Source: an uncultured archaeon | GTDB taxonomy: Archaea > Thermoproteota > Bathyarchaeia > Bathyarchaeales > Bathycorpusculaceae | Direction of reading: 5' to 3' | Length of the DNA stretch: 64,000 nucleotides | Assembly: GCA_938023865.1 (NCBI GenBank) | Contig: CALJDG010000019.1 | Coordinates: 852-64,851, forward strand | Shown: positions 1 to 64,000 of the stretch, in pieces | How positions within the stretch are numbered: position 1 is the first letter of the stretch | Layout: each line of letters starts with the position of its first letter | Position numbers and translations under genes: made by a program | The notes under the pieces: generated by a model | Databases searched by the model: none | What the model was told of the DNA's origin: nothing | The model's input: the letters and a program-made list of their open reading frames with translations, nothing else

Positions 1-1205
1 AGCAATTATGTCCAGCGGAACACATAGTAGGAATGGCGCTATCGGGCTTAAATTTTCATATAGAATACCTCCTACAAAAGAACCTAAAGCGCTAGCAAGA
101 ATGTAAAGGGCACCAGTGCTTCCCATAACCCTGCCCCGCATCTCTTTTGGAACCATGTCTGCTTGTAGCGCTGCAGTGGCTGGGCCGAAAAGAACTGAGG
201 CTATGGCGAAAAAAATGTAAACTGCGGTGAACATTAGAAAATCTCTGGATAGGACAAAGAAAACGGTCGTTGGCGTAAAAATCATGTGGGCTAGTATGAG
301 GGCTTTCTTTCTCCCAAAAACATCTATGGCTTTCCCCAGAAAAAGCCCGATTGCAAGCATTGTCGCCAGATTTATTGTGTTCACCGCACCCCACTCAACA
401 TCGCTTAACCCAACAATTTGTAAGACGTAGAGGGAGCCAAAACGATAGAAGAAAGGGTCTGTAAACGCAATAATTAAAGTTGACATTAAAAGAAAAACTA
501 AACTTTTTGGCATAAGCTTCCAAGAAGCGAAAACTTCCTTTGCAGAATCCCTAAAAGCTAAACCAAGCTCTCTTATGCTAATAGGCTTCGGCTCTTTTAA
601 TGTCTCTTTAAGGAAGATGTGACGCATTAAAGCGGCAACCAACCCAACGGCAAACACAACGGCATAAATTATACGCATCCCAAGGTCAATAGAAAAGCGG
701 CTTATTATAGCTCCAGCAATTAAGGGCGAAAAAATCGAGGGTAGGAAGGGCAAAACTCTAAAGGCGGCGTACCCAAAACCACGTTTTTCTGGCGAAAGCG
801 AGTCTGCCTCAACGGCTTCAAGAGCCGACTGATAGATTAAACATATGTTTGTGACAATCACTCCAACAACATAGAAAACCCAGTTGGGAGCTAAAATAAA
901 AAAGATGTTTGCCACCACAACGCCATATGTCATTGTTACGATTATCTGCCTTCTGCCGTGCTTATCGGTTATGTAGCTTCCTGGAATGCGGACGAGGAAT
1001 AAGATAAAAGAGCCTATGGCGCCAACAACACCAATTATTGCAGGTGTGGCTCCAAGGCTTTCCATGAACGGCGATTCAAAGGGCGATGCCAAAGCATAGC
1101 CAAAATTGAATAAGAGATAGCTTAGGAGCAGCACTAAGAAATTTCCTCGAATAAAGGCAAACTCTCGTTTAATTTTGCTCCACACTGGAAATCGCACTTC
1201 CAAAG
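1..1205 (-). CDS. MFS-type transporter, C-terminal end cut by the window edge
   Basis: A minus-strand frame is open from an in-frame TAG down to position 1. It is absent from the ORF track because it has no stop in the window. The translation (VRFPVWSKIKREFAFIRGNFLVLLLSYLLFNFGYALASPF...) is mostly hydrophobic helices. It has two MFS loop motifs (ITDKHGRRQ and IDVFGRKKA). Start is TTG 1205 or GTG 1199. Confidence 0.7.
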
Positions 1206-1267
1206 TGTATTCAATAATATAAACTGCTCCAAAACCCTAAATAGCTGTGTCCGCCATTCTAGTGTGA

Positions 1268-1600
1268 ATGGTTATGTTCCGCGTTAGAGTCAACAAAATT
1301 GAGTCGATTCGTGACATCGATGGCAACCTTGGGAAACGCATAGAACTTGTGGAAGAGCGCCCAATTCCCCAGTTTGCCATTAGACCTCAAACCGAAGAGG
1401 CAAAGGTTGTGCAGGACGTTCTTCAAGCCCTTCAGCAGCAACTGCCAATCTTTCCGGGACGTGTACAGTTTACGGTACCGAAAATCATCCTCTTCCTTAC
1501 AGAACAGGAATATGAGAGTTTAGGCATAGACTTCGATGTTAACCAAGTTTATGAGATAACCCTTGGAAGTCAGTCCATAAAATTTAGGAAAAGCGTATAA
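1268..1600 (+). CDS. hypothetical protein (110 aa)
   Basis: ATG-initiated ORF with protein-like composition and no motif I recognise. Its 3' end overlaps the convergent ORF 1520-1975 by 81 nt. Confidence 0.4.
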   Translation: MVMFRVRVNKIESIRDIDGNLGKRIELVEERPIPQFAIRPQTEEAKVVQDVLQALQQQLPIFPGRVQFTVPKIILFLTEQEYESLGIDFDVNQVYEITLGSQSIKFRKSV

Positions 1601-1975
1601 TTTCTCTCCTATCTTTTTTAAAGCCGAAAATTTCGGATGGAAAGAGAGAACAAACATTATGCTCCTTAAAGTTGTGAAAACTTTTTCTGCGCTGTTGTCG
1701 CTTTCATTGTCGCAGTAAAGCGTAACAGGCTCGTTTTCATCATCATTATAATAAATATAGATTGATGCCCTTTCGCCTTTAAATGGAACCACCTCAACTT
1801 CTAAATTCAATATTCTAGCAGTCTTCTCGACGGCGGTGCTCACTGCTTTCAGCCTTTCCATGCGAGTTTCCACGCTCGAAACGTAAACCAATAATTTCCC
1901 ACGATTTTCTTCCAACAAGTTTAAGCCTCTAAAAACGCGGTTTGAGTTTACACGTTTTTGAAGCGAACGGTACAA
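1520..1975 (-). CDS. hypothetical protein (151 aa)
   Basis: ORF with alpha/beta-like composition (LLVYVSSVETRMERLKAV...VEVVPFKGERASIYIYYNDDENEP). No recognised family. The C-terminal 27 codons overlap ORF 1268-1600. Confidence 0.4.
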   Translation of the reverse strand: MYRSLQKRVNSNRVFRGLNLLEENRGKLLVYVSSVETRMERLKAVSTAVEKTARILNLEVEVVPFKGERASIYIYYNDDENEPVTLYCDNESDNSAEKVFTTLRSIMFVLSFHPKFSALKKIGEKLYAFPKFYGLTSKGYLINLVNIEVYA

Positions 1976-2072
1976 CGGAAAAACCGACCTGTGGGGAGAG
2001 TTAAGTTAAAGTGAGAGCTCGTAAAGTGCTGAAGATTGTAAAATTTCGGCATAAACTGGTGGACGTGCAACA

Positions 2073-2348
2073 ATGAGGGTCAGAGCGCATGTATTTGTGA
2101 GTGGGCGCGTCCAAGGCGTGTTTTTTAGACATGAAACTAGGCATGAAGCTAGATTGCGCGGCATTAAGGGATGGGTTCGCAACCTTAAAGACGGAAGGGT
2201 TGAGGTCGTTTTTGAGGGCGAAGAAGAAGCCGTAAAAGAGCTTATAGACTTTTGTAAGCGTGGACCGCCAGGTGCAAAAGTAACGAAAGTAGAAGTGCTA
2301 TGGGAAACCTATACGGGTGAGTTTCGGGACTTCGAAATAAAATATTAG
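2073..2348 (+). CDS. acyP: acylphosphatase
   Basis: 91 aa with the signature V-x-G-x-V-Q-G-V-x-F-R (VSGRVQGVFFR), plus GWVRNLKDGRVEV and a C-terminal GPPGAKV motif. Confidence 0.9.
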   Translation: MRVRAHVFVSGRVQGVFFRHETRHEARLRGIKGWVRNLKDGRVEVVFEGEEEAVKELIDFCKRGPPGAKVTKVEVLWETYTGEFRDFEIKY

Positions 2349-2770
2349 CCTAATTTCTTTTTAGGTATGCGGAAATGGCTGTCTTTTCCAGCGCTCACGT
2401 AGTCTCCGCCGACGCCGCGGGCTATTTGGGCTATTTTTGCAAAGTTTTCCGCGCCAAGGTATTGGCGGGGAGTAATTTTGATGTATTCGCCTTTATCCTC
2501 AAAGTTTAAAAGTCCTTCTAAATCTTCTGGGAACATCATTTTAACATCATCAATGTTTAGGGGTTTCTGTACTAGCGGGGCTTCTATCGTCGGAGTTGTA
2601 GGTGCTGTTGGTGGGGCAAGTTGTGAAACAGCTATTGATCTCAGCGAGGCTGAAACTATTCTTAGATCTTCTGCTATGTTGTTTAAGATTACTAGGAGTT
2701 CGTCCACTTTTTCCGCGAGTTTTTCGATGCGCTCTTTCTCCACGCTCATGAACAGGTTCACGCTCTTCAA
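2345..2770 (-). CDS. hypothetical protein with N-terminal coiled coil, Pro/Thr linker and C-terminal globular domain
   Basis: 141-aa ORF. The linker is APPTAPTTPTIEAP. I recognise no family. It overlaps the convergent acyP by 4 nt. Confidence 0.45.
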   Translation of the reverse strand: MKSVNLFMSVEKERIEKLAEKVDELLVILNNIAEDLRIVSASLRSIAVSQLAPPTAPTTPTIEAPLVQKPLNIDDVKMMFPEDLEGLLNFEDKGEYIKITPRQYLGAENFAKIAQIARGVGGDYVSAGKDSHFRIPKKKLG

Positions 2771-2848
2771 TGCTTAATACCCTTATAGCCGTATTTAATT
2801 ATTGTCTGTGAAAGCCACTATAGCACTAAATGAAGGGGCAGTCCACCT

Positions 2849-3886
2849 TTGATTAAGATTGATGGAAGCCAAAAAAGCGGAAGCGGAACCATCCTAAGGC
2901 TTTCGGTAGCCCTAGCCTCCATTCTTAACCAGCCCCTCCATATATACAACATACGTCAAAACAGACCGCAACCCGGCTTAAGACCGCAGCATTTGGAGGC
3001 AGTTTTGACAGCGGCGAAACTCTGCAACGCAGAAGTTAAAGGCGCGGTTTTAGGCTCTCGGGAACTTTGGTTCACACCTAAGGAGATTAAAGGCGGTGAT
3101 TTTGAGGCTGAAATTGGCACCGCTGGAAGTATACCAATGCTTATTATGACTGTTTTGCCCATCTGCATCTTCGCAGAAAAAAGCATCCGTCTCAATGTTT
3201 TAAGAGGTGGAACAGACGTTTCCCATTCGCCGACGATAAACTATATGCGGTTTGTTTTTCTTCCAATTTTGAGACGGATGGGAATGGATGCCGAAATAAC
3301 AGTGCACAAGTACGGTTACTATCCAAAAGGCATGGGAGAGGTTACACTAAAAGTTGAGCCTACTGAGGAGCTTAAACCCCTATGCCTAGAGGATTTTGGC
3401 AAACTAGAAATCGTCAGAGGCGTTTCAGTCTGCACCTTTTTGGCAGATAGGCGAGTGGCTGAACGACAAGCAACAACTGCAAAAACCCACCTCCAAAGAT
3501 ACGGCTTAAAGGCTGATGTTCAGATAGTGAATGACAGGTCTAATCCGCTTCAGAAGGGTAGTTCCCTAGTGCTTTGGGCTGAAACTGATAGGGGAGCGGT
3601 GCTTGGCGCAGATTCTATTGGGGAACTTGGGAAAACAAGTGAGTCTGTCGGAGTTGAAGCTGCGGAAAAGCTTTACACTGAAATTTCTTCTAAGGCGACT
3701 GTTGACGTTCATTTGGCCGATATGATCATTCCATATGTGGCTTTGGCTAGGGGTAAGTCGACATACCTAACAAGAGCCCTTTCAGACCATTTGGAAACGA
3801 ACATTTGGCTTGCCGAAACCCTCCTTCACGTAAAATTCAATGTTAAGCGTGTTAATGGGCTTTACAAGGTTGAGAAGGTTAGATAG
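2849..3886 (+). CDS. rtcA: RNA 3'-terminal phosphate cyclase
   Basis: The N-terminus MIKIDGSQKSGSGTILRLSVALASILNQPLHIYNIRQNRPQPGLRPQHL is typical of RtcA. Length is 345 aa. Start is TTG. Confidence 0.9.
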   Translation: MIKIDGSQKSGSGTILRLSVALASILNQPLHIYNIRQNRPQPGLRPQHLEAVLTAAKLCNAEVKGAVLGSRELWFTPKEIKGGDFEAEIGTAGSIPMLIMTVLPICIFAEKSIRLNVLRGGTDVSHSPTINYMRFVFLPILRRMGMDAEITVHKYGYYPKGMGEVTLKVEPTEELKPLCLEDFGKLEIVRGVSVCTFLADRRVAERQATTAKTHLQRYGLKADVQIVNDRSNPLQKGSSLVLWAETDRGAVLGADSIGELGKTSESVGVEAAEKLYTEISSKATVDVHLADMIIPYVALARGKSTYLTRALSDHLETNIWLAETLLHVKFNVKRVNGLYKVEKVR

Positions 3887-3888
3887 CC

Positions 3889-5313
3889 TTGAGAGCCAAG
3901 ATTAGAGGAATATACACAACAGCATTGACAAAATTGCTCTTGGAAAACGGATTCCAAATAGTTCAGCCATCTCAGACCATAAAGACGCGGTTTGGTATAC
4001 CCGATAACATCGAGCCATCAGACTTGAAAATAAAAGATAGGCATGATCTTCAGGGAGTGGTAGCACTTGGCACGCCAGAAGCCATAAAAGCCCTTCACGC
4101 AATTCTGCACTCTTCGCTTGAAGATGCCATAATAAGAAAGTGGAGTGTAAGCGTGGACGGCATATATAATGGCGCCATAATAAACGAAAACGATGATGCA
4201 GTTCAAGTCAAAATAAGAGAAGACGTTGTTGGAGTGCTTCCTAAACATGAAGTTCAAGGCGAAAGCCAAAACAAAAATGCCATACTAGTTCAAGTTTTGA
4301 GAAAACGTATCGGTAAGAAAACCCCCATTTTAACAACTCAGCTTAAAGTTGTTGGAAACTACGCCATATTGGCGAAGAAGAGCAAAGGCGGCGTGAGCCT
4401 AAAAATTAAGGACATAAGCAAGAGGGCTGAGCTTTATGCGCTTGGAAAACAGTTGTCGCCCGAGGGTTGGGGTATAATTTGGCGTGAGCCGGCCGCTCAC
4501 ACGCCAAAAAATGTTTTGGAGAATGAAGTGGCGAGTCTCTGCAAGAAGGCTAAAGCCTTAACCGGGGCCACTTATCTGTCTGACGCGCCAGCCCTACTTG
4601 TTGAAGGCTTGTATTTTATAGATGTTGAGTTCCCAAGCCTTTCAAAAGCGAAATTAGACGCGTTAAGGGCTACTGTTTCGCCAACCCTTGAGGGGCATCA
4701 CTTTTATAAAAGCTGCGGTGGCAACGTTTCATTAGCCCTAGAAATGGCTGAAAAGCTCCTAGAGAAGGGACGAAGCAAAAGCGAAGTTAAAGAACTTCTA
4801 AAAATGCAGGTGCACCCTGAACTTCCAGAAGTGGGTTCAACGGTTGATGTCGAACACGTTAAGCTCAACGGCAGGGTCTTACGCCTAGGACAGGCGATAA
4901 TAGAAGTCATAAACAGCAAAGAACTAAGATACAGCAGAACCATTAGGACAGACGGCTTTTACGACGGGTTAGATGTCGCCAAAGAAGCTGGCGACAGAGC
5001 TATAAGCGAAACAAAGCTTGGCGAATGGTACATAATCACTAATTACTTCTCGAAGGATAAGCTGTGGAAGGGCGCCTACATAAACATAAACACGCCTGTG
5101 GAAATTTACCCATTCGAGGTGCGCTACATAGACTTAGAGGTGGATGTTTGCATACGCCCAGATGGCGAAACAAAAGTTTTGGATATGGAAAAGCTTGAAA
5201 AAGCCTCAGAAAAAGGCATGGTAAGCGAAGCGCTTTTTGAAAAAGTTAAAGATGTTGTCGCAGCGGTGACTGAAAAAGGTTTCATTGAAAAGTTCTCGGC
5301 TAAATTTATTTAG
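3889..5313 (+). CDS. fau-1: FAU-1 / RNase E-G-like RNA-binding protein with C-terminal DUF402-type domain
   Basis: The N-terminus MRAKIRGIYTTALTKLLLENGFQIVQPS matches the archaeal FAU-1 family. Length is about 470 aa. The C-terminal third (GEWYIITNYF...YININTPVE...YIDLEVDV) looks like DUF402. TTG start lies 2 nt after the rtcA stop. Confidence 0.75.
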   Translation: MRAKIRGIYTTALTKLLLENGFQIVQPSQTIKTRFGIPDNIEPSDLKIKDRHDLQGVVALGTPEAIKALHAILHSSLEDAIIRKWSVSVDGIYNGAIINENDDAVQVKIREDVVGVLPKHEVQGESQNKNAILVQVLRKRIGKKTPILTTQLKVVGNYAILAKKSKGGVSLKIKDISKRAELYALGKQLSPEGWGIIWREPAAHTPKNVLENEVASLCKKAKALTGATYLSDAPALLVEGLYFIDVEFPSLSKAKLDALRATVSPTLEGHHFYKSCGGNVSLALEMAEKLLEKGRSKSEVKELLKMQVHPELPEVGSTVDVEHVKLNGRVLRLGQAIIEVINSKELRYSRTIRTDGFYDGLDVAKEAGDRAISETKLGEWYIITNYFSKDKLWKGAYININTPVEIYPFEVRYIDLEVDVCIRPDGETKVLDMEKLEKASEKGMVSEALFEKVKDVVAAVTEKGFIEKFSAKFI

Positions 5314-5349
5314 CTTTCCAACACTTATTTTCCAGCCAAGAGTGGAAAG

Positions 5350-6702
5350 TTGAAAGCTGAACTCGTCCTAAAGGACCTAAAGGCCCATGTAAAAGGCACC
5401 ATCGCGGAGTGCTGCCTAGCCATAGAAAATGGCAAGATAACAAAAATTGGAAAGGAACCCAAGATGCCAAAGGCTGACACTGAAATCAGCCTTAAAGGGT
5501 TTCTTGTTTTGCCAGGCCTGATTGACGTTCATGTACACCTAAGGGATGAGGAGAAAGCCTACAAAGAAGAGTTTTACACTGGCACCGCGGCAGCTGCTGT
5601 GGGTGGCTTTACAACAGTTTTAGACATGCCCAACAACAGCCCAGTCACTATGAGCGCTGAAACCTTAAAAAATAGAATGGAGAAAGCTGAGGAAAAGATT
5701 TTGGTTAATGTTGGCTTCTATTGCGAATTTCCAAAATGCTTAGGCGAAATAGACGAGATAATTGACGCCGGCGCAGTGGCATTCAAGCTTTTCTTAAGCG
5801 AAAAAGTGGGCGGATTAAACATAGAAGATGACACAGCACTCGCAAAAGCCTTCCAAAAAGTGGCTTCAAGAACTCCGATTGCAGTACACGCCGAAGACAA
5901 AAGCACGATTAAAAGAGTTGAAGAAAGGCTTAAACGGGAAGGAAAAAAGGATATAGGAGCTTTTCTGAAGGCTCACTCTGAAAAGGCAGAATTCGAAGCC
6001 GTGAAACGTGTGCTAAAAATAGTGGAAAAGACAAGGGCGCGGGTACACTTCTGCCATATAAGTACAAAAAAGGGCTTAAGCCTAGTGGTCAAAGCAAAAA
6101 AGGCTGGGCTACCAGTAACATGTGAGGTTACACCACACCATCTTTTTCTGTCCGACGATGATTTGAGACGGTTGGGAACATTGGCTCTTACCATGCCACC
6201 GCTCCGAAGTAAAAGTCAAAACAAAGCTTTATGGAAAGGCTTGAACGACGGTTGGATTAACGTGGTTGGCTCAGATCACGCGCCCCACGCTTTGGAAGAG
6301 AAAAACGCTGATAGCATCTGGGATGTCAAGGTCGGAATTCCCGGACTTGAAACCACCCTTCCATTACTGCTTACAGAGGTAAATGCTGGAAGGCTTAACA
6401 TAGCTGATGTTGTAAGGCTTATGGGCGAGAATCCATCAAGAATTTTTGGGTTAGAAGGTTTTGGAAGCCTAAAGGAGGGTTTTAGAGCCGACCTGATAAT
6501 TGTTGACTTGAAAAGAGAGCTTCGAATAAACGCCTCACGTTTTCATTCTAAAGCCAAGTTTTCACCCTTTAACGGTAGAGTTGCCAAAGGTGTTGTTGTC
6601 AAAACTTTTGTAAGCGGACAACTAGTTATGGATGAGGGTGAAATAGTAGCTAAACCAGGATGCGGAAAAATAATCAAGTATGAAGCAAAAACTAGGGAGT
6701 GA
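5350..6702 (+). CDS. pyrC: dihydroorotase (cyclic amidohydrolase superfamily)
   Basis: Metal-binding DVHVHLRD, then DMPNN, AVHAED, PPLR and GSDHAPH motifs. Length is 450 aa. Confidence 0.8.
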   Translation: MKAELVLKDLKAHVKGTIAECCLAIENGKITKIGKEPKMPKADTEISLKGFLVLPGLIDVHVHLRDEEKAYKEEFYTGTAAAAVGGFTTVLDMPNNSPVTMSAETLKNRMEKAEEKILVNVGFYCEFPKCLGEIDEIIDAGAVAFKLFLSEKVGGLNIEDDTALAKAFQKVASRTPIAVHAEDKSTIKRVEERLKREGKKDIGAFLKAHSEKAEFEAVKRVLKIVEKTRARVHFCHISTKKGLSLVVKAKKAGLPVTCEVTPHHLFLSDDDLRRLGTLALTMPPLRSKSQNKALWKGLNDGWINVVGSDHAPHALEEKNADSIWDVKVGIPGLETTLPLLLTEVNAGRLNIADVVRLMGENPSRIFGLEGFGSLKEGFRADLIIVDLKRELRINASRFHSKAKFSPFNGRVAKGVVVKTFVSGQLVMDEGEIVAKPGCGKIIKYEAKTRE

Positions 6703-7192
6703 ACTAGCCTTGAAATTCGTTGTCGATGGGATGCTTGGCAAACTCACCCGCTGGCTAAGGATGCTGGGACACAATGTGGAATACTCAAACAAGCTGGACG
6801 ATGTGCATCTAATTGCCATAGCAAAAAAAGAAAAACGGATACTTCTAACAAGGGATTTGCAGCTTTATCAGCAAGCCATAGCAAAAGGAGTTCAAGCCTT
6901 CTATGTGGAGGGAAAAACGGAAGCTGAAAAGCTGGCGCAACTTGCCAAGAAATTCGGTATAAGCCTAGACATCGAAATGGCAATTTCGAGATGTCCAAAA
7001 TGCAATGCGCAAGTGAAGCCAGCACGTAAGGAAAACGTTAAGAACAAGGTTGAAAAAACAACATTTGCCTATTATAACGAGTTTTGGCAATGTCCAAAAT
7101 GTGGGCAAGTCTATTGGCAAGGAGCCCACTGGACAAGAATTAGAAAAACCCTTGAAATGGCAAAAGAGCTTGCAAAAGCAGAAATGAAATAA
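6680..7192 (+). CDS. Mut7-C RNase domain protein (PIN-like plus C-terminal zinc ribbon)
   Basis: FVVDGMLGKLTRWLRMLGHNV at the N-terminus. C-terminal CPKCN...CPKCGQVYW zinc ribbon. The start may be TTG 6710 rather than ATG 6680; ATG 6680 would overlap pyrC by 23 nt. Confidence 0.75.
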   Translation: MKQKLGSELALKFVVDGMLGKLTRWLRMLGHNVEYSNKLDDVHLIAIAKKEKRILLTRDLQLYQQAIAKGVQAFYVEGKTEAEKLAQLAKKFGISLDIEMAISRCPKCNAQVKPARKENVKNKVEKTTFAYYNEFWQCPKCGQVYWQGAHWTRIRKTLEMAKELAKAEMK

Positions 7193-7200
7193 AAAAGGTT

Positions 7201-7449
7201 TTACTTCTTCTTTTCTCCTTCTAGAAGCCACTTAAGTGGAATATCCTGATAGGTGCCGTCCGGAAGTGTCCGCCTAATCGTTATGGGCAGTATACCAGCC
7301 TCAAGCTCTTTTAGGGCTATATCTATTGGACTCGAGTAGCCTTCCGAAACATCAACGAGGATTGGGGCTCCCATGGATATTTGGAGGGCTCTTGCCCCAA
7401 CCACTCTTGCTTTCTCGAAGCGGGTGAGTCTTGGAGGGCCAATTAAGAT
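7201..7449 (-). CDS. rpoK: DNA-directed RNA polymerase subunit K (Rpo6)
   Basis: [27 protein letters not shown] is the conserved Rpo6/RpoK core. The ORF track starts at GTG 7404, which would delete the conserved TRFEKAR segment. The frame is open up to 7473 but holds no ATG/GTG/TTG there, so the 5' end given (ATC 7449) is tentative. Confidence 0.8.
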
Positions 7450-7489
7450 TTTTCTCTCTCTTTCAGACGTGTTCTAACTCCCCAGCGTC

Positions 7490-9133
7490 TTAGTATTCGC
7501 CTTCGGGTGGACCCTTAGGCGGCATTGGGGGAGTTTTTGCCTTTCCAGCGGCTATGACGTCGTCAATTTTCAGAATCATTGATGCTGCTTCAGTAGCAGA
7601 CTTGACCACCTGTTTCTTAACGGATATAGGCTCGAAGACTCCGGCTTCCCGCATATCTTGAACTTTTCCAGAGTGCACCTCTATTCCGGCCCATGTTTCG
7701 CCTTTCTCGTGTTTAGCTCTTAGCTCTGAGAGTATGTCTATTGGGTCTAAGCCAGCGTTCTCTGTAAGCGTTCCAGGGATAGCCTCCAAGGCTTCTGCAA
7801 AACTTTTAACGGCTAATTGTTCCCTTCCAGGAAGAGTTTCAGCATACTTCTTTAAGGCTTTGGCGATTTCTAGTTCGGGTGAGCCTCCTCCAGCTAAAAC
7901 TTTTGGTTCTTCGACGATGTCGCGGACAACGCATAGGGCATCATGCACTGAACGTTCAGCCTCTTCTACTACGCGTTCTGTTGCCCCCCTTATGAGGATG
8001 GTGACCGACCTCGGATGTTTACATCCCTCAACAAAGGTCATTTTGTCGTCGCCGATTTTTCGCTCTTCCACGAGGCTTGCAAAACCTAAGTCTGCAGCAC
8101 TCACGTCATCCAAGTTAGTTATTATTTTGCCCCCCGTGGCTTTTGCGAGTTTCTCCATGTCTGACTTTTTGATGCGACGCACCGCCAAGATGCCTTTTCT
8201 AGCTAGGAAGTGTTGTGCCATGTCGTCTATGCCCTTCTGGCATAGCACGACATTAGCGCCTATGGCGGCGAGCTTTTCCACCATATCCTTGAGCATGGCT
8301 TCCTCCTGTCTTAGAAAGGCGTCCATCTGTTCGGGGCTCTCAATGTTTATTTTAGCATCAAACTCCGTCTTTTCAATTTCTAGTGGACAGTCTAGCAAGG
8401 CGATTTTTGCGTTTTCTACACGTTTTGGCATTCCTGAGTGGACGACTTCTTTGTCTAGGACTACGCCGTTAACGAGCATTGTGTCCCTAACTGATTCGCC
8501 TGGCTTCTTTTCAACTTTGACGTCGTCTACGTCCACCTTGTATTTACCGTCTCCCCTCTCTGCAACTTGGAGAATTGCCCTTACAGCCAAATCGGCAAGG
8601 TATTCTCTATGTTCTGCAACTAGCTTGCTCGCCATGGAAGTCATGGCAGTCTTCCGCAAATACTCCTGGGAGTTTAGGTCTACTGGTATGGCTATCTTCT
8701 CTAAAACTTCAAGGGACTTTTCCAAGGCCTTCTTATAACCATCAATTATAATTGTTGGGTGAATATTCTTGCCAATAAGCTCCTCTGCCTTTGCGAGAAG
8801 CTCTCCGGCCAAAATAACGGCTGTTGTCGTGCCGTCGCCAGCCTCATTGTCCTGAGTTTTGGCTACTTCAACCATCATTTTGGCGGCTGGGTGCTGAACA
8901 TCCATCTCATCTAAAATTGTGCGACCGTCGCTGGTTATTGTGACGTCGCCGAAACTGTCCACAAGCATCTTATCCATACCTTTTGGACCGAGGGAGCTCT
9001 TCACTGTTTCGGCTATTATGCGGGCAGCCATAATGTTTGTGTGTTGGGCTTCCCTACCTCTTGAACGGCTTGAGCCTTCCTTTAATATGAGAACTGGGAC
9101 TCCAGCTGATGCGGGTGATGACAAATCAAACAA
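7490..9133 (-). CDS. ths: thermosome subunit (group II chaperonin)
   Basis: [26 protein letters not shown] and GDGTTT motifs, with a C-terminal [13 protein letters not shown] tail. TTG start at 9133, or TTG at 9124, which is better spaced from the GGGGG Shine-Dalgarno-like run. Confidence 0.95.
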
Positions 9134-9168
9134 CCCCCTAACGCGTCACAATGAGAAACAGCATTACA

Positions 9169-9176
9169 ATATAAAT
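9169..9176 (-). promoter_or_regulatory. putative TATA box for the thermosome-rpoK transcription unit
   Basis: The minus strand reads AAAATTTATATTG about 36-43 nt upstream of the thermosome start, preceded by a purine-rich BRE-like GGAAAAA. Confidence 0.3.
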
Positions 9177-9237
9177 TTTTCCTTAACTGCGCCCAATTAA
9201 CCACGTCCAAATCAAGTGCACCACCCAGCGTTTCACT

Positions 9238-9402
9238 ATGATATTTAAAGCAGGTTCTATTAGTGTCTCCTAACAGAATTAAACAGTGCGTAGGCCTTCT
9301 AGCCTTAATCCTCAAATTCACCTTGTCCAAAGCCTTAACCTTTTTATTATATACTTTTACAAGGTCATTAACTTTAACAGCAAAATCCTTGTCCCCAGTC
9401 AT
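9238..9402 (-). pseudogene. possible remnant of an ABC-transporter ATPase N-terminus
   Basis: Part of ORF 9082-9432 reads MTGDKDFAVKVNDLVKVYNKKVKALDKVNLRIKA. This is the canonical N-terminal strand pattern of ABC ATPases. The Walker A position then reads ILLGDTNRTCF instead of GLLGPNGAGKT, and the rest is nonsense. Confidence 0.3.
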
Positions 9403-9504
9403 CTCATAGTTAAGCAATAAGCCTATGAACACAAACTTACTATATTATAGAAAAGGAGAGTGGACCGGAAGATACTCATCATTAATACTGATGTTAGGGT
9501 TTGC

Positions 9505-9867
9505 ATGCGTAAAGAAATGTTAGAAGCTATTTTATGTCAAGCGAGAAGGCTGCATCCAAGGGAAACTATTTTCCTTCTTCGAGGAAAAATGCATGGAAGC
9601 ATCATCGAAATATCTGAGCTTGTTGTTCCGCCGCTCGTCACTTATGGGTATGGATTTGCAAATATTCCAACTTACTTGCTACCGATGGACTTTTCCATAG
9701 TTGGGACGGTGCATTCGCATCCTTCTGGAAACTTGTCACCTTCGCCAGCCGACCTAAATAATTTCTTGGGAAGAATACTGATGATTGTGGCGTATCCCTA
9801 TAAAAACAGTGAATATGCCGCAGTGTATAATTGCAAAGGTGAAAAATTAACATTTAAAATAGTATAA
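9505..9867 (+). CDS. JAMM/MPN+ family metalloprotease
   Basis: Glu in HPRETIFLL, then the JAMM motif HSHPSGNLSPSPADL (H-x-H-x7-S-x2-D). About 120 aa from ATG 9505; the ORF track extends it to GTG 9460. Confidence 0.8.
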   Translation: MRKEMLEAILCQARRLHPRETIFLLRGKMHGSIIEISELVVPPLVTYGYGFANIPTYLLPMDFSIVGTVHSHPSGNLSPSPADLNNFLGRILMIVAYPYKNSEYAAVYNCKGEKLTFKIV

Positions 9868-9908
9868 TGCACGATTGATTCTTTTTAAATACATGTTTCC
9901 GGCTAGAA

Positions 9909-12900
9909 ATGGATGGTGGGATAGTGGTAGTTCAGAATTTAGAAGAGCCAAGCATTGGCGAAGTTTTAGGCTGGGCTCTGCCGAGCGCTGAAGAAGTTTT
10001 AACTTTGCCAGTTGAGGAGCTTCTTTTGCGTTTGAAGTCTTCGATGGATGGGCTTTCTTCTGAGGAGGTGGAAAGGCGTCTTAAAGTTTTTGGCTATAAC
10101 GAGCTTGCAAGGAGAAAGAAGAGGGCAGCCATCATTGATTTTCTCCTTCATTTCAAGAGTCCATTAGTAATAATTCTTCTCGTCGCTGGGTTGATTTCTG
10201 GCTTTTTTGGAGAAGTTGCTAACGCAGCCATCATATTTGCTATAGTGACGTTCAGCGTAGTCTTGGACTTTTATCAAGAATCTAAGGCAGAAAGGGCAGC
10301 TGAAATGTTAAAGCAGAAGGTGGCGACAACAGCCACTGTTTTGAGGGATGGAGTTAAAAGGGAGGTTGGGCTTGCGGAGATCGTTCCTGGGGACATCATA
10401 TTCCTTTCAGCAGGCGACATTGTGCCTGCGGATGCCCGAGTTATAAGTGCAAAAGATTTATTCGTGAACCAATCTGTATTGACTGGTGAATCTTTTCCTG
10501 TTGAGAAGACTGGTTTGTCGCTGAAATCTTATGACCCGTCGATAACGGAGTGGAGCAACTATCTTTTTATGGGCACTTCTGTTGTGAGTGGGACAGCAAC
10601 TGCTGTTGTCGTGAAAACTGGTAGCCTAACAGAGTATGGGAAAATTGCTGGAAAGCTTGTAGAAAGAGAGGTTGAAACGGAGTTCCAAAGGGGTATTCGA
10701 AGTTTTGGTTACATGATAATGCAAGTAACTTTTCTGCTAGTCATATTCGTGTTCTTCATTAATGCCCTTTACATGCGAAGCGTGCTTGATTCACTTCTTT
10801 TCGCTGTGGCTTTGGCTGTGGGCTTAACGCCGGAACTTCTACCAATGATAATTTCAGTAAACCTGTCTAAAGGAGCAGTGTCGATGGCTAAGAAGGGCGT
10901 GATTGTGAAACGCTTAGCAGCAATACAAGATTTTGGGAGTATGGATGTTCTATGCACGGACAAAACTGGAACTTTGACGGAAAACCGAATAAAGCTTGTT
11001 TTACATGTGGACCTTAACGGCGATGAAAACGATAAGGTTCTGCTTTATTCCTACCTCAACAGCCACTACCAAACTGGAATTAAAAGCCCCTTAGACAAGG
11101 CTATACTAAGATTTAGAGAGGTAGATATTAAAGATTATAAGAAAATTGATGAAGTGCCTTTTGATTTTGTTCGTAGAAGGCTCTCAATAGTTGTTGAATA
11201 TCAGAATCAACGGTTCATGATCACGAAGGGGGCTCCAGAAGAGATTGTCAAGATTTGCTCCTTTTATGAGGTTGGAGAGGTTATAGCCGACATAACCGAT
11301 GAAGTGCGCAGAAAAATTGAGCAGAAATACGTTGAGCTTAGTGCTGAAGGCTATAGGGTTTTAGCCGTAGCCTACAAGCGTTTAAGAGAGGACAAGCCAA
11401 TCTATACGGCAAATGACGAGAACGAAATGGTGTTTTTAGGATTCGTAGCTTTTCTCGATCCTCCTAAAGAAACAGCGAGAGAAGCCCTGCAGCTTCTGAA
11501 AAATGCCGGCATAGAGCTGAAAATTCTCACAGGCGACAATGAACTGGTAACAAGGAAGGTTTGCGAGCACCTCGGCTTTGATATTAAAGGAATAGCCACT
11601 GGAAGCGAGATTGCCCAAATGCATGATGACGCCCTTACAAGAGTAGTTGAGGAGGCCAACATGTTCTGCAGGGTTACACCAGCCCAGAAAGACAGAATAA
11701 TGAACGCTTTAAAAAACAATGGGCATGTTGTTGGTTTTCTAGGGGATGGGATTAATGATGCGCCATCCTTAAAAAGCGCGGACGTTGGCATATCTGTGGA
11801 AAACGCTGTTGACGTTGCAAGGGAATCTGCTGACATAATTCTTTTGCAGAATGATTTGAGAGTGCTTCATGACGGTGTTTTAGAGGGTAGGAAAACCTTC
11901 GGCAACACTATGAAGTATATCATGATGGGTGTGAGCTCAAACTTTGGAAACATGTTCAGTGTTGCTGGCGCATCATTGTTTCTGCCCTTCCTGCCCATGC
12001 TACCCATACAGATACTGCTTAACAATCTGCTCTACGACTTTTCACAGTCGACAATACCCACAGACGAGGTTGACCAAGAATACATTGAAAAGCCTAAAAG
12101 GTGGGACATACATTTTATTAGACGGTTCATGGTGTGCCTTGGTCCCGTCAGCTCCATCTTCGACTTTATAACATTCTTTATAATGCTTTTCATCTTTAAC
12201 GCTTCTGAGCCTTTGTTCCAAACTGCGTGGTTCATCGAATCACTAATTTCACAGACTCTTGTAATCTTTGCCATTAGAACAAAAAGGTCGCCCTTCTGGA
12301 AAAGCAAGCCAAGCCGACTATTACTCCTGGGCAGCATAGCAATAATAATATTCGCATTGATAATTCCATACATTCCTTTGGGAGAAATTTTCAGATTCGT
12401 CAGGCCGCCGGCAACCTTCTTCATAGCCCTGGCCGCGGTTCTCGGCGCCTATGTAGCGCTGGCTGAAATCATCAAAAGCTGGTTTTACAGAAGGTATGGC
12501 TACCGCTTAGAACAAACTCTTATTCCACCTAAAAAGATTGGAATATACCTCACCAAGACTGCGAAGCTCATTCAAAATGTCATAGCCACCATATGTTTAC
12601 ACCCAGAAGATGAAATAACAGTTGACTCTCTCCTAAAAGACTTAGAAAAAATCATGGAATACCCACCTGATTACGATCAAATAGGCCACACAATTGTATA
12701 CCTAAAACGTGCAAGGCTCATAAGCTTCGAATGGCACCAAAGAAAAATTAAACGGGAAAAACCACTAAAAGAATACGTGACAAAACAGCTAATGGCCAGC
12801 GAGCTATGGCCAAAAATAGCCCAAGACTGGAATAAAATCAGCAGAACCATCAAAGAAAAATACGGAAAAGTAAACTCGGAATACCAAGAACTCCTACTTC

Positions 12901-12926
12901 GAAAAAGTCCCCAGAATAGTCCCTAA
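9909..12926 (+). CDS. mgtA: P-type ATPase, MgtA-like (Mg2+ importing type), with extra C-terminal domain
   Basis: DKTGTLT phosphorylation site, TGES, MITKGAPE and GDGINDAPSLK motifs. The last TM region ends ...KSWFYRRYGY, as in MgtA. It is followed by 140 extra residues. Confidence 0.85.
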   Translation: MDGGIVVVQNLEEPSIGEVLGWALPSAEEVLTLPVEELLLRLKSSMDGLSSEEVERRLKVFGYNELARRKKRAAIIDFLLHFKSPLVIILLVAGLISGFFGEVANAAIIFAIVTFSVVLDFYQESKAERAAEMLKQKVATTATVLRDGVKREVGLAEIVPGDIIFLSAGDIVPADARVISAKDLFVNQSVLTGESFPVEKTGLSLKSYDPSITEWSNYLFMGTSVVSGTATAVVVKTGSLTEYGKIAGKLVEREVETEFQRGIRSFGYMIMQVTFLLVIFVFFINALYMRSVLDSLLFAVALAVGLTPELLPMIISVNLSKGAVSMAKKGVIVKRLAAIQDFGSMDVLCTDKTGTLTENRIKLVLHVDLNGDENDKVLLYSYLNSHYQTGIKSPLDKAILRFREVDIKDYKKIDEVPFDFVRRRLSIVVEYQNQRFMITKGAPEEIVKICSFYEVGEVIADITDEVRRKIEQKYVELSAEGYRVLAVAYKRLREDKPIYTANDENEMVFLGFVAFLDPPKETAREALQLLKNAGIELKILTGDNELVTRKVCEHLGFDIKGIATGSEIAQMHDDALTRVVEEANMFCRVTPAQKDRIMNALKNNGHVVGFLGDGINDAPSLKSADVGISVENAVDVARESADIILLQNDLRVLHDGVLEGRKTFGNTMKYIMMGVSSNFGNMFSVAGASLFLPFLPMLPIQILLNNLLYDFSQSTIPTDEVDQEYIEKPKRWDIHFIRRFMVCLGPVSSIFDFITFFIMLFIFNASEPLFQTAWFIESLISQTLVIFAIRTKRSPFWKSKPSRLLLLGSIAIIIFALIIPYIPLGEIFRFVRPPATFFIALAAVLGAYVALAEIIKSWFYRRYGYRLEQTLIPPKKIGIYLTKTAKLIQNVIATICLHPEDEITVDSLLKDLEKIMEYPPDYDQIGHTIVYLKRARLISFEWHQRKIKREKPLKEYVTKQLMASELWPKIAQDWNKISRTIKEKYGKVNSEYQELLLRKSPQNSP

Positions 12927-12995
12927 AACGTGCAAACTCCATTCTTTTGGTCATCCTAACAGAAGGCTTCTCAATCTTTCATGTAGGCTAATGTT

Positions 12996-14105
12996 TTAGC
13001 TTGGTTTTATGGATGTTTTCAGTCCTGTTCCAGTAAGGATTATTACTGTTTTCTTTTTTCGTGGTTTTGCTTCTTTCCTTGGTTGTTTTTGGTAGGCTGC
13101 ATAGGCCACCGCTGAGCTTGGCTCCACATATATTCCTGTTCTGGCTAACCTTTTGAAGGCTTGGTGGATTTCCTCTTCCTCAACAGTTATGGCATCTCCG
13201 TTTACCTCTCTTAAACTTTTAACCATAAGCTCTAATAGTGGCGGGTTTGTGCTTACTAACGCGTCGGCGATGGAGTCTATCTTTTCTGGAGGATGGTAAG
13301 GCAAGCCTTTAAAGCGCTGGTATAAAGGCGAAACTTGCCTTGTCTGACAGGCCACAATTTTGGGCAAATCCTTAATTACACCCGCCTCTTTTAGATGCTT
13401 AAAACCGTTTATAACGCCTAGAAGCAGTGTTCCAGCCGAGACTGGAAGGTAAATCTTTTCCGGGACTTCCCACCCTAACTGTTCGGCTATTTCGTATGCC
13501 AAACTTCTTATCCCATCACGGAAAAGGGGATGCAAAATATGTCCGACATAAAACTTTCCCTCTTCTGTTTTTTGGGCTTCATCAGCCACACGGCTTCTAG
13601 AACCAGCCACCTTCTTAACCTCTGCACCATAAAACATTATTTGGTTGAACTTCGGTCCAGAAACTCCCTCCGGCACATATATTTTAGCTTTTATCCCGGC
13701 GCGGGCGGCGTAAGCAGCCATGGAAGCTCCAGCATTGCCAGAAGAATCCTCGGCAATGTAGCCTCCGCTAGCCTTTATTTGCTTGTGAATTGCTGATATT
13801 AGCACAGTTGAGCCTCTATCCTTAAAAGAGCCTGTTGGGTTTAGATTTTCAAGTTTGAAGTAAAGGTTTTCTGAAAACTTAACCAGTGGCGTCCAACCCT
13901 CTCCTAGCGTCACAATTTCCGAGGCTTTCACATATGGGAAGAATTTTACGTAACGCCAAGCTCCACGGATGTCTGTTTGGATACCTCCGATGTTAAAGGT
14001 TACGTTAAGCTTTACGTCCAGCGGGCTTCCGCATTTTTGGCACTTGTAATCTATTAGGCTCGGGGCTTCTCGCCTGCAAATGGTGCATTTTACTTGATAA
14101 CTCAT
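12996..14105 (-). CDS. thrC: threonine synthase-like PLP enzyme (fold type II) with N-terminal zinc ribbon
   Basis: N-terminal CTIC...CQKC ribbon. PLP-lysine motif NPTGSFKDRGS, then SSGNAGAS. Length is 369 aa. Confidence 0.7.
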   Translation of the reverse strand: MSYQVKCTICRREAPSLIDYKCQKCGSPLDVKLNVTFNIGGIQTDIRGAWRYVKFFPYVKASEIVTLGEGWTPLVKFSENLYFKLENLNPTGSFKDRGSTVLISAIHKQIKASGGYIAEDSSGNAGASMAAYAARAGIKAKIYVPEGVSGPKFNQIMFYGAEVKKVAGSRSRVADEAQKTEEGKFYVGHILHPLFRDGIRSLAYEIAEQLGWEVPEKIYLPVSAGTLLLGVINGFKHLKEAGVIKDLPKIVACQTRQVSPLYQRFKGLPYHPPEKIDSIADALVSTNPPLLELMVKSLREVNGDAITVEEEEIHQAFKRLARTGIYVEPSSAVAYAAYQKQPRKEAKPRKKKTVIILTGTGLKTSIKPS

Positions 14106-14141
14106 CGAAGGCAGCCCAACATATGATATGAAAAGAGAAGG

Positions 14142-15368
14142 TTATTTGTATGGTATGTAGTCTCTGCCCAATAGTTCTCTGGCTATGATTATTCTTTGAA
14201 TGTTCATAGCGCCCTCAGCCCCTATGTAATAGGACATTATGCCTCGCAATCCCATTTCTAGTGGGCAGTCTTTTGTGTAGCCCCAAGCCCCCATCCATAG
14301 GAGAACGTGCTCAAAAACTTTGAAGGCGAAGGGCGGAACCCTCAATTTAACAGCCGAAATGTACTTTGTAACCTCTAGCGGTGTGAAACGTCCCCGCTTA
14401 TACTTTTCATCGTTCATCCATGCTGTGCGGTAGACAAGAGACCTTAAAGCTTCAAGCTCAGCCCACATGTCTGCCAAGTCGAACTGGATGCCCTCATACT
14501 TTCCTATGGGGTTTCCGAAAGCTTTTCGCTCCTTAATATATTCCATTCCAAGCTCCAAGGCTCTTTGAGCAGCGCCCAAGCAAGTGGCGCCTATCAAAAG
14601 CCTTGCATTATCAAAGCCTTCCATCGTTAGGTAGAAGCCTCTACCTTCGTCGCCTATGCGGTAGGCGTCTGAAAGCCTAACATTGTCCATTACTATGCTT
14701 CCAGTTGAAATTGCCATCCGCCCCATCTCCTCAAAGCGTTTGCCAACCTCCACGCCGACCGCATTTATCGGCAGATAGAAGGCTGTCATGCCTCTATGGG
14801 TTGCTCCTGGAGGAGGCGGCGCCGTTCTAACGAGTGTGAAATGTCCACCGCCCAATTTTTTGGCTTCTTCTGTCCCACTTATGTAGGTTTTCTCTCCGTT
14901 CAAAATCCAATGTCCCCCCTCTTTTGTGCCTGTTGACTTTATAGCTGCAACATCTGAGCCTCCGCCAGCTTCTGTTGAGGCTATGCCTATGAAGGCTTCT
15001 CCTCTGATGGCTTTTATTATGGCTTCTTCTCGAACTTGTTCTGTGCAATACTTTTCGGTTACAAAGCCCCATGAAGCCTCAACCAAGAAAAGCACTGGCA
15101 CCGCAATGCTTATGTCGGCATAGCCCAACTCCTCAGCTGCAATACAAGCCGTAACCCAGTCTGCGCCGGCCCCACCGTGCTCCTCTGGCACCGTCATTAA
15201 GAGCAATCCTAAATCTGCCAAGCCCTTGATAATTTCCCTAGGTATTTCGCCTCTGCTGTCCATCTCTCTAACCTTTTCCAGCGTTAGCTCTTTCCGGCAC
15301 CATTCGCGGACTGCCCTGCGGAAAAGTTCTTGTTCCTCGGTGAAACTGAAATCCACCATAACGTCCAC
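14142..15368 (-). CDS. acyl-CoA dehydrogenase
   Basis: N-terminal FSFTEEQELFRRAVREW, a GSDVAAIKSTG segment and a C-terminal EGAMNIQRIIIAREL motif typical of ACADs. Length is 408 aa. Confidence 0.9.
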   Translation of the reverse strand: MDVMVDFSFTEEQELFRRAVREWCRKELTLEKVREMDSRGEIPREIIKGLADLGLLLMTVPEEHGGAGADWVTACIAAEELGYADISIAVPVLFLVEASWGFVTEKYCTEQVREEAIIKAIRGEAFIGIASTEAGGGSDVAAIKSTGTKEGGHWILNGEKTYISGTEEAKKLGGGHFTLVRTAPPPPGATHRGMTAFYLPINAVGVEVGKRFEEMGRMAISTGSIVMDNVRLSDAYRIGDEGRGFYLTMEGFDNARLLIGATCLGAAQRALELGMEYIKERKAFGNPIGKYEGIQFDLADMWAELEALRSLVYRTAWMNDEKYKRGRFTPLEVTKYISAVKLRVPPFAFKVFEHVLLWMGAWGYTKDCPLEMGLRGIMSYYIGAEGAMNIQRIIIARELLGRDYIPYK

Positions 15369-15443
15369 CTTTTAAGCCTAACCTAAATGCTGAGGGCATA
15401 TAAAACTTGTTTTAAGGGTTGGCAAACTTCCTATACATACTTT

Positions 15444-15971
15444 CTAAATAAGCTGTGAACCCTTTCTGAAAGCGTTTAAGTTTGTCTCTAAAGTTTTCTC
15501 GGAAAAGCTTTCCTTTATGCTTCTCTCCATGGATTCCACGCTTACAATCCTTGTTATCTTTATTAATGTTCCAAGAATAATCATGTTGGCGAAGAGGCTT
15601 TCTCCAAAGGCCTTTTTTGCCGTTTCAACGGCTGGCACGTTGTATGTTTTCGCTTCCACCTTTGGGATTTTTCCAATACTGCTGTCAACTATGAGTATTC
15701 CATTATCCCTTAAGAGAGGTAGATATCTGTCAAGGGACTCTCGATTCATAGCCACAAGCACGTCGCATTTTCTAACAGCTGGAAAGCCTATTCGACTGTC
15801 TGATATTATTACTTCGCTTTTGGCTAGACTCCCTCTGGCTTCCGCGCCGTAGCTTTGTGTTTGCACAACATTCTTTCCTTCAAGAGCCGCTGCCTTACCC
15901 AAAATTTGTCCGGCTAAAATAACACCCTGCCCACCGTGTCCGCCTATAACCATCTCAATTCTTTTAGGCAT
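15444..15971 (-). CDS. 2-oxoacid:ferredoxin oxidoreductase, gamma subunit (cluster 1)
   Basis: GGHGGQGVILAGQILGKAA...QTQSYGAEARG is the OFOR gamma signature. It overlaps the beta gene by 8 nt. Confidence 0.85.
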   Translation of the reverse strand: MPKRIEMVIGGHGGQGVILAGQILGKAAALEGKNVVQTQSYGAEARGSLAKSEVIISDSRIGFPAVRKCDVLVAMNRESLDRYLPLLRDNGILIVDSSIGKIPKVEAKTYNVPAVETAKKAFGESLFANMIILGTLIKITRIVSVESMERSIKESFSEKTLETNLNAFRKGSQLI

Positions 15972-16800
15972 TTTCCGTGCCTCCTTTCAAGATTGCGTAA
16001 ATGCCTTCTACAAGAGTCAGCCTTCTCCTTTGAATGAACTCACCGACAACAATTTTGCCTTCAAGCTCTTTATCGCTCATTCTTTCCGCCTCCGCTACCG
16101 TAACAGCGTTGTTCCTAAACCACTCCAGCATTTCCCTGATGTCTTTGAATCCGGCTCTTCTGCCATAGGCTGTTGGGCATTGGGTGACAACTTCTACAAA
16201 TCTAAAGCCATCCATTTGAAGCGCTTTTTTAAAGCACTCCTTAAGCTCTTTTTGATGGGCGGTTGTCCACTTTGCCGAGTAATTGGCTCCGGCAACAGCC
16301 GCAAGTTTAGCCGCATCCAACGGATGCTCAAAACTTCCATAAGGAGTTGTGGTTGTTCTTGTCTTTAAAGGCGTTGTCGGAGCCACTTGGCCACCGGTCA
16401 TTCCGTAAATCATGTTGTTGCCCATTATGACAATAATATCGGTGTTTCTCCTTGCAGCATGCACAAAATGTCCAATGCCAATACCAACAATGTCGCCGTC
16501 TCCACCGAAGACAACCACATGCAAGTCCGACCGCAGAAGCTTTATGCTTGTAGCAACCGGGATGCTTCTTCCATGCAGCGTGTGGATAGAATCCGCCAAA
16601 TAATATGGCGAAGGTATCCAAGAAGAGCAGCCAATCCCGCTGACAAAACAGAATTTTTTAAAATCGTCATAGCCAAGCTCGTGAACAGCCCTTATAAAAG
16701 TGTCGCTGAGGGTGTATAATCCACAGCCTGGACAGAAGGGGAAACGTAACCCCGGCCTTAAGTAATTGCTAGGCGAAAAAGCCTTTTCACTCATTCTCAC
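15964..16800 (-). CDS. 2-oxoacid:ferredoxin oxidoreductase, beta (TPP-binding) subunit (cluster 1)
   Basis: FCPGCG near the N-terminus. GGDGD...NNMIYGMTGGQ is the TPP-binding motif. Confidence 0.9.
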   Translation of the reverse strand: MRMSEKAFSPSNYLRPGLRFPFCPGCGLYTLSDTFIRAVHELGYDDFKKFCFVSGIGCSSWIPSPYYLADSIHTLHGRSIPVATSIKLLRSDLHVVVFGGDGDIVGIGIGHFVHAARRNTDIIVIMGNNMIYGMTGGQVAPTTPLKTRTTTTPYGSFEHPLDAAKLAAVAGANYSAKWTTAHQKELKECFKKALQMDGFRFVEVVTQCPTAYGRRAGFKDIREMLEWFRNNAVTVAEAERMSDKELEGKIVVGEFIQRRRLTLVEGIYAILKGGTENA

Positions 16801-17948
16801 CGCGCCTCCATCAAAATCTTTTCTAAAATTTCTTCTGGAGTGATGAGTTCGCCGCCGCCTATCTTGTTTAATGGGACAACTTCTGTGCAGCCAGCAGTTC
16901 TCTTAACTTCGTTAACTATTTGCCCTAGGTTCATTTCTGGCACAATTATTTTTTCAGCGTTTTCCGCAAGCTTTTGCACTGGTTTTTCTGGGAAGGGCCA
17001 TAGGGTTTTAAAGCGGACATAGCCAACTTTTACGCCTCTTTTCTCTGCTTCTTCAACAGCTTCGTAGATTGCCCTTGAGGTGATGCCGTAGGCCACTATG
17101 CCCACCTTGCAGTCTTCGATGTTGTAGCTTTCTACCTCCGCAATGTCGCCCACATTTTTCCTTATCTTGTTGTTGATCGCCTCTATTATCCGCCTATGCA
17201 CTATTGGGTCAGCGGTAAACCTAACCCCACGCTCATCGTGGGTTGAGCCGGTAACAGCCACATTAAACCCTTCGCCTACAGATGGCATGGGCGCAACACT
17301 TTCTAAGCCGAAGAAGACTTGCTCTCCAGCTTGGGGCTTTTTGCGGTTAATAATCTCTATGCTTTTTAATGGCGGTATAACCAAATGCTCTCTGAGGTGC
17401 ACGGTAGTCTCATCTGTTAATAAAGTGACTGGAGTGCGATATTTTTCTGCAAGGTTGAACGCCCTAATGGTAAGCTCAAAAACTTCTTGAACAGAATTGG
17501 GGCAAAGCGAAACAGCCATGTAATCGCCATGGGTTCCCCACCGCGCCTGCATAACATCGCCCTGAGCACACTTAGTCGCCTGTCCAGTGCCGGGACCAAC
17601 CCTTTGAACGTCAACGATGACGCATGGCGTTTCAGTCATGAAAGCCCAGCCTATGGTCTCCTGCATTAAGCTGAAACCTGGACCAGAAGTAGCCGTCATA
17701 GCCTTAACACCACACCAGCTTGCGCCGACAACAGCCCCTATTGAGGCTAACTCATCCTCCATTTGTAGGAATACGCCGCCAACCTTTGGAAGATGCACCG
17801 CCATATGCTCGGCAATTTCATTAGCTGGCGAAATGGGATAGCCAGCAAAAAATCTGCATCCAGCAGTTAGCGCAGCCTCAACACATGCCTCACTTCCCTG
17901 TAAAAAAGCCTTAGTTCCCTTTTCACATGCCATTTTAGCACCCGTCAA
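16797..17948 (-). CDS. 2-oxoacid:ferredoxin oxidoreductase, alpha subunit (cluster 1)
   Basis: FFAGYPISPANEIAEHM...MEDELASIGAVVGASWCGVKAMTATSGPGFSLMQE. It overlaps beta by 4 nt. No delta (ferredoxin) gene accompanies this copy. Confidence 0.9.
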   Translation of the reverse strand: MTGAKMACEKGTKAFLQGSEACVEAALTAGCRFFAGYPISPANEIAEHMAVHLPKVGGVFLQMEDELASIGAVVGASWCGVKAMTATSGPGFSLMQETIGWAFMTETPCVIVDVQRVGPGTGQATKCAQGDVMQARWGTHGDYMAVSLCPNSVQEVFELTIRAFNLAEKYRTPVTLLTDETTVHLREHLVIPPLKSIEIINRKKPQAGEQVFFGLESVAPMPSVGEGFNVAVTGSTHDERGVRFTADPIVHRRIIEAINNKIRKNVGDIAEVESYNIEDCKVGIVAYGITSRAIYEAVEEAEKRGVKVGYVRFKTLWPFPEKPVQKLAENAEKIIVPEMNLGQIVNEVKRTAGCTEVVPLNKIGGGELITPEEILEKILMEAR

Positions 17949-18087
17949 AATGTTTAATGCTCTTTGGCATTTAGGGGCTTTTAATAGGTATTAATAGTTT
18001 TGCGCGATTATTAACTTTTAGGACCTATGGGCAAAGGATAGCAAAACCTTTCAAGCAGACATATACACCAATTAGGTGGTGTAGGCT

Positions 18088-19881
18088 TTGAATCTATTCA
18101 TATTCCTTTTAATTTGGGCAGTAGTTTGGTATATTCCAATACCTCCACAGAGAAATAGCTGGAGGAAGTCTAGGCGGATAATTTCTCTTCTTTTGGGCTT
18201 GTTTCTATTCTTTATAATCCAGTTTTCCCAGCCTCCATTAAGTGTATTTGTGTATCTTCTTGTTTTCCTTAGGTTGTTTGCCGCCTTTGTGGAGTCAGCT
18301 TTTTCTATAAAGCCGATTGGTCCAGAAGAAGCTGAAAAGAACTATTATTATCATTATAGGCGTTTGCCGTGGAAGATTTCATTGAAGGTCAGGGCGAGGC
18401 TTTTAGGCATTTTGTTTCTAATCTACTTGCTTTTAGCCTCCACAATGATTGTTTTTTGGCAGGTTCAGAGAGTAGCTAACGCCACATACTTTTTTAACAA
18501 CTTTATCCATGTGGAGTCTGGATTGCCCTTCAATACCGAAATTCCAGACAACATGGTGCGCCTTGTCACTGAGGAGCTTGCCATTTCAGTAGCCCGACGC
18601 CACATGTCGGAGTTCGGAAGTAACACCCAAGTTTTAGGATGCCACATCACAAAAACAGTGGAAGGCAAATTGGTCTGGGTTGCCGTCATAGGCTCAACAA
18701 ACGTTATAGCTGAAAACTATGTGAAAGGTTTTGTAATAATAGACGCCACAGATCCATTGGCGCCCCCTAAAATTTTGAGAAGGGAATTTGCCGTTGGCGA
18801 ATCCTTATGGTTTGACCATAACATCCACTTCTGCTCCTACATAAATGACATGTCAAAGTGTTATGGTGTTGCCTACATAACATGGAATTTCGAAACAAAC
18901 GAGACGGTGTACGTTGTAACCCGCTATAGTTTTGGCTTTGACCTAATAAGGCGTTATGAAACCCTGATAATCTATGATGAGAAGGGCAACCCTTATCCCC
19001 AATCAGGGTCGCTACTTCAGATCCCTACCTGGGTTACGCAAGTTTACGATGAAACATGGCTTGAAGAAATGATAAACGAGATGGGGAACTTCAGAAGGGG
19101 CGCGGGTTTTGATTATTGGGCTGGAGGATTCTTGTGGCTTATTCCACCAAGCCGAGAACGCTTCGAGATGACAGAGGACACACGTTACATCGTAGACCCA
19201 GAAACAGGCGATGTTGTGGCCTTAATCTGTGTGAACCCTATTGGTAATAAACGGACCCTTTCTGGAGTCTTTAAAGCCACAAGAGGCAGCATATTCTTCT
19301 GCGATTTCAGGCAAGCCAACTACATTTCAGGCATGACAGCCGAAGACCTTGTGGAGGGAAGACTTCCAAAACCTGCAGCTGGCATGTATGACGCAGAAAT
19401 GCCGCTTCTATATCCGGTGCAAATATCTCCTGGCAATTATCGACTTGCATGGTATGTGCCCATTTACTGGCGTGAAGCCATAAAGGGAAAAGAAGAAACT
19501 ATCTATTTGGCGGGTTTCGCTATAGTTGATGCAGAAGAAACAAGTAAAATAGCTATAAAAATACATGAGGAGGGTATGACAAGCGAACAGCTTGTACGCA
19601 CTACTAGACTAGAATACCTTAAACTTTTTGGGATTATAACTGAAATAGAGGTTAGCGCCAAAGTTTTGGGCAAATACGAGTATGTGGAGGATGGGACAAC
19701 TCACATAGTTCTCCGTTTAGATAATACTACGTACGAGTGGGTAGAAGCAACCCCTAAAGATCTTCCCTCACCTCAATGGAACAAGTTAATGGCGACGGAA
19801 AAAGGTCAGATTGTGGCTTTGCTTATCGAAAAACGCGGAGAAAAATGGATAATAACATATTTCGAAAACCCAAAAGTCTAA
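18088..19881 (+). CDS. hypothetical membrane-anchored protein (597 aa)
   Basis: About 4 N-terminal hydrophobic helices in residues 1-130, then a soluble region of about 460 aa rich in aromatic residues. I recognise no family motif. TTG start. Confidence 0.6.
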   Translation: MNLFIFLLIWAVVWYIPIPPQRNSWRKSRRIISLLLGLFLFFIIQFSQPPLSVFVYLLVFLRLFAAFVESAFSIKPIGPEEAEKNYYYHYRRLPWKISLKVRARLLGILFLIYLLLASTMIVFWQVQRVANATYFFNNFIHVESGLPFNTEIPDNMVRLVTEELAISVARRHMSEFGSNTQVLGCHITKTVEGKLVWVAVIGSTNVIAENYVKGFVIIDATDPLAPPKILRREFAVGESLWFDHNIHFCSYINDMSKCYGVAYITWNFETNETVYVVTRYSFGFDLIRRYETLIIYDEKGNPYPQSGSLLQIPTWVTQVYDETWLEEMINEMGNFRRGAGFDYWAGGFLWLIPPSRERFEMTEDTRYIVDPETGDVVALICVNPIGNKRTLSGVFKATRGSIFFCDFRQANYISGMTAEDLVEGRLPKPAAGMYDAEMPLLYPVQISPGNYRLAWYVPIYWREAIKGKEETIYLAGFAIVDAEETSKIAIKIHEEGMTSEQLVRTTRLEYLKLFGIITEIEVSAKVLGKYEYVEDGTTHIVLRLDNTTYEWVEATPKDLPSPQWNKLMATEKGQIVALLIEKRGEKWIITYFENPKV

Positions 19882-19943
19882 TTAGAAAACATAACTTTTA
19901 AGGCACTATTGGCTTCTCCTCCACACAAGTATAGCCTTAGAAA

Positions 19944-19955
19944 CTTTTATTTTCT
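19944..19955 (+). terminator. oligo-T tract downstream of ORF 18088-19881
   Basis: CTTTTATTTTCT lies 63 nt after the stop. Archaeal RNA polymerase terminates at oligo-T tracts. Confidence 0.3.
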
Positions 19956-19971
19956 GTGAAGTTTAAGATAC

Positions 19972-19980
19972 AAATAAAAA
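19972..19980 (-). terminator. oligo-T tract immediately downstream of aor
   Basis: The minus strand reads TTTTTATTT starting 3 nt after the aor stop codon. Confidence 0.3.
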
Positions 19981-19983
19981 GCG

Positions 19984-21834
19984 TTATTGAGTTAACGTAA
20001 GGTTTTTCGATAGTTGGTGGGCCGCATCCTTCAAACCAAGCCTTTCAAAGGTTGTTAATGTGGGTATTCCTCTTTTGTCCCATCCGCGTTTCGCATAAAA
20101 CGCATCGAGAAGCGTGTCAAACTTCGCTTTATCAAGCCTTGCTCCTTTATGGGGACCCTTTGTGATGGGCTCTGTAAACCAGCGTTTTGGCGGGTAATCC
20201 ATTAGGCGACTCCAACTTTGGCCGAACTCCCGTACCCAGAAGGCCCTTATTAGGACGTATATCCTGTCAGCTATTCTATAAAGCATGTCTTCAAGCGTTA
20301 CCTCCATGCCGGTGGCCGTCTTCATAAGCCTCGGGTACCACTCCAGCGGAAAACCGAGTTCAATCCATGGAAGTCGACATGCAACAAGAGATTCAAACAT
20401 TCCTCCCCTTATTCTCTGGAACTCTATTACTTTATCCACTTTGGCTTCTGTGTATCCTTCTCTGTCTGTTCTTATTTCCCACGCGATGACCCACGCCTCT
20501 TTATGGTGGGCACCTATTGATGACGTTGCAAAGGCGAGAGCCATCCCAGGGACAGTGTGACAATCATAGGCTGACACCTCGAGCCCCTTAATATGCATAG
20601 CCCAATTTTGTGAATCCCCACCGAGTTTTTGGCTTATCCTCATAACTCCTTCAGCTAGTAAGTTTCCAAGCTCTCCACGTCGGTATGCAATATCATGAAT
20701 TAAGGTTTTTACTTTTTCAAAATCTCCCCACTCCACTCCGTCTTTAATCAGCCCTTTCTCAGCTGCTTCCATCGCAAATCCTATGTTGTTACCCAAAGAA
20801 ATAGTGTCTATGCCAAGTTCGTCTGCCATCCTATTTAAAACGGAGACTTTTCCAAGATGCCCCAACCCAATATTCGAGCCTAACATGGCAACATTTTCAT
20901 AATCAAGTTCGGACTCCTTACCCTCAAAGTCGATTACAACATTTCCACACGCCATATTACAGTATGGACAACCTCTACGTTTAACTTTAGCCGCCTCCAT
21001 CGCAAAACCATTTATGAGATTACCAAATTCAAAGACGCCCTCTTTGAAGTTATAGGCAGGTAAAACACCGTTTTCATTAGCCCAATCTATAGTTGCCATC
21101 GTTCCCTGCCTTATCCAGAAGCCATAATAGTCTCTGCTTCTAATGTCGTCATAAGCCTCCTTAACGAGCCTATTATAACCCTCGGGATCTGCTAAAGGAA
21201 TATCTTTTGATCCCTTAAAGACTATAGCCTTAACCTTTTTAGAGCCCATAACGGCGCCCATTCCGGGCCTACCGCCGGCTCGCCCTTCCTGTGAAACAAT
21301 CGTTGCGTATCTAACCATGTTTTCTCCGCCAGGTCCTATGACGAGTGCTCCAACATCTTTTCCATGCACCTCTCTGAGCTCCTTCTCCGCTTCAAAAGTT
21401 GTCTTACCCCACATACCATTTGCACTTAAAATGCAGCCCTTATTCTCCTCCACATAGATATAAACGGGTCTCTCAGCTTTTCCTTCCACGACTAAGGCGT
21501 CAAATCCAGCCCTCCGCATCTGCACTGCAGCCATAGTTCCGACATTCCCATCCCCATAACCCCAAGTAAGCGGACTTTTGGCGGCTATGACCAACTTCCC
21601 TAAACTTGGTCCAGGAAGGCCCGTTAGCGGACCAGCAGCAACTACAAGCTTGTTTTCAGGACTAAAAGGATCTATTTCCGGTTTTAACTCATCGAAGAGG
21701 ACCTTAGCGGCAAAACCCCTTCCACCAATATATTTTAAAGCGAAATTAACGTCGTACTCTTCAACATCAACTTTCCTCTTTGAAAGGTTAACCCTTAAAA
21801 TCTTGCCGTTCCACCCATACATCTCCATCACCAT
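19984..21834 (-). CDS. aor: aldehyde:ferredoxin oxidoreductase family (tungstopterin enzyme)
   Basis: The N-terminus [18 protein letters not shown] is typical of AOR. Length is about 610 aa. It also carries the [12 protein letters not shown] and CPYCNMACG regions. Confidence 0.9.
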
Positions 21835-21900
21835 CTAAGCACGCATATCTTTTACTAAATTCTGCCCTTATATTAGACAGCTAACATATTAAGAGTTTCA

Positions 21901-22437
21901 TTAGTAAATTGATACTTTTGCCACGCCTTTTACTTTTAGAAATTCTGGAATTAGCTCTCCAGGAATTTTCTTCTCAGCTATTAATGTTAGCTTTGGTTCT
22001 GGCGATAGTTCTGGGTCATCAACTATTGCTTGCCTTATACTTAAGCCGTTTTTTGCCAGTATCATGGCTGAATTTGCCAATATGCCGGGTATTCTGGCGT
22101 CTATCGGGGTTATTTCCACAACTCCAAGCTCCAGGTATTTTGCTATTTCCTTTAAGGAGTGCCCAGCGGGCCTTAAGCCTTCAAATATGAGTCGGAGCTC
22201 ACGATTAGTTCTTATAGTGTTTATTGTTTCATTTACTGTTCTTCTATCTACGTCGGCTACTCTTGCTATGCGGGTTGGTGGGATTTCTATTTCATTTAGG
22301 TATATTTTTCCATTTTTTATGCACAGTCCGTTTTCTACAAGGATTCTTGCTACTTTTAGGCGTTCAGGATAGTTCTCGAAGTGCCTTTTTATTGTTTCCC
22401 ACATATTTCTGTCTGCCTGATGTACTTTTTTGCGCAA
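21901..22437 (-). CDS. ACT-domain regulator of amino-acid metabolism (COG2150-like), N-terminal HTH
   Basis: 178 aa. HTH-like RIARVADVDRRTVNETI. The C-terminal part (VEITPIDARIPGILANSAMILAKNGLSIRQAIV) resembles an ACT fold. Divergent from trpB2. The family assignment is from memory of the COG2150 architecture. Confidence 0.55.
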   Translation of the reverse strand: MRKKVHQADRNMWETIKRHFENYPERLKVARILVENGLCIKNGKIYLNEIEIPPTRIARVADVDRRTVNETINTIRTNRELRLIFEGLRPAGHSLKEIAKYLELGVVEITPIDARIPGILANSAMILAKNGLSIRQAIVDDPELSPEPKLTLIAEKKIPGELIPEFLKVKGVAKVSIY

Positions 22438-22494
22438 TAAAGTATAAATATGTTCAGTGTTTTATTATGTGCTTAAATGTATTAAAATGCACAG

Positions 22495-23868
22495 ATGGGG
22501 ATCATAATGAGCTTTAAGGCTCAGAAAAACGAATATTTCACGCCGCTAGAAGCAGATGAAATACCTGCCGCATGGTACAACATTCAAGCAGACCTGCCAG
22601 AACAGCTTCCGCCACCACTGGACCCCACAACCCTAAAACCCATAGACCCAAAACTTTTGGAAAGAATATTTGCAAAAGAGCTAATTAGGCAAGAGGTTTC
22701 CACGGAGCGCTTCATAAAAATTCCAGAGGATGTTTTAGAGGCCTATTTGAGACTACCAAGACCAACCCCGCTTTATAGAGCTAGCAGACTTGAAAGGTTT
22801 CTTAAAACTCCAGCGAAAATCTACTTTAAATGCGAAAACTTTAGTCCAACGGGAAGCCACAAGACGAATACTGCCATAGCCCAAGCCTACTACAACAAAG
22901 AGCAGGGGATAAAAAGGCTTGTAACTGAAACTGGCGCAGGACAGTGGGGTACAGCCCTTGCCTTCGCATGCGCAATTTTCAGTTTGATGTGCCGAATATA
23001 CATGGTCCGCGTCAGCTACCAGCAGAAGCCGGGAAGAAGAACTATAGCACAGTTATATGGCGCTGAGATGTTTCCTTCACCAAGCGACCAGACAAACTTT
23101 GGGAGAAAACTCTTAAAAGAAAATCCAAATCATCCAGGAACTTTGGGCATTGCCATAAGCGAAGCCATAGAAGACACGGTAACGCATGAGGACACAAGAT
23201 ATTCTTTGGGCTCTGTTTTAAACCATGTGCTGTTGCATCAGACCATCATAGGCTTAGAGGCCAAAAAACAGTTTGAAATTATTGGCGAGTACCCGGATGT
23301 TGTCTGCGGATGCATAGGCGGAGGCTCCAATTATGCTGGTTTCAGCTATCCATTCATGATGGACAAGCTTAAAGGCAAAACTGAAACAGAGTTTGTGGCT
23401 TGCGAGTCTAAGGCTGTTCCCCACACGACCAAAGGAGTTTATACATACGATTTCGGCGACACAGCTGAAATGACGCCACTACTTAAAATGCTAACAATAG
23501 GGCATGGCTACGCATGTCCCCCAATACACGCTGGAGGCTTAAGATACCATGGCATGGCGCCTTCGATATCTTACCTAATTTATAAAGGGTATATGCGTTC
23601 AGTAGCCTACCACCAAACCGAAGTCTTCCAGGCTGCGCAGATTCTGGCCCAAGCCGAGGGGCTCATAATAGCGCCAGAAACAGCCCATAGTCTAAAGTTC
23701 GTTATTGACGAGGCCTTGCTATGTCGAAAAACCGGTGAAAAGAAAGTTATTGCCATGAATTATAGCGGACATGGACTGCTGGATCTAGGCGCCTACGAAC
23801 AGTTCCTAGCCGGTAAGCTAATGGATTATGAGCCGGAAAAAATCGAAGCTCCCACGATTGTTAAATAA
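22495..23868 (+). CDS. trpB2: TrpB2-type tryptophan synthase beta-like PLP enzyme
   Basis: NFSPTGSHKTNTAIAQAYYNKEQG, TETGAGQWGTALA and GCIGGGSNYAG. The long N-terminal extension and 457-aa length are typical of TrpB2 rather than TrpB1. Confidence 0.9.
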   Translation: MGIIMSFKAQKNEYFTPLEADEIPAAWYNIQADLPEQLPPPLDPTTLKPIDPKLLERIFAKELIRQEVSTERFIKIPEDVLEAYLRLPRPTPLYRASRLERFLKTPAKIYFKCENFSPTGSHKTNTAIAQAYYNKEQGIKRLVTETGAGQWGTALAFACAIFSLMCRIYMVRVSYQQKPGRRTIAQLYGAEMFPSPSDQTNFGRKLLKENPNHPGTLGIAISEAIEDTVTHEDTRYSLGSVLNHVLLHQTIIGLEAKKQFEIIGEYPDVVCGCIGGGSNYAGFSYPFMMDKLKGKTETEFVACESKAVPHTTKGVYTYDFGDTAEMTPLLKMLTIGHGYACPPIHAGGLRYHGMAPSISYLIYKGYMRSVAYHQTEVFQAAQILAQAEGLIIAPETAHSLKFVIDEALLCRKTGEKKVIAMNYSGHGLLDLGAYEQFLAGKLMDYEPEKIEAPTIVK

Positions 23869-23889
23869 CGTCTAAAGGGCGACAGACAA

Positions 23890-24534
23890 GTGACAACAAC
23901 CCAAACCAACAATGTAGAGCAGTTTAAAATTGTACTTTTACCCATCGATGCATTAAAGCCCCACGAGAAAGGTTCTTCATTATATTTAGAGATGCTGAAA
24001 AGAGAGATTCTAAAGGACGGAGTTCTAAAATATCCGATAATTGCCGATGAAAAAACAAACATTATTCTTGACGGAATGCACAGGTGGCTTGCTCTAAAAA
24101 GTTTGGGTTGCGCACAAATACCAGTTCTGCAAGTCAACCTACTCCAAAACCCTCAAATTCGCATTGGGAGGAGGCGGATCCATCGGTATATTGGCAACTC
24201 GAACCCGCTGATAACGGCCGAGAATGTGGTTTCGGCAGCGCTTAGCGGAAAGTTGATGGAGCCCCGCACAACAAGACACTTTTTCCCCTTCCTAAAGCCC
24301 CCAAAAGTCAACTATCCACTCAACTACCTAGGAAAAAGCAAGCCTCAAGATGTCACTAAATACCTCGCAGAAACAACGCCAGAGGAGAGCAGAAAAGCCA
24401 TAAAGGGCTGGCTTGAAGAAATATCTGAAGAAATTAATTTCCTGAAACAGAGAATAGAGGAAGTAGAAAAGGAAAGAAAGGAGTTTATTAATAGAGTAAA
24501 GAGCCTGAACAACCACAATTATTCAAGCCGCTAG
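23890..24534 (+). CDS. ParB/sulfiredoxin-fold domain protein (candidate small-molecule kinase) with C-terminal coiled coil
   Basis: The N-terminal 85 aa (LLPIDALKPHE...ILDGMHRWLALKSLG) has the ParB/Srx pattern. GTG start lies 21 nt after the trpB2 stop on the same strand. Confidence 0.6.
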   Translation: MTTTQTNNVEQFKIVLLPIDALKPHEKGSSLYLEMLKREILKDGVLKYPIIADEKTNIILDGMHRWLALKSLGCAQIPVLQVNLLQNPQIRIGRRRIHRYIGNSNPLITAENVVSAALSGKLMEPRTTRHFFPFLKPPKVNYPLNYLGKSKPQDVTKYLAETTPEESRKAIKGWLEEISEEINFLKQRIEEVEKERKEFINRVKSLNNHNYSSR

Positions 24535-24691
24535 TCCTAATCTTTCAATACTGTTTCACAACTGTGCTAAAATTATGAAGAGCATCATACTTGTAAAGAA
24601 AAATTCATTCAAGCTGTAAACATGACATAGAGTATATTATGGACTTTCTAGCAAGTTTTAATAAATTTGAAGATAGCATACTAACGAGGAC

Positions 24692-25807
24692 TTGGCTGTG
24701 ATTCCTATAAATGCTCCGCAAATAGGCGAAGAGGAGATTGCGGCTGCCGTAAATGTTTTGAAAAGCGGTATTCTCACCCATGCACTTGGTTCTGGTCCTA
24801 TGGTAAAGCGTTTTGAAGAGGATTTCGCGCGTTTCGTTGAGGCTAAAAACGCCATAGCCGTAAACAGCGGAACTGCGGCCTTGCACATGGCTCTCATTGC
24901 CATTGGCGTAAAACGAGGCGATGAGGTGGTTTTGCCGAGCTTCACCTTTGTGGCAACAGCTGAAACTGTTATTATGGCTGGGGCGAAACCAGTTTTTGTG
25001 GACATTGATCCTGAAACATACAATATTTCCTTGGAGGCTGTTGAAAAGGTACTAACAAAGAAGACGAAGGCGGTGATCGTCGTAGACCTTTATGGTTCGC
25101 CCGCGGATCTAAAACCGATAAGAGAGATGGCTAACAAATGTGGATTGAAGGTTATTGAGGATGCTGCCCAAGCCCATGGGGCGACCTATAACGGCAAACC
25201 AGTGGGTGCATACGCGGACGTTGCCTGTTGGAGCTTTTATGCAAGCAAAAACATGACAACGGGGGAAGGCGGCATGATAACCACAAATGATGATGCGGTT
25301 GCCGAAACCCTTAGACTTATAAGAAGCCACGGTGAGAAGGAAAAGTATAAGTCCATCCTTTTAGGGCACAACTACCGCATGCCAGAAATCGAAGCGGCCA
25401 TAGGCCTTGTGCAGCTTAAAAAATTGCCGAATTTTCTAGCTAAGCGGAAGGAAAACGCGGAAAAACTCACAGCGAAACTACGCGGTGTAAAAAATATTAA
25501 GCTGCCATGCGAACCAAAGGGCTGTGGAAACAGTTGGTACCTTTATACAATAAAAATCGAAGATGCGGATAGAGCAAAGAGAGACACAATAGTTGAAAAT
25601 TTAAGGAGGGAAGGCATAGGCGCTGAGGTCTACTATCCATGGCCCATCCATTTAATGCCATATTATCGTAAGTTTAGAAAGGGAAAGCTCACAGAAACAG
25701 AGAAAGCCTCGGAGCAAGTTTTTTCCTTACCTGTTCATCCCGGAGTTACGGCGGAGCAGATAGAATTTATAGGCGAGGCGGTTTCTCGTTTGGTTAGGCA
25801 TGTTTGA
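24692..25807 (+). CDS. DegT/DnrJ/EryC1/StrS family sugar aminotransferase
   Basis: NSGTAALHMAL, DAAQAHGA and SFYASKNMTTGEGG (PLP lysine). Length is 371 aa. Start is TTG 24692 or GTG 24698. Confidence 0.9.
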   Translation: MAVIPINAPQIGEEEIAAAVNVLKSGILTHALGSGPMVKRFEEDFARFVEAKNAIAVNSGTAALHMALIAIGVKRGDEVVLPSFTFVATAETVIMAGAKPVFVDIDPETYNISLEAVEKVLTKKTKAVIVVDLYGSPADLKPIREMANKCGLKVIEDAAQAHGATYNGKPVGAYADVACWSFYASKNMTTGEGGMITTNDDAVAETLRLIRSHGEKEKYKSILLGHNYRMPEIEAAIGLVQLKKLPNFLAKRKENAEKLTAKLRGVKNIKLPCEPKGCGNSWYLYTIKIEDADRAKRDTIVENLRREGIGAEVYYPWPIHLMPYYRKFRKGKLTETEKASEQVFSLPVHPGVTAEQIEFIGEAVSRLVRHV

Positions 25808-25885
25808 ACAGCTAGGTTTTTATATTTATACCGGCTAGTATAGTGCCTTCACTGAACTTGGTGGTTTTGCGGGGGTACTCACTTT

Positions 25886-27223
25886 ATGGCAAAAGTAAGG
25901 GTTATTATAATGGGCGCAGCCGGAAGGGACTTTCACAATTTTAACGTCTACTTTAGGGATAACGATGCCTATGAAGTTGTGGCTTTCACAGCCACTCAGA
26001 TTCCAGGTATAGAGGGAAGAGTATATCCGCCCGAGCTCGCTGGCAAAAAATATCCGAACGGTGTGCCAATTTATCCAGAAATAGAACTTGCGAGGCTGAT
26101 AAGGGATTTTGACGTTGATCAAGTTATTTTCGCCTACAGCGACGTCTCTCACGAACACGTTATGCACAAAGCGTCAATAGTGCTGGCAAATGGTGCGGAC
26201 TTTAGACTTATGGGGCCAAAGACAACGATGCTTAAGGCTAAAGTTCCATTAATCTCTGTGGGCGCTGTAAGAACTGGTTCCGGAAAAAGCCAAACATCGC
26301 GACAAGTGGCCAAAATCTTGAAAGGTAAAGGCTTAAACGTGGTGGTTGTTAGACATCCTATGCCCTATGGAGACTTGCGCAGGCAGATCTGCCAACGCTT
26401 CGCGTCTCACGAGGATCTTGACCGATATGAGTGCACTATTGAGGAAAGAGAAGAATACGAACCGCACATAGACAATGGAGTGGTTGTATACGCCGGTGTT
26501 GACTACGAGAAGATTTTAAGGGAAGCTGAAAAGGAGGCGGACATCATAGTTTGGGATGGGGGAAACAATGACACCCCCTTTTACAAACCAGACCTTCACA
26601 TAGTTTTGGCAGATCCCCATAGGGCAGGACACGAAATAACGTATCACCCAGGAGAGGCCAACCTCAGGATGGCAAACGTGGTGATAATAAATAAGGTCGA
26701 TACGGCAGATCCCCAAAACGTCAGTTTCGTTAAGGATAATATAAGGAAGGTTAATCCAAACGCTATTATTCTTGAGGCCTCATCACCAATAACCGCTGAC
26801 AAGCCTGAGCTAATTAAAGGTAAACGGGTGCTCGTAATTGAAGATGGTCCCACGTTAACTCACGGAGACATGCCTTACGGTGCAGCAACAATAATGGCAA
26901 AACAGCTTGGAGCAAGCGAGTTAGCTGACCCAAGACCATACGCTGTTGGCTCAATAAAAAAGGCATTTGAAAAGTATCCCCACCTTGGAACAGTTCTCCC
27001 AGCCCTAGGCTATGGAGAAAAGCAAATTGAGGAGCTTAATGAAACAATTATGCGCACACCGTGTGACGTTGTAGTTATCGGAACACCAGTAGATCTAAGA
27101 AGAGTTATGAAAATCTCCAAGCCAACGGTGAGGGTGAAATATGAACTTAAAGTTCTGGGGCCATTATCTCTAGAACAGATTTTGGAAGAATTCATCGGGA
27201 AAGTGCAGAATCATGGGAAATGA
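25886..27223 (+). CDS. COG2403-type P-loop NTPase (predicted GTPase, related to cyclic 2,3-diphosphoglycerate synthetase family)
   Basis: N-terminal RVIIMGAAGRDFHNFN. Walker A-like GAVRTGSGKSQTS. Length is 445 aa. The family call is from memory of this N-terminal signature. Confidence 0.5.
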   Translation: MAKVRVIIMGAAGRDFHNFNVYFRDNDAYEVVAFTATQIPGIEGRVYPPELAGKKYPNGVPIYPEIELARLIRDFDVDQVIFAYSDVSHEHVMHKASIVLANGADFRLMGPKTTMLKAKVPLISVGAVRTGSGKSQTSRQVAKILKGKGLNVVVVRHPMPYGDLRRQICQRFASHEDLDRYECTIEEREEYEPHIDNGVVVYAGVDYEKILREAEKEADIIVWDGGNNDTPFYKPDLHIVLADPHRAGHEITYHPGEANLRMANVVIINKVDTADPQNVSFVKDNIRKVNPNAIILEASSPITADKPELIKGKRVLVIEDGPTLTHGDMPYGAATIMAKQLGASELADPRPYAVGSIKKAFEKYPHLGTVLPALGYGEKQIEELNETIMRTPCDVVVIGTPVDLRRVMKISKPTVRVKYELKVLGPLSLEQILEEFIGKVQNHGK

Positions 27224-27596
27224 AGAAGGCGAAATCTCAAGAATAAAAATAAAATTCGTTATTGAGGGTTTAGGCGAAGCTGAAGCTGAGCTTGTCCGCC
27301 ACCTAGCCCCAAGGACGGTGGACATGATAGTCCGAAAACTACCAATAGTGGGAAGGGCTGCCCTATGGAAGGAAGAAGTATACTTCGAAATTCCGGTAAA
27401 AATGGGTGAAGAAAAAGCGAAAGCCACCGTGGGAAAAGGCACAATAGCCTTCTGGCCCATGGGAAGCGCCCTGTGCATTTTTTTTGGCGAGTCCCAGCCC
27501 TATAGCCCAGTTAACGTTTTAGGGAAGGTTACTAAAAATCTTGAAGTTTTCTGTAAGATAAAAAGTGGAACAACCATTAGGGTTGAAAAGTTATAA
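27213..27596 (+). CDS. cyclophilin-like fold protein (TM1367-like family)
   Basis: GTIAFWPMGSALCIFFGESQPYSPVNVLGKV matches the G-x-IAYW-x-G-x-AL-x-IFFG pattern of this family. It overlaps the upstream gene by 11 nt. Confidence 0.55.
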   Translation: MGNEEGEISRIKIKFVIEGLGEAEAELVRHLAPRTVDMIVRKLPIVGRAALWKEEVYFEIPVKMGEEKAKATVGKGTIAFWPMGSALCIFFGESQPYSPVNVLGKVTKNLEVFCKIKSGTTIRVEKL

Positions 27597-28067
27597 GTAT
27601 ACGCTTTCATTCCAACTTTTCAAAAGTTTTTCACATTCTTCTTTGACGTTTTTCCTATGAGTCCTCTTTTTTAACGTTTCAAGGAATTCTATGCGTTTCT
27701 CAACTGAGCGTCTTTCGGCTTCTCCACCATAATACATTTTTCCTTCAAGATACTCTTTCATGTGATATGCCTTCTGCACAAAAAGGCTTGCGGCGTCGAC
27801 AGGATTTGCCACGGCATACATATTTGCCCAAATAGAGGCTTCAGACTCCCGAAGCTGTGTAAAACCGTCGATTTCAATTATGCTTTTGATATACGACCTT
27901 AAAAAATTGTAATAACCGGCAGCCTTCACGAGTTTCAACGCAACTCTGACCTTTTGCTTAAAATTAAGGCTTCCCTTAACTGTTAATCGATGTTTATAGC
28001 CTTTTCTAACAAGTTTTTCAGCTTTCTTAACTTCGTTGGTGATGTATGCTCTTCGCGGGTGAGACAA
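27591..28067 (-). CDS. hypothetical protein (158 aa, basic, helical)
   Basis: ORF with protein-like composition and no recognised motif. Convergent 6-nt overlap with 27213-27596. Confidence 0.45.
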   Translation of the reverse strand: MSHPRRAYITNEVKKAEKLVRKGYKHRLTVKGSLNFKQKVRVALKLVKAAGYYNFLRSYIKSIIEIDGFTQLRESEASIWANMYAVANPVDAASLFVQKAYHMKEYLEGKMYYGGEAERRSVEKRIEFLETLKKRTHRKNVKEECEKLLKSWNESVYL

Positions 28068-28114
28068 ACATGCTCCACCGTGAAAATTTAGCTAGGCATG
28101 TTATGAAAAATGAT

Positions 28115-28441
28115 TTAGTCTACAGCCTTGTATATCTTTATGTCGTGGTTTCCAGAAACTAGCTGAACTAAACCTTCTTCCTCAAGTTGTTCGAGAAAAT
28201 CTTTCGCTGCACTTATTCTGAGATTAAAGCGAGTTGCCACAGCGTATGGTGTTAAAACCCGCATCCTTTTTAACTCGTCAAGAATTTTCTCGCCTTTAAC
28301 ATCTGGTACAAATATCCCTGCCAACTTTTTCTCCTTCGCTGCCTTTTCTTTCTCCTTTTCTTTTTTCTTTTTCTCCTCTTCATCCTTCCGCATCTGCATG
28401 CGTTCCATCTGCTTCAAACTGAGCTTCTTTTTACCACCCAT
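28115..28441 (-). CDS. rps25e: 30S ribosomal protein eS25
   Basis: Lys/Glu-rich N-terminus, then a winged-helix part (VLTPYAVATRFNLRISAAKDFLEQLEEEGLV). AAGGAG lies 11 nt upstream of the ATG. Confidence 0.85.
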   Translation of the reverse strand: MGGKKKLSLKQMERMQMRKDEEEKKKKEKEKEKAAKEKKLAGIFVPDVKGEKILDELKRMRVLTPYAVATRFNLRISAAKDFLEQLEEEGLVQLVSGNHDIKIYKAVD

Positions 28442-28550
28442 TAACAGGTATCTCCTTACACTGGTTTAAGCCATTGATAGATTCCAGTTTCGCTTCTTAT
28501 ATACATTGCTAGCCTAATGGCATATTTAAAAAGAAAAGAAGGGAGAAACG

Positions 28551-28772
28551 TTATCTGCCCATCACTTTTCTGGCGGCAATCTCGATGTCCTCAGCCTTTA
28601 TAGTTTTTCTTCCAGTGTGCATTGCAAAGTCTAGGGCTTCCTTAGCTATTTTTATCCCTATTTCCTCTAGGGCTTTTGCAAGTTCTCTTGCGGCCGCCTC
28701 GCTTACACGGTCAGCTCCGGCTTTCTTACATAACCTATGCATAGGGGCAATTGCCAACTCTAAATCTGCCAT
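28551..28772 (-). CDS. archaeal histone (HMf family)
   Basis: 73 aa. LAIAPMHRLCKKAGADRVSEAAARELAKALEEIGIKIAKEALDFAMHTGRKTIKAEDIEIA is a canonical histone fold. GGAGGAG lies upstream of the ATG. Confidence 0.9.
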   Translation of the reverse strand: MADLELAIAPMHRLCKKAGADRVSEAAARELAKALEEIGIKIAKEALDFAMHTGRKTIKAEDIEIAARKVMGR

Positions 28773-28798
28773 AAATACTCCTCCGTAGTCTCTTTCTC

Positions 28799-28806
28799 TA
28801 TTTAAA
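28799..28806 (-). promoter_or_regulatory. putative TATA box of the histone gene
   Basis: The minus strand reads CTTTAAATAG about 27-34 nt upstream of the ATG, followed by GGAGGAG. Confidence 0.35.
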
Positions 28807-28911
28807 GCAATATTTAACGTTTATTGCGTCCTATCTTCCAAAATTGGCATTAAAATCAAGCTTTCTTTATTTAAGAGAGGAAATTATAAAAATGCCTAAA
28901 CTTGTAGTTTT

Positions 28912-29739
28912 ATGCTCAAAGTGGCATATAATATGAAGCCTCTAAGGTTTGTCGACGCCCACATCCATCTATCAGACGAGGAATACGCCGAGAAGATTAA
29001 AGAAATCATTTTGGAAGCGAAAAACAACAAGGTGGTGGCTTTAGTTTCCAACTCCATGAACTTAGAGACAAGCATAAAAAGCCTTGAACTTGCCGAACGT
29101 TATAATGGAATTGTTTATGCCGCCATGGGGATTCACCCATGGAGCGTAAATGCGTTAACAGAGGAAGAGCTTCAACAAACAACAGAGCTTATAATAAAAC
29201 AGAGAGGTAATAAAGCCTTGATAGCCATAGGCGAGGTTGGATTAGACTACAAGTATGAGAAAATATGGGAAAAACAGCTGATGGTTTTTGATGAAATGCT
29301 GCGCCTAGCTGAAAAATTAAACTTGCCGGCAATAATCCATTCGCGTGGAACCACCGCGCAAATTGTTGATATGATTCCATCCTACAGTTTGAAAAGAATT
29401 CTTTTGCACTGGTTTAGCAACCCCATAAGTATATTGCCGAAAGTCATTGAAAGGGGATACTATATCAGCGAGGGACCGCCAACAGTTTACTCAAATGGTA
29501 TACGTGAAGTTGTGAAAAAGGTGCAGTTAACAAATCTTTTAACGGAAACAGATGGTCCTGTACGCTACTTTAAAAGCCCCTTTTATGGGAAGATGACAAC
29601 CCCGGCCTTTATCCCAACAGTTGTTGATGCGATAGCTGAAATTAAGAGGATAAGCGCTAAGGAAGCCGCAGACCAAATAGCAACGAATTTTGAAGATTTT
29701 TTCGGAGTGAAGATAAATTCGATGGAAGATAACGCGTAA
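28912..29739 (+). CDS. tatD: TatD-family metal-dependent hydrolase/DNase
   Basis: FVDAHIHL, IGEVGLDY, IHSR and ETDGP motifs. Given the AAATTATAAAAA box at about 28883, the start is more likely ATG 28933. Confidence 0.85.
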   Translation: MLKVAYNMKPLRFVDAHIHLSDEEYAEKIKEIILEAKNNKVVALVSNSMNLETSIKSLELAERYNGIVYAAMGIHPWSVNALTEEELQQTTELIIKQRGNKALIAIGEVGLDYKYEKIWEKQLMVFDEMLRLAEKLNLPAIIHSRGTTAQIVDMIPSYSLKRILLHWFSNPISILPKVIERGYYISEGPPTVYSNGIREVVKKVQLTNLLTETDGPVRYFKSPFYGKMTTPAFIPTVVDAIAEIKRISAKEAADQIATNFEDFFGVKINSMEDNA

Positions 29740-29830
29740 ATTTAAATTTAGACTTTTTGTTATGAATGTTCACTTTAAACAAGTGTGATTGGAATGGCAT
29801 GGATGATGGCTGCTTGGGGGGCAATGAAGC

Positions 29831-30055
29831 TTGGGAAAGGTTCGCACGGAACACATTAAACGTATGGCCAAAGAACTCGTCAGACGTTTCCCCAACAAGT
29901 TTTCTAACAACTTTGAAGAGAACAAACTGGTTGTAAAAATGCTTTTGCAGGGGACAACAACGCGAGTGCGCAACCAGGTTGCAGGGTACATAACCCACAT
30001 TTATTCTGGCATGGAAACTCCGACATCCAGCGAAAGCCGAGAAGAAAACGAGTAA
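29831..30055 (+). CDS. rps17e: 30S ribosomal protein eS17
   Basis: MGKVRTEHIKRMAKELVRRFPNKFSNNFEENK is the eS17 N-terminus. The start codon is TTG. Confidence 0.9.
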   Translation: MGKVRTEHIKRMAKELVRRFPNKFSNNFEENKLVVKMLLQGTTTRVRNQVAGYITHIYSGMETPTSSESREENE

Positions 30056-30096
30056 ATTTATTAGACCGCCTTCCATTTTAGAAAAGACGGACGAGG

Positions 30097-30480
30097 TTGT
30101 GGGTTATGATGGACCAGTATAGACGCGGATGGGCTTTAAGATACTTGCGCGAGGCAAAGGCAGAACTGGAAGCCGCGAGGAAAATGCCCTACATGGCTCC
30201 CAGCCTAATTCTGGAAGCCATAAGAAAGGCTAGAAACGCCATATATTATAGCCTAGGAGAACCAGCCTTCATAGAAAACGTTGTAAGAGAAGCCGTTGAA
30301 AAAATGCAGTTTGGAAACGACCCAGTTTTGAGGTGCTTGGTAGAAATTGAGGGGATGATGCAGCAAATGGCACAACTGGAAGAGGTGAACGAGGAGAAAG
30401 CCGTAAAGCAAGCAGATAGCCTAATTCAGCTAGCCTCAGAAATAGTTGAGACGATGATAGGAGAAAAAGTTGAAGATTAA
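30097..30480 (+). CDS. hypothetical all-helical protein
   Basis: 127-aa ORF. The likely start is ATG 30106, 7 nt after a GAGGT motif. No confident family. Confidence 0.45.
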   Translation: MWVMMDQYRRGWALRYLREAKAELEAARKMPYMAPSLILEAIRKARNAIYYSLGEPAFIENVVREAVEKMQFGNDPVLRCLVEIEGMMQQMAQLEEVNEEKAVKQADSLIQLASEIVETMIGEKVED

Positions 30481-30497
30481 AGGATGAAAAAGCCCTT

Positions 30498-31682
30498 TTA
30501 ACTTTTCAGCTTTTCAACAGCCTTGCTTATGCGATCTAAAGCCTTCTCAATGTTCTCAACAGAGTTTGCAAATGATATGCGCAAATACCCTTCCCCATAT
30601 CTCCCAAAGGAAGTTCCCGGCAGAACTGCCACACCAGCCTCGTTGAGTAAGTAATCTGAAAATTCCTTTGATTTCTTCCCGATGCCTTTTATGTTTGGGA
30701 AAACGTAAAAGGCGCCTTTAGGCTTCTTGCATGTTATGCCTTTAATGTTGTTTAAGCCTGAAACAATGACCTCTCTTCTTTTTCTAAATTCTGCAACCAT
30801 TTTGTCAATAGAATCTTGCGGACCCTTCAGAGCTTCAACTCCAGCTATTTGGATGAAGGCGCATGTGCAGGAGTTCGAATTAACCATGAGCTGTGTGATT
30901 TTTTCAGCTAGAGCCTTCCGCATGACCCCGTAGCCGAGTCTCCAGCCTGTCATGGCGTAGGTTTTCGAAAAACCATCTAATACTATGGTTTTATCCCTCA
31001 TTCCCGGAAGTGAAGCAATACTTTCATGGATCCCCTCGTAAATTATTTTGCTGTAAATCTCGTCGGAAAGCACTACAACATCGTCTCTGTTGGCTATGCA
31101 GTCAGCTATAACCTTTAAATCTTCTTTTGTCAAAACGCCGCCCGTTGGGTTTTCAGGGGAGTTCAAAATAATCATTTTAGTCCTTTTGGTTATCTTAGCC
31201 TTGACATACTCGTGGTCCATCCTGAAATCGTTCTCCTCCTTGAGCGGGATTGGTACTGGTTTAGCTCCAACAAAGTTTATCACAGACTCGTAAATTGGAA
31301 AGCCTGGATTTGGATATAAGACCTCCTCGCCACTGTTCACGCATGCTAGTATGGCGAAAAACATTATCGGCTTAGCTCCTGGTGTAACAACAACTTCATC
31401 TGGGTCAACTGGAATATTCCTAGTTTTTGAGACGTACTCGGCTATGGCTTCCCGCAATTCGGGGATGCCAGCAGCCGGTACATAGTGGGTGTAGCCGGCG
31501 TAAAGAGCCCTTACGGCGGCCTCTTTAATGTTTTGGGGTGTGTCAAAATCGGGTTCACCTATTTCCAAATGAATTATTTCTTTACCTTGCCGTTCCAGAG
31601 CTTTCGCACGAGCGAGTACTTCAAAGGCAGTTTCAGTTCCAAGAACCGTCATCCTATCAGCAAATATGGAAACCATTAACAA
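30498..31682 (-). CDS. class I/II PLP-dependent aminotransferase (aspartate aminotransferase-like)
   Basis: IHLEIGEPDFDTP, NPENPTGG and FSKTYAMTGWRLGY (PLP lysine), with a C-terminal RISFA motif. Length is 394 aa. Confidence 0.9.
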   Translation of the reverse strand: MLMVSIFADRMTVLGTETAFEVLARAKALERQGKEIIHLEIGEPDFDTPQNIKEAAVRALYAGYTHYVPAAGIPELREAIAEYVSKTRNIPVDPDEVVVTPGAKPIMFFAILACVNSGEEVLYPNPGFPIYESVINFVGAKPVPIPLKEENDFRMDHEYVKAKITKRTKMIILNSPENPTGGVLTKEDLKVIADCIANRDDVVVLSDEIYSKIIYEGIHESIASLPGMRDKTIVLDGFSKTYAMTGWRLGYGVMRKALAEKITQLMVNSNSCTCAFIQIAGVEALKGPQDSIDKMVAEFRKRREVIVSGLNNIKGITCKKPKGAFYVFPNIKGIGKKSKEFSDYLLNEAGVAVLPGTSFGRYGEGYLRISFANSVENIEKALDRISKAVEKLKS

Positions 31683-31726
31683 TCACCAACGTGCTAGGTA
31701 TGTGTAAAAGGTGAATGAACATTGTA

Positions 31727-31745
31727 TTTAACTATTATAGTTAAA
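31727..31745. promoter_or_regulatory. 19-bp perfect palindrome TTTAACTAT-T-ATAGTTAAA
   Basis: Verified base by base: 9-bp arms around a single central T. It lies 18 nt downstream of the gyaR stop and about 40-55 nt upstream of the aminotransferase start. Confidence 0.3.
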
Positions 31746-31762
31746 GGGGGCAAAAAGGCATG

Positions 31763-32770
31763 TTAAAAGAGCTTGGATAAGGGGCGGACTTTAACGACGT
31801 CAGGGTTAACGAGGTTAGGCGGAGCTTTCCCGTTGAAGAACGCAACCAAATTTTCGGCCACCATTTCGGCCATCTTTGAACGGGTTTCGTGGCTTGCACT
31901 TGAGATGTGAGGCGCCAAAACGACATTGTCAAGCTTAAGCAGAGGATTTTCTGTCGGCGTGGGTTCTTGTTCAAAAACGTCTAAGGCTGCGCCCGCAATC
32001 CATCCTTCTTTTAAAGCCTTATAAAGGGCTTTTTCATCCACTATAGGCCCTCTAGAATTGTTGATTAGGTAAGCCGTCTTTTTCATTAGCCTCAGCTTCT
32101 CCTCGTTGATTAAGTGGTAAGTTTCCTTAATTAAGGGGACATGGACGCTAACGAAGTCTGATTCCTTTAAAAGCGTATCTAGGTCCACGCGTTTAGCTCC
32201 GAGCTCCTTCTCTATTTCTGGCGACATGGGCACAACATCGTAGTAGAGAATTTTCATGTTGAAGCCCTTTGCCCTTCGCGCGACCGCTGTTCCAATTCTA
32301 CCAGCTCCCACGATACCTATTGTTGCGCCATAGACATCTCTACCTAAAAGCATGCTTGGGTGCCAGCTGACCTTCCACTGTCCAGTGCGCACGTACTTAT
32401 CCGCTTCAACAACACGTCTCGAAACAGCCATTAACAAAGCCCAAGCAAAATCCGCTGTGGTTTCTGTTAAAACACCGGGAGTATTTGTAACATATATGCC
32501 TCTTTTAGTGGCTTCGGCAACGTCTATGTTGTCAAAGCCAACAGCCATTTGAGCGACAATTTTCAGTTTCGGCCCTGCATCGAAAACCTCGGCGTCAATC
32601 TTATCTGACAAAAGTGTGATCAAGGCGTCAACATTCCTCGCCTTTTTTATTATTTCCTTTTTTGGCGGCGGACCATATTCCGGCCAGACTTCAGCTTCAA
32701 AATGCTCCTTTATTATTTTCATGCCCCTTTCTGGAAGCTCGCGGGTTACGTAAACCTTCGGTTTTGGCAT
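31763..32770 (-). CDS. gyaR: glyoxylate/hydroxypyruvate reductase (D-2-hydroxyacid dehydrogenase family)
   Basis: [30 protein letters not shown]-terminus. [19 protein letters not shown] fold. APHISSAS motif. Length is 335 aa. Confidence 0.85.
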
Positions 32771-32858
32771 AATGTTCCACCGATCAGTGAAACACTTTAT
32801 TAATGTTCAACTTATTACATTTACGATTTCCTGTGTTTAAAGTCCGATGGTGCCCTAA

Positions 32859-34235
32859 ATGTCGATTATTAAAAATTTGGAGCAATTAATTCAAAACGGC
32901 GAAACAAATCTTGATAAAAAAGCAAGGAAGTTAGCCCTAAAAAGCCTCGAAGCTGCCATAAAGGCTGTGGATCCTAAATCGCTAATTAAATCGAAGCTGA
33001 GGCTTAAAGGCTCAATTCTTCGCGTTAATGGGTGTACTTTTGACTTTAGAAGGTATAAGAACATATACGTGATAGGTGGAGGTAAGGCATGCGGCTTAAT
33101 GGCTGAAGCCTTAGAGGAGGTTTTAGGCGACAAAATCACAAGCGGGCTCGTAAATGTTCCAAAAGAGACCAAACATCAAACACGCATAGTTAAGCTTCAT
33201 AAGGCAAGCCACCCAATTCCAGACGAGTCAGGAGTTGAAGGGACAGGAAAAATGCTCGAAATAGCCGAAAGAGCTAGCGAAGAAGACCTAATAATATGCC
33301 TAATTTCGGGCGGAGGCTCAAGCCTGATGCCCATGCCAAGAGGCGAAATAACAATAGCTGACAAAAGGCAAATAACAGAGGACCTACTAAAGTGCGGTGC
33401 CACAATAAACGAAATAAACACCGTCAGAAAACACCTCTCAGAGTTTAAGGGCGGATGGCTTGCAAAGAAGGCTTATCCCGCAACAATCCTAAACCTTATC
33501 CTATCAGATGTTTTAGGCGACCCGCTGGATTTTATCGCCTCAGGACCAACCGTTCCAGACTCAACAACCTTCAGCGACGCCATAAAAGTCTTGAATAAAT
33601 ATAGCTTGTGGGATAAAGCTCCGAAATCAATAAAGAAAGTCCTAACGGACGGGGAGAAGGGTCTAATACCAGAAACGCCAAAAGTTGGGGACGAAACATT
33701 CAAAAAAGTTTTCAGTGTTGTCATCGGAAACAACAGAGTCGCAAGCATGGCAGCATGTGAGACCCTTAAATCTGAAGGGTTGTGCACGCTTCTGTTGACA
33801 TCGCTTCTTGAAGGCGAAGCAAGACATATAGGAACAGTTCTAGCCTCACTAACCCTTGAAATTTTAGCCTCGGGAAACCCAATTAAAAAGCCTGCTGCTA
33901 TAGTGGCCGGCGGCGAAACGACAGTTACTGTCGTTGGAAAAGGTAAGGGTGGAAGGAACCAGGAAATAGCCTTGGCAGCTTCGCTGAAAATTAGAGGCTT
34001 GCAAGGCGTCGCTATAGCCTCATTGAGCACGGATGGAGTGGATGGACCAACAGACGCTGCAGGAGCAATATCCGACGGAAAAACAATAGCAAGAGCAGAA
34101 GTCCTTGGGCTGGGGGCTGAGGAATTCTTGGCAGACAACAACTCTTACAACTTCTTTTCTCAACTCGGCGACTTAATCATTACAGGTCCAACGGGCACAA
34201 ACGTTAACGACGTTTCAGTCATCATAGTATTATAA
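32859..34235 (+). CDS. glycerate 2-kinase (DUF4147 + MOFRL domains)
   Basis: VIGGGKACGLMAEALEE, LISGGGSSL and GGETTVTVVGKGKGGRNQEIAL, with a C-terminal TGPTGTNVNDV motif. Confidence 0.85.
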   Translation: MSIIKNLEQLIQNGETNLDKKARKLALKSLEAAIKAVDPKSLIKSKLRLKGSILRVNGCTFDFRRYKNIYVIGGGKACGLMAEALEEVLGDKITSGLVNVPKETKHQTRIVKLHKASHPIPDESGVEGTGKMLEIAERASEEDLIICLISGGGSSLMPMPRGEITIADKRQITEDLLKCGATINEINTVRKHLSEFKGGWLAKKAYPATILNLILSDVLGDPLDFIASGPTVPDSTTFSDAIKVLNKYSLWDKAPKSIKKVLTDGEKGLIPETPKVGDETFKKVFSVVIGNNRVASMAACETLKSEGLCTLLLTSLLEGEARHIGTVLASLTLEILASGNPIKKPAAIVAGGETTVTVVGKGKGGRNQEIALAASLKIRGLQGVAIASLSTDGVDGPTDAAGAISDGKTIARAEVLGLGAEEFLADNNSYNFFSQLGDLIITGPTGTNVNDVSVIIVL

Positions 34236-34259
34236 ACGCTTTGGAGAAGAAATTGAAAG

Positions 34260-34544
34260 ATGAAAGTAAACTTTAGATTTGTTGGCAGTTTCAGCCAAAT
34301 AATCAACAAGAACAAAGTAACAATGGAATTAAAAGAAGGCGCACGGCTTAAGGAAGCCTTAAAGCGAATCATTAAAGAATTCCCGAAAATTGAAAAAGCC
34401 TTAATCGATCCAGAGTTAGGCGACCCAAAACCAAACACCCTAATAATTGTTAATGGCCGCGAAATCAGCGTTTTAAAAAGCTTGGAAACAACCCTCAATG
34501 ACGGGGATGAGGTGGTTTTCATTCCAGTTTCTCATGGAGGATAG
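34260..34544 (+). CDS. MoaD/ThiS-family ubiquitin-like protein (SAMP-like) ending in Gly-Gly
   Basis: 94 aa. The C-terminus is LNDGDEVVFIPVSHGG, with a terminal GG directly before the stop. Confidence 0.75.
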   Translation: MKVNFRFVGSFSQIINKNKVTMELKEGARLKEALKRIIKEFPKIEKALIDPELGDPKPNTLIIVNGREISVLKSLETTLNDGDEVVFIPVSHGG

Positions 34545-35325
34545 GCTCTTGAGGCTTTTTCCAATTAAAACGGATATCATAAGGCAAGGGGACAATATAG
34601 TTGATGCCGTTATAAAGGCGATGGAAAAACAAGGACTGACATTTGGTGATGGCGACATTTTAGTGTTGGCATCTAAAATTATAGCCTATGCGGAAAACCG
34701 CATTGTGGAACTAAAAGGAATCAAATCTTGTAAAGAGGCCAAAAAACTTGCCAGCAAATTCGCCATACCGCCAGAACTTGCCGAGCTAATCCTGCAAGAG
34801 GCTGAAGAAATCTATGGAGGAGTGGAAAAAGCTGTATTAACGTTGAAAGATGGTGTTTTAATGCCGAATGCCGGAATAGACAACAAAAATGCTCCAGAAG
34901 ATGCTGTGGTTTTATGGCCGAAAAACCCGAAGAAGTGGGCAAAAAACATTAGGGAAGAGGTAATGCGTAAAACAGGAAAGAAGGTTGCAGTTTTAATTGT
35001 TGACAGCGGCTTAAGACCATTAAGGCTTGGAACAATCGGTTTGGCATTAGCAGCCGCTGGTTTAAGGCCAATAAAAGACTGCAGAGGCGAAAGGGACATT
35101 TTTGGGAAAAAGTTGGCTATCACGTTGCACGCTGTGGCAGATAACTTGGCGTCGGCAGCTCACCTTTTAATGGGAGAGACCTCGGAAAAAATTCCGGCAG
35201 TTTTGATTAAAGAAGCACCCGTCAACTTTGACGATGGAGTTTATGGTTCAAGGGATATGGCTTTGCTTCCTGAACAGTGCATTTTCATGAGCTGTCTTAA
35301 GTCAGAAAAGAAATTTAAATGTTAA
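34534..35325 (+). CDS. cofE: coenzyme F420:L-glutamate ligase-like protein (CofE family)
   Basis: GDILVLASKIIAYAENR, NAGIDNKNAP, VLIVDSGLRPLRLGTIGLALAAAG and AVADNLASAAHLLMGETSEKIPAVLIK. ATG 34534 overlaps the MoaD-like stop by 11 nt. Confidence 0.8.
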   Translation: MEDRLLRLFPIKTDIIRQGDNIVDAVIKAMEKQGLTFGDGDILVLASKIIAYAENRIVELKGIKSCKEAKKLASKFAIPPELAELILQEAEEIYGGVEKAVLTLKDGVLMPNAGIDNKNAPEDAVVLWPKNPKKWAKNIREEVMRKTGKKVAVLIVDSGLRPLRLGTIGLALAAAGLRPIKDCRGERDIFGKKLAITLHAVADNLASAAHLLMGETSEKIPAVLIKEAPVNFDDGVYGSRDMALLPEQCIFMSCLKSEKKFKC

Positions 35326-36073
35326 AGGCGCCTTTTTCAGGGCTTACTAGTTTTAGGGCTTTATGCAGTCCTGCGCCGATGAAGGTTGAGGCTGACGCTA
35401 TAACCACCCTTTCAATTGGATATAGGAAAGTGAGAATTTGCCAGTATGTTGCTATAACGTTAACATCTGCTGTGAATAATGGCCAGAAGGTCAATTCAAA
35501 CACAAATGAGCCGGCAATCTGCCCCGCTAATGTAGAGATAAGAAATGTTGTAAAAAAGCTTAAAATGTGGATGTTGTTGCTTTTCATATTCTTCATATTT
35601 TTTACACCCAAAGAATACAATGGAGAAATTAAAATCATGAAGCCCACGATTTGAAACCACATTAATGGTGGGTAAAGCCATACTGGTCCAACAAAGGGAC
35701 AGAAGCCGAAAAGCATCAGAAGCGAGAAATAGGTTAAGGCACACAAATCCCGCCTGCCAATGCGGAGCAGTCCGGCGCACAAAGCGGTGGTAACGCCCGC
35801 AATAAGACTCACGTAAGAGAAGAATCCCGTTAGCAATCCAATAGCTCCCCCTATTGTTGTTGAGAATGCTCCAAGATAAGGTCCGAGAAGCATGCCGATG
35901 ATTGGCGCCATGATAGCCGCCGCCGTTATGGCATTGCTAGACAAGCCAATAATTTTGAATATTGGAAACACACATAAAACCGCATATAATGATGAAAAGC
36001 TGATAACTAAAGCCAAAGTTCGTGCGTTCATCATCATAAATCTTCGCTTTTTTGTGCTTTCTGAGTTTCGCAA
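35315..36073 (-). CDS. polytopic membrane protein (possibly a vitamin/ECF-type substrate-binding component)
   Basis: 252 aa with about 6 hydrophobic helices rich in Gly/Ala. The family is not recognised with confidence. Confidence 0.5.
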   Translation of the reverse strand: MRNSESTKKRRFMMMNARTLALVISFSSLYAVLCVFPIFKIIGLSSNAITAAAIMAPIIGMLLGPYLGAFSTTIGGAIGLLTGFFSYVSLIAGVTTALCAGLLRIGRRDLCALTYFSLLMLFGFCPFVGPVWLYPPLMWFQIVGFMILISPLYSLGVKNMKNMKSNNIHILSFFTTFLISTLAGQIAGSFVFELTFWPLFTADVNVIATYWQILTFLYPIERVVIASASTFIGAGLHKALKLVSPEKGAFNI

Positions 36074-36187
36074 GTACGCTCACCGCAGCTGGCCACTTTC
36101 GAAAAATGCTGGCTTGCAACCTGCATATAAATAAATTGTACACATCGCAAAATTTAACCAAAGAAGCTAAATACTGTAGATGCAGCG

Positions 36188-36979
36188 ATGGTTAAACTAA
36201 TAACTTTGACAACAGATTTTGGGCTTACAGACTCCTATGTGGCAGAGATTAAAGCAGTTATATTGAGCATAAATCCCTTTGTGGAAATTGTTGACATAAG
36301 TCACCAAATAGAAAAGTTCAATATAAGAATGGGTGCGTATATTTTGGCAAGCGCAGCGCCATATTTTCCAAAGGGCACAATACATGTGGCTGTCGTAGAT
36401 CCAAGCGTTGGAACAAAACGCAAGCCAATATTGATAGAAACGGAAAAAGAATTCTTCTTAGGACCAGACAACGGAGTCTTGGTTTTGGCAGCCGAGGCGC
36501 ATGGTGTGAAGCATGTTTATAAAATAGCAAATCCCAAATATATGCTTCCCAAGGTTTCAACAACCTTTCATGGAAGAGACATTTTCGCTCCAGCAGCCGC
36601 CTACCTATCAAAGGGAATTTCACCATCAGCGTTTGGACCAGAAATCCACAAGATTGTGAAACCGCAATTTGCAAAAATCATTAAGAAAGGTTCTAAGCTG
36701 GTTGGCGAAATCATACACGTGGATAGCTTTGGAAACATCGTCACAAACTTCACGGCAAAGGAGCTGGAACTGCTCAGAATAAAGGATAACTTAAACATAA
36801 AGATTGGAGAGACCGCTTCAATGCTAAAGCTTTGTAGGGCTTACGCCGAAGTGGAAGCAAAAAAGCCTCTAGCAATAATAGGTAGCCACGACTTTATGGA
36901 AATATCGGTAAACCAGGGAAGCGCTGCCGAAATGTTCAAGGTCAAGCCCGGAGACAAGGTTATACTTTATCGCTCTTAA
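36188..36979 (+). CDS. S-adenosyl-L-methionine hydroxide adenosyltransferase (DUF62, fluorinase/chlorinase-like)
   Basis: The N-terminus ITLTTDFGLTDSYVAEIKAVIL, plus VAVVDPSVGT, HGRDIFAPAAA and VDSFGN motifs. Confidence 0.85.
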   Translation: MVKLITLTTDFGLTDSYVAEIKAVILSINPFVEIVDISHQIEKFNIRMGAYILASAAPYFPKGTIHVAVVDPSVGTKRKPILIETEKEFFLGPDNGVLVLAAEAHGVKHVYKIANPKYMLPKVSTTFHGRDIFAPAAAYLSKGISPSAFGPEIHKIVKPQFAKIIKKGSKLVGEIIHVDSFGNIVTNFTAKELELLRIKDNLNIKIGETASMLKLCRAYAEVEAKKPLAIIGSHDFMEISVNQGSAAEMFKVKPGDKVILYRS

Positions 36980-37484
36980 TCAGATCTTTAAGCCTCTTAA
37001 CGCCATCAATCTCTTTTATGAATTCAACCACGCTCTTTGGGACAAGTTCCTCCCAGTTTCCATCTTTCAGTATCCTTTCTCTTATCTCAGTAGCGGAGTA
37101 GACCTTTCGCTTATGAAAGTGTATTGACTTAACCTCGTAGCCGGCCTCTGTGAAAAGCCTTCGTGTTAAGGGTTCATTGGAGTAAACGACGTCAAATCGT
37201 GGAGTGTAGCCTTCGACAGCTGAAACCCAAACCATGTGGATGTGGACGTCTGGAACAGGCACAATCCATATTCGACTCAAATCTATTCCAGCCTCTTCCA
37301 AAGCCCCTCGAATCATTACAAGCCTTTCACCGGTCGTGAAAGGATTATCGATGCGGTGACTGTACTGTGCGCTGCCAACAACGATGACAAGCTCGTCAAC
37401 TTCCTTTAGAATGTCTTCTACAACGCTAAGGTGCCCTTTGTGAAAAGGCTGAAACCTTCCAACAAAAAGACCACGTCTAACCAT
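36960..37484 (-). CDS. nadM: nicotinamide-nucleotide adenylyltransferase (archaeal NMNAT)
   Basis: RGLFVGRFQPFHKGHL (H-x-G-H nucleotidyltransferase motif) and ISATEIR-like SATEIR. Length is 174 aa. Confidence 0.9.
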   Translation of the reverse strand: MVRRGLFVGRFQPFHKGHLSVVEDILKEVDELVIVVGSAQYSHRIDNPFTTGERLVMIRGALEEAGIDLSRIWIVPVPDVHIHMVWVSAVEGYTPRFDVVYSNEPLTRRLFTEAGYEVKSIHFHKRKVYSATEIRERILKDGNWEELVPKSVVEFIKEIDGVKRLKDLIKSDKV

Positions 37485-37533
37485 GAAACCACTCTTTCAA
37501 CTAGATTAGTCATTCGGCTTTTATTATTTACGT

Positions 37534-38172
37534 TTAAAACTTTACCGATTTCTTTGAAGCTTTTTCTATGACAAGTTCAACCGGAAAAATTTTCAGCTTT
37601 CTCCCGTTTATGGGCATCTCCCGCTCTACGCTGTAGCCTCTTATTTCGCGGCTCAATATCCTCAGCTTGAGTTGCAAACCTCCGCCATACCCGCCTAACG
37701 AGAAGTCTGAAGCAATAATTCTATGGCATGGAATGAGCAGCGGAAATGGATTTAAAGCCATAGTCCGTCCAACAGCCCTCGGGCTTCCGCCAACAGCCTT
37801 TGCAACTGCTCCATAAGAGGTCGCATAGCCTACTGGAATCTGAGTTACAGCTTTTAAGACTTTTTGCATATAGTTGGACAAAGATTCCATGTATAATGAA
37901 AACTTACCGTTCATGTTCTTGCCATGGTAAATGTCCCTTAACGTAGCGATTACTCGTACGGCGAAAAATGTGCCCTCTTTAGAATATTGAAAGGGAACAT
38001 TAAATGGGATGCTTTCCAACAAACTGCGCAGAACCAGTTCTCGGTTTGGCGCAAAGGCCGTAGCAAAAACGCTTTTCTTATTGCATGCTACGCCAAACCA
38101 AACGTCATCCCCATTCTTTCTTATGTGAAGTGTGATCATTTTGTTTCCTCTTAAAAGCGTTATAAGTTGCAA
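37534..38172 (-). CDS. ogt: methylated-DNA-protein-cysteine methyltransferase
   Basis: Active-site IPCHRII, followed by GGYGGGLQLK. It has an N-terminal non-catalytic domain. Confidence 0.8.
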   Translation of the reverse strand: MQLITLLRGNKMITLHIRKNGDDVWFGVACNKKSVFATAFAPNRELVLRSLLESIPFNVPFQYSKEGTFFAVRVIATLRDIYHGKNMNGKFSLYMESLSNYMQKVLKAVTQIPVGYATSYGAVAKAVGGSPRAVGRTMALNPFPLLIPCHRIIASDFSLGGYGGGLQLKLRILSREIRGYSVEREMPINGRKLKIFPVELVIEKASKKSVKF

Positions 38173-38201
38173 TTATTTTAGGTCTTTGGGGGGAATCAGG
38201 T

Positions 38202-38794
38202 TTGGAGGATATTGAAAGGAAAATCTTATATTTTTAAATATTGCAGCGAGCTGAACACGAAAAAAGTTTTAAAGACCGCCAAGGAGCGGGGCTTAGAAAC
38301 GAATATTAATAAAGTTATGCTTGCCTCTGAGACTTAAAGAAGCGCGATAAAGGCCCTTGACATATTTAATAGGGTAAATGTCCAAATAATTGTTGTAACA
38401 GATTATCCGACTGAAACATGGGGCCCTAAAGGAAACATGCCTATAGGATTAAAGTGCAGGGAGTATGCCGGAAACCTGAAAAAACTTGTGGAAACGGTGT
38501 AAATTTGTTCAAGGAACGAGACCCTTTGCTCCGCCATCGCGCTCTATATTTTGGGAGCATCCACGCCCGAAGGAATAATTGATAAAAACTCTCAAAATTT
38601 TTGGCACGACACAAAAATAGCTATAGAAGCGGCGATTATGGCGACAGATGCCGGAGAAGTGGAGGAAGACGAAGAGGTTATATCATGTGCAGGCACATAC
38701 AAAGGTTTGGACAGCGCTTGTCGTTAAGACAGCTCGCGCCATAAACTTCTTCAAAAATTTCGAAGTTAGACAGGTTATAGCTAAACCATTGTGA
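38202..38794 (+). pseudogene. decayed gene for a pyruvate-kinase C-terminal (alpha/beta) domain-like protein
   Basis: Stitching frames gives ...KILYF/KYCSELNTKKVLKTAKERGLETNINKVMLASET*RSAIKALDIFNRVNVQIIVVTDYPTETWGPKGNMPIGLKCREYAGNLKKLVE.. /KFVQGTRPFAPPSRSIFWEHPRP/EGIID/KTLKIFGTTQK/IAIEAAIMATDAGEVEEDEEVISCAGTYKGLDSA/KTARAINFFKNFEVRQVIAKPL*. It contains an in-frame TAA at 38335-38337 and several frame changes. No frame in this interval made the >=60-codon ORF track. Confidence 0.6.
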
Positions 38795-38923
38795 TGTGTT
38801 AAAAAACTTCCCGAGTTTAAATATGAAAATTGGAAGGGAGACTTGTAAGGGTACTATTCACAATTGGGAAGACATTAAGTTTAATAGGTTGCGCTCGCAT
38901 ATCACGTGAAAAGGTGAAACAGC

Positions 38924-39544
38924 GTGGAAAAGGAAGGGCAAGTGCCCCAATATCTATGGGTTCCAGGCGCCACAACCGTAGGCATAGTGTGCACGGATGG
39001 GGTCATCCTCGCCTCTGAAAAACGAGTCTCATACGGATATCTAGTTGTAAGCAGAGGAGGTAGAAAAGTCTTCAAGATAACAAACCATATTGGCGCGGCA
39101 TGCGCCGGGCTGGTTTCAGACATGCAGGTTCTGATCCGCGAAGTGGAAGCCTATGCAAACCTGTACGGTATGGACGTCGGAAGACCAATATCAGTCAGGT
39201 CAGCTGCCAAACTCATGTCAAACCTTCTATTTGCCAATAGGCTGGCGCCGCTCATAACCCAAACAATTGTTGGAGGAATAGACGACGAAGGAGCTTCGCT
39301 TTATGTGTTAGACGTTTTAGGCTCAGTTATACCGGACAAGTTCGCCGTAGTGGGTTCTGGAACCGAAATAGCCATGGGCGTCCTTGAAGAAAGCTACAAG
39401 GAAGGATTAAGCATAGAAGAGGGCAGAGAGCTCGTCATTAGGGCGATCAAATCCGCCATAAGCAGAGATATAATGAGCGGTGACGGTATTGACTTCTTAT
39501 TAATAACAAAGGATGGAACCCGCGAAGAATCAATAAAATTCTAA
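38924..39544 (+). CDS. psmB: proteasome subunit beta
   Basis: A propeptide, then the active-site [18 protein letters not shown]. Length is 206 aa. GTG start. Confidence 0.9.
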
Positions 39545-39581
39545 AGGCAAAATTAGCCTATTAAAACCTGGGGATAAACGC

Positions 39582-40208
39582 TTGTCTTTCGATTTAAGTC
39601 TAGATGAAGGTAAAATTCTCGTTGGACTTGCCCGTAGCGCCGTAGAAGAATACCTGAAAACGAAAAAGCGCATACGCGCCTCGGAAGATATGCCAGAAAA
39701 GCTGATGCAACCATGTGGAGTATTCGTTACAATAAACAGTGTCGAAGATGGGGAAAAGGAATTAAGGGGATGTATAGGGCTTCCGTACCCAACAACACCA
39801 CTGGCACAGGCAGTTATAGAATCAGCTATAAGCTCGGCAACCCAGGACCCGAGGTTTTATCCTCTATCACAAAGCGAACTGGAAAAAGTTGTTTTCGAGG
39901 TAAGCGTATTAACTCCACCACAACCCATTGAAGTTGAAAAACCGAGCGAGTATCCATCAAAAATTAAGGTTGGCGTAGACGGGCTTATTGTTGAGAAGGG
40001 AATTTATAAAGGGCTTCTACTTCCGCAGGTTCCAGTAGAATGGGACTGGGATGAAGAAGAGTTCCTGTGCCAATGTTGTGTAAAGGCCGGGCTACCTCCA
40101 GACTGCTGGCTTACGAAAGGTACAAAAGTCTACAAGTTTCAAGCTATAATCTTTGAGGAAGAAAAGCCAAGAGGTGAGATTAGGCGTAAAACCCTTGGCG
40201 GGAAATAG
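39582..40208 (+). CDS. AMMECR1 domain protein
   Basis: CGVFVTI...LRGCIG motif and LLPQVP. Length is 208 aa. TTG start. Confidence 0.85.
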
Positions 40209-40212
40209 ATTC

Positions 40213-41391
40213 ATGCGTGTATACTTGGCTCCATGCGGCATAGGACTTGGACATGTGGGGCGATGTCTACCAATTGCCAAGAAACTTCTTGAACAGAAGG
40301 CGCAAGTAGTATTTTCAACATACAGTGAAGGAATTCCCTATGTTTATCGAGAAAAATTCCCCTTATTTAGGGCGCCTCCGATAGGCTTTCAAGTAAAGCC
40401 GGACGGAACGATAGATTTTAAGCAGACAGCCATAAATCCAGGGCCGTTCCTTGCCTCTTTCACTTTAATGAAGCAGATAGACGCTGAAATGCGTGCTATC
40501 GAGATTTTCAATCCAGACATTGTTGTATCGGATTCTCGTGTTTCTACAATATTTGCTGCAAAGATTCTGGGAAAACCAAGGGTTTGCATTTTAAATCAGT
40601 TTCAACCAATAATACCACGGAGAAAACGCTTCTTAAGGCTAGCAAGAATTGCAGATTCTATAGCTCTTACAATAATTGGGAAAATATGGGCAAGTAGTGA
40701 TGCTATCTTAATACCAGATTTCCTTCAACCCTTCACCGTCTGCGCTGGTAACCTGAATATTCCAAAAGCTTACCATAAAAAGGTTAACCTTATAGGGCCC
40801 ATCTTACCCATCCGCCCAGAAAAATTGCCGGATGAAAATAAAATCCGAAAAAGACTAAATCTACCTCAAAATAAGCCTATCATTTTTGCACCCATCAGCG
40901 GCAGTGTTAAGGAAAAGGCGTTTTTTATTGGAATTTTAAGGAAAATTTTGGTGAGGTTTCCAAAGGATTATGAAATTGTTTTGTCAATGGGCTATCCAAA
41001 CGGGGACACCGCTCCCATGCGTCATGGCAATTTAACAATTTACAAGTGGATTCCAAATCGTTTCGAATACTTGAGGGCTTGCGACTTAGTTATAAGCCGT
41101 GCTGGGCATGGCACAATAACTCAATGCATGTGCTATGGCAAACCGATGATTCTTGTGCCTACACCGAACCATACAGAACAGATAAACAACGCGGTCCAAG
41201 CCAAAAAAATTGGCGTTGCCAAAGTGATTCAGCAAGAAAATTTGAGCTTAAATAGGCTGCTTAAAGTAGTCAAGCAAACCCTCACGGCGGATAACCAGGA
41301 AAAAATTAAGCAAATTCAGGCTGAGGTTTTAAGATATGACGGATTGGATAGTGCTGTCAAAAAAATATTTGAAGTGGCAAATAAAAATTGA
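40213..41391 (+). CDS. glycosyltransferase, MurG/GT28-like (MJ1255-type)
   Basis: N-terminal GIGLGHVGRCLPIAKKL. C-terminal SRAGHGTITQCMCYGKPMILVPTPNHTEQINNA, a nucleotide-sugar binding motif. ATG 40213 lies 4 nt after the AMMECR1 stop; the ORF track extends it to 40153. Confidence 0.75.
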   Translation: MRVYLAPCGIGLGHVGRCLPIAKKLLEQKAQVVFSTYSEGIPYVYREKFPLFRAPPIGFQVKPDGTIDFKQTAINPGPFLASFTLMKQIDAEMRAIEIFNPDIVVSDSRVSTIFAAKILGKPRVCILNQFQPIIPRRKRFLRLARIADSIALTIIGKIWASSDAILIPDFLQPFTVCAGNLNIPKAYHKKVNLIGPILPIRPEKLPDENKIRKRLNLPQNKPIIFAPISGSVKEKAFFIGILRKILVRFPKDYEIVLSMGYPNGDTAPMRHGNLTIYKWIPNRFEYLRACDLVISRAGHGTITQCMCYGKPMILVPTPNHTEQINNAVQAKKIGVAKVIQQENLSLNRLLKVVKQTLTADNQEKIKQIQAEVLRYDGLDSAVKKIFEVANKN

Positions 41392-41444
41392 AATAGACTA
41401 AAAAGTTAAAATGCTTTTTATGTTTTGCACGCGGAGTTGAGAGT

Positions 41445-42320
41445 ATGTTCTTGCCGAGGAAGATTTTGGAGGAAAAACTTAAGCGAATGTTAGCCGAAGA
41501 CATCGGACAGGGAGATGTAACCTCAACCTTAATAGTGCCGGAAGTATGCAACGTTGAAGCAGAAATAATCGCTAAGGAAAGTGGCGTAGTTGCTGGAATC
41601 GAAGAGGTTGAAGTTCTACTTGAAAGCCTAGGCCTAAAATTTGAGATTTTAGCCAAAGACGGAGAAGAAATGGAGCCAAAAAAAGTTTTGATGAAAATTT
41701 ATGGCGACGCCAGAACCATATTAGCTGTTGAGCGAACACTACTAAATGTTATTTCAAGAATGAGCGGCATAACTACAACAACACGGAAACTTGTTGAAAA
41801 AATTAGGAAGGCTGGGTGCAAAACCATAATTGCGTGTACGCGGAAAACGGCGCCGGGTCTCTCGTACTTTGATAAAAAGGCTGTCTTCGTGGGCGGAGGC
41901 GACACCCATAGGCTACACATGGACGATATGGTTCTAATAAAAGATAACCACATAAAAATCGCCGGGGGTGTTGGAAAAGCTGTTCGAACCGCCAAGGAAA
42001 AAGTATCCTTCAGCAAAAAGGTTGAAGTTGAAGTATCTAGTGTTAAGGAGGCGCTGGCGGCGGCGAAAGCCGGTGCAGACATAATAATGCTGGATAATTT
42101 TTCGCCAGATCAAATAGAAAGAGCTATAGAAAAGTTGAAGAAAGCTGGTTTTCTAGGGAAGGTTTTATTGGAGGCAAGCGGGGGAATAACAGCTGAGAAC
42201 ATTTTAACATATGCTTCAACTGGAGTAGACATTATAAGTCTTGGAGAGATAACTGATAGTCCAAAGGCGCTAGACCTAAGCCTAGAGGTCACGAAAATAA
42301 GCACTGGAGTTTATCGTTGA
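41445..42320 (+). CDS. nadC: nicotinate-nucleotide pyrophosphorylase (carboxylating)
   Basis: EDIGQGDVTS, RKTAPGLS, KDNHI, IMLDNF and EASGGI motifs. Confidence 0.9.
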   Translation: MFLPRKILEEKLKRMLAEDIGQGDVTSTLIVPEVCNVEAEIIAKESGVVAGIEEVEVLLESLGLKFEILAKDGEEMEPKKVLMKIYGDARTILAVERTLLNVISRMSGITTTTRKLVEKIRKAGCKTIIACTRKTAPGLSYFDKKAVFVGGGDTHRLHMDDMVLIKDNHIKIAGGVGKAVRTAKEKVSFSKKVEVEVSSVKEALAAAKAGADIIMLDNFSPDQIERAIEKLKKAGFLGKVLLEASGGITAENILTYASTGVDIISLGEITDSPKALDLSLEVTKISTGVYR

Positions 42321-42985
42321 ATAAGTGACAATACTAAGATTATGACGTTCAATGTTGCGTGGGCTGTTGCGCAAACGGTGTAAGAACGCAGCCATTGGTA
42401 AACAAAGCCTAACACAAGCCCTATAAGAAATGCAGCTATTGTATAAACTCCTTGGGGGTCAAAGTGAAGAAGAAGCCCAAAAGCAAAGGCAGATGAGACT
42501 AAAGCTGTCCATTGTGAATACTTTCCACTTATGGCGGTTTGCAAAAAGCCCCTAAAAGCGAATTCTTCACATATTCCTGCTGAGATCAAGGTGGCGACAA
42601 CAAAAATTATTCCGTCAATAGAGCTGGTCATTTCAGCTATTTTTCTACTGCTCTCTTCAACAGCTTTGCTTGGACCAAATAGAGATGTTAGCGCGAACAT
42701 TATGAGAAAATCAAAATAGACGAGAATAGTGCCGACGGCTATGCCTAGTAAAATGTTTCGATGGTTAAGCTTAAACCTAATGTATTTTTTAATGTCTATT
42801 TTCTTTGAAAGCATGTAGCCTATGGGAACAACTGCGATAAGCAGTTCTGCAGTAACCATTGCGATGCCGTAATTTAAACCAGCGATTAATCCCGCCAAAA
42901 AAAGTGAAAGTAAAAGACTCGCAACAACCGCTAATAAAGCTTCGCTGACCGGTATCTGTTGGCTTTCTTTAATTTCACCTATCAT
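42311..42985 (-). CDS. CPBP-family intramembrane glutamic endopeptidase (CAAX protease/Abi family)
   Basis: A polytopic protein with ICEEFAFRGFL (EExxxR motif) and a downstream H-containing helix (ATAHATLN). Confidence 0.75.
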   Translation of the reverse strand: MIGEIKESQQIPVSEALLAVVASLLLSLFLAGLIAGLNYGIAMVTAELLIAVVPIGYMLSKKIDIKKYIRFKLNHRNILLGIAVGTILVYFDFLIMFALTSLFGPSKAVEESSRKIAEMTSSIDGIIFVVATLISAGICEEFAFRGFLQTAISGKYSQWTALVSSAFAFGLLLHFDPQGVYTIAAFLIGLVLGFVYQWLRSYTVCATAHATLNVIILVLSLIQR

Positions 42986-42986
42986 T

Positions 42987-43709
42987 TTAGATCCTTATAG
43001 GGGTTATCTTTAACGTTCGAAATCCCCGAGCAACAGGGTTTAAAATCTCTACAATATTAACCTTTTTTAGGGCTTCTCTGTTGTCGATTGCGTAGCCTCT
43101 TACGTCATGTTCTGCAGCCATCAAAGAGTTGACGTAAACCATATTTTCCTTGAACTTTGCTTGGCATTTAAGCGGCAAGCCGAGCATTAGTGGACTTTTT
43201 TCCGTCACTGCTTTTTCAGAGGCATATATTATGGCGTTGGCTCCAGCAGTTAGCTCCGCCACCCTTACAGGGATACTGTCCTTTCCTATCGCCAAGGTTT
43301 CAATACTGTATTTTTGTATTATTTCGCCAGCAATTTTTCTTAACCTTGGAAGAATTTTTATTAAATTGCTTTTAGCCTTGCTGGAAATTTTAAGGTTTGA
43401 AAATTGTATGGGTGAAAGTTGTTCAAGGGAGATGGCTCCAAGTGATATATCAAGATGCACTACGTCAGCTCCTACCTTTGCGACTAATTGTTTGCATAGT
43501 TCAGCTTCCCGCACTACAACTTCGTGGCTTTCTTCTGCATCTGCGAAAACAGGCTCAGCCAAGCACTCGCTTGGCTCCCTGTAGGGTGGTTTAACCAGAA
43601 CAGCTGCTGTAGCCACTATATACACTGGTTCAAATTTTTCATTTAAAATGGCAGCTGAAGAGTCAGCAGCAATTATATTCAAAGGTTTCACCTTTTTTAT
43701 AATGGACAT
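42987..43709 (-). CDS. hypothetical soluble protein (240 aa)
   Basis: Protein-like alpha/beta composition. It has conserved-looking acidic positions (IIAADSS, VVHLDISLG). No confident family. Its stop lies 1 nt before the CPBP start. Confidence 0.5.
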   Translation of the reverse strand: MSIIKKVKPLNIIAADSSAAILNEKFEPVYIVATAAVLVKPPYREPSECLAEPVFADAEESHEVVVREAELCKQLVAKVGADVVHLDISLGAISLEQLSPIQFSNLKISSKAKSNLIKILPRLRKIAGEIIQKYSIETLAIGKDSIPVRVAELTAGANAIIYASEKAVTEKSPLMLGLPLKCQAKFKENMVYVNSLMAAEHDVRGYAIDNREALKKVNIVEILNPVARGFRTLKITPIRI

Positions 43710-43724
43710 TGAGTAGATTTAGCT

Positions 43725-44342
43725 CTACCGCTCATTATCTTTCAAATGTATTCCTAGAATGAAAATTTCCGAGCTTTTAGCCCTGCTTGCCTTAGGCTTT
43801 ATTATTTTTACATCTTCGAAGTGTTGTTTAGCCATCCTAATGAAGTCGTTTAGCATGTCTCCTTGGAAAACTTTAACAAAAAAGTTTCCACTCGGCTTTA
43901 AGGTTTCCAGGGCTATTTCAAGCGCCTTTTGTGCAAGGTCTATTTGGCGGGCATGGTCAAGTTCCCAAATTCCAGAAATATTCGGAGAGACATCTGAAAT
44001 GATGGCATCTGCTTTTCTAGGCAGCATCTCTAAAATTTGCCTTGTGGTGTCAGGTTCTGTTATGTCACCTATAATTGTTTTAATGTTTCTTTCAGGGAAC
44101 GGTTCAATTGTTTTTACGTCAATTCCTAAAACGAAACCTTTTGGTCCTACAATTTTTCTTGCTGCTTGTGTCCACCCACCAGGAGCAGCACCTAGGTCGA
44201 TAACAACGTCACCAGCTTTAATGAAATGGTATTTTTCTGCGGCTTGGAGGAGCTTATAGGCTGCCCTTGAGCGATATTTCTCTTCTTTTGCTTTTCTGTA
44301 GTAATAATCTTTTTTACGTTGTTGTATCCATGTTTTAGGCAA
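43725..44342 (-). CDS. rlmE: 23S rRNA (uridine-2'-O)-methyltransferase RlmE/FtsJ
   Basis: RSRAAYKLLQ, DLGAAPGGWTQ, DVSPNISG and VKVFQGD motifs. Confidence 0.9.
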   Translation of the reverse strand: MPKTWIQQRKKDYYYRKAKEEKYRSRAAYKLLQAAEKYHFIKAGDVVIDLGAAPGGWTQAARKIVGPKGFVLGIDVKTIEPFPERNIKTIIGDITEPDTTRQILEMLPRKADAIISDVSPNISGIWELDHARQIDLAQKALEIALETLKPSGNFFVKVFQGDMLNDFIRMAKQHFEDVKIIKPKASRAKSSEIFILGIHLKDNER

Positions 44343-44344
44343 AA

Positions 44345-44734
44345 CTAGCTGTCACCTAATATTTTGTACTCTCCTTCAGCCAACCGTATAAGCCAGTCCG
44401 TCAGTTTTTCACAGCCTTGCGGTGTTATTGTGCCCGTTGGTCCACATCTCGACATATCCGGGCACATCATGCATGGACAGTCAGCTATTGAGTCTATCGA
44501 TGCCGGAAGCCTTTTTGGATAAAGCCTATAAGTCCATCTTCCGTTGCGGAGTTCCCTTTCTCGACGTATTAAGCCTTTGCTTTCAAGTTTAAGAGCTATT
44601 CTTGAGCCTTCTCTGCTGCTGGCTCCGAGTTTCCTCCAAAGCTCAGACTGGGGTAAACCCTCATTTCCAGAGCTCATTATTATTTGAAGAGCCTTTTGCT
44701 CCAGATCGTTGTGTTTAGGCATCTCCCTCTCCAT
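44345..44734 (-). CDS. winged-helix protein with C-terminal Cys cluster, candidate TFE-beta / RPC34-like factor
   Basis: wHTH region LPQSELWRKLGASSREGSRIALKLESKGLIRRE. It is followed by CPCMMCPDMSRCGPTGTITPQGC (5 Cys). Its stop lies 2 nt before the rlmE start. The TFE-beta assignment is an inference from architecture. Confidence 0.5.
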   Translation of the reverse strand: MEREMPKHNDLEQKALQIIMSSGNEGLPQSELWRKLGASSREGSRIALKLESKGLIRRERELRNGRWTYRLYPKRLPASIDSIADCPCMMCPDMSRCGPTGTITPQGCEKLTDWLIRLAEGEYKILGDS

Positions 44735-44811
44735 TTCTACGTAAATATATAGGTACTCTCGAATAAATTATTGTTTGTCCGAAGATAAAATAATTTAGGT
44801 GAAAGGGGGGC

Positions 44812-45837
44812 TTGGTGATGCCTACAAGAACAAGAGAGGGTTATTGTCTAGGCATTGAAAGCACGGCAGACGATTTCAGCGTTGGAATAGCTACTTTTAA
44901 AGGGGAAATTTTGGCAAACGTGATAAGCGCCTACATGCTTCCAGAAGGTGGTATACATCCTAGGGAAGCCGCGCAGCACCATGTTGAGGTTGCAAATAAG
45001 GTTCTTGAAGAGGCGTTTCAAAAGGCTGGAATAAAACCTAAAGACTTAAAGGTTGTAGCCTTCTCACAAGGTCCAGGTTTAGGTCCATGTCTTCGAACTG
45101 GCGCTACGGTCGCAAGAGCCTTAGCGTCTTATCTTGGTATTCCTTTGGTTGGTGTCAACCATTGTGTGGCACACATTGAAGTCGGCAAATTAAAAACTGG
45201 TGCTGTTGACCCTGTCACGCTTTATGTTTCTGGCGGGAATACCATAGTGGCGGCTTTTGATTCTGGACGTTATCGGGTTTTTGGCGAAACATTGGACATA
45301 GCTCTTGGAAATTGTCTGGACGTTTTTGCAAGAGAAGCGGGACTAAGGCAAAAGCTTGGTGAACCCTTTGGAGCTGTTGTGGAAAAACTTGCAAAAAATG
45401 GGCAGAAGCTTATTCCCTTGCCATACACGGTAAAAGGTATGGACATGTCCTTTAGTGGCTTACTTACGGCGGCAGTTAACTTGCTGAAGAAAGGTGAGAC
45501 TAAACTGGAAGACTTATGCTATAGTCTACAAGAAACAGCCTTCTCTATGGCAACAGAAGTTACAGAAAGAGCTCTAGCCCATACGGAAAAGAAGGAAGTT
45601 CTGTTAACGGGCGGCGTAGCCGCCAACAAAAGGCTTCAGGAAATGATTAGGTTAATAGCTGAGGAGCATGATGCCAAATTCTGTGTTGTGCCAAGCCAGT
45701 TCGCCATAGATAACGGCGCTATGATAGCTTGGACTGGTGTTTTAGCTTTCGCCCACAGCATGATAACGCCAATTCATAGGAGTTTCGTACGGTTGAGGTG
45801 GCGGCTTGAAGAGGTCGAGGTTCCTTGGATGAAATAA
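44812..45837 (+). CDS. kae1: tRNA N6-adenosine threonylcarbamoyltransferase Kae1
   Basis: CLGIESTADD, GVNHCVAHIE, LYVSGGNT and LTGGVAAN motifs. The likely start is ATG 44818, 7 nt after GGGGGG. Confidence 0.9.
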   Translation: MVMPTRTREGYCLGIESTADDFSVGIATFKGEILANVISAYMLPEGGIHPREAAQHHVEVANKVLEEAFQKAGIKPKDLKVVAFSQGPGLGPCLRTGATVARALASYLGIPLVGVNHCVAHIEVGKLKTGAVDPVTLYVSGGNTIVAAFDSGRYRVFGETLDIALGNCLDVFAREAGLRQKLGEPFGAVVEKLAKNGQKLIPLPYTVKGMDMSFSGLLTAAVNLLKKGETKLEDLCYSLQETAFSMATEVTERALAHTEKKEVLLTGGVAANKRLQEMIRLIAEEHDAKFCVVPSQFAIDNGAMIAWTGVLAFAHSMITPIHRSFVRLRWRLEEVEVPWMK

Positions 45838-46487
45838 GTCACCCAAAGCTAATTAAAAAGGGGGCTGAGGCATGCCTATATCTTGCGGATTGGCATGGCA
45901 GAAAAGTGATAATGAAAGAGCGGCTACCAAAAAAGTATAGAGTTTCAGCCTTGGATGAGCAAATAAGAACCTACAGAACAGTACATGAGCCTCAGCTGAT
46001 GCACGAAGCCAAAAAGGCTGGTGTGCCCACACCGACGATCTATTTAGTTGACGCAAAAAAGGCCACAATCATAATGGAGTTCGTAGAAGGAGAGCAAGTA
46101 AAAAGGTTGTTAGCCAAAGTTTCTCAAAGCCAAAGGCTGGCGTTGTGCCGTAAAATAGGCAAATTTATCGGCAAACTGCATAAAAACGGGATAATTCACG
46201 GCGACTTGACAACGTCTAATATGATTCAAACTCCTGAGGGAAAAATCTTTTTTGTGGATTTTGGTCTTGGCGAGAAATCACTGGAACTTGAAGCAAGAGG
46301 CGTGGATTTGCATCTAATGAAAAGAGCATTACAGAGCACACATTTTCAGGTTGCCGAAAAATGTTTTAACGCTATAATTGAGGGTTACGCGAGCGTTTTA
46401 GATTCGGGCGAAGTGAAAAAGGTTTTAGACAAAATAAGGGAAATAGAGAGAAGAGGGCGCTACGTAGCTGAAAGAAGAGGTGAATAA
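45825..46487 (+). CDS. bud32: Bud32/PRPK atypical kinase (KEOPS subunit)
   Basis: IKKGAEA, VIMKERLPKKYR, HGDLTTSNM and VDFGLG motifs. It overlaps kae1 by 13 nt as a separate gene. Confidence 0.85.
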   Translation: MDEISHPKLIKKGAEACLYLADWHGRKVIMKERLPKKYRVSALDEQIRTYRTVHEPQLMHEAKKAGVPTPTIYLVDAKKATIIMEFVEGEQVKRLLAKVSQSQRLALCRKIGKFIGKLHKNGIIHGDLTTSNMIQTPEGKIFFVDFGLGEKSLELEARGVDLHLMKRALQSTHFQVAEKCFNAIIEGYASVLDSGEVKKVLDKIREIERRGRYVAERRGE

Positions 46488-46531
46488 ACACGATAAAAAC
46501 CGTCTGGTGCATAACATTTTACGTTTCAGAC

Positions 46532-46900
46532 TTGAAGAAGGCGGAGCAGTTTTATGGGAAAATCCTCGGCTTGGAAAAGAAATACAAGTTTTCAAGCTAT
46601 GTTGGTTTTGAGTGCGGCGGAGTTGAGATTGGATTAATTCCAAAATTTAAGGAAGGAAAACGTGCTGCTCAAATTTCGCCAACGGTAGAATTTTTGGTGG
46701 ATAATGTAGAAAAATTCTACAACAAATTAAAAAGCAAGGGCGTGAAGTTTGTTAAGGATTTACATGAAGAACCTTGGGGCGGAAAACAAGCTACTTTCAC
46801 GGATCCCGACGGGAACATTTTAGAAATTGTGCAGATTGATTGGAAAAAATACTTTACCGTGTCCGCTGAAGGAGCTAGAAAGAAACGTGAACCGCCATGA
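46532..46900 (+). CDS. VOC/glyoxalase-family protein
   Basis: DLKKAEQFYGKILGL...FTDPDGNILEI. The first beta-strand (VWCITFYVS) lies upstream of the annotated TTG, in an open frame with no canonical start. The true 5' end is therefore probably near 46484-46501. Confidence 0.7.
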   Translation: MKKAEQFYGKILGLEKKYKFSSYVGFECGGVEIGLIPKFKEGKRAAQISPTVEFLVDNVEKFYNKLKSKGVKFVKDLHEEPWGGKQATFTDPDGNILEIVQIDWKKYFTVSAEGARKKREPP

Positions 46901-47487
46901 GCTTCCAATTGAAGGGGAAAGTCATATTCTTCGCAACAAGCAACGTTAACAAGTTTAACGAAGCCCGCAAGGTTTTAAGCCGCTGCAAAATAGCCGTGGG
47001 CATGATAAGGGTTAAAACCCTTGAAATTCAAAGCGAAAGCCTTGAAGAAATCGCAAACATAAGCGCCATCCATGCCTTTAAACAGTGCGGTCTCCCCCTT
47101 ATAGTTGAGGATGCCGGTCTCTTCGTTGAAGCCTTAAAAGGCTTTCCGGGACCGTATTCCTCCTATGTTTACAAGACCATAGGGAACGAAGGCCTATTGA
47201 AGCTTATGGAGAAAAGCATAAACAGAAAAGCGAGGTTCCGGTCGGTTGTGGCGTTTTTCTCCGGAGAACTGAATGCTCCAATATGCTTTAAGGGAGAAGT
47301 TGTGGGTGAGATAACCAGAGAGCCACGAAGGGAAAGCCATCACGGCTTTGGTTTTGATCCAATATTTAAGCCAGTTAAAAGTCAGAAAACCTTCGCTGAA
47401 ATGAGCATCAATGAAAAGAACAAATATTCCCATAGAGCAAGAGCCTTCCGAAGGTTTGCAAAATGGTATAAAAGCCTAAAAGTTTAG
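46897..47487 (+). CDS. rdgB: non-canonical purine NTP pyrophosphatase (HAM1/RdgB family)
   Basis: FATSNVNKFNEA, EDAGLFVEALKGFPGPYSS, GFGFDPIF and NKYSHRARA motifs. ATGA overlap with the VOC stop. Confidence 0.85.
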   Translation: MSFQLKGKVIFFATSNVNKFNEARKVLSRCKIAVGMIRVKTLEIQSESLEEIANISAIHAFKQCGLPLIVEDAGLFVEALKGFPGPYSSYVYKTIGNEGLLKLMEKSINRKARFRSVVAFFSGELNAPICFKGEVVGEITREPRRESHHGFGFDPIFKPVKSQKTFAEMSINEKNKYSHRARAFRRFAKWYKSLKV

Positions 47488-47593
47488 GCAGATGGTTTAA
47501 GTCACCTTTCAAGTAAATTTAAGTGGGAACGAATATCGAAGGTCTTAAATATCCGTCTAACTTCGCTCTTACAGAACTAAAAGGGATAATAAT

Positions 47594-48034
47594 ATGCCTA
47601 AGCAGGAAAAGGGCAAATCTCACGCAACCAGACCAGTTAGCAAACGTCCTCCAAGTTGGTGTAAATATCAACCAGAAGAGGTGGAAGCCCTAGTCATTAA
47701 ACTGGCGAGGGAGGGTCATCCCCCAAGCCGCATAGGAACAATTCTAAGGGATCAGTATGCCATTCCATTGGTTAAACCGTTAACCGGCAAGACAATAACC
47801 CAAATTCTTAATGAGGCTGAACTTGCGCCTTCATTACCTGAAGACCTTAGTAACCTGCTTAAGAAGGCTGCTAGACTTTCAACTCATCTTGAAAAGCATA
47901 GGAAAGACTTGCACAATAAGAGGGCTCTACAGCTTGTGGAGGCGAAAATCCACAAGCTTGCAAGATACTATAAGCGGGAGGGTGTTTTGCCCCCTAACTG
48001 GAAGTATGAGCCAAAAGTAGCATCAATAGCCTAA
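47594..48034 (+). CDS. rps15: 30S ribosomal protein uS15 (S13e type)
   Basis: 146 aa with PSWCKYQPEEVEALVIKLAREGHPPSRIGTILRDQY and LHNKRALQLVEAKIHKLARYYK. Confidence 0.9.
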   Translation: MPKQEKGKSHATRPVSKRPPSWCKYQPEEVEALVIKLAREGHPPSRIGTILRDQYAIPLVKPLTGKTITQILNEAELAPSLPEDLSNLLKKAARLSTHLEKHRKDLHNKRALQLVEAKIHKLARYYKREGVLPPNWKYEPKVASIA

Positions 48035-48092
48035 ACCTAAGTCCCTTGTTCAATCAGTCGATCGTCTTTAAATTCTTTAATGTGAATAAATT

Positions 48093-49553
48093 ATGATGGA
48101 AATGGAATTGGAAGGGAAACAGATCGCAAAATTCTTTGGCGATGTTTCAGATGCCGCAAAAACCATTTTGGAAGCCATTAGAGAAGATGGTTTTATTCAC
48201 GTTTTTTCGCATTTGGATGCCGATGGCGTTGCCGCCGCCGGTATTATCGGGAAAGCCCTTTACAGGCTTGACGCCAGATTCCGCGTCAGGATAACCCAGT
48301 GGGTTGACGAAAAACTGGTGACGGAAATACTGCAAGAAAAGCCTCAAATGGTTATTTTCTTAGACCTTGGAAGTGATTATGCAAATTTGTTAAGGCAGAA
48401 AACCAAAGGCATTAAAGTTGTCGTTTTAGATCACCATCAGCTTAGCGGAGAACTGAGCGGCGATTTTCCATGCGTCAACCCCCACTTACACGGTATTGAC
48501 GGGGCACGAGAAATTAGTAGTGCTGGAGTGGCCTATTTTGTGGCTAAAACAATTGATAAGGTGAATATGGATTTGGCTCCAATAGCCATCGTTGGAGCAC
48601 TTGGAGACTTACAAGACAAGTATGACCAGAGAATGCTTGGAGGACTTAACGAGAAAATTGCAGAAGACGCAAGAAGCCAAGGACTGCTGACGGTCGAGAA
48701 GGACTTAATATTTTTCGGGAGAGAAACTCGTCCAATCCACAAAACCTTGGCATCTACAACAAACCCGTTTATTCCAGGCATAAGTGGAGAAGAAGACAAA
48801 AGCTTGGCTTTTCTGGCAAGCATTGATATAAAGCCAAAATATGGTGATAAGTGGCGGGCTTTAAGGGACCTTTCAGAAAATGAAAAAAGGAGGCTTTGCT
48901 CTGCACTGGCGGAGTATCTGCTCTCAAAAGGGCTGCATTATGAAATATCAAACCTTATAGGGTATGTTTACACCCTTAGCAAAGAAGAGCCTTGGACACC
49001 ACTGAGAGATGGAAGAGAGTTTGCGGTTCTGCTTAATGCTACTGGGCGAATGGACAAGCCTTCTGTTGGTGTGGCGGTTTGCATGGGTGACAGAGGTGTC
49101 GCCCTAGAAGAAGCCAGCAAAATACTTGAGGATTATAGGCGGACAATTAATAAGTATTTAGGCTGGATTATGGAGAAGCCTGAAAGGATAAGGGAGATGG
49201 AAAGCATCTACGTTGTTTACGGCGAAGACTTTATAGACGATAAGATTGTCGGCGCTATATCATCAATTCTCACAACAAGCCTTCCAAATCCTGAGAAACC
49301 TCTCATCGCTTATGCAAACGTCAAGGAGGAGGGAATTGTAAAATTTTCAGCAAGAACCATAGATACAGTAGCTTACAAAGGCGTAAACCTTGGACAAATT
49401 ATGCAGATGGCGGCCGAAAAATGCTGGGGAAAAGGCGGGGGGCATAACGTAGCTGCAGGCGCCCAGGTTCCAATAGAAAATGTGGAGACTTTCATAAGGC
49501 TTGTTAATGAACTTGTTGGCAAGCAGCTGGCGGGCGAAAAAAGTGGAAGCTGA
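48093..49553 (+). CDS. recJ: DHH-family RecJ-like phosphoesterase (archaeal RecJ/Cdc45-GAN type)
   Basis: SHLDADGVAAAG (DHH motif I), VVLDHHQ (DHH motif) and a C-terminal GGGHNVAAGA (DHHA1 GGGH). Confidence 0.8.
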   Translation: MMEMELEGKQIAKFFGDVSDAAKTILEAIREDGFIHVFSHLDADGVAAAGIIGKALYRLDARFRVRITQWVDEKLVTEILQEKPQMVIFLDLGSDYANLLRQKTKGIKVVVLDHHQLSGELSGDFPCVNPHLHGIDGAREISSAGVAYFVAKTIDKVNMDLAPIAIVGALGDLQDKYDQRMLGGLNEKIAEDARSQGLLTVEKDLIFFGRETRPIHKTLASTTNPFIPGISGEEDKSLAFLASIDIKPKYGDKWRALRDLSENEKRRLCSALAEYLLSKGLHYEISNLIGYVYTLSKEEPWTPLRDGREFAVLLNATGRMDKPSVGVAVCMGDRGVALEEASKILEDYRRTINKYLGWIMEKPERIREMESIYVVYGEDFIDDKIVGAISSILTTSLPNPEKPLIAYANVKEEGIVKFSARTIDTVAYKGVNLGQIMQMAAEKCWGKGGGHNVAAGAQVPIENVETFIRLVNELVGKQLAGEKSGS

Positions 49554-49791
49554 AATTATAATAAGCTATGATGATCTGGAAAGCGCAGAGGCAGTTGCAA
49601 CAGCCATTTCGCCAGATAACTTTAAAGTACCAGCTGGCTTGTCTATTAAAACGAAAAGAGAAGACAAAAGTGTTGTTACACGTATAAAATGTAGAAGGAA
49701 GCTTCAAACTTTGATTGCAACAATTGATGATCTACTTTTCGCCACATCGTTGGCGGAGAAAACTCTAAAAACTGCGCGAAAACTTGGATAG
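49543..49791 (+). CDS. pcc1: KEOPS subunit Pcc1-like protein
   Basis: 82 aa from GTG 49543. Its pattern (AEIIISYDDLESAEAVATAISPDN...VVTRIKCRRKLQTLIATIDDLLFATSLAEKTL) parallels Pcc1 (beta-beta-beta-alpha with an LR-x-x-x-N/D-x-x-L helix). It overlaps the recJ end by 11 nt. Confidence 0.6.
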   Translation: MEAEIIISYDDLESAEAVATAISPDNFKVPAGLSIKTKREDKSVVTRIKCRRKLQTLIATIDDLLFATSLAEKTLKTARKLG

Positions 49792-49802
49792 ATGGTTTTA
49801 AA

Positions 49803-51092
49803 ATGCTTGACATAAAATTAATTCGAGAAAAACCAGAATTTGTGAGGGAAAACCTGCAAAGAAGGGGCGAACCTGAATTTTTACGAATGTTGGATGAACT
49901 GGTTGAATGCGATAAGCTTAGGCGTCAGCACCTAACAAGGCTTAATGACTTGCGACGAGAGAGAAACTGCATAACAATGGAAATCGCGGCTGCAAAAAAG
50001 AAGGGTGCAGATACTTCTTCAATGATTTTGAAGGCTAAGGAGAAAGACAAAGAAATAGAGAATCTGGAGCGGCTGGTGGACGGATACGAGGAGAAAGTGC
50101 GCTACTATCTTATGAGGCTTCCAAACCTTTTGCATGATTCTGTTCCAGTAGGTAGAGATGAACATGACAATGTTACTGTAAGAACTTGTGGGGAAATACC
50201 GCGCTTCAATTTTCCAATTAAAGACCACATTGAAATTGGCTTAAGCCTAGACATAATGGACATTGAAAGGGCTGGAAAAATTGCTGGAGCAAGATTCTTT
50301 TACCTTAAAGGGGAGGGCGTCCTACTTGACATAGCCTTGCTAAACTTTGCATTGGAGGAAATGATTAAGAAGGGCTACATGCCAATAGAACCCCCCTTTC
50401 TGATGAGGCGCAAACCCTACGAGGGTGTCACTGCCCTTAGCGACTTCGAAGACAGTCTCTACAAAATCGAAGATGAAGACCTATACTTAATTGCGACTTC
50501 AGAGCATCCTATGGCGGCGATGTTTATGGATGAGGTCTTAAGAGCTGAAGACCTGCCTATCAAGTTTGTGGGTATAAGCCCAAATTTTAGAAAAGAGGCT
50601 GGTGCTCACGGCAAGGACACCAGAGGGATTTTCCGTACTCACCAATTTAACAAGGTTGAGCAGTTCATATTCTGCAAGCCTGAAGACTCATGGATGTTCC
50701 ATGAAGAGCTTATTAGGAATGCTGAAGATCTTGTTCAAAAACTTGGCCTACCATATCGCGTAGTGAACGTCTGTACGGGCGATATTGGAACAGTTGCCGC
50801 TAAAAAATATGATATTGAGGTTTGGATGCCAGCGCAAAAAACCTACAGAGAGATAATTTCATGCAGCAACTGCACTGATTATCAGGCTAGGCGTTTAAAC
50901 ATTAAGTATAGGGAAAAAGAGGGGGAACCGCCTAGGGGTTTTGTTCACACGCTCAACTCCACGGCTTTGGCTACGGGAAGAACCATTGTGGCTATACTTG
51001 AAAACTATCAGCTGGCGGACGGGTCAGTGATTATCCCGGAAACTTTGCGAAAGTATATGGGCGGCTTGGAGAAAATAGAGCCTAAAAGGTAA
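49803..51092 (+). CDS. serS: seryl-tRNA synthetase
   Basis: MLDIKLIREKPE N-terminus with a coiled-coil arm. Class II motifs FRKEAG, RTHQFNKVEQF and GLATGRTIVAILEN. Confidence 0.95.
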   Translation: MLDIKLIREKPEFVRENLQRRGEPEFLRMLDELVECDKLRRQHLTRLNDLRRERNCITMEIAAAKKKGADTSSMILKAKEKDKEIENLERLVDGYEEKVRYYLMRLPNLLHDSVPVGRDEHDNVTVRTCGEIPRFNFPIKDHIEIGLSLDIMDIERAGKIAGARFFYLKGEGVLLDIALLNFALEEMIKKGYMPIEPPFLMRRKPYEGVTALSDFEDSLYKIEDEDLYLIATSEHPMAAMFMDEVLRAEDLPIKFVGISPNFRKEAGAHGKDTRGIFRTHQFNKVEQFIFCKPEDSWMFHEELIRNAEDLVQKLGLPYRVVNVCTGDIGTVAAKKYDIEVWMPAQKTYREIISCSNCTDYQARRLNIKYREKEGEPPRGFVHTLNSTALATGRTIVAILENYQLADGSVIIPETLRKYMGGLEKIEPKR

Positions 51093-51146
51093 AGCTTAAT
51101 ACCCTTGTAATGCGACTTTTCTCGCTATTAAGAACGGAGGTCAGCC

Positions 51147-51764
51147 TTGTCATCGAAAAAAGTGAGGGATAAATGGCGCAGCAAAGCTTGGTATACAGCT
51201 GTTGCTCCACCATACTTTGGAAACGTTGAATTGGGCACAATACCAGCAGACGAGCCGGAAAAACTCATCGGAAGAGTTATGGAGGCAACGCTTTACGATA
51301 TTACTGGCGACTTTTCCCACCAATACCTAAAATTGTACTTCCAAATTACACGGTTAGAGGGCAAAACAGCCCGCACAATGTTTAAGGGGCATGAATATTC
51401 AAGGGACTACCTTAGAAGTCTTGTTAGGCGAAGAACAACAAAGGTTGATGGAATTTTCAACGTCTCAACAAAAGATGGATACAGATTTAGAGTGGCGGTT
51501 TGCGCATTCACCCTTTCAAGGATAAAGACTTCACAGGAGCATGCTATACGCAAAATTATGGCGAAGATGGTTGATGATAAAAGCGCCAACCTAACAATGG
51601 ACCAGTTTGTTCAAGAAATGGTTCTTGGGAAAATAGCATCAGATATTTACAATGAAGCGAGGAAAATTGTTCCCCTTCGCCATGTTGGTGTTAGGAAGTC
51701 TAAGCTTCTGACACAGGTGGCTCAGTTACAAGCGCCACTTCAAAGTACTGAGCAACAGAGTTAG
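51147..51764 (+). CDS. rps3ae: 30S ribosomal protein eS1 (S3Ae)
   Basis: VRDKWRSKAWYTAVAPPYFG is the N-terminal signature. TTG start lies 6 nt after GGAGG. Confidence 0.9.
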   Translation: MSSKKVRDKWRSKAWYTAVAPPYFGNVELGTIPADEPEKLIGRVMEATLYDITGDFSHQYLKLYFQITRLEGKTARTMFKGHEYSRDYLRSLVRRRTTKVDGIFNVSTKDGYRFRVAVCAFTLSRIKTSQEHAIRKIMAKMVDDKSANLTMDQFVQEMVLGKIASDIYNEARKIVPLRHVGVRKSKLLTQVAQLQAPLQSTEQQS

Positions 51765-52306
51765 CCTTCAATAACTTTTTTGCCATATTCGTAGCCCATT
51801 TCAAAGGCGTTTAGGTTTAATTCCTCTGTTCCCTTTGGCACATTAACCTTAATTGACTCTCTCAGGGCTTCTTTGTCGACAATTCCAGTAATTGCCGTGA
51901 AAGCCCCCAACATAGCGACATTAGCAACAATCCTTCTTCCCAGCTCTTCGGCCATCCTTGTGGCTGGAACGCGGAAAACCTTCACGTCTTCAATTTTTCT
52001 CTCGTTGGGAATCATGTCCGGGTCAAGTATTATTGTCCCTCCTTTTTTAACAGTCTCTGCATACTCATTGTAGGCGTGCTGAGACATTACCACTAAAATA
52101 TCCGGTTCGGTGACTTTTGGAAAGTCAATCTCATAGTCTGCTATTACGACTTCAGATCTGCATGCTCCACCCCTCGACTCAGGCCCATAAGACTGTGTTT
52201 GTACGGCGTGTTTTCCGCCGTATATACACGCGGCTGTAGCCACCATAATTCCGGACTTAATTATTCCTTGTCCGCCAAAACCTGCAAATCTGATTTCGAC
52301 ACGCAT
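51761..52306 (-). CDS. 2-oxoacid:ferredoxin oxidoreductase, gamma subunit (cluster 2)
   Basis: FAGFGGQGIIKSGIMVATAA...QTQSYGPESRGG. It is the last gene of the six-gene minus-strand cluster. Confidence 0.85.
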   Translation of the reverse strand: MRVEIRFAGFGGQGIIKSGIMVATAACIYGGKHAVQTQSYGPESRGGACRSEVVIADYEIDFPKVTEPDILVVMSQHAYNEYAETVKKGGTIILDPDMIPNERKIEDVKVFRVPATRMAEELGRRIVANVAMLGAFTAITGIVDKEALRESIKVNVPKGTEELNLNAFEMGYEYGKKVIEG

Positions 52307-52316
52307 AGTGCCTCAC

Positions 52317-53156
52317 CTACATTCCTTCCTCTTTCATTATTTGCGCTATTTTATTGTGAAACAGCTCCTCATAAGTTGGCTTTTGAATATCAACAAATTC
52401 GCCGACAACTATTCTTTCAGGGTTTATTTCCGCCTTAGCCGGGTCTGAAAAGTTGGCAACAACCACCACTTTCTTAAACCACTCCATCATTTCAAGCCCT
52501 GTTCGCATCTTGTTCCGGCGTCCATAGATCTCTGGGCAAGGTGATATAACCTCTATAAAGGAGAAGCCCTTTCTCTGCAGAAGCTTCTTTATGGACATTA
52601 TCAGCGTCCGCACGTGAAGAGTTGTCCATCTTGCCACATATGTGGCGCCAGCCGCCGTTGCCAAATGAACCAAGTTGAATGGATGCTCTATATTCCCATA
52701 AGGCGTTGTCGTTGTGAAGGCTTCTAGCGGCGTTGTTGGTCCAAACTGCCCGCCGGTCATTCCGTAGTTGAAGTTGTTGGCGCATATCACTTTAATTCCA
52801 ATATTTCTTCTAGCAGCATGTATGAAATGGTTTCCCCCTATGGCGAAGAGGTCGCCGTCGCCGCTTATAACGACAACTTCTAGCTCCGGGTTTGCGAGTT
52901 TAACGCCTGTCGCAAAGGCGATTGGACGCCCGTGAGTCGTGTGAAAGGAATCCACATTAGTGTAGCCAGCTGCCCTCCCAATGCAACCTATTCCTGAAAT
53001 GACGACAAGCTTGTCAAGGTTTATCTGCAGCTCGTCAACTGCATGCACAAAAGCGTTAAGTATTATGCCGTTTCCGCATCCGGAGCACCATATGTGGGGC
53101 ATCATGGCAGCTCTCAGATATTTTGAAAGAGGGTGCTGCTCGACGGTTTCTGTCAT
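52317..53156 (-). CDS. 2-oxoacid:ferredoxin oxidoreductase, beta (TPP) subunit (cluster 2)
   Basis: WCSGCGNG and SGDGD...NNFNYGMTGGQ TPP motifs. Paralogous to 15964-16800. Confidence 0.9.
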   Translation of the reverse strand: MTETVEQHPLSKYLRAAMMPHIWCSGCGNGIILNAFVHAVDELQINLDKLVVISGIGCIGRAAGYTNVDSFHTTHGRPIAFATGVKLANPELEVVVISGDGDLFAIGGNHFIHAARRNIGIKVICANNFNYGMTGGQFGPTTPLEAFTTTTPYGNIEHPFNLVHLATAAGATYVARWTTLHVRTLIMSIKKLLQRKGFSFIEVISPCPEIYGRRNKMRTGLEMMEWFKKVVVVANFSDPAKAEINPERIVVGEFVDIQKPTYEELFHNKIAQIMKEEGM

Positions 53157-54307
53157 TCACTATGCCTCCTTATAAATTCGAGAATTTCCATGGGCGTATG
53201 CGGTTCCTCACCTAATCTTGGCAAGTGAAAAACCGGCGTCTCTTTCGAGGCTCTTTCAACTTCCCTTACCATTTGCCCGCAATTCATTTCCGGAACAATT
53301 ATGGCTTTGGCTTTTTCAGCAGCCCTTGCCACATGCTCTTCTGGGAAAGGCCAGAGGGTTATTGGGCGTAGGAGTCCGGCTTTTATGCCTTGCTGTCTCG
53401 CCTTTCTCACGGCGCTTAGGGCTGCCCTTGCAACTATTCCATAGGCAAAGACCACTATTTCGGCGGAGTCCAACATTTGTTCTTCTACGCGGATAATTTT
53501 GTCAGAATTCTTCCTAATTTTGTCGCAGAGTCTCTTTACAAGTCTCATTTGAACCTCTGAGCTTTGTGTGCGTGGATAGCCGTACTCATCGTGGGTTAAG
53601 CCTGTTGCATGAAAACGGAAGCCTTCTCCAAAGCAGGCCATGGGTGGAACTAGATAGTCGTTGGGCATGAAGGGCGCATACTTGTCTGGCGGAGTGTTAG
53701 GCTTTTTGCGGTTAACAATCCTTATCTTTTCAGCTGGCGGTATAACCACCTTTTCCCACATGTGGGCGACAACCTCGTCAGCCATTACAAGCGCCGGAAT
53801 ACGGTAAGTTTCAGATAAGTTAAAGGCTTCTATTGTCAGGTCAAACATTTCCTGAGCAGAGGAGGGCGCTAAAGCAATGATCTCATAGTCGCCATGAGAA
53901 CCCCATTTGGCCTGCATGACGTCCTGCTGTCCGGGAAGGGTTGGCTGTCCAGTGCTTGGGCCCCCCCGCATTACATCAACAATTACGCATGGGGCTTCCG
54001 TCATAGCGGCTAAGCCTATATTCTCTTGCATTAAGCTAAAACCCGGCCCTGAAGTGGCTGTCATAGCTTTTAAACCGGCGTAGGACGCGCCTATTACTGC
54101 GGCTATGGAGGCTATTTCATCCTCCATTTGAATGTAGATTCCGCCAACTTTTGGCATTCGAGCTGCAATGTGCTCGGCTATTTCAGTGGCTGGCGTTATA
54201 GGATAGCCAGCGAAAAATCGGCATCCGGCTGCGATGGCGCCCTCTGCGCATGCTATGTCGCCGCTCATAAAATGCACACCAGTTAAGACCGTTTTTTCAC
54301 TATCCAT
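53153..54307 (-). CDS. 2-oxoacid:ferredoxin oxidoreductase, alpha subunit (cluster 2)
   Basis: FFAGYPITPATEIAEHI...MEDEIASIAAVIGASYAGLKAMTATSGPGFSLMQE. Paralogous to 16797-17948. Confidence 0.9.
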   Translation of the reverse strand: MDSEKTVLTGVHFMSGDIACAEGAIAAGCRFFAGYPITPATEIAEHIAARMPKVGGIYIQMEDEIASIAAVIGASYAGLKAMTATSGPGFSLMQENIGLAAMTEAPCVIVDVMRGGPSTGQPTLPGQQDVMQAKWGSHGDYEIIALAPSSAQEMFDLTIEAFNLSETYRIPALVMADEVVAHMWEKVVIPPAEKIRIVNRKKPNTPPDKYAPFMPNDYLVPPMACFGEGFRFHATGLTHDEYGYPRTQSSEVQMRLVKRLCDKIRKNSDKIIRVEEQMLDSAEIVVFAYGIVARAALSAVRKARQQGIKAGLLRPITLWPFPEEHVARAAEKAKAIIVPEMNCGQMVREVERASKETPVFHLPRLGEEPHTPMEILEFIRRHSE

Positions 54308-54586
54308 CTAACATCCATCCTTACATTGTTTTTCCTTAACGAAAATTGCAAAGTCTGGACATATTGCCGTGCAGAAGCTACATAGTATGCAGCTTTTTTC
54401 ATCAACAACTCTTGGAGGATGAACTCCTCTGGCATTAATCTCGTCAGATTCCTCTAAAACTTTTCTGGGACAGTATTGAATGCAGAAGCCGCAACCCTTA
54501 CACTGGTCTTTTAATATATGGATTTCAGCCTTTGGCCTTGAAACCTTCTCAAGGTCTAAGGGGGTTCTCCAAAGCCTTTCTGGCAT
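54308..54586 (-). CDS. 2-oxoacid:ferredoxin oxidoreductase delta subunit (2x[4Fe-4S] ferredoxin-like)
   Basis: 92 aa with CKGCGFCIQYCP and CILCSFCTAICP motifs. It abuts the alpha gene and hdrA with 0-nt gaps. Confidence 0.85.
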   Translation of the reverse strand: MPERLWRTPLDLEKVSRPKAEIHILKDQCKGCGFCIQYCPRKVLEESDEINARGVHPPRVVDEKSCILCSFCTAICPDFAIFVKEKQCKDGC

Positions 54587-56992
54587 TTAAGTCCCTCCAT
54601 CTCTTAAGAAAACCTTTTTGGCGTGTTCTATTTCTTCCCGGGTTATGCTCTTCACAATCTTTTGCATTTCATAAATCTTGGAGGCGAATCTTTCTCCTTC
54701 CGCTGCTGTAACCCATAACAGCTGAAGTCTTTCTTTGTTTAACTTGTTCTGTTCCATTTTCTTCCATAAGCGTTCCACACGTCTTTGGGTGTGATAGTTG
54801 GCGTTAATATAGTGGCAGTCTCCCGGGTGGCAGCCAGCCACAAGGACTGCGGCGGCGCCTCTTGCAAAGGCTCTTTCAACAAATTTTGGAGCAACCCTTC
54901 CCGAGCACATTATTCTAATTATTCGGACGTTTGGCGGATACTGCATCCTACTGACTCCGGCAAAATCTGCACCTGCATAGGCGCACCAATTGCAGCAGAA
55001 AGCGACAATTTTCTTGTCGGCATCATATTCCGTAACGGAGTCAATTTGAGCTATTATCTGCTCATCAGCGAAGTGGTTCTGGGTTAATGCATCGATTGGG
55101 CATTCTGCGGCACATGTTCCGCATCCTCCACAAGCGGCCTCAACAATTTCAACGCGCTTAAGCTCTTTGTTAAGAGTTATCGCGTTGTAGGGGCAAACCT
55201 TTGTGCAAAGTCCACAAGCCTTACATTTTTCCACATTCAAAATTGGCGTAATGGCCTCAACCGTGACTTTACCCTTAGCCATTAATATGCCAGCTCTGGC
55301 TGCAGCTGCGCTGGCTTGTGTTACGCTGTCCTTTATGTCTTTTGGAGCTTCAGCGCACCCGGCGAAAAATATGCCTCCCGTGGCGGCGTCCACTGGCCTA
55401 AGTTTTGGGTGGGCCTCCATGAAAAATCCGTCCTGTGTCCTCGAAAGAGTCAAAAGCCTCTGTATCACTTCGCTGTCTTTTCGCGGCTCAATCCCGACAG
55501 ATAGAACAACCATGTCAAAGTTCATTTTATAAGGCTCGTTCAAAAGCGTGTTTTCGCCTATGAGCCAGAGGTTCCGGGTCTTCTTGTCCTCAATTATTTT
55601 TGCCGGAAGCCCCCGGATGAATATTACGTCTTCCTTTTTAGCCCTCTTGTATAGGTCTTCAAAGCCCTTTCCATATGCACGAATATCAACATAAAAGACG
55701 TAGATTTCAGTTTGAGGCCAGTGCTCTTTGATGAGGAGGCTGTCCTTTATGGTGTTCATACAGCAAACATTGCTGCAGTAGGTTCGTCCAGTCCTATTGG
55801 AGCGGGAGCCAACACATTGTATGAAAGCCACACGCTTCGGAACCTTCATGTCGCTGGGCCTAATAAGCCGTCCTCCAGACGGACCGCCAGCATTAATTAG
55901 CCTTTCAAATTCCAGAGATGTAATCACATTAATATATTTGCCATAACCGTACTGGGGAAGCGCGGATGGGTCGAAAACGTCTGCTCCCGTCGCCACTATT
56001 ATCGTTCCTACTTCTAGTTCCACGGTTTCAGGTTTCATTGTGAAGTCTATGGCTTGCCTGTCGCAAGATTTAATGCATTTGTCGCATACTATTACGCCGT
56101 TTTTGTTTAGGCATAGGTTCATGTCAATTATGTAGGTTGATGGAACCGCTTGTGCAAACGGCGTGTAAATGGCGTGTCTCAGGGCTAAGCCAGCGTCAAA
56201 CTCGTTTGGCGCCATCAATGGACAAACTTTCGAGCACTCGCCACACGCCGAACAGTTTTCCTTCACATAACGCGGCTTTTTTAACACTTTTACTCGGAAG
56301 TTGCCGATATACCCCTTTACATCGATAACTTCACTGTTTGTTAATAGTTCAATGTTTGGGTGATGCCCCACATCAGACATTTTTGGGGCAAGAATGCATA
56401 TGGAACAGTCCATCGTTGGAAAAGTCTTATCTATTCTCGCCATCATCCCGCCGATGCTCGGTTCCTTCTCCACCAAATAAACCTTATGACCGGTGTCAGC
56501 AAGATCCAGTGCTGCTTGAATCCCTGCAACGCCGCCGCCAATTACAAGTGCCTTTCTTATAATCGGCACTTCAATTTCCTTGGCTGGCTTTAGTAATGCC
56601 GCCTTGGCCACAGCCATTTTCACAAGGTCTTTGGCTTTTTCAGTTGCCGCCTTCCTATCATGGAGGTGGACCCAACTGCACTGCTCCCGTATGTTAGCCA
56701 TCTCAAAAAGGTACTTGTTCAACCCAGCCTCTTCGCACACTTTTCGGAATGTGGGTTCGTGGAGGCGGGGGGAGCATGAAGCAACAACCACACGGTTAAG
56801 CCTGTACTCCTTAATATCACTCTTTATGAGCTCTTGCCCTTGGTCTGAACATGTATATCGGTAATCCCTCGCAAAAACAACGTTTGGAAGTGTGGAAGCG
56901 AACTCTGCGACCTCTTTACAATCAATAGAGCCCGCAATATTCAAACCGCAGTGACAAACATAAACCCCTATGCGTATTTCCTCTCTCGCCAT
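54587..56992 (-). CDS. hdrA: HdrA-like flavoprotein fused to a C-terminal MvhD domain
   Basis: N-terminal IGVYVCHCGLNIAG...VVVASCSPRLHE. FAD fold VIGGGVAGIQAALDLA. IQCVGSRS motif. Ferredoxin inserts CSACGECSKVCP, CKACGLCTKVCP and CGGCGTCAAECP. The C-terminal about 145 aa (FCCNWCAYAGADFAG...RIMCSGR...GCHPGDCHY) is MvhD-type. Confidence 0.85.
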   Translation of the reverse strand: MAREEIRIGVYVCHCGLNIAGSIDCKEVAEFASTLPNVVFARDYRYTCSDQGQELIKSDIKEYRLNRVVVASCSPRLHEPTFRKVCEEAGLNKYLFEMANIREQCSWVHLHDRKAATEKAKDLVKMAVAKAALLKPAKEIEVPIIRKALVIGGGVAGIQAALDLADTGHKVYLVEKEPSIGGMMARIDKTFPTMDCSICILAPKMSDVGHHPNIELLTNSEVIDVKGYIGNFRVKVLKKPRYVKENCSACGECSKVCPLMAPNEFDAGLALRHAIYTPFAQAVPSTYIIDMNLCLNKNGVIVCDKCIKSCDRQAIDFTMKPETVELEVGTIIVATGADVFDPSALPQYGYGKYINVITSLEFERLINAGGPSGGRLIRPSDMKVPKRVAFIQCVGSRSNRTGRTYCSNVCCMNTIKDSLLIKEHWPQTEIYVFYVDIRAYGKGFEDLYKRAKKEDVIFIRGLPAKIIEDKKTRNLWLIGENTLLNEPYKMNFDMVVLSVGIEPRKDSEVIQRLLTLSRTQDGFFMEAHPKLRPVDAATGGIFFAGCAEAPKDIKDSVTQASAAAARAGILMAKGKVTVEAITPILNVEKCKACGLCTKVCPYNAITLNKELKRVEIVEAACGGCGTCAAECPIDALTQNHFADEQIIAQIDSVTEYDADKKIVAFCCNWCAYAGADFAGVSRMQYPPNVRIIRIMCSGRVAPKFVERAFARGAAAVLVAGCHPGDCHYINANYHTQRRVERLWKKMEQNKLNKERLQLLWVTAAEGERFASKIYEMQKIVKSITREEIEHAKKVFLRDGGT

Positions 56993-57004
56993 TTTCCAAT
57001 CACC

Positions 57005-58441
57005 TTAGACCCAAGACTTTAAATAACAATCAATTGAAAATGCCGCAATCCTTCCAGCACATATAGCCTCAATTATTGAGGCTGGACCAGTCACAGCGTC
57101 CCCTCCGGCAAAAACACCCTCAAGGGTTGTCTCCATAGTTAACGGGTTAACACAAATTGTTCCGTCTTCATTCAATTCAATTTCCTTAGGCAGGAAATAG
57201 AGATCTGGGACTTCGCCTATCGCCAGAACCACCATGTCCGCCTCTTTAACAAACCCGGAACCTTCAATTGGGATTGGTTTTCTTCTTCCGGTCTCGTCTA
57301 ACTCGCCTAACTTCATCCGATCAAACTCAACAGCGGATACCCCTTTATTGTCACCCAAAATTCTCTTCGGAGAGACTAAGAACTCAATTTTTGCACCTTC
57401 ATCTTCTGCCTCTTTAACTTCCCATGGGTTTGCGGGCATCTCCTCCCTAGACCTTCGATAAAAAATAGTCGCCTCCTTAGCCCCGTGTTTGATGGCGGTT
57501 CTTGCGGAGTCAACTGCAACATTTCCACCGCCAATGATGGCAACACGTTTACCCCTAACATTCGGCTCTACTCCAGAGTTAAACATCCAGAGAAAGTCTA
57601 GCGCGTGCACAACCCCTTCTAGGTCAACGCCCACAATTTTCAAGTGCTGCCCTTTATTGGCACCGACACCAACGAAAGTGGCGTCATAGCCTAGATCCCC
57701 TAAATTGCTAAAATCGACATCTTTACCGACCACCACGCCAGTCTTTATTTTGACACCAAGGTCCTTCAACGCTTGTATGTCCATGTCTAAAAGTTCCCTT
57801 GGAAGACGATAAGTGGGCAAACACTTCCTTAACATGCCACCAGGTTCTTTCATAGCCTCAAAAATTGTAACTTCATAGTTTTTCAAAGTTAAATCATGAG
57901 CAACGGTGAGCCCTGCAGGTCCAGAACCTATAACTGCAACTTTCTTTTTTGCTGGTTCTGCCTTAATTTTCCTTTTTTTCTCCTGTACAAATTCATCCCT
58001 CATTTTTTCGGCCTTTTTTATGACTTTGCTTAAGTCTAATCCTGCACGCTCCGGATGAAAACAGGCACAAATCGTGACTAGGGGGATGGGGGATACTTTA
58101 ACAATTTTTTTGATAGCATTTTCAAATGCTTGCGTACGTCCAGCTTTGATTGCGAACTTTCTGGTGTAGAGGAATATTTCTGGCGGTTTTAATGCTTGAG
58201 GACAGTGTCTATAGCAGCGATAACACCAGGCACAGAGCCAAATCTCATCTAAAACAAAAGCTTCTTCGATGTTTAAAAAAATCTTTTCAAGGATATTTCT
58301 CGGGTTGTACTCCCCTTTTAGGAGTTCTGCCATGGGGCAGCTTGCCGTGCATATGCCGCATTCAAAGCAGAACTTAATTTTCTCTGTGTCTGGATATTCG
58401 GCGAGAACTTCTTTATAAGTTACAGTTTTTCCGGCGCTCAA
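57005..58441 (-). CDS. GltD/NfnB/SudA-like NAD(P)H-FAD oxidoreductase with N-terminal HdrC-like 2x[4Fe-4S] domain
   Basis: CFECGICTASCP and CAWCYRCYRHCP (two CX2CX2CX3CP). Next come VAVIGSGPAGLTVAHDL, EAMKEPGGMLR..P.YRLP and IIGGGNVAVDSART, with a C-terminal GGDAVTGPASIIEAI. TTG start lies 8 nt after GGAGG. Confidence 0.8.
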   Translation of the reverse strand: MSAGKTVTYKEVLAEYPDTEKIKFCFECGICTASCPMAELLKGEYNPRNILEKIFLNIEEAFVLDEIWLCAWCYRCYRHCPQALKPPEIFLYTRKFAIKAGRTQAFENAIKKIVKVSPIPLVTICACFHPERAGLDLSKVIKKAEKMRDEFVQEKKRKIKAEPAKKKVAVIGSGPAGLTVAHDLTLKNYEVTIFEAMKEPGGMLRKCLPTYRLPRELLDMDIQALKDLGVKIKTGVVVGKDVDFSNLGDLGYDATFVGVGANKGQHLKIVGVDLEGVVHALDFLWMFNSGVEPNVRGKRVAIIGGGNVAVDSARTAIKHGAKEATIFYRRSREEMPANPWEVKEAEDEGAKIEFLVSPKRILGDNKGVSAVEFDRMKLGELDETGRRKPIPIEGSGFVKEADMVVLAIGEVPDLYFLPKEIELNEDGTICVNPLTMETTLEGVFAGGDAVTGPASIIEAICAGRIAAFSIDCYLKSWV

Positions 58442-58481
58442 CTTAGCCGCCTCCTATTATTGGAAGGCTCATAAATATAAA

Positions 58482-58497
58482 CTTTACAAATGTAAAG
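58482..58497. promoter_or_regulatory. 16-bp palindrome CTTTACA-AA-TGTAAAG in the divergent promoter region
   Basis: Perfect 7-bp arms with a 2-nt spacer. It directly abuts the TATA-like TTTATATT (minus-strand reading of 58474-58481) upstream of the gltD-like/hdrA/OFOR operon. Confidence 0.3.
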
Positions 58498-58571
58498 GTT
58501 TTAAATCGTAGGCCAAACCTCTTTTATAGACATCACAACTAAATAAACCATATAGACTGAGGAGCGCCTCT

Positions 58572-59597
58572 ATGGAAGAGGTTAAAGTTGTTTTTTACGG
58601 AGTCGGCGCCGTCGGAAGTTTAATAGCAAAATCTCTTCTCGAGAAGAAAGGCGTAAAGATAGTTGGCGCAATCGACATTGCAAAGGACAAGGCGGGCAAG
58701 GATTTAGGCGAAGTTTTAGACTTAAACAAAGAACTGGGCATAATAGTTTCAAGCGACGTTGATTCTGTACTTTCAAAAACGAGGCCAGACATCGCCGTTC
58801 ACGCCACATCATCCTACCTTAAAGACACTTATCCTCAAATAGCCTCCATAATCAAACATAGTATCAATGTCGTATCAACATGCGAAGAGCTCTCATACCC
58901 TTACTACTCAGAGCCAAAAATCGCGAGAGAACTGGACATGCTGGCTAAAAAGCATGACGTAACAGTTTTGGGAACCGGAATAAACCCCGGCTTCTTAATG
59001 GATACTCTTGTAATAACTCTTACGGCGGCATGCCAAAGAATAGATAAAATCGAAGCTGTTAGGATTATGAATGCCGCAACGAGACGTTTACCCTTCCAGA
59101 AGAAGATAGGCGCAGGCTTAACTTCCGAGGAGTTCAAGCAAAAAATTGAAAAGGGAGAAATAACCGGGCATGTGGGGCTTAAACAGTCCATTGCAATGAT
59201 AGCAGACGCTTTAGCGTGGAAACTTGATGAAATAAGGGCTGATTCTGTTGAACCGGTAATAGCCAGAGAAACAGTAAAAAGTGACTTTATAAGGGTTGAA
59301 GCTGGAAAAGTTGCAGGTTTGAGGCAGACGGCGAAGGGCATGATGAAGGGCGAAGGGGTCATAATCCTAGATTTTCAAGCCTATATTGGGGCGAAAGAAG
59401 AGTATGACGCCGTAACAATCACAGGCGTTCCAACAATCAAGCAGAAAATTCAGCCATGCGTCCACGGGGACGCAGGCACGGTGGCAGTAATTGTAAACTC
59501 TATCCCAAAAGTGCTAAAGGCTCCGGCCGGCTTACTGACCATGAAAGATTTGCAAGTTCCCTCAGCTGCTGTTGAGGATGTGCGGAAATACCTATAA
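58572..59597 (+). CDS. NAD(P)-dependent oxidoreductase, DapB-N-terminal/amine dehydrogenase (2,4-diaminopentanoate dehydrogenase-like) family
   Basis: N-terminal Rossmann VVFYGVGAVGSLIAKSLLEKKGVKIVGAID. Length is about 340 aa. The GTGINPGF motif is typical of this family. Specificity is unknown. Confidence 0.5.
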   Translation: MEEVKVVFYGVGAVGSLIAKSLLEKKGVKIVGAIDIAKDKAGKDLGEVLDLNKELGIIVSSDVDSVLSKTRPDIAVHATSSYLKDTYPQIASIIKHSINVVSTCEELSYPYYSEPKIARELDMLAKKHDVTVLGTGINPGFLMDTLVITLTAACQRIDKIEAVRIMNAATRRLPFQKKIGAGLTSEEFKQKIEKGEITGHVGLKQSIAMIADALAWKLDEIRADSVEPVIARETVKSDFIRVEAGKVAGLRQTAKGMMKGEGVIILDFQAYIGAKEEYDAVTITGVPTIKQKIQPCVHGDAGTVAVIVNSIPKVLKAPAGLLTMKDLQVPSAAVEDVRKYL

Positions 59598-59624
59598 TTT
59601 TAATGCTTTTTAGGAAGTGTCAGT

Positions 59625-60398
59625 TTGAGGTTTCGTGTTGATATAAGCTGCGATTTAGGCGAAAGCTATGGGGCATTCAGAATTGGGAACGACGAGGAAA
59701 TAATGCCCTACATAACTTCTGCTAATGTTGCGTGTGGTTTTCACGCCGGCGATCCTTTAACAATGGTGAAGACGGTAGCTTTGGCAAAGAAGTATGAGGT
59801 CGCCGTGGGTGCTCATCCTGGATATCCAGATTTAATGGGTTTTGGAAGAAGGGAAATGCAACTGTCAAACGAGGAGGCAAAAAGCTACATCATTTACCAG
59901 GTTGGCGCGCTTCTCGGATTTGTCAAAGTTTTCGGCTTAAGTCTTCAACATGTAAAGCCTCACGGTGCGATGTATAATACGGCATTAAAGGATAGAGAGC
60001 TTTCCAAGGCTATAGCTGAAGCTGTCGCAGAGCTGGATAAGAACTTAATTGTTTTCGCACCGCCGAAATCCACAATGGCTGAGTTGGCTGCCAACGCTGG
60101 ATTACGGGTTGCCTACGAGTTTTTTGCGGACAGAGCCTATAACCCGGACGGAAGTCTAGTTTCAAGGAGGAAACCTGGCGCTGTGATTGAGGAGCCTGAA
60201 GAGGTTGTTAAGCGAGCCATACAAGCCATAAAGGAAGGCGTAATTGAAGCTTTTAGCGGTGAAGTCGTGAAGCTTGGACAAATTCACACAATTTGTGTTC
60301 ATGGCGACACGCCAAAAGCTGTGAAGTTAGCTGAAGCATTAAGAAAAGGGCTTGCTAAAGCTGGGATAGATGTTAAACCGGTAAGCCAATTTATCTAA
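59625..60398 (+). CDS. pxpA: 5-oxoprolinase subunit A (LamB/YcsF family)
   Basis: DISCDLGESYGAF, ANVACGFHAGDP and VKPHGAMYN motifs. TTG start. Confidence 0.9.
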   Translation: MRFRVDISCDLGESYGAFRIGNDEEIMPYITSANVACGFHAGDPLTMVKTVALAKKYEVAVGAHPGYPDLMGFGRREMQLSNEEAKSYIIYQVGALLGFVKVFGLSLQHVKPHGAMYNTALKDRELSKAIAEAVAELDKNLIVFAPPKSTMAELAANAGLRVAYEFFADRAYNPDGSLVSRRKPGAVIEEPEEVVKRAIQAIKEGVIEAFSGEVVKLGQIHTICVHGDTPKAVKLAEALRKGLAKAGIDVKPVSQFI

Positions 60399-61147
60399 TG
60401 ATGCCCATGAGAGGCTTGGTTTATCCCTCTGCGCGTTATCTTCCCTTTGGCGATCACGCCCTAATAGTTGAGTTTGGCGATGTGATTGATTTGGCGGTGA
60501 ACAGCAAAGTCATCGCCTTAAACGAGGCTCTTTTAAAAGCTGACATAAAAGGCGTTGAGGAACTCGTCCCTACCTATAGGTCGCTGCTTGTTCGTTATAA
60601 TCCAGCTGAAATAACTTATGAACAACTTGTGGCACGCGTTAATGAAATTGAAAAGATGCTGAAAGACAAGCCCGCAGAAATGGTGAGAAGAAAGCTTATT
60701 GTTCCAATCGTTTACGGAGGCGCTTATGGACCAGACTTGGGTTATGTGGCTCAGTATCACGGGTTAACAGAGGAACAAGTTGTTAAGTTTCACTCAGGAA
60801 GAGACTATAGGGTTTATATGATAGGCTTCGTCGCCGGCTTCCCATACTTAGGCGACGTTCCAGAAGAAATTGCAACACCACGTCTTGAAACTCCGCGTCT
60901 AAAAGTGCCAGCAGGCTCTGTTGGCATTGCAGAAAGACAGACGGGAATATATCCATGTGAAGCCCCTGGTGGATGGCGGATAATAGGTAGAACACCAATC
61001 AAGCTTTTTGATCCAAGACAGCAACCCCCAGCTCTACTAAAACCTGGGGACGTTGTTAAATTCCAACAGGTTTCGGAGGAGAATTACAAGAAAATTGAGG
61101 AACTTGTTAAGATGGACGCTTTCAAGCTACAATTTGAGGAACTGTAG
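60398..61147 (+). CDS. pxpB: 5-oxoprolinase subunit B (KipI / allophanate hydrolase subunit 1 family)
   Basis: YLPFGDHALIVEFGD, VPTYRSLLVRY, GFVAGFPYLG and GGWRIIGRTP motifs. TAATG overlap with pxpA. Confidence 0.85.
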   Translation: MMPMRGLVYPSARYLPFGDHALIVEFGDVIDLAVNSKVIALNEALLKADIKGVEELVPTYRSLLVRYNPAEITYEQLVARVNEIEKMLKDKPAEMVRRKLIVPIVYGGAYGPDLGYVAQYHGLTEEQVVKFHSGRDYRVYMIGFVAGFPYLGDVPEEIATPRLETPRLKVPAGSVGIAERQTGIYPCEAPGGWRIIGRTPIKLFDPRQQPPALLKPGDVVKFQQVSEENYKKIEELVKMDAFKLQFEEL

Positions 61148-61149
61148 GC

Positions 61150-62106
61150 ATGAAAGTTTTTCAAGTGTTAAAACATGGATTTTTTACAACAGTGCAAGAC
61201 TTGGGTAGATATGGCTACCTTAAATATGGAGTTGCGATTTCAGGTGCTATGGACTCGTTTTCAATGATTGTGGCAAATTTACTCGTTGGAAACAACCCTA
61301 ATGACGCATGTTTGGAAATAACCCTTATAGGACCAGAACTTCAGGCGTTGGCAGATACTCAGATTGCTGTAACTGGAGGGAAAACTTCGGTGAAAATCGA
61401 TGGTGAGGAGGCACCAATGTGGCAAACATTAACCGTGCGCAAGGGAGACGTTGTCTCCATTGAAAAGATCGAAAGCGGATGTAGATGTTATCTTTCCATT
61501 AGAGGAGGAATAAACACGCCCATAGTTCTTGGGAGCAGGTCAACTTATGTCCGTGGACGCTTTGGTGGAATAAATGGAAGACAACTAAAAGCTGGAGATA
61601 TAATTGAAGGTTTCAACGTCTCACCAGTTGATGTTGTCTTTAGAATGCCAGAAAATCTCGTGCCGCGTTTTATGGAAAGTTTCACCGTGCATGTTGTCTT
61701 GGGACCCCAAGCAGACATGTTCACTAAAAGAGGAATTGAGACTTTCCTTTTAAACCCTTATAAGGTTACAATAGATTCTGACCGCATGGGTTACCGCCTC
61801 GAAGGACCAGCGATACAGCATAAGGGAAAGGTTGACATAGTCTCGGACGCCCTCTTGCCTGGGACAATTCAAGTCCCAAAAGATGGAAAACCCATCATTA
61901 TCATGAGGGATGCCCAAACAACCGGAGGCTATCCAAAAATAGCAGCTGTAATAACTCCAGACTTGGATAGACTTGGGCAAGCCAAGCCAAATGATATCAT
62001 AAGGTTCTTGGAGATTACACTAGAAGATGCCCGTAAAAGGCTTTTAGAGTATCGAGAAATGCTCACTGGTTTGGCTGGAAAGTTAATGAAATCTCTTAAC
62101 CTTTAA
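61150..62106 (+). CDS. pxpC: 5-oxoprolinase subunit C (KipA / allophanate hydrolase subunit 2 family)
   Basis: TTVQDLGRYGYLKYGVAISGAMD, SDRMGYRLEG and DAQTTGGYPKIA motifs. Confidence 0.85.
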   Translation: MKVFQVLKHGFFTTVQDLGRYGYLKYGVAISGAMDSFSMIVANLLVGNNPNDACLEITLIGPELQALADTQIAVTGGKTSVKIDGEEAPMWQTLTVRKGDVVSIEKIESGCRCYLSIRGGINTPIVLGSRSTYVRGRFGGINGRQLKAGDIIEGFNVSPVDVVFRMPENLVPRFMESFTVHVVLGPQADMFTKRGIETFLLNPYKVTIDSDRMGYRLEGPAIQHKGKVDIVSDALLPGTIQVPKDGKPIIIMRDAQTTGGYPKIAAVITPDLDRLGQAKPNDIIRFLEITLEDARKRLLEYREMLTGLAGKLMKSLNL

Positions 62107-62125
62107 ATTAGCTTTCGACGCTTTA

Positions 62126-62596
62126 GTGCATGGTGTTCCAATGCCATTAAGATACATTCATGAAAAAGGCGCCCTATCAATTGGAGAATTAATTGAAAGA
62201 GTTAAAGGAGGTCCAAATTTTCAAAAGGCTGGAGCTATCGCCGTCTTTATTGGTGTTGTCCGTGGAGAGAATCCAAGGGGAGAAAAAGTTCAAAAATTGG
62301 AAATTGAAGCTTATAATGAAGGGGCTGATGAAGTGCTGTCGAAGATATGTCTAGACTTAAAAAGTGGAAAGGACATAGTTGACGTTCAAATACACCATTT
62401 TGTGGGCGAATTCGGAGTTGGCGAAGACCTTGTTTATGTCGTTGCTGCCGGTTCCCACAGAGAGGATGTTTTTCCAGTTTTGAGAGAGGCTGTTGAGCGG
62501 TATAAGAAGGAGGCCCCAATTTTCAAGAAGGAGTATGTAACCACTAAAGAGGGCCGCGAGAAGGCTTACTGGGTCGAGGAAGCTAAAGAAGAATAG
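62126..62596 (+). CDS. moaE: molybdopterin synthase catalytic subunit MoaE
   Basis: GAIAVFIGVVRGE, VQIHHFVGEFGVGEDLVYVVAAGSHRE and KKEAPIFKKE motifs. The start may be ATG 62141. Confidence 0.8.
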   Translation: MHGVPMPLRYIHEKGALSIGELIERVKGGPNFQKAGAIAVFIGVVRGENPRGEKVQKLEIEAYNEGADEVLSKICLDLKSGKDIVDVQIHHFVGEFGVGEDLVYVVAAGSHREDVFPVLREAVERYKKEAPIFKKEYVTTKEGREKAYWVEEAKEE

Positions 62597-62662
62597 TCAC
62601 TGGTTTTGCAAAGTGTTATTAAGTATTTCATAGAAGCTTATTGTTAAGGAGATGAATTTGGC

Positions 62663-63331
62663 TTGGAAAAGAAAAGTTATGCATGGTTTGAGAGGCGGAG
62701 AAGGACAAAGGCTCTGGATTTAGCCCAAGAACAGATTACAAAGGCTTTGGACACTGTAACGCTTCTTCATTATGCCATGAAGAAGATGGCTGAAGGCAAC
62801 AGGAAGGAAGCCATGCAGCACATCGAAAACATTTTTAATGTTGAGAAGGAGGTTGACAGGCTTCGAACAGAAGTCTTTAAGGAACTCTCCAAGGGCGTAG
62901 CTCTTTTTGCAGATTACCGCGAAGACTTAATGCACCTCGTAAAGAGACTTGATACGCTTGCCGACCACGTGAAGGACGCGGCAAGATGCATTAAAATGCT
63001 TGAAGCTGCTAAGATTCCAAAGGATCTTTGGGAGAATACAACCAATACAACATCGTTTCTAGTGGAGTGCGCCCATGCCTTAAGGGGAAGCATCGAGAAA
63101 ATCGCCGTGGATTCTTCTGCAGCTATAGGCGGAGCGAAAAAGGTTGAGGAGATTGAAAGGAAAATTGACGATGAATATCTTAAAACCAAAGCCTTATTCG
63201 TTAAATATGGAGGGCAGATAGACAGCGGCTCGATGGTCATTTTCGATGACCTTGTGGAGTTTATTGAGCATGCTGCGGACATGTGCGCTGACACAGCAGA
63301 TTATATAGTTATACTTGCAAGCAGGGAATAA
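62663..63331 (+). CDS. DUF47/TIGR00153-type (PhoU-like) helical protein
   Basis: 222 aa, all-helical. VEKEVDRLRTEV and LDTLADHVKDAA segments are typical of DUF47. TTG start. Confidence 0.65.
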   Translation: MEKKSYAWFERRRRTKALDLAQEQITKALDTVTLLHYAMKKMAEGNRKEAMQHIENIFNVEKEVDRLRTEVFKELSKGVALFADYREDLMHLVKRLDTLADHVKDAARCIKMLEAAKIPKDLWENTTNTTSFLVECAHALRGSIEKIAVDSSAAIGGAKKVEEIERKIDDEYLKTKALFVKYGGQIDSGSMVIFDDLVEFIEHAADMCADTADYIVILASRE

Positions 63332-63340
63332 CCAAGCAGC

Positions 63341-63619
63341 CTATTTTGTTTTCTCTTTTGATATTAAATTGCCTAGAGCGTAGGCTGCAGCTGAAACTAT
63401 AGTTAGGCCGAAGAGACCCGCTGCCAATGTTGATAGGTATGGGTTTTCAATTGCTGGGAGATTGTAGTCTGGCATTAGCCCATTCCAGAATGGTTCTGCC
63501 TCTTCTACTTTCAGGGTTTCAGCCACTGTTTCTAGGCCGTCTGGATAAGATGAGGCGAAGGGTATTAGGATTGCAAGTCCGACAGTTATTAGGATTAATG
63601 CTTTGATGTAGCATTTCAA
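63341..63619 (-). CDS. PDGLE-domain membrane protein (CbiN-like partner of CbiM/NikM)
   Basis: Contains the literal YPDGLE motif between two terminal TM helices. It overlaps the upstream CbiM-like gene by 4 nt. Confidence 0.75.
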   Translation of the reverse strand: MKCYIKALILITVGLAILIPFASSYPDGLETVAETLKVEEAEPFWNGLMPDYNLPAIENPYLSTLAAGLFGLTIVSAAAYALGNLISKEKTK

Positions 63620-64000
63620 ATGGCTTCCCTCTTTAGGAAAGCTAACCCATTCAATATTGTGGGTTGCATTCGGTATAGTTGTGTTATGGCTGTTGTTGTT
63701 ATTGCTGCTTCACCAATGCCTATTAGGATGTGCCAAAAGAGCATGGCTGGGACTGTTACGGTTATTCCGCCAGCTTCTGTGAAGGCTGATGAAAAGCCTA
63801 TCTGCAAGCCGCATGCCAAGGCTCCAAGAACAACTGATAGCCATGAAGCCGTGAATACGCCGATGAAGAAGCGCTGGCCTTTAGTTGATTTTCCAGCTAT
63901 GAGTCTAACTATGAAGAAGCTTATGCCGCCTATAACCGCCATATTAAAGATGTTTGCTCCTAGGGCCAAAATTCCTCCGTCTGCAAATAACAGTGCCTGC
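63616..64000 (-). CDS. cbiM: CbiM/NikM-type ECF metal transporter component, N-terminus outside the window
   Basis: ALGANIFNMAVIGG and IGIGEAAIT helices are typical of CbiM. The frame stays open to the right-hand edge (upstream residues ALLFADGGIL). Confidence 0.75.
   Translation of the reverse strand, partial: QALLFADGGILALGANIFNMAVIGGISFFIVRLIAGKSTKGQRFFIGVFTASWLSVVLGALACGLQIGFSSAFTEAGGITVTVPAMLFWHILIGIGEAAITTTAITQLYRMQPTILNGLAFLKREAI

Follow-up and report, generated by a model that had tools for sequence, protein, structure and literature searches.

A Bathyarchaeia locus probably encodes a tryptophan-repressed two-gene operon, composed of trpB2 and a short gene related to serK and accompanied by a divergent trpY, in which the kinase supplies O-phosphoserine to TrpB2. 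The locus lies within the 64-kb stretch of DNA analysed here (the window). Family and fold assignments, conserved residues and a recurrent pairing of the kinase-like gene with relatives of characterised O-phosphoserine users were computed, and these are described below together with the alternatives that were weighed.

Organization of the locus

The trpB2 gene (22495-23868, forward strand; longest ORF 457 aa) encodes a stand-alone TrpB2-type tryptophan synthase beta chain according to NF009057 and TIGR01415. It is followed after a spacer of 21 nt (23869-23889) by a gene on the same strand with a GTG start (23890-24534), whose 214-aa product is a short-form SerK/SbnI-like protein and putative free L-serine kinase by NCBIfam, PDB and AF2/Foldseek searches. 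This order and these positions, first read in the earlier note, were reproduced when the ORFs were checked, and the 21-nt gap is consistent with co-transcription. On the reverse strand upstream of trpB2, a gene for a TrpY-family regulator (21901-22437; longest ORF 178 aa) was recognized from the ORF list and NF053754. The absence of other trp genes from the window, also noticed earlier, was borne out by a domain scan of the 64 kb outside groups 4 and 18 (by eye a P-type ATPase and an HdrA-like protein), which detected neither TrpA nor any TrpC, D, E, F or G domain. Rfam gave no match at 21500-25000, and scans for sigma-70 promoters and intrinsic terminators, both of which are models inapplicable to archaea, did not exceed the expectation from shuffled sequence.

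The stand-alone tryptophan synthase beta chain

The window TrpB2 scores 690.6 bits against NF009057 (cut-off 366) and 677 bits against TIGR01415 (cut-off 518.85), and it matches the TrpB2 structures of Sulfolobus at 500 bits (6hul) and 472 bits (4qys). The PLP lysine K123 is present in GSHK (22852-22863, forward strand), as is the TrpB2 signature GGLRYHG (residues 347-353; 23533-23553, forward strand). With family scores, PLP lysine and signature all in place, the enzyme is, as far as sequence can tell, a bona fide TrpB2. Its true start is probably M5 (ATG at 22507, giving 453 aa) in the alignment of 16 loci, and a GGAGG/GGTGA-like Shine-Dalgarno sequence precedes this ATG. The Arg of GGLRYHG is presumably a determinant of phosphoserine specificity; a fragment search around it, aimed at equivalence with Asp305 of TrpB1, returned TrpB2 structures only. 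TrpB2 enzymes are described as O-phosphoserine-dependent, preferring this substrate over L-serine, in the account of Busch 2014 that is given in PMC11917138. Outside trp operons, trpB2 has been characterized as a gene without a conserved neighbourhood or informative context (Merkl 2007, PMC1854888).

The TrpY regulator and the divergent control region

The protein encoded divergently from trpB2 had been taken for an ACT-domain regulator. The ORF strands confirm the divergence, and although Pfam detected no ACT domain at E<=0.01, the protein could be assigned more specifically, to the TrpY family, with 193.3 bits against NF053754 (cut-off 180) and residues 13-175 aligned to positions 1-163 of the model. 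The locus alignment and the existence of 167-aa homologs indicate that the true start is probably M12 at 22404, making the gene 21901-22404 and its product 167 aa. The spacer of 57 nt (22438-22494) given in the earlier note therefore holds for the longest ORFs, but the conserved starts, M12 of TrpY and M5 of TrpB2, define a divergent control region of approximately 102 nt (22405-22506; MAFFT alignment of 16 loci).

Within this region the alignment revealed a conserved core, ATGTAC(T/A)TTTTTGTGCAATAAAGTATAAATATGTTC, at approximately 22419-22456, which comprises TGTAC-type boxes and a BRE/TATA-like sequence, AAAGTATAAATA; two further (A)TGTAC-type repeats were located at approximately 22477-22493 from the alignment and the box positions. 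The TGTAC-type repeats are kept in the divergent region of the 16 loci and resemble the TRP box of Methanothermobacter, TGTACA, which makes them candidate sites for TrpY. TrpY is a Trp-responsive repressor (PMC6737238), and the trpB2 gene of M. thermautotrophicus is regulated by TrpY according to the title of Karr 2008 (PMC2293193). The TrpY homolog of T. kodakarensis does not regulate trp genes (PMC6737238), so the function of a TrpY protein cannot be assumed from family membership.

A short-form member of the SerK/SbnI branch

The 214-aa protein contains the ParB/sulfiredoxin-pattern motifs LLPIDALKPHE and DGMHRWLALKSLG, as had been reported. Over residues 11-85 its best named NCBIfam matches are to SerK, at 49.3 bits, and to SbnI, at 37.2 bits, which represent the only free serine kinases known, and its significant sequence matches in the PDB are to SbnI and SerK only. 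A second phmmer stretch aligns residues 109-144 with residues 204-238 of 1vk1, spanning a helix and the P(K/R)TTRH..PF loop. The AF2 model (pLDDT 91.9) has SerK or SbnI as its top nine Foldseek matches, over about 228 columns with E values of about 5e-8, although the TM-score against this family is only 0.54. The earlier note had allowed for membership among the DNA-binding ParB proteins; the PDB search and Foldseek place the protein with SerK/SbnI over both domains. DNA-binding ParB, Noc and KorB were rejected, the ParB_N score being 17.4 bits against a gathering score of 26.3 with no HTH found by Pfam, and the ParB, Noc and sulfiredoxin folds match 76-120 N-terminal columns only in Foldseek (E at least 2.7e-4). 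The catalytic Cys motif of sulfiredoxin is (F/S)GGCHR. Sulfiredoxin was rejected as well: the homologous motif of the 214-aa protein, LDGMHR, lacks the Cys, and the sulfiredoxin matches cover 77-112 columns (E at least 3.7e-3).

Three motifs, all on the forward strand, were located by alignment. The first, KPHE in the N-terminal ParB/sulfiredoxin-fold domain (23956-23967), includes E26, which aligns with E30 of SerK (1vk1/5x0b), the residue changed in the E30A and E30Q crystal structures (PDB 5x0e/g/j/k); the others are DGMHR (DGxHR; residues 61-65, 24070-24084) and a helix with the PRTTRH loop (PRTTRH residues 125-130, 24262-24279). E26, D61, G62, R65, R129 and H130 are invariant in alignments of 26-36 diverse relatives. 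Mutant data are reportedly available for E20 and D58 of SbnI. Thus the active site of SerK, which the earlier note had wished to see compared, is retained as far as E26 (E30), DGxHR and PRTTRH are concerned, but two features set the protein apart. Its 49.3 bits against the SerK equivalog NF053625 fall far below the cut-off of 380, with residues 11-85 covering positions 13-91 of the model only, and the spacing from DGMHR to TTRH is 64 residues, compared with approximately 135-170 in the long forms of SerK and SbnI, because a central insertion of approximately 60-80 residues, present in long-form proteins (L014/L015), is missing. As a consequence of this missing insertion, the substrate pocket may differ from that of SerK. 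On these alignments the protein is a member of the SerK/SbnI branch but not a canonical SerK.

In the AF2 model the C-terminus (residues 164-213; 24379-24528, forward strand) is a single long amphipathic helix, which bears on whether the protein is mainly a nucleotide-binding regulator or structural partner: a ParB-like NTP switch, a transcription factor resembling SbnI, or an allosteric stand-in for TrpA that docks by this helix. The family entry for SbnI (NF033589) describes a bifunctional protein, both a transcriptional regulator and an O-phosphoserine synthase, ParB-fold proteins work as NTP-dependent switches (PMC12704722), and the TrpB2 of the window stands alone without TrpA. Such a role is nevertheless improbable, since no HTH or other DNA-binding domain was detected in the protein by Pfam or Foldseek, the C-terminal helix is wholly absent from the minimal relatives that pair with TrpB2, a dedicated regulator is already in place as TrpY, and the fact that the catalytic Glu and the phosphate-binding motifs never vary speaks for catalysis.

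Conservation within Bathyarchaeia

When contigs were searched with the single protein, 15 loci were obtained, of which 13 came from close Bathyarchaeia relatives. All 13 species representatives of Bathyarchaeia keep the arrangement of trpY, trpB2 and the kinase-like gene, as do three more contigs (L017-L019), so that, judged by gene order, this arrangement is not due to chance. The TrpB2 proteins of the 13 representatives are 84-96% identical; because these are close relatives, their loci demonstrate conservation and do not count as independent evidence. The upstream genes vary (AFOR, ORF597 or Hdr-like), and in many Bathyarchaeia the block runs on downstream to DegT, a 445-aa P-loop protein and a cyclophilin-like gene. 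These last three were rejected as members of the unit, being parted from it in several relatives by an 888-aa gene on the opposite strand or by other DNA; insertions of 0.8-2.9 kb separate the kinase-like gene from DegT in relatives, and one locus (L013) has no DegT. One diverged Bathyarchaeia copy (P0122, locus L016) is a singleton that lies on a contig of 2.7 kb, without trpB2 upstream and with residue 64 altered (H64R). This copy may be a paralog in decay, and a search from it found no independent lineage.

The extended block and the close relationship of the 13 representatives are what would be expected if the adjacency were inherited synteny without functional coupling, the kinase-like gene simply travelling with trpB2 in a larger Bathyarchaeia segment. 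This is very improbable. The pair survives the changes of its flanks, both the differing upstream genes and the 888-aa opposite-strand gene downstream, and its recurrence in nine distant clusters, with contig GC of 0.36-0.60, both gene orders, overlapping or 3-23-nt junctions and Trp regulators nearby, largely refutes the idea.

The short-form family and its partners beyond Bathyarchaeia

Further loci of a minimal form of the gene were collected from metagenomes as the best 80 for one query, so the partner fractions that follow are not an unbiased census. Among these best 80 loci, grouped into 40 clusters at 70% identity, the gene adjoins TrpB2 in 12 loci (9 clusters), an enzyme of the type of the A. 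pernix O-phosphoserine sulfhydrylase CysO in 17 (10 clusters), CysM in 10 (4 clusters) and gcvH-gcvP in 7 (2 clusters). None of the 40 clusters is mixed with respect to partner. Fifteen have none of the surveyed partners, which, like the diverged Bathyarchaeia copy without an upstream trpB2, counts against the preferred reading. In one protein (P0141) the short-form domain is fused to a CysK/M enzyme.

The nine TrpB2-linked clusters, less than 70% identical to one another, have the pair in either order. Junctions in these other lineages range from -11 to +23 nt, some of them overlapping, and every one of the distant TrpB2 partners contains HAGGLRYHG, with scores of 684-703 bits against NF009057. 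TrpY proteins above the cut-off are found beside distant pairs of both gene orders, also divergently upstream, and a TrpR-related YerC/YecD protein is encoded near the pair in another locus (L086). Thus the recurrent linkage that the earlier note had proposed to look for exists throughout Bathyarchaeia and in nine further clusters, often together with TrpY.

The closest relatives outside Bathyarchaeia, at 30-36% identity, have the same spacing of 63-64 residues and the same C-terminal helix, and are fused to cytidylyltransferase-like (CTP_transf_like), NTP_transferase or Asn_synthase domains. To judge from these fusions, which are a kinase-plus-activation architecture for diverse phospho-alcohols, such relatives may phosphorylate something other than serine. 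The same could hold in the window: an enzyme of the SerK/SbnI lineage, whether a small-molecule kinase or otherwise nucleotide-dependent, might act on another hydroxy-amino acid or an alcohol, or in the dephosphorylating direction, with its link to TrpB2 being indirect. The missing central insertion of the long SerK-like forms points the same way, and for another family with an SbnI-like fold the possibility of a reversible serine kinase/phosphatase has been brought up in a GapMind preprint. We consider this unlikely, although less so than the other alternatives, because the adjacent partners are homologs of reported O-phosphoserine users (TrpB2, A. pernix-type OPSS, CysM) or belong to glycine/serine metabolism, the catalytic Glu and TTRH loop of true serine kinases are invariant, and the window protein has no cytidylyltransferase fused to it or encoded beside it.

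Proposed pathway and its significance

In the preferred reading, that of a serine kinase paired with TrpB2, the 214-aa protein would be a small-molecule kinase of ParB/sulfiredoxin fold in which E26 serves as general base for the phosphorylation of free L-serine, while DGMHR and PRTTRH would line the pocket for nucleotide, phosphate and substrate. TrpB2, with PLP on K123 and Arg350 of GGLRYHG at the leaving-group site, would condense O-phospho-L-serine with indole to yield L-tryptophan and phosphate. The predicted outcome is an NTP-driven, effectively irreversible capture of indole or synthesis of tryptophan with no need for TrpA, and TrpY, acting at the TGTAC-type boxes of the divergent region, would turn the unit off when tryptophan is plentiful. 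We infer serine as the substrate, the phosphate donor, the use of O-phosphoserine by the window TrpB2 and the Trp-dependent repression. The module envisaged in the earlier note is supported by fold, residues and recurrence; its putative kinase departs from an orthodox SerK in view of the cut-off and the insertion, and its regulator is a TrpY protein and not a generic ACT protein.

A two-enzyme route from serine and indole to tryptophan was not found described in the searchable literature. SepRS is common in Bathyarchaeota (PMC5424206), which must therefore already make O-phosphoserine, so that a dedicated serine kinase is not obviously required; this counts against the proposed pathway. With respect to the phosphate donor, a SerK-like archaeal protein has been reported to bind CTP rather than ATP (PMC12704722).

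A broader generalization, to which we give slightly less than even weight, is that a large family of miniature free-serine kinases (130-215 aa), almost without annotation at present, serves as a plug-in source of O-phosphoserine for TrpB2, Aeropyrum-type OPSS and CysM in Bathyarchaeia, other Thermoproteota, Micrarchaeota and some bacteria, and replaces TrpA functionally, perhaps even physically, for TrpB2. What stand-alone TrpB2 does physiologically has been a matter of debate since the early 2000s. Its repeated pairing with a SerK-like gene, with translational coupling and with Trp-responsive regulators in control, offers a concrete candidate for the source of O-phosphoserine for TrpB2, and with it a two-step pathway (Ser + NTP to O-phosphoserine; O-phosphoserine + indole to Trp + Pi). 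If true, supply by a kinase would explain both the phosphoserine preference of TrpB2 and the purpose of the stand-alone enzyme, and free serine kinases, so far those of a few hyperthermophiles and staphylococci, would come to include a widespread family of short forms whose members now carry no annotation beyond "ParB N-terminal domain-containing protein". This would affect how cysteine and tryptophan metabolism is annotated in uncultured archaea, and the compact pair of kinase and TrpB might find biocatalytic use for tryptophan analogues.

Comparison with known systems

For TrpB2 itself, the GGLRYHG signature is common to the window enzyme, TrpB2a of Sulfolobus (4qys) and the enzymes of Busch et al. 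2014; no dedicated source of O-phosphoserine was found for TrpB2 in the accessible literature, whereas the kinase-like neighbour is a candidate for one here. The TrpY of Methanothermobacter thermautotrophicus is of the same family; there too the genes for regulator and target diverge from a common promoter region in which TGTAC-type boxes are repeated, but that target is the trpEGCFBAD operon, whereas here it would be the pair of trpB2 and the kinase-like gene. Among solved structures, the OPSS of A. pernix (CysO, PDB 1wkv/3vsa) and the CysM of M. tuberculosis are nearest to the PLP partners in 27 of the best 80 loci; these enzymes are partners of the minimal-form relatives and not of the 214-aa protein of the window.

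The ADP-dependent SerK of T. kodakarensis (TK0378; PDB 5x0b, with 1vk1 for PF0380) has in common with the 214-aa protein the N-terminal domain of ParB/sulfiredoxin fold, KPHE (E30 corresponding to E26), DGxHR, and the C-terminal helix with the P(K/R)TTRH..PF loop. SerK is approximately 240-250 aa in length, and the 214-aa protein of the window has an extra long helix at its C-terminus. SerK supplies O-phosphoserine to a PLP-dependent beta-replacement enzyme, feeding CysK in T. kodakarensis (PMC5120207), whereas the partner here is TrpB2. Clear-cut SerK homologs have been reported only in Thermococcales and Desulfurococcales (Makino et al.), and the SerK of Desulfurococcales, in contrast to that of T. 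kodakarensis, is ATP-dependent. In the staphyloferrin B system of Staphylococcus aureus, the ParB-fold serine kinase SbnI is clustered with SbnA, a CysK-related PLP enzyme that consumes O-phosphoserine, which is the same logic of producer next to consumer that is proposed here. SbnI gives the best PDB sequence matches to the 214-aa protein, confined to residues 14-94, but it is a bacterial long-form protein of approximately 254 aa that is also a heme-responsive transcription regulator, and the product of SbnA is a precursor of diaminopropionate, not tryptophan as is proposed for TrpB2.

Organization of the trpB2 locus

The locus consists of a divergently transcribed regulator gene (21901-22437, minus strand; 178 aa), trpB2 (22495-23868, plus strand; 457 aa) and, after a gap of 21 nt, a kinase-like gene (23890-24534, plus strand; GTG start) encoding a 214-aa protein; the three open reading frames and the gap are exactly as the earlier note had them. 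The middle gene is unambiguously TrpB2, as had been proposed, with 690.6 bits to NF009057 (cut-off 366) and 677 bits to TIGR01415 (cut-off 518.85), and among solved structures it is closest to 6hul and 4qys, both of them TrpB2 proteins of Sulfolobus. The absence of other trp genes also held: Pfam annotation of the rest of the 64-kb window found no TrpA, TrpC, TrpD, TrpE, TrpF or TrpG domain. The window's second fold-type II PLP enzyme, a threonine-synthase-like PALP enzyme (12996-14105, minus strand) with an N-terminal CxxC...CxxC zinc-ribbon-like segment, is unrelated to the trpB2 pair.

The regulator had been taken for an ACT-domain protein; its divergent transcription is correct, but Pfam matched no ACT domain, and with 193.3 bits the protein passes the TrpY family's curated cut-off of 180, a more specific and more informative assignment. 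Likewise, the 57-nt spacer is right for the ORF coordinates, but in 16 related loci, aligned over the divergent region, the conserved start codons are probably M12 of TrpY and M5 of TrpB2 (ATG at 22507), so that the shared control region is rather about 102 nt. In this region the related loci share the core ATGTAC(T/A)TTTTTGTGCAATAAAGTATAAATATGTTC, which contains a BRE/TATA-like element, and additional (A)TGTAC repeats adjoin the trpB2 start. The repeats resemble the TGTACA TRP box.

Sequence and predicted fold of the 214-aa protein

The Pfam ParB_N match of the 214-aa protein (17.4 bits) is under the gathering score, and the named NCBIfam models that score best, archaeal SerK at 49.3 bits and staphylococcal SbnI at 37.2 bits, stay far under their equivalog cut-offs and cover the N-terminal domain alone. 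A sequence search of the PDB returned significant matches only to SbnI (5uje, 5ujd, 6nr6) and SerK (1vk1, 5x0b and mutants); with 1vk1 there is a second stretch, in which residues 109-144 align to the C-terminal helix and P(K/R)TTRH..PF loop. Confidence is high for an AlphaFold2 model (mean pLDDT 91.9, pTM 0.84) that was built from an alignment of 36 diverse relatives, and SerK or SbnI entries make up all of the top nine Foldseek matches of this predicted structure in the PDB (about 228 alignment columns, E about 5e-8 to 2e-6). Identity as a DNA-binding ParB, Noc or KorB or as a sulfiredoxin was rejected, since these match only the first 76-120 columns, with E values of at least 2.7e-4.

E26, within KPHE, aligns with E30 of SerK, the residue altered in the deposited E30A and E30Q structures. 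E26, D61, G62, R65, P125, R129 and H130 are invariant in relatives down to about 27% identity, and H64 and T128 almost so. These matches in sequence and predicted fold, with the signature residues kept, group the 214-aa protein with the free serine kinases, and the suggested kinship with SerK is thereby borne out: the signature residues are present, and the nearest PDB proteins are SerK and SbnI, not ParB. It is not an orthodox SerK, however. The DGxHR-TTRH distance is 64 residues, whereas SerK-like proteins have about 135-170; the central insertion, about 60-80 residues long, is missing, and residues 164-213 are predicted to form one long extra helix. Because the central insertion is absent, serine specificity is not to be assumed.

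The short-form family and its fusions

A search of 1.84 billion representative proteins yielded 1160 relatives, which the DGxHR-TTRH spacing divides into two classes, one long and SerK-like, the other short. The short class includes a Bathyarchaeia clade and a very large group of minimal proteins (130-170 aa) with KPHE, ILDGHHR and PPKTSRH motifs, as well as tandem duplications and fusions to cytidylyltransferase-like, NTP-transferase and asparagine-synthase domains. All close homologs are in Bathyarchaeia metagenome-assembled genomes. The nearest non-Bathyarchaeia relatives of the window clade are nucleotidyltransferase fusions, an architecture that points to kinase-then-activation chemistry, possibly with another alcohol as substrate.

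These nearest relatives (P0125, P0131, P0139, P0127 and P0142) share the 63-64-residue spacing and C-terminal helix of the window clade and are joined to cytidylyltransferase-like, NTP-transferase or asparagine-synthase domains, which points to a so far undescribed pathway of kinase-plus-nucleotidyl activation. The chains of P0145, P0150, P0153, P0168 and P0141 each hold two KPHE/DGHHR/PKTSRH units; P0141 is one short-class protein fused to a CysK/CysM-type PLP enzyme, and its second unit, which is degenerate, is followed by the CysK/M domain. In a single predicted protein of 266 aa (P0126), the last 72 or so residues of a TrpB2 are continued by an Srx-like domain that is diverged (41% identity) and has N in place of D61; the distal part looks garbled, and either the fusion is natural or the assembly contains a frameshift. 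A diverged Bathyarchaeia copy (P0122, at 990-1607 of contig L016; 46-49% identity), with H64 replaced by R, the RRIHRY segment partly missing and about 800 nt of ORF-free DNA upstream in place of trpB2, may be a decaying paralog.

Linkage to trpB2 within Bathyarchaeia

The arrangement of divergent TrpY, TrpB2 and Srx-like gene is present in 13 of 13 species-representative Bathyarchaeia genomes carrying the gene, and on three further long contigs (TrpB2 81% and Srx-like protein 57-63% identical to the window's). The upstream neighbors vary (AFOR, a 597-aa ORF or Hdr-like genes), and in several genomes 0.8-2.9 kb separate the Srx-like gene from a downstream DegT block, a stretch in which, at one locus (L001), the opposite strand encodes a secreted protein of 888 aa. 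Thus, the conserved unit is the regulator plus the trpB2/Srx-like pair.

In the window, 24692-27596 holds a trio of genes kept across Bathyarchaeia and separable from the trpB2 pair; they encode a DegT/DnrJ/EryC1 aminotransferase, a P-loop protein of 445 aa with weak matches only (cobW/MipZ/HypB) and an overlapping cyclophilin-like protein. The 597-aa protein (18088-19881), which has N-terminal hydrophobic segments and gave no match in a Pfam search, is 79-91% identical in several related genomes, in some of which its gene directly adjoins trpY.

Linkage beyond Bathyarchaeia

Since the Bathyarchaeia genomes are related to one another, linkage was looked for further afield. Neighborhoods were inspected one by one for seven genes of the minimal form, taken from different taxa: a CysK/M-type gene overlapped or abutted three of the seven (L021, L022, L025), and one of the seven was first in a gcvH-gcvPA-gcvPB-lplA operon. 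A metagenome scan confirmed 584 relatives; the 80 loci kept from it are those that best match a single query and do not sample the relatives at random. Among these best 80 of 584, the kinase-like gene has a same-strand TrpB2 neighbor (53-61% identical to the window's) at 12 loci, an adjacent 390-aa enzyme at 17, a CysM-type enzyme at 10 and gcvH-gcvP at 7. The best PDB match of the 390-aa enzyme is Aeropyrum pernix CysO (264 bits, versus about 113 for ordinary CysK), the characterised O-phosphoserine sulfhydrylase (OPSS); matches of the CysM-type partner include Mycobacterium tuberculosis CysM, whose PDB label reads 'O-phosphoserine sulfhydrylase'. Clustering at 70% identity reduces the 80 loci to 40 clusters (9 TrpB2-, 10 OPSS-, 4 CysM- and 2 Gcv-linked, 15 with none), and no cluster mixes partner types. 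The linkage to trpB2 on which the earlier proposal depended is therefore recurrent, in 13/13 Bathyarchaeia genomes and 9/40 clusters from the best 80 of 584 relatives.

The TrpB2-linked loci range in GC from 0.36 to 0.60 and show both gene orders, and the two genes overlap by up to 11 nt or lie up to 23 nt apart; all TrpB2 partners have HAGGLRYHG and score 684-703 bits with the TrpB2 equivalog model. These loci fall at about six places in a rough neighbor-joining tree without support values, and one of the places (L044/L041) is beside the Bathyarchaeia clade. TrpY-family genes above the curated cut-off are divergently upstream of the pair at L054, L060/L061 and L071, in the last case with the opposite gene order, and at L086 a TrpR-related YerC/YecD gene is upstream instead. 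A purely regulatory or scaffolding role for the 214-aa protein is unlikely, as it has no DNA-binding domain and TrpB2 is paired also with minimal relatives that lack the C-terminal helix.

At L086 (1675-5188, GC 0.36) the YerC/YecD regulator, a second, unrelated type of Trp-linked regulator next to the pair, is followed in one direction by genes for a radical-SAM protein and a minimal SerK-like protein, the latter overlapped by TrpB2. A coherent minimal SerK-like subgroup (L023, L068, L073, L093, L096, L097, L098, L104), with at least one member in Thermodesulfobacteriota, heads gcvH-gcvPA-gcvPB(-lplA) operons, an arrangement that links the family to bacterial glycine/serine catabolism. Pairs of minimal kinase and cysteine-synthase-like genes adjoin TusA at L021 (3603-5713) and IscS/NifS plus NifU at L025 (2202-5283), sulfur-trafficking neighbors consistent with an O-phosphoserine-based cysteine route.

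Proposed function

SbnI makes O-phosphoserine for SbnA and, like the Desulfurococcales enzymes, uses ATP as phosphate donor. The donor for SerK is ADP, and in Thermococcus kodakarensis SerK supplies CysK with O-phosphoserine (PMC5120207); a SerK-like archaeal protein bound CTP (PMC12704722). Characterised TrpB2 enzymes have been described as tryptophan synthases that depend on O-phosphoserine (Busch 2014, cited in PMC11917138). TrpY is a Trp-responsive repressor at divergent promoters (PMC6737238), and according to the title of Karr 2008 it regulates trpB2 in Methanothermobacter. When the locus results are combined with this published TrpB2, SerK and TrpY biochemistry, the most economical reading is a TrpY-controlled unit in which the short-form putative kinase would phosphorylate L-serine, TrpB2 would condense the product with indole, and TrpY would switch the unit off; all of these enzymatic and regulatory steps are inferred.

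SepRS is commonly encoded in Bathyarchaeota (PMC5424206), and O-phosphoserine thus has other sinks there and presumably other sources. In the window, genes for a class I/II aminotransferase (30498-31682, minus strand) and a D-2-hydroxyacid dehydrogenase (31763-32770, minus strand) are divergent from a DUF4147+MOFRL glycerate-kinase-family gene (32859-34235, plus strand), and the region 30498-34235 looks like a non-phosphorylated serine/hydroxypyruvate/glycerate route. If serine were handled in this way, O-phosphoserine would not arise within the pathway, and that would account for a dedicated kinase being needed.

Comparison with known systems

The earlier note knew of no description of this gene pairing, and it is likewise absent from a 2025 survey of the ParB-CTPase fold (PMC12704722) and the GapMind 2026 preprint; the searchable literature, outside which lie subscription papers such as Busch 2014, holds no mention of TrpB2 together with ParB or a serine kinase. 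Makino et al. placed clear-cut SerK homologs in Thermococcales and Desulfurococcales alone and drew no link to tryptophan (PMC5120207), and Merkl described trpB2 as having no conserved neighborhood outside trp operons (PMC1854888). Through its pairing with the kinase-like gene, the long-debated role of TrpB2 and the source of its co-substrate become directly testable. The SerK/SbnI fold, TrpB2 and TrpY are of known kinds; the apparent novelty lies in the short-form kinase family and in the way its genes are systematically paired with those for TrpB2, OPSS and CysM.

Follow-up and report, generated by a model that had tools for sequence, protein, structure and literature searches.

A six-gene operon of Bathyarchaeia suggests an undescribed complex dividing 2-oxoacid electrons between NADP+ and ferredoxin

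HdrA is the FAD- and Fe-S-containing subunit at which electron bifurcation takes place in the Mvh- and Fdh-linked Hdr complexes, and in the known Hdr complexes the donors enter via MvhD. A different arrangement is found in phenylglyoxylate:NAD+ oxidoreductase PadEFGHI and in the 2-oxoglutarate:NADP+ oxidoreductase of Azoarcus evansii, in which a 2-oxoacid:ferredoxin oxidoreductase (OFOR) is coupled to pyridine nucleotide via an added FAD subunit. HdrA2B2C2 of Methanosarcina acetivorans takes reduced ferredoxin as the donor (PMC5296606), and type III HdrA and HdrA-NfnB fusions have been described in ANME-1, Bathyarchaeota, Deltaproteobacteria and Chloroflexi (PMC9012536, PMC12054007). In WorABCSL of Acetomicrobium mobile, oxidation of a -520 mV donor is obligatorily coupled to the reduction of NAD+ and ferredoxin (PMC12318220). 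In tubeworm symbionts and Thioflavicoccus mobilis, korABCD genes are interspersed with flxABCD-hdrABC (PMC6315080), and two further reports describe Hdr hard-wired to Fwd through a polyferredoxin (PMC13518236, PMC13580544). Our literature searches found no paper describing a composition of OFOR, HdrA-MvhD and a GltD-like protein, in agreement with an earlier sequence-only reading of the DNA analysed here, which knew of no characterised complex of this kind.

These components are encoded together by six minus-strand ORFs within the window, a 64,000-nt stretch of Bathyarchaeia DNA (Table 1). The sequence-only reading had given the positions of the six ORFs and gaps between them of 12, 0, 0, -4 and 10 nt, which the ORF list reproduces exactly; the single AT-rich region that it placed upstream was found as well and contains a TATA-like box, and Pfam and NCBIfam searches upheld its domain calls for all six proteins. 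The genes are translationally coupled behind this one upstream region, to which a promoter role can be tentatively assigned, and GGAGG immediately precedes the TTG start of protein 1. Scans for sigma-70 promoters and terminators, which are inapplicable to archaea, gave chance-level results within the cluster. OFOR alpha and beta overlap by 4 nt, and so do the end of OFOR gamma and the convergent S3Ae gene. Every one of the seven CxxCxxCxxxC motifs in the 64 kb falls inside the cluster, and no free ferredoxin gene was found near it or within the 64 kb. The neighbours in the window include genes for an Ord-like amino-acid dehydrogenase, a pxpABC-like 5-oxoprolinase, aminotransferases and AOR, a gene context of amino-acid catabolism.

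Table 1. Features of the six-gene cluster and its upstream region (window coordinates)
Feature	Position	Strand	Details
Divergent intergenic promoter region (putative)	58442..58571	.	130 nt; G+C 36% vs window 44%
TATA-like TTTATATT	58474-58481	-	40 nt ahead of protein 1 start codon
Protein 1, 478 aa, stand-alone NfnL/GltD-type FAD/NAD(P)H flavoprotein with 8-Cys helical di-cluster N-terminal domain	57005..58441	-	TTG start; Pfam/NCBIfam GltD/NfnB-like
HdrC-like 2x[4Fe-4S] domain of protein 1, aa 20-112	58106..58384	-	TIGR03290 HdrC E 2e-18; PDB 5odc_C HdrC E 8e-16
NfnL/GltD-like flavoprotein body of protein 1, aa 116-476	57014..58096	-	GxGxxG motifs aa 172 (FAD), aa 304 (NAD(P)H)
Protein 2, 801 aa, HdrA-MvhD fusion (HdrA2 / type Ia HdrA)	54587..56992	-	NCBIfam NF040770 HdrA2 1270 bits vs cut-off 1100
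HdrA core of protein 2, aa 4-653	55034..56983	-	Full-length alignment to M. wolfeii HdrA 5odc_A, E 4e-260
MvhD-type [2Fe-2S] adaptor domain fused to HdrA, aa 659-782	54647..55018	-	PDB MvhD 5odc_D E 4e-43; Pfam FlpD E 2e-49
OFOR delta, 92 aa, delta-like 2x[4Fe-4S]	54308..54586	-	2x CxxCxxCxxxCP; NCBIfam OGOR_delta 69 bits, under 125 cut-off; 8ys5_D OGOR delta E 8e-10
OFOR alpha, 384 aa	53153..54307	-	POR_N + PFOR_II; PRK08659 587 bits vs cut-off 411
OFOR beta, 279 aa, TPP-binding	52317..53156	-	Cys 24/27/58/207; TPP_enzyme_C; 8ys5_C E 2e-68
OFOR gamma, 181 aa	51761..52306	-	POR domain; PRK08537 247 bits vs cut-off 235

The HdrA core of protein 2 consists of an N-terminal cluster domain, a thioredoxin-reductase-like FAD domain, an uninterrupted inserted ferredoxin domain and a C-terminal ferredoxin domain, and is about 60% identical to the HdrA of M. 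wolfeii (59.8% over 644 aa of 5odc_A). All Fe-S cysteine columns of the crystallised bifurcating HdrA are kept, as is the FAD Lys/Glu pair (K409->K416 and E356->E363 relative to 5odc_A); given these ligands, this pair and the intact inserted domain, protein 2 has the three electron branches of a bifurcating HdrA. In these respects the cluster is similar to MvhAGD-HdrABC, FdhAB-MvhD-HdrABC and HdrA2B2C2, with which it also shares an HdrC-like di-cluster domain and the MvhD adaptor, here fused as in HdrA2/type Ia (the Pfam FlpD match spans aa 662-782). It departs from them in having an NADP(H) flavoprotein joined to the HdrC-like domain and, instead of a hydrogenase, Fdh or F420H2, a TPP-dependent OFOR as the redox partner encoded alongside; HdrB, a CCG domain and heterodisulfide chemistry are missing from the window.

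Since protein 2 scores above the NCBIfam HdrA2 cut-off, it might pair with a distantly encoded CCG-domain HdrBC and reduce a disulfide as the Methanosarcina HdrA2B2C2 does, with the OFOR and the GltD-like protein acting as donors or being mere neighbours. The hdrA2 gene of M. acetivorans is likewise unlinked from hdrB2C2 (PMC5296606, PMC9012536), and a complete Bathy-6 MAG is reported to encode HdrCB at a distant locus (PMC11697101). We nevertheless regard such pairing as improbable because CoM/CoB metabolism is missing from most Bathyarchaeia (PMC9534799), hdrBC is absent from all related six-gene-set loci examined, those of Bacteroidales included, and all six frames of the 64 kb are free of CCG motifs. 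The sequence-only reading had found no HdrB/HdrC CCG subunit, hydrogenase or Fdh there; this holds for CCG and, among the window ORFs of at least 300 aa, for HdrB, hydrogenase and Fdh, but not for an HdrC-like domain, which is present in protein 1 without a CCG partner. Its eight cluster ligands (C25/28/31/35 and C70/73/76/80) are invariant in an alignment of 14 orthologues with identities down to 37%, and the NADP(H) flavoprotein is fused where HdrB would come.

The AF2 model of protein 1 (pLDDT 88.8, pTM 0.89) has NfnI-L (5jca_L, TM 0.71) as its closest fold, and protein 1 resembles NfnSL (NfnAB) transhydrogenase in the NfnL fold, the FAD and NADPH motifs and the two [4Fe-4S] clusters. In contrast to NfnSL, the cluster lacks a gene for an NfnS (PyrK-like) partner, the partner being HdrA-MvhD, and the Fe-S domain is of the canonical 8-Cys HdrC type, whereas the GltD-type motif is degenerate, with only C125 and C127 left. 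In the fold search this domain sits at the output-wire position of every NfnL/GltD/DPD, so its HdrC-like sequence is no proof of docking at the HdrC site. The NAD(P)H-binding GxGxxG is followed by YRRSREEMPA; the motif YRRS..EMPA is shared with the NADPH-oxidising GltD-like domain of T. sibiricus NfnA (9n5u), and protein 1 may accordingly prefer NADP(H) over NAD(H), judging from this motif.

Apart from orthologues, the sequences nearest to the protein 1 body are GltD modules set into HdrA near residue 290, and one MvhD-GltD fusion was also found; natural HdrA-GltD fusions show that HdrA and the NAD(P)H module operate in physical contact. In type III HdrA, a GltD/NfnB-type module sharing 44-48% identity with the protein 1 body is similarly paired with HdrA and MvhD, and these complexes, like the one predicted for the cluster, are uncharacterised. 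The difference is that their GltD body interrupts the HdrA ferredoxin domain, whereas the cluster encodes the GltD-like protein separately, with an HdrC-like domain of its own, and leaves the HdrA ferredoxin domain intact. The GltD body of the natural fusions lies in the HdrA ferredoxin branch (PMC12054007), not at the HdrC site. None of 12 sampled HdrA-linked, mostly fusion-type, GltD loci has an OFOR nearby.

The remaining four genes encode a Kor/Oor-type four-subunit OFOR in the order delta-alpha-beta-gamma, the substrate of which is probably 2-oxoglutarate. Structural matches of alpha include P. furiosus 1yd7 (E 2e-133) and 2-oxoglutarate synthase 8ys5_A (E 9e-83), and the best NCBIfam match of beta is the OorB-type PRK09628, under its cut-off. 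Delta is a normal constituent of four-subunit OFORs, and an adaptor role is therefore not required for it.

All related sequences compared come from MAGs. The linkage that the sequence-only reading proposed to check is not unique to this genome: the six-gene set is kept across Bathyarchaeia (L001-L004 and L102), with 80-95% identity of HdrA2, is present in L005, in which the downstream flank differs, and reappears in Bacteroidales in the permuted order delta-alpha-beta-gamma/gltD-like/hdrA-mvhD. In all eight close Bacteroidales loci the gltD-like gene comes immediately after gamma and has hdrA-mvhD next to it wherever the contig goes on; hdrA-mvhD is intact in L095, L098 and L099. At least 17 contigs are, judged by their lengths, common to the match lists of protein 1 and HdrA2. 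In 7 of 7 sampled lineages the gltD-like gene and hdrA-mvhD lie side by side, as against HdrA adjacency at 12 of 80 generic GltD loci, and OFOR genes lie within 6 kb of the gltD-like gene in 5 of the 7 lineages, compared with 3 of the 80 generic loci (Fisher p 3e-5). L008-L010 and L011 have other types of OFOR close to the pair, non-adjacent to it in L008 and L011.

The pair and the OFOR block move as two separable units, each conserved internally, with their order swapped between Bathyarchaeia and Bacteroidales. This is what would be expected of two separate co-transcribed enzymes, a KorDABG-type OFOR and an Nfn- or FNR-like ferredoxin:NADP+ oxidoreductase made of HdrA-MvhD and the GltD-like protein, linked only by the soluble ferredoxin pool. 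Also compatible with such a division are the occurrence of the pair without an OFOR in L007 (which has FrhB instead) and L094, the constant association of delta with alpha, which is usual for canonical four-subunit OFORs and is seen in the Bacteroidales gene order too, and the lack of an MvhD-delta fusion among the top matches. We consider it unlikely, given that the linkage outlasts inter-domain transfer and permutation and recurs with three OFOR types, that the start codon of delta abuts the stop codon of hdrA-mvhD in the window, that the 64 kb hold no ferredoxin gene, and that NADP(H) and ferredoxin alone would leave idle the third branch, with MvhD, of a conserved bifurcating HdrA.

That the OFOR, HdrA-MvhD and protein 1 are functionally wired together, in either direction, appears to us slightly more probable than the opposite. 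We infer a single assembly that includes the OFOR and carries out bifurcation or confurcation: one soluble redox machine that would be built from two conserved blocks, the second being an HdrA core without HdrBC, that is, HdrA-MvhD plus the stand-alone NADP(H) flavoprotein. This complex would oxidise a 2-oxoacid and reduce NADP+, probably with co-reduction of ferredoxin; for the complete three-module complex the oxidative, NADP+-reducing direction can be proposed with somewhat less than even confidence. The 2-oxoacid would be oxidised at TPP, and the electrons would pass via the [4Fe-4S] cluster of beta and the two clusters of delta to the [2Fe-2S] cluster of MvhD, the HdrA clusters and the HdrA FAD. 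From there, one electron would run downhill through the HdrC-like clusters, which would wire HdrA to the FAD of protein 1, and on to NADP+ (about -320 mV), and the other would reach ferredoxin through the intact inserted ferredoxin domain of HdrA. The predicted net reaction is 2 2-oxoacid + 2 CoA + NADP+ + 2 Fd(ox) -> 2 acyl-CoA + 2 CO2 + NADPH + 2 Fd(red). NADP+ would replace the heterodisulfide and HdrB of methanogen Hdr, and the OFOR would replace Mvh hydrogenase or Fdh. A peptide-fermenting archaeon would, if this is correct, gain NADPH straight from 2-oxoacid oxidation with ferredoxin still being reduced.

By analogy, WorABCSL would be the functional precedent. In the proposed logic, both systems plug a ferredoxin-type oxidoreductase for a very low-potential donor via Fe-S subunits into a bifurcating core and reduce NAD(P)+ and ferredoxin together. 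The cores are unrelated, BfuABC with FMN in WorABCSL, a Bfu-family tungsten aldehyde oxidoreductase, versus HdrA-MvhD with FAD and an NfnL-like flavoprotein in the cluster; catalysis is by tungstopterin in the former and TPP in the latter, and the activity is demonstrated for WorABCSL and predicted for the cluster.

A donor at -500 mV is able to reduce NADP+ or ferredoxin without bifurcation, which counts against bifurcation.

The same complex could also run reductively and act as a 2-oxoacid (2-oxoglutarate) synthase boosted by bifurcation. Reduced ferredoxin, or another MvhD-docking donor, would supply electrons to be split at the HdrA FAD, one going to NADP+ and the other, at or below -500 mV, to the OFOR for reductive carboxylation of acyl-CoA, analogous to the CO2-fixing Hdr-polyferredoxin-Fwd supercomplexes. 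Bacteroidales, which carry out reductive carboxylation of succinyl-CoA, are among the carriers; a citrate synthase gene adjoins the cluster in L012, and the nearest solved four-subunit relative, 8ys5, bears the name 2-oxoglutarate synthase. OFOR delta is also similar to the FwdF/MvhB polyferredoxin modules, which wire Hdr to Fwd (PMC13518236, PMC13580544). The flx-hdr-interspersed kor genes have been proposed as OGOR feeders in rTCA symbionts, with a hypothesised direct electron hand-over between them and the neighbouring HdrA-containing, NAD(H)-linked module (PMC6315080); that proposal is for the reductive direction in Gammaproteobacteria, and the NADH module there is FlxABCD, accompanied by HdrB and HdrC, whereas the window cluster has neither Flx nor HdrBC. 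We deem reductive operation improbable because half of the low-potential electrons would be wasted on NADP+, no hydrogenase, Fdh or FrhB was found in the window as a donor module, the gene context is catabolic, and MvhD is the donor entry point in known Hdr complexes.

Finally, the NAD(P)+-reducing OFORs of the PadEFGHI and Azoarcus evansii type differ from the cluster in that neither HdrA nor MvhD stands between OFOR and flavoprotein. A locus in Fraserbacteria (L053), with the order gamma/GltD-like/alpha/beta, looks like this simpler combination of OFOR and flavoprotein.

The six-gene minus-strand cluster at 51761-58441 clearly belongs to the HdrA-based modular redox complexes. Pfam and NCBIfam comparisons upheld all six domain assignments proposed in the sequence-only reading, namely a gltD-like protein (protein 1, 478 aa), an HdrA-MvhD protein (protein 2, 801 aa) and the delta, alpha, beta and gamma subunits of a 2-oxoacid:ferredoxin oxidoreductase (OFOR; proteins 3-6), and the ORF coordinates match exactly, with intergenic gaps of 12, 0, 0, -4 and 10 nt. 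The delta start codon immediately follows the hdrA-mvhD stop codon, the delta stop codon immediately precedes the alpha start, and alpha and beta overlap in ATGA. A TATA-like TTTATATT is located 40 nt before the TTG start of protein 1 in the divergent intergenic region (see the table), which also contains a GGAGG. Scans for bacterial-type promoters and terminators, which are not applicable to archaea, yielded chance-level results inside the operon, and the tRNA and Rfam scans gave no match.

Protein 2 scores 1270 bits against the curated HdrA2 model NF040770 (cut-off 1100). Its residues 4-653 align with the full length of HdrA from Methanothermococcus wolfeii, a bifurcating enzyme of known crystal structure (5odc_A; E 4e-260, 59.8% identity over 644 residues), and the C-terminal MvhD domain (FlpD, aa 662-782) is covered by the alignment of the M. 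wolfeii MvhD (5odc_D) to aa 659-778. The HdrA domain set is complete, all columns of Fe-S ligand cysteines of 5odc_A are conserved, and K416 and E363 align with K409 and E356 of M. wolfeii, the FAD-N5 lysine and its positioning glutamate, which are considered hallmarks (PMC12054007). The inserted ferredoxin domain is unbroken and aligns straight through residues 246-303 of 5odc_A. In contrast to type III HdrA, where a GltD body resides inside this ferredoxin domain within one polypeptide, the GltD-like protein of the window is encoded by a separate gene.

Protein 1 is more unusual than the sequence-only reading had suggested. Its body (aa 116-476) is of the NfnL/GltD type (E 1e-86 with NfnA of 9n5u and 1e-78 with 5jca_L), with a GltD-like fold and both FAD and NADPH Rossmann motifs, as in NfnL/NfnB. 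The N-terminal domain (aa 20-112) instead resembles HdrC: it matches TIGR03290 (E 2e-18) and residues 29-110 of the M. wolfeii HdrC (5odc_C; E 8e-16), contains two complete CxxCxxCxxxC motifs and, with its Fer4_8, Fer4_17 and HdrC matches, is a helical ferredoxin domain. This HdrC-likeness is a fact at the level of sequence. There are also clear differences from the known relatives on both sides. The usual GltD-type cluster motif, by which NfnSL ligates a cluster in its N-terminal domain, is degenerate (C125 and C127 remain), and the adjacent NfnS (PyrK-like, with [2Fe-2S] and FAD) of NfnSL is absent, the neighbours of protein 1 being HdrA-MvhD and the Ord-like gene. Unlike HdrC, protein 1 has no adjacent hdrB and lacks the C-terminal extension that clasps HdrB, continuing instead past aa ~115 as an NfnL-type flavoprotein. 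For the confident AF2 model (pLDDT 88.8, pTM 0.89), the best superposition is with the large subunit of NfnI (TM 0.71), which places the di-cluster domain at the position of the Fe-S output wire of NfnL/GltD/DPD. We infer that this domain docks at the HdrC site of HdrA.

The second Rossmann motif of protein 1, GGGNVAVDSAR...YRRSREEMPA, is the same as that of the NADPH-oxidising domain of NfnA, so that a preference for NADP(H) is predicted. In an alignment of protein 1 orthologues (A1), the columns corresponding to aa 326-334 of the window protein split at the site of the NAD(P)H 2'-phosphate, with YRRS/T in one group, which includes the lineages with adjacent OFOR, and C-x-x-E/D in the homologues P0244, P0246, P0257 and P0295. 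Judging from these residues, the split suggests an NADP/NAD switch within the protein 1 family.

Outside its orthologues, the body of protein 1 is most similar (44-48% identity) to GltD modules that interrupt HdrA at residue ~290, in proteins that end in an MvhD domain or lack one (for example, P0249, P0251, P0259, P0296 and P0352). Such proteins have been denoted "HdrA-NfnB" or "type III HdrA" (PMC9012536, PMC12054007), and another homologue, P0324, is an MvhD fused to a GltD body. The HdrA-GltD fusions show that HdrA and an NAD(P)H module of this kind operate in direct physical contact; the fused GltD body is attached to the ferredoxin branch of HdrA and not to the HdrC site.

Proteins 3-6 comprise a four-subunit OFOR of the Kor/Oor type, with adjacent genes for alpha (POR_N and PFOR_II), beta (TPP-binding, with [4Fe-4S] cysteines), gamma (POR) and delta (2x[4Fe-4S]). 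Alpha and gamma pass the cut-offs of curated 2-oxoacid models, and the best matches of beta and delta are of the OorB and OGOR-delta types (2-oxoglutarate families), both below the cut-off. The nearest relatives of known structure are the generic 2-keto acid enzyme of Pyrococcus furiosus (1yd7) and a four-subunit 2-oxoglutarate synthase (8ys5). All seven CxxCxxCxxxC motifs in the six-frame translation of the window are inside the six-gene cluster, and no stand-alone ferredoxin gene was found in the 64 kb. An explanation that has to be weighed here is that OFOR and HdrA-MvhD with protein 1 are two enzymes coupled only via soluble ferredoxin, which appears rather unlikely. No natural MvhD-delta fusion was detected among the top matches to a synthetic query, which span only the MvhD part (~60% of the query). 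A C-terminal cysteine pair of delta (C88/C92), considered as a possible adaptor feature, was rejected given that it is not conserved in L001, a related bathyarchaeial locus, or in Bacteroidales.

A second OFOR paralogue is encoded in the window without a delta subunit; this minus-strand region (12996-17948) continues with genes for an acyl-CoA dehydrogenase and threonine synthase. The delta-less paralogue and the delta-containing, HdrA-linked OFOR may represent two different electron outlets.

The claim that no CCG-domain HdrB/HdrC subunit, hydrogenase or formate dehydrogenase is encoded in the 64 kb held up: no CCG motif was detected in the six frames of the window, and none of the ORFs of at least 300 aa encodes a hydrogenase, a formate dehydrogenase or HdrB. 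Neither do the annotated ORFs of the window or the related loci with the six-gene set include HdrB with a separate HdrC. Hence, lacking HdrB in the window, the cluster differs from the HdrA2B2C2/HdrABC heterodisulfide reductases as whole enzymes. HdrCB has been listed elsewhere in a complete Bathy-6 MAG (PMC11697101), and a distal HdrBC could in principle be the partner of HdrA-MvhD; with an HdrC-like domain encoded next to hdrA-mvhD, we regard such an arrangement as very doubtful.

The order of the genes recurs in relatives. HdrA2 homologues at 85-100% identity fall into over 120 clusters, almost all of them bathyarchaeial, and at least 17 entries in the lists of HdrA2 and protein 1 homologues agree in the length of their longest contig. 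In five bathyarchaeial loci (L001-L004 and L102), the six genes are found in the same order as in the window; the flanks of these loci are conserved as well, so that on their own they demonstrate only lineage synteny. More distant stand-alone orthologues of protein 1 with the same architecture (38-55% identity) were identified in an exhaustive search of representatives, in which proteins of this type make up ~8 clusters at 50% identity. Among these, L005 retains the six genes and Bacteroidales MAGs encode them in a permuted order, in which stop codons overlap with start codons; a metagenome scan recovered the permuted order in all eight close loci, with hdrA-mvhD present as far as the contigs continue. 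The more distant loci are summarized in the table.

Features of the window outside the six-gene cluster and distant loci that encode protein 1 orthologues
Feature or locus	Position in window	Strand	Protein 1 identity	Description
Divergent intergenic region	58442-58571			130 nt, the only sizeable non-coding stretch of the cluster; 36% G+C vs 44% in the window
Ord-like amino-acid dehydrogenase	within 58572-62106	+		2,4-diaminopentanoate-dehydrogenase family; divergent from the cluster
Aldehyde:ferredoxin oxidoreductase (AFOR)	19984-21834	-		full-length, tungsten-type (AFOR_N + AFOR_C)
Second OFOR paralogue	15444-17948	-		alpha/beta/gamma 54/47/40% identical to cluster subunits; without delta
597-aa ORF	18088-19881	+		no Pfam or NCBIfam match
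445-aa ORF	25886-27223	+		no Pfam match
L005			55%	same six genes, different downstream flank
Bacteroidales MAGs			43%	delta-alpha-beta-gamma / gltD-like / hdrA-mvhD; SusC/TonB-type flanks
L008-L010			47%	pair (gltD-like and hdrA-mvhD) adjoins divergent operon with fused alpha-beta OFOR, gamma subunit and small ferredoxin
L011			43%	Por-like OFOR and polyferredoxin ~4 kb downstream
L007			48%	pair with FrhB, several HdrA/MvhD paralogues, HdrC-like gene, GcvH and Lpd-like gene; without OFOR
L094			42%	hdrA-mvhD / gltD-like only

Altogether, the gltD-like and hdrA-mvhD genes are adjacent in all seven lineages, and OFOR genes are located within ~6 kb in five of the seven. Among 80 control GltD-like loci from the matches listed, OFOR is found nearby in 3 and HdrA in 12 (Fisher p = 3e-5 and 9e-6, respectively, for lineages that are few and not fully independent). 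The control loci come from a contig scan with generic GxGxxG motifs, and the matches listed are mostly generic GltD genes, close orthologues having been missed.

The components differ in their conservation. HdrA-MvhD is far better conserved across Bathyarchaeia (85-95% identity in 120 clusters) than its partner protein 1, the orthologues of which range from 93% down to 62% identity, and between the window and Bacteroidales the identity is ~70% for HdrA-MvhD, ~44% for protein 1 and 48-63% for the OFOR subunits. In two Bacteroidales records, L012 (position ~9900) and L013 (~5430), which are identical in sequence at this site, the insertion of one base (CTTGGACCTG) puts hdrA out of frame at the FAD-binding motif. 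Decay of hdrA was rejected as an explanation, the 1-nt insertion being confined to one assembly and hdrA-mvhD being intact in L095, L098 and L099.

In a bifurcating HdrA, electrons travel along three branches: the adaptor MvhD, on the donor side of Mvh and Fdh complexes, the high-potential HdrC branch and the low-potential branch through the inserted ferredoxin domain. The cluster encodes each of these but no HdrB. The most far-reaching reading, which we hold to be less likely than not, is that these genes define an unrecognised class of bifurcating HdrA without HdrBC, in which NADP+ replaces the heterodisulfide and a TPP-dependent OFOR is hard-wired via delta and MvhD, as a donor or, in reverse, as a CO2-fixing acceptor. 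NADP+ would be the high-potential acceptor, reached through the HdrC-like domain fused to the NfnL-type flavoprotein. The gltD-like/hdrA-mvhD pair would then be a general NADP-linked bifurcation socket for different low-potential modules, which would be OFOR in the case of Bathyarchaeia and Bacteroidales and FrhB in that of the L007 lineage. In the most economical mapping, OFOR would feed the MvhD side via the delta clusters, NADP+ would be reduced on the HdrC-like branch of protein 1, and free ferredoxin would be reduced on the inserted ferredoxin domain, with the predicted net reaction 2 2-oxoacid + 2 CoA + NADP+ + 2 Fd(ox) -> 2 acyl-CoA + 2 CO2 + NADPH + 2 Fd(red).

If the donor lies near -500 mV, the net reaction would be exergonic, with no strict need for bifurcation. 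The same applies to WorABCSL, where both NAD+ and ferredoxin are nevertheless required for aldehyde oxidation (PMC12318220), and HdrA2B2C2 of Methanosarcina acetivorans accepts reduced ferredoxin as the donor toward the HdrC/HdrB branch (PMC5296606). Operation of the complex in the reverse, synthase direction might be envisaged by analogy with the Hdr-polyferredoxin-Fwd supercomplexes and seems quite improbable. F420H2 as the donor, with NADP+ and OFOR as acceptors, was rejected on thermodynamic grounds (-360 mV, compared with a mean of -410 mV); F420H2 coupling would be workable only in the reverse, confurcating direction, which is relevant to the FrhB-linked L007 type. In L007 (3394-17497, GCA_012974985.1), an FrhB-like gene precedes the protein 1 orthologue, split or doubled HdrA and separate MvhD genes follow it, and an HdrC-like gene, a 271-aa gene without a Pfam match, GcvH and a dihydrolipoamide-dehydrogenase-like gene are located upstream. 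The L007 genes may encode the same HdrA/NAD(P) socket in an F420- or lipoyl-linked form.

The suggestion that no complex of this composition has been characterised is in line with the mostly open-access literature searched, in which no gltD-like/hdrA-mvhD/korDABG unit was found. Papers on bathyarchaeial genomes list the parts separately, as Oor (PMC7886697) or as 'MvhD/hdrA' and 'MvhB' (PMC11697101). Conceptually, the nearest precedents are the kor genes found interspersed among flxABCD-hdrABC (PMC6315080), type III HdrA and WorABCSL. The resemblance to the Bfu family, to which WorABCSL belongs, is only functional, domains of the core subunits BfuB and BfuC (NuoF/NuoE-like, with FMN) being present in none of the six proteins.

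Bathyarchaeia rank with the most abundant archaea in anoxic sediments. In those that ferment peptides, ferredoxin re-oxidation and NAD(P)H supply have been explicitly called unresolved (PMC9534799; see also PMC7886697). The cluster is kept in two domains of life, its predicted activity is testable, and it bears on the redox balance of Bathyarchaeia (PMC9534799); since a single operon encodes the six proteins, all of which are soluble, the prediction lends itself to direct testing. If it is correct, a hard-wired OFOR-HdrA-NADP complex would supply a missing redox-balancing link in these archaea and would extend the HdrA family by a new pairing of donor and acceptor, with NADP+ in place of a disulfide and a TPP enzyme in place of hydrogenase or formate dehydrogenase. 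The HdrA core would then be a modular socket common to Archaea and Bacteroidales, which would partly explain the excess of hdrA over hdrBC in many anaerobes (PMC12054007).

Several genes in the vicinity, namely those for the Ord-like dehydrogenase, a pxpABC-like 5-oxoprolinase, aminotransferases, a 2-hydroxyacid dehydrogenase and AFOR, point to amino-acid catabolism. The position of the Ord-like gene is kept in other Bathyarchaeia and in L005 (L001-L005), and in the window and in L003 and L004 it is followed by the pxpABC-like genes (LamB/YcsF, CT_C_D and CT_A_B; 5-oxoproline to glutamate), which hints at a glutamate/2-oxoglutarate context. AFOR is another ferredoxin-reducing catabolic enzyme within the 64 kb. 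The window also contains thermosome, S3Ae and SerRS genes.

The divergent operon of L008 (86-5441, minus strand) encodes, along with OFOR, an Old-Yellow-Enzyme/2,4-dienoyl-CoA-reductase-like flavoprotein, an ATC_hydrolase-domain protein and a 66-aa ferredoxin, with a thiolase downstream. Finally, an OFOR operon without HdrA in a Candidatus Fraserbacteria MAG (L053, 9180-13300) contains a GltD-like gene between gamma and alpha-beta, the same gamma/GltD adjacency being found in L051, and resembles an NAD(P)-linked OFOR of simpler composition.
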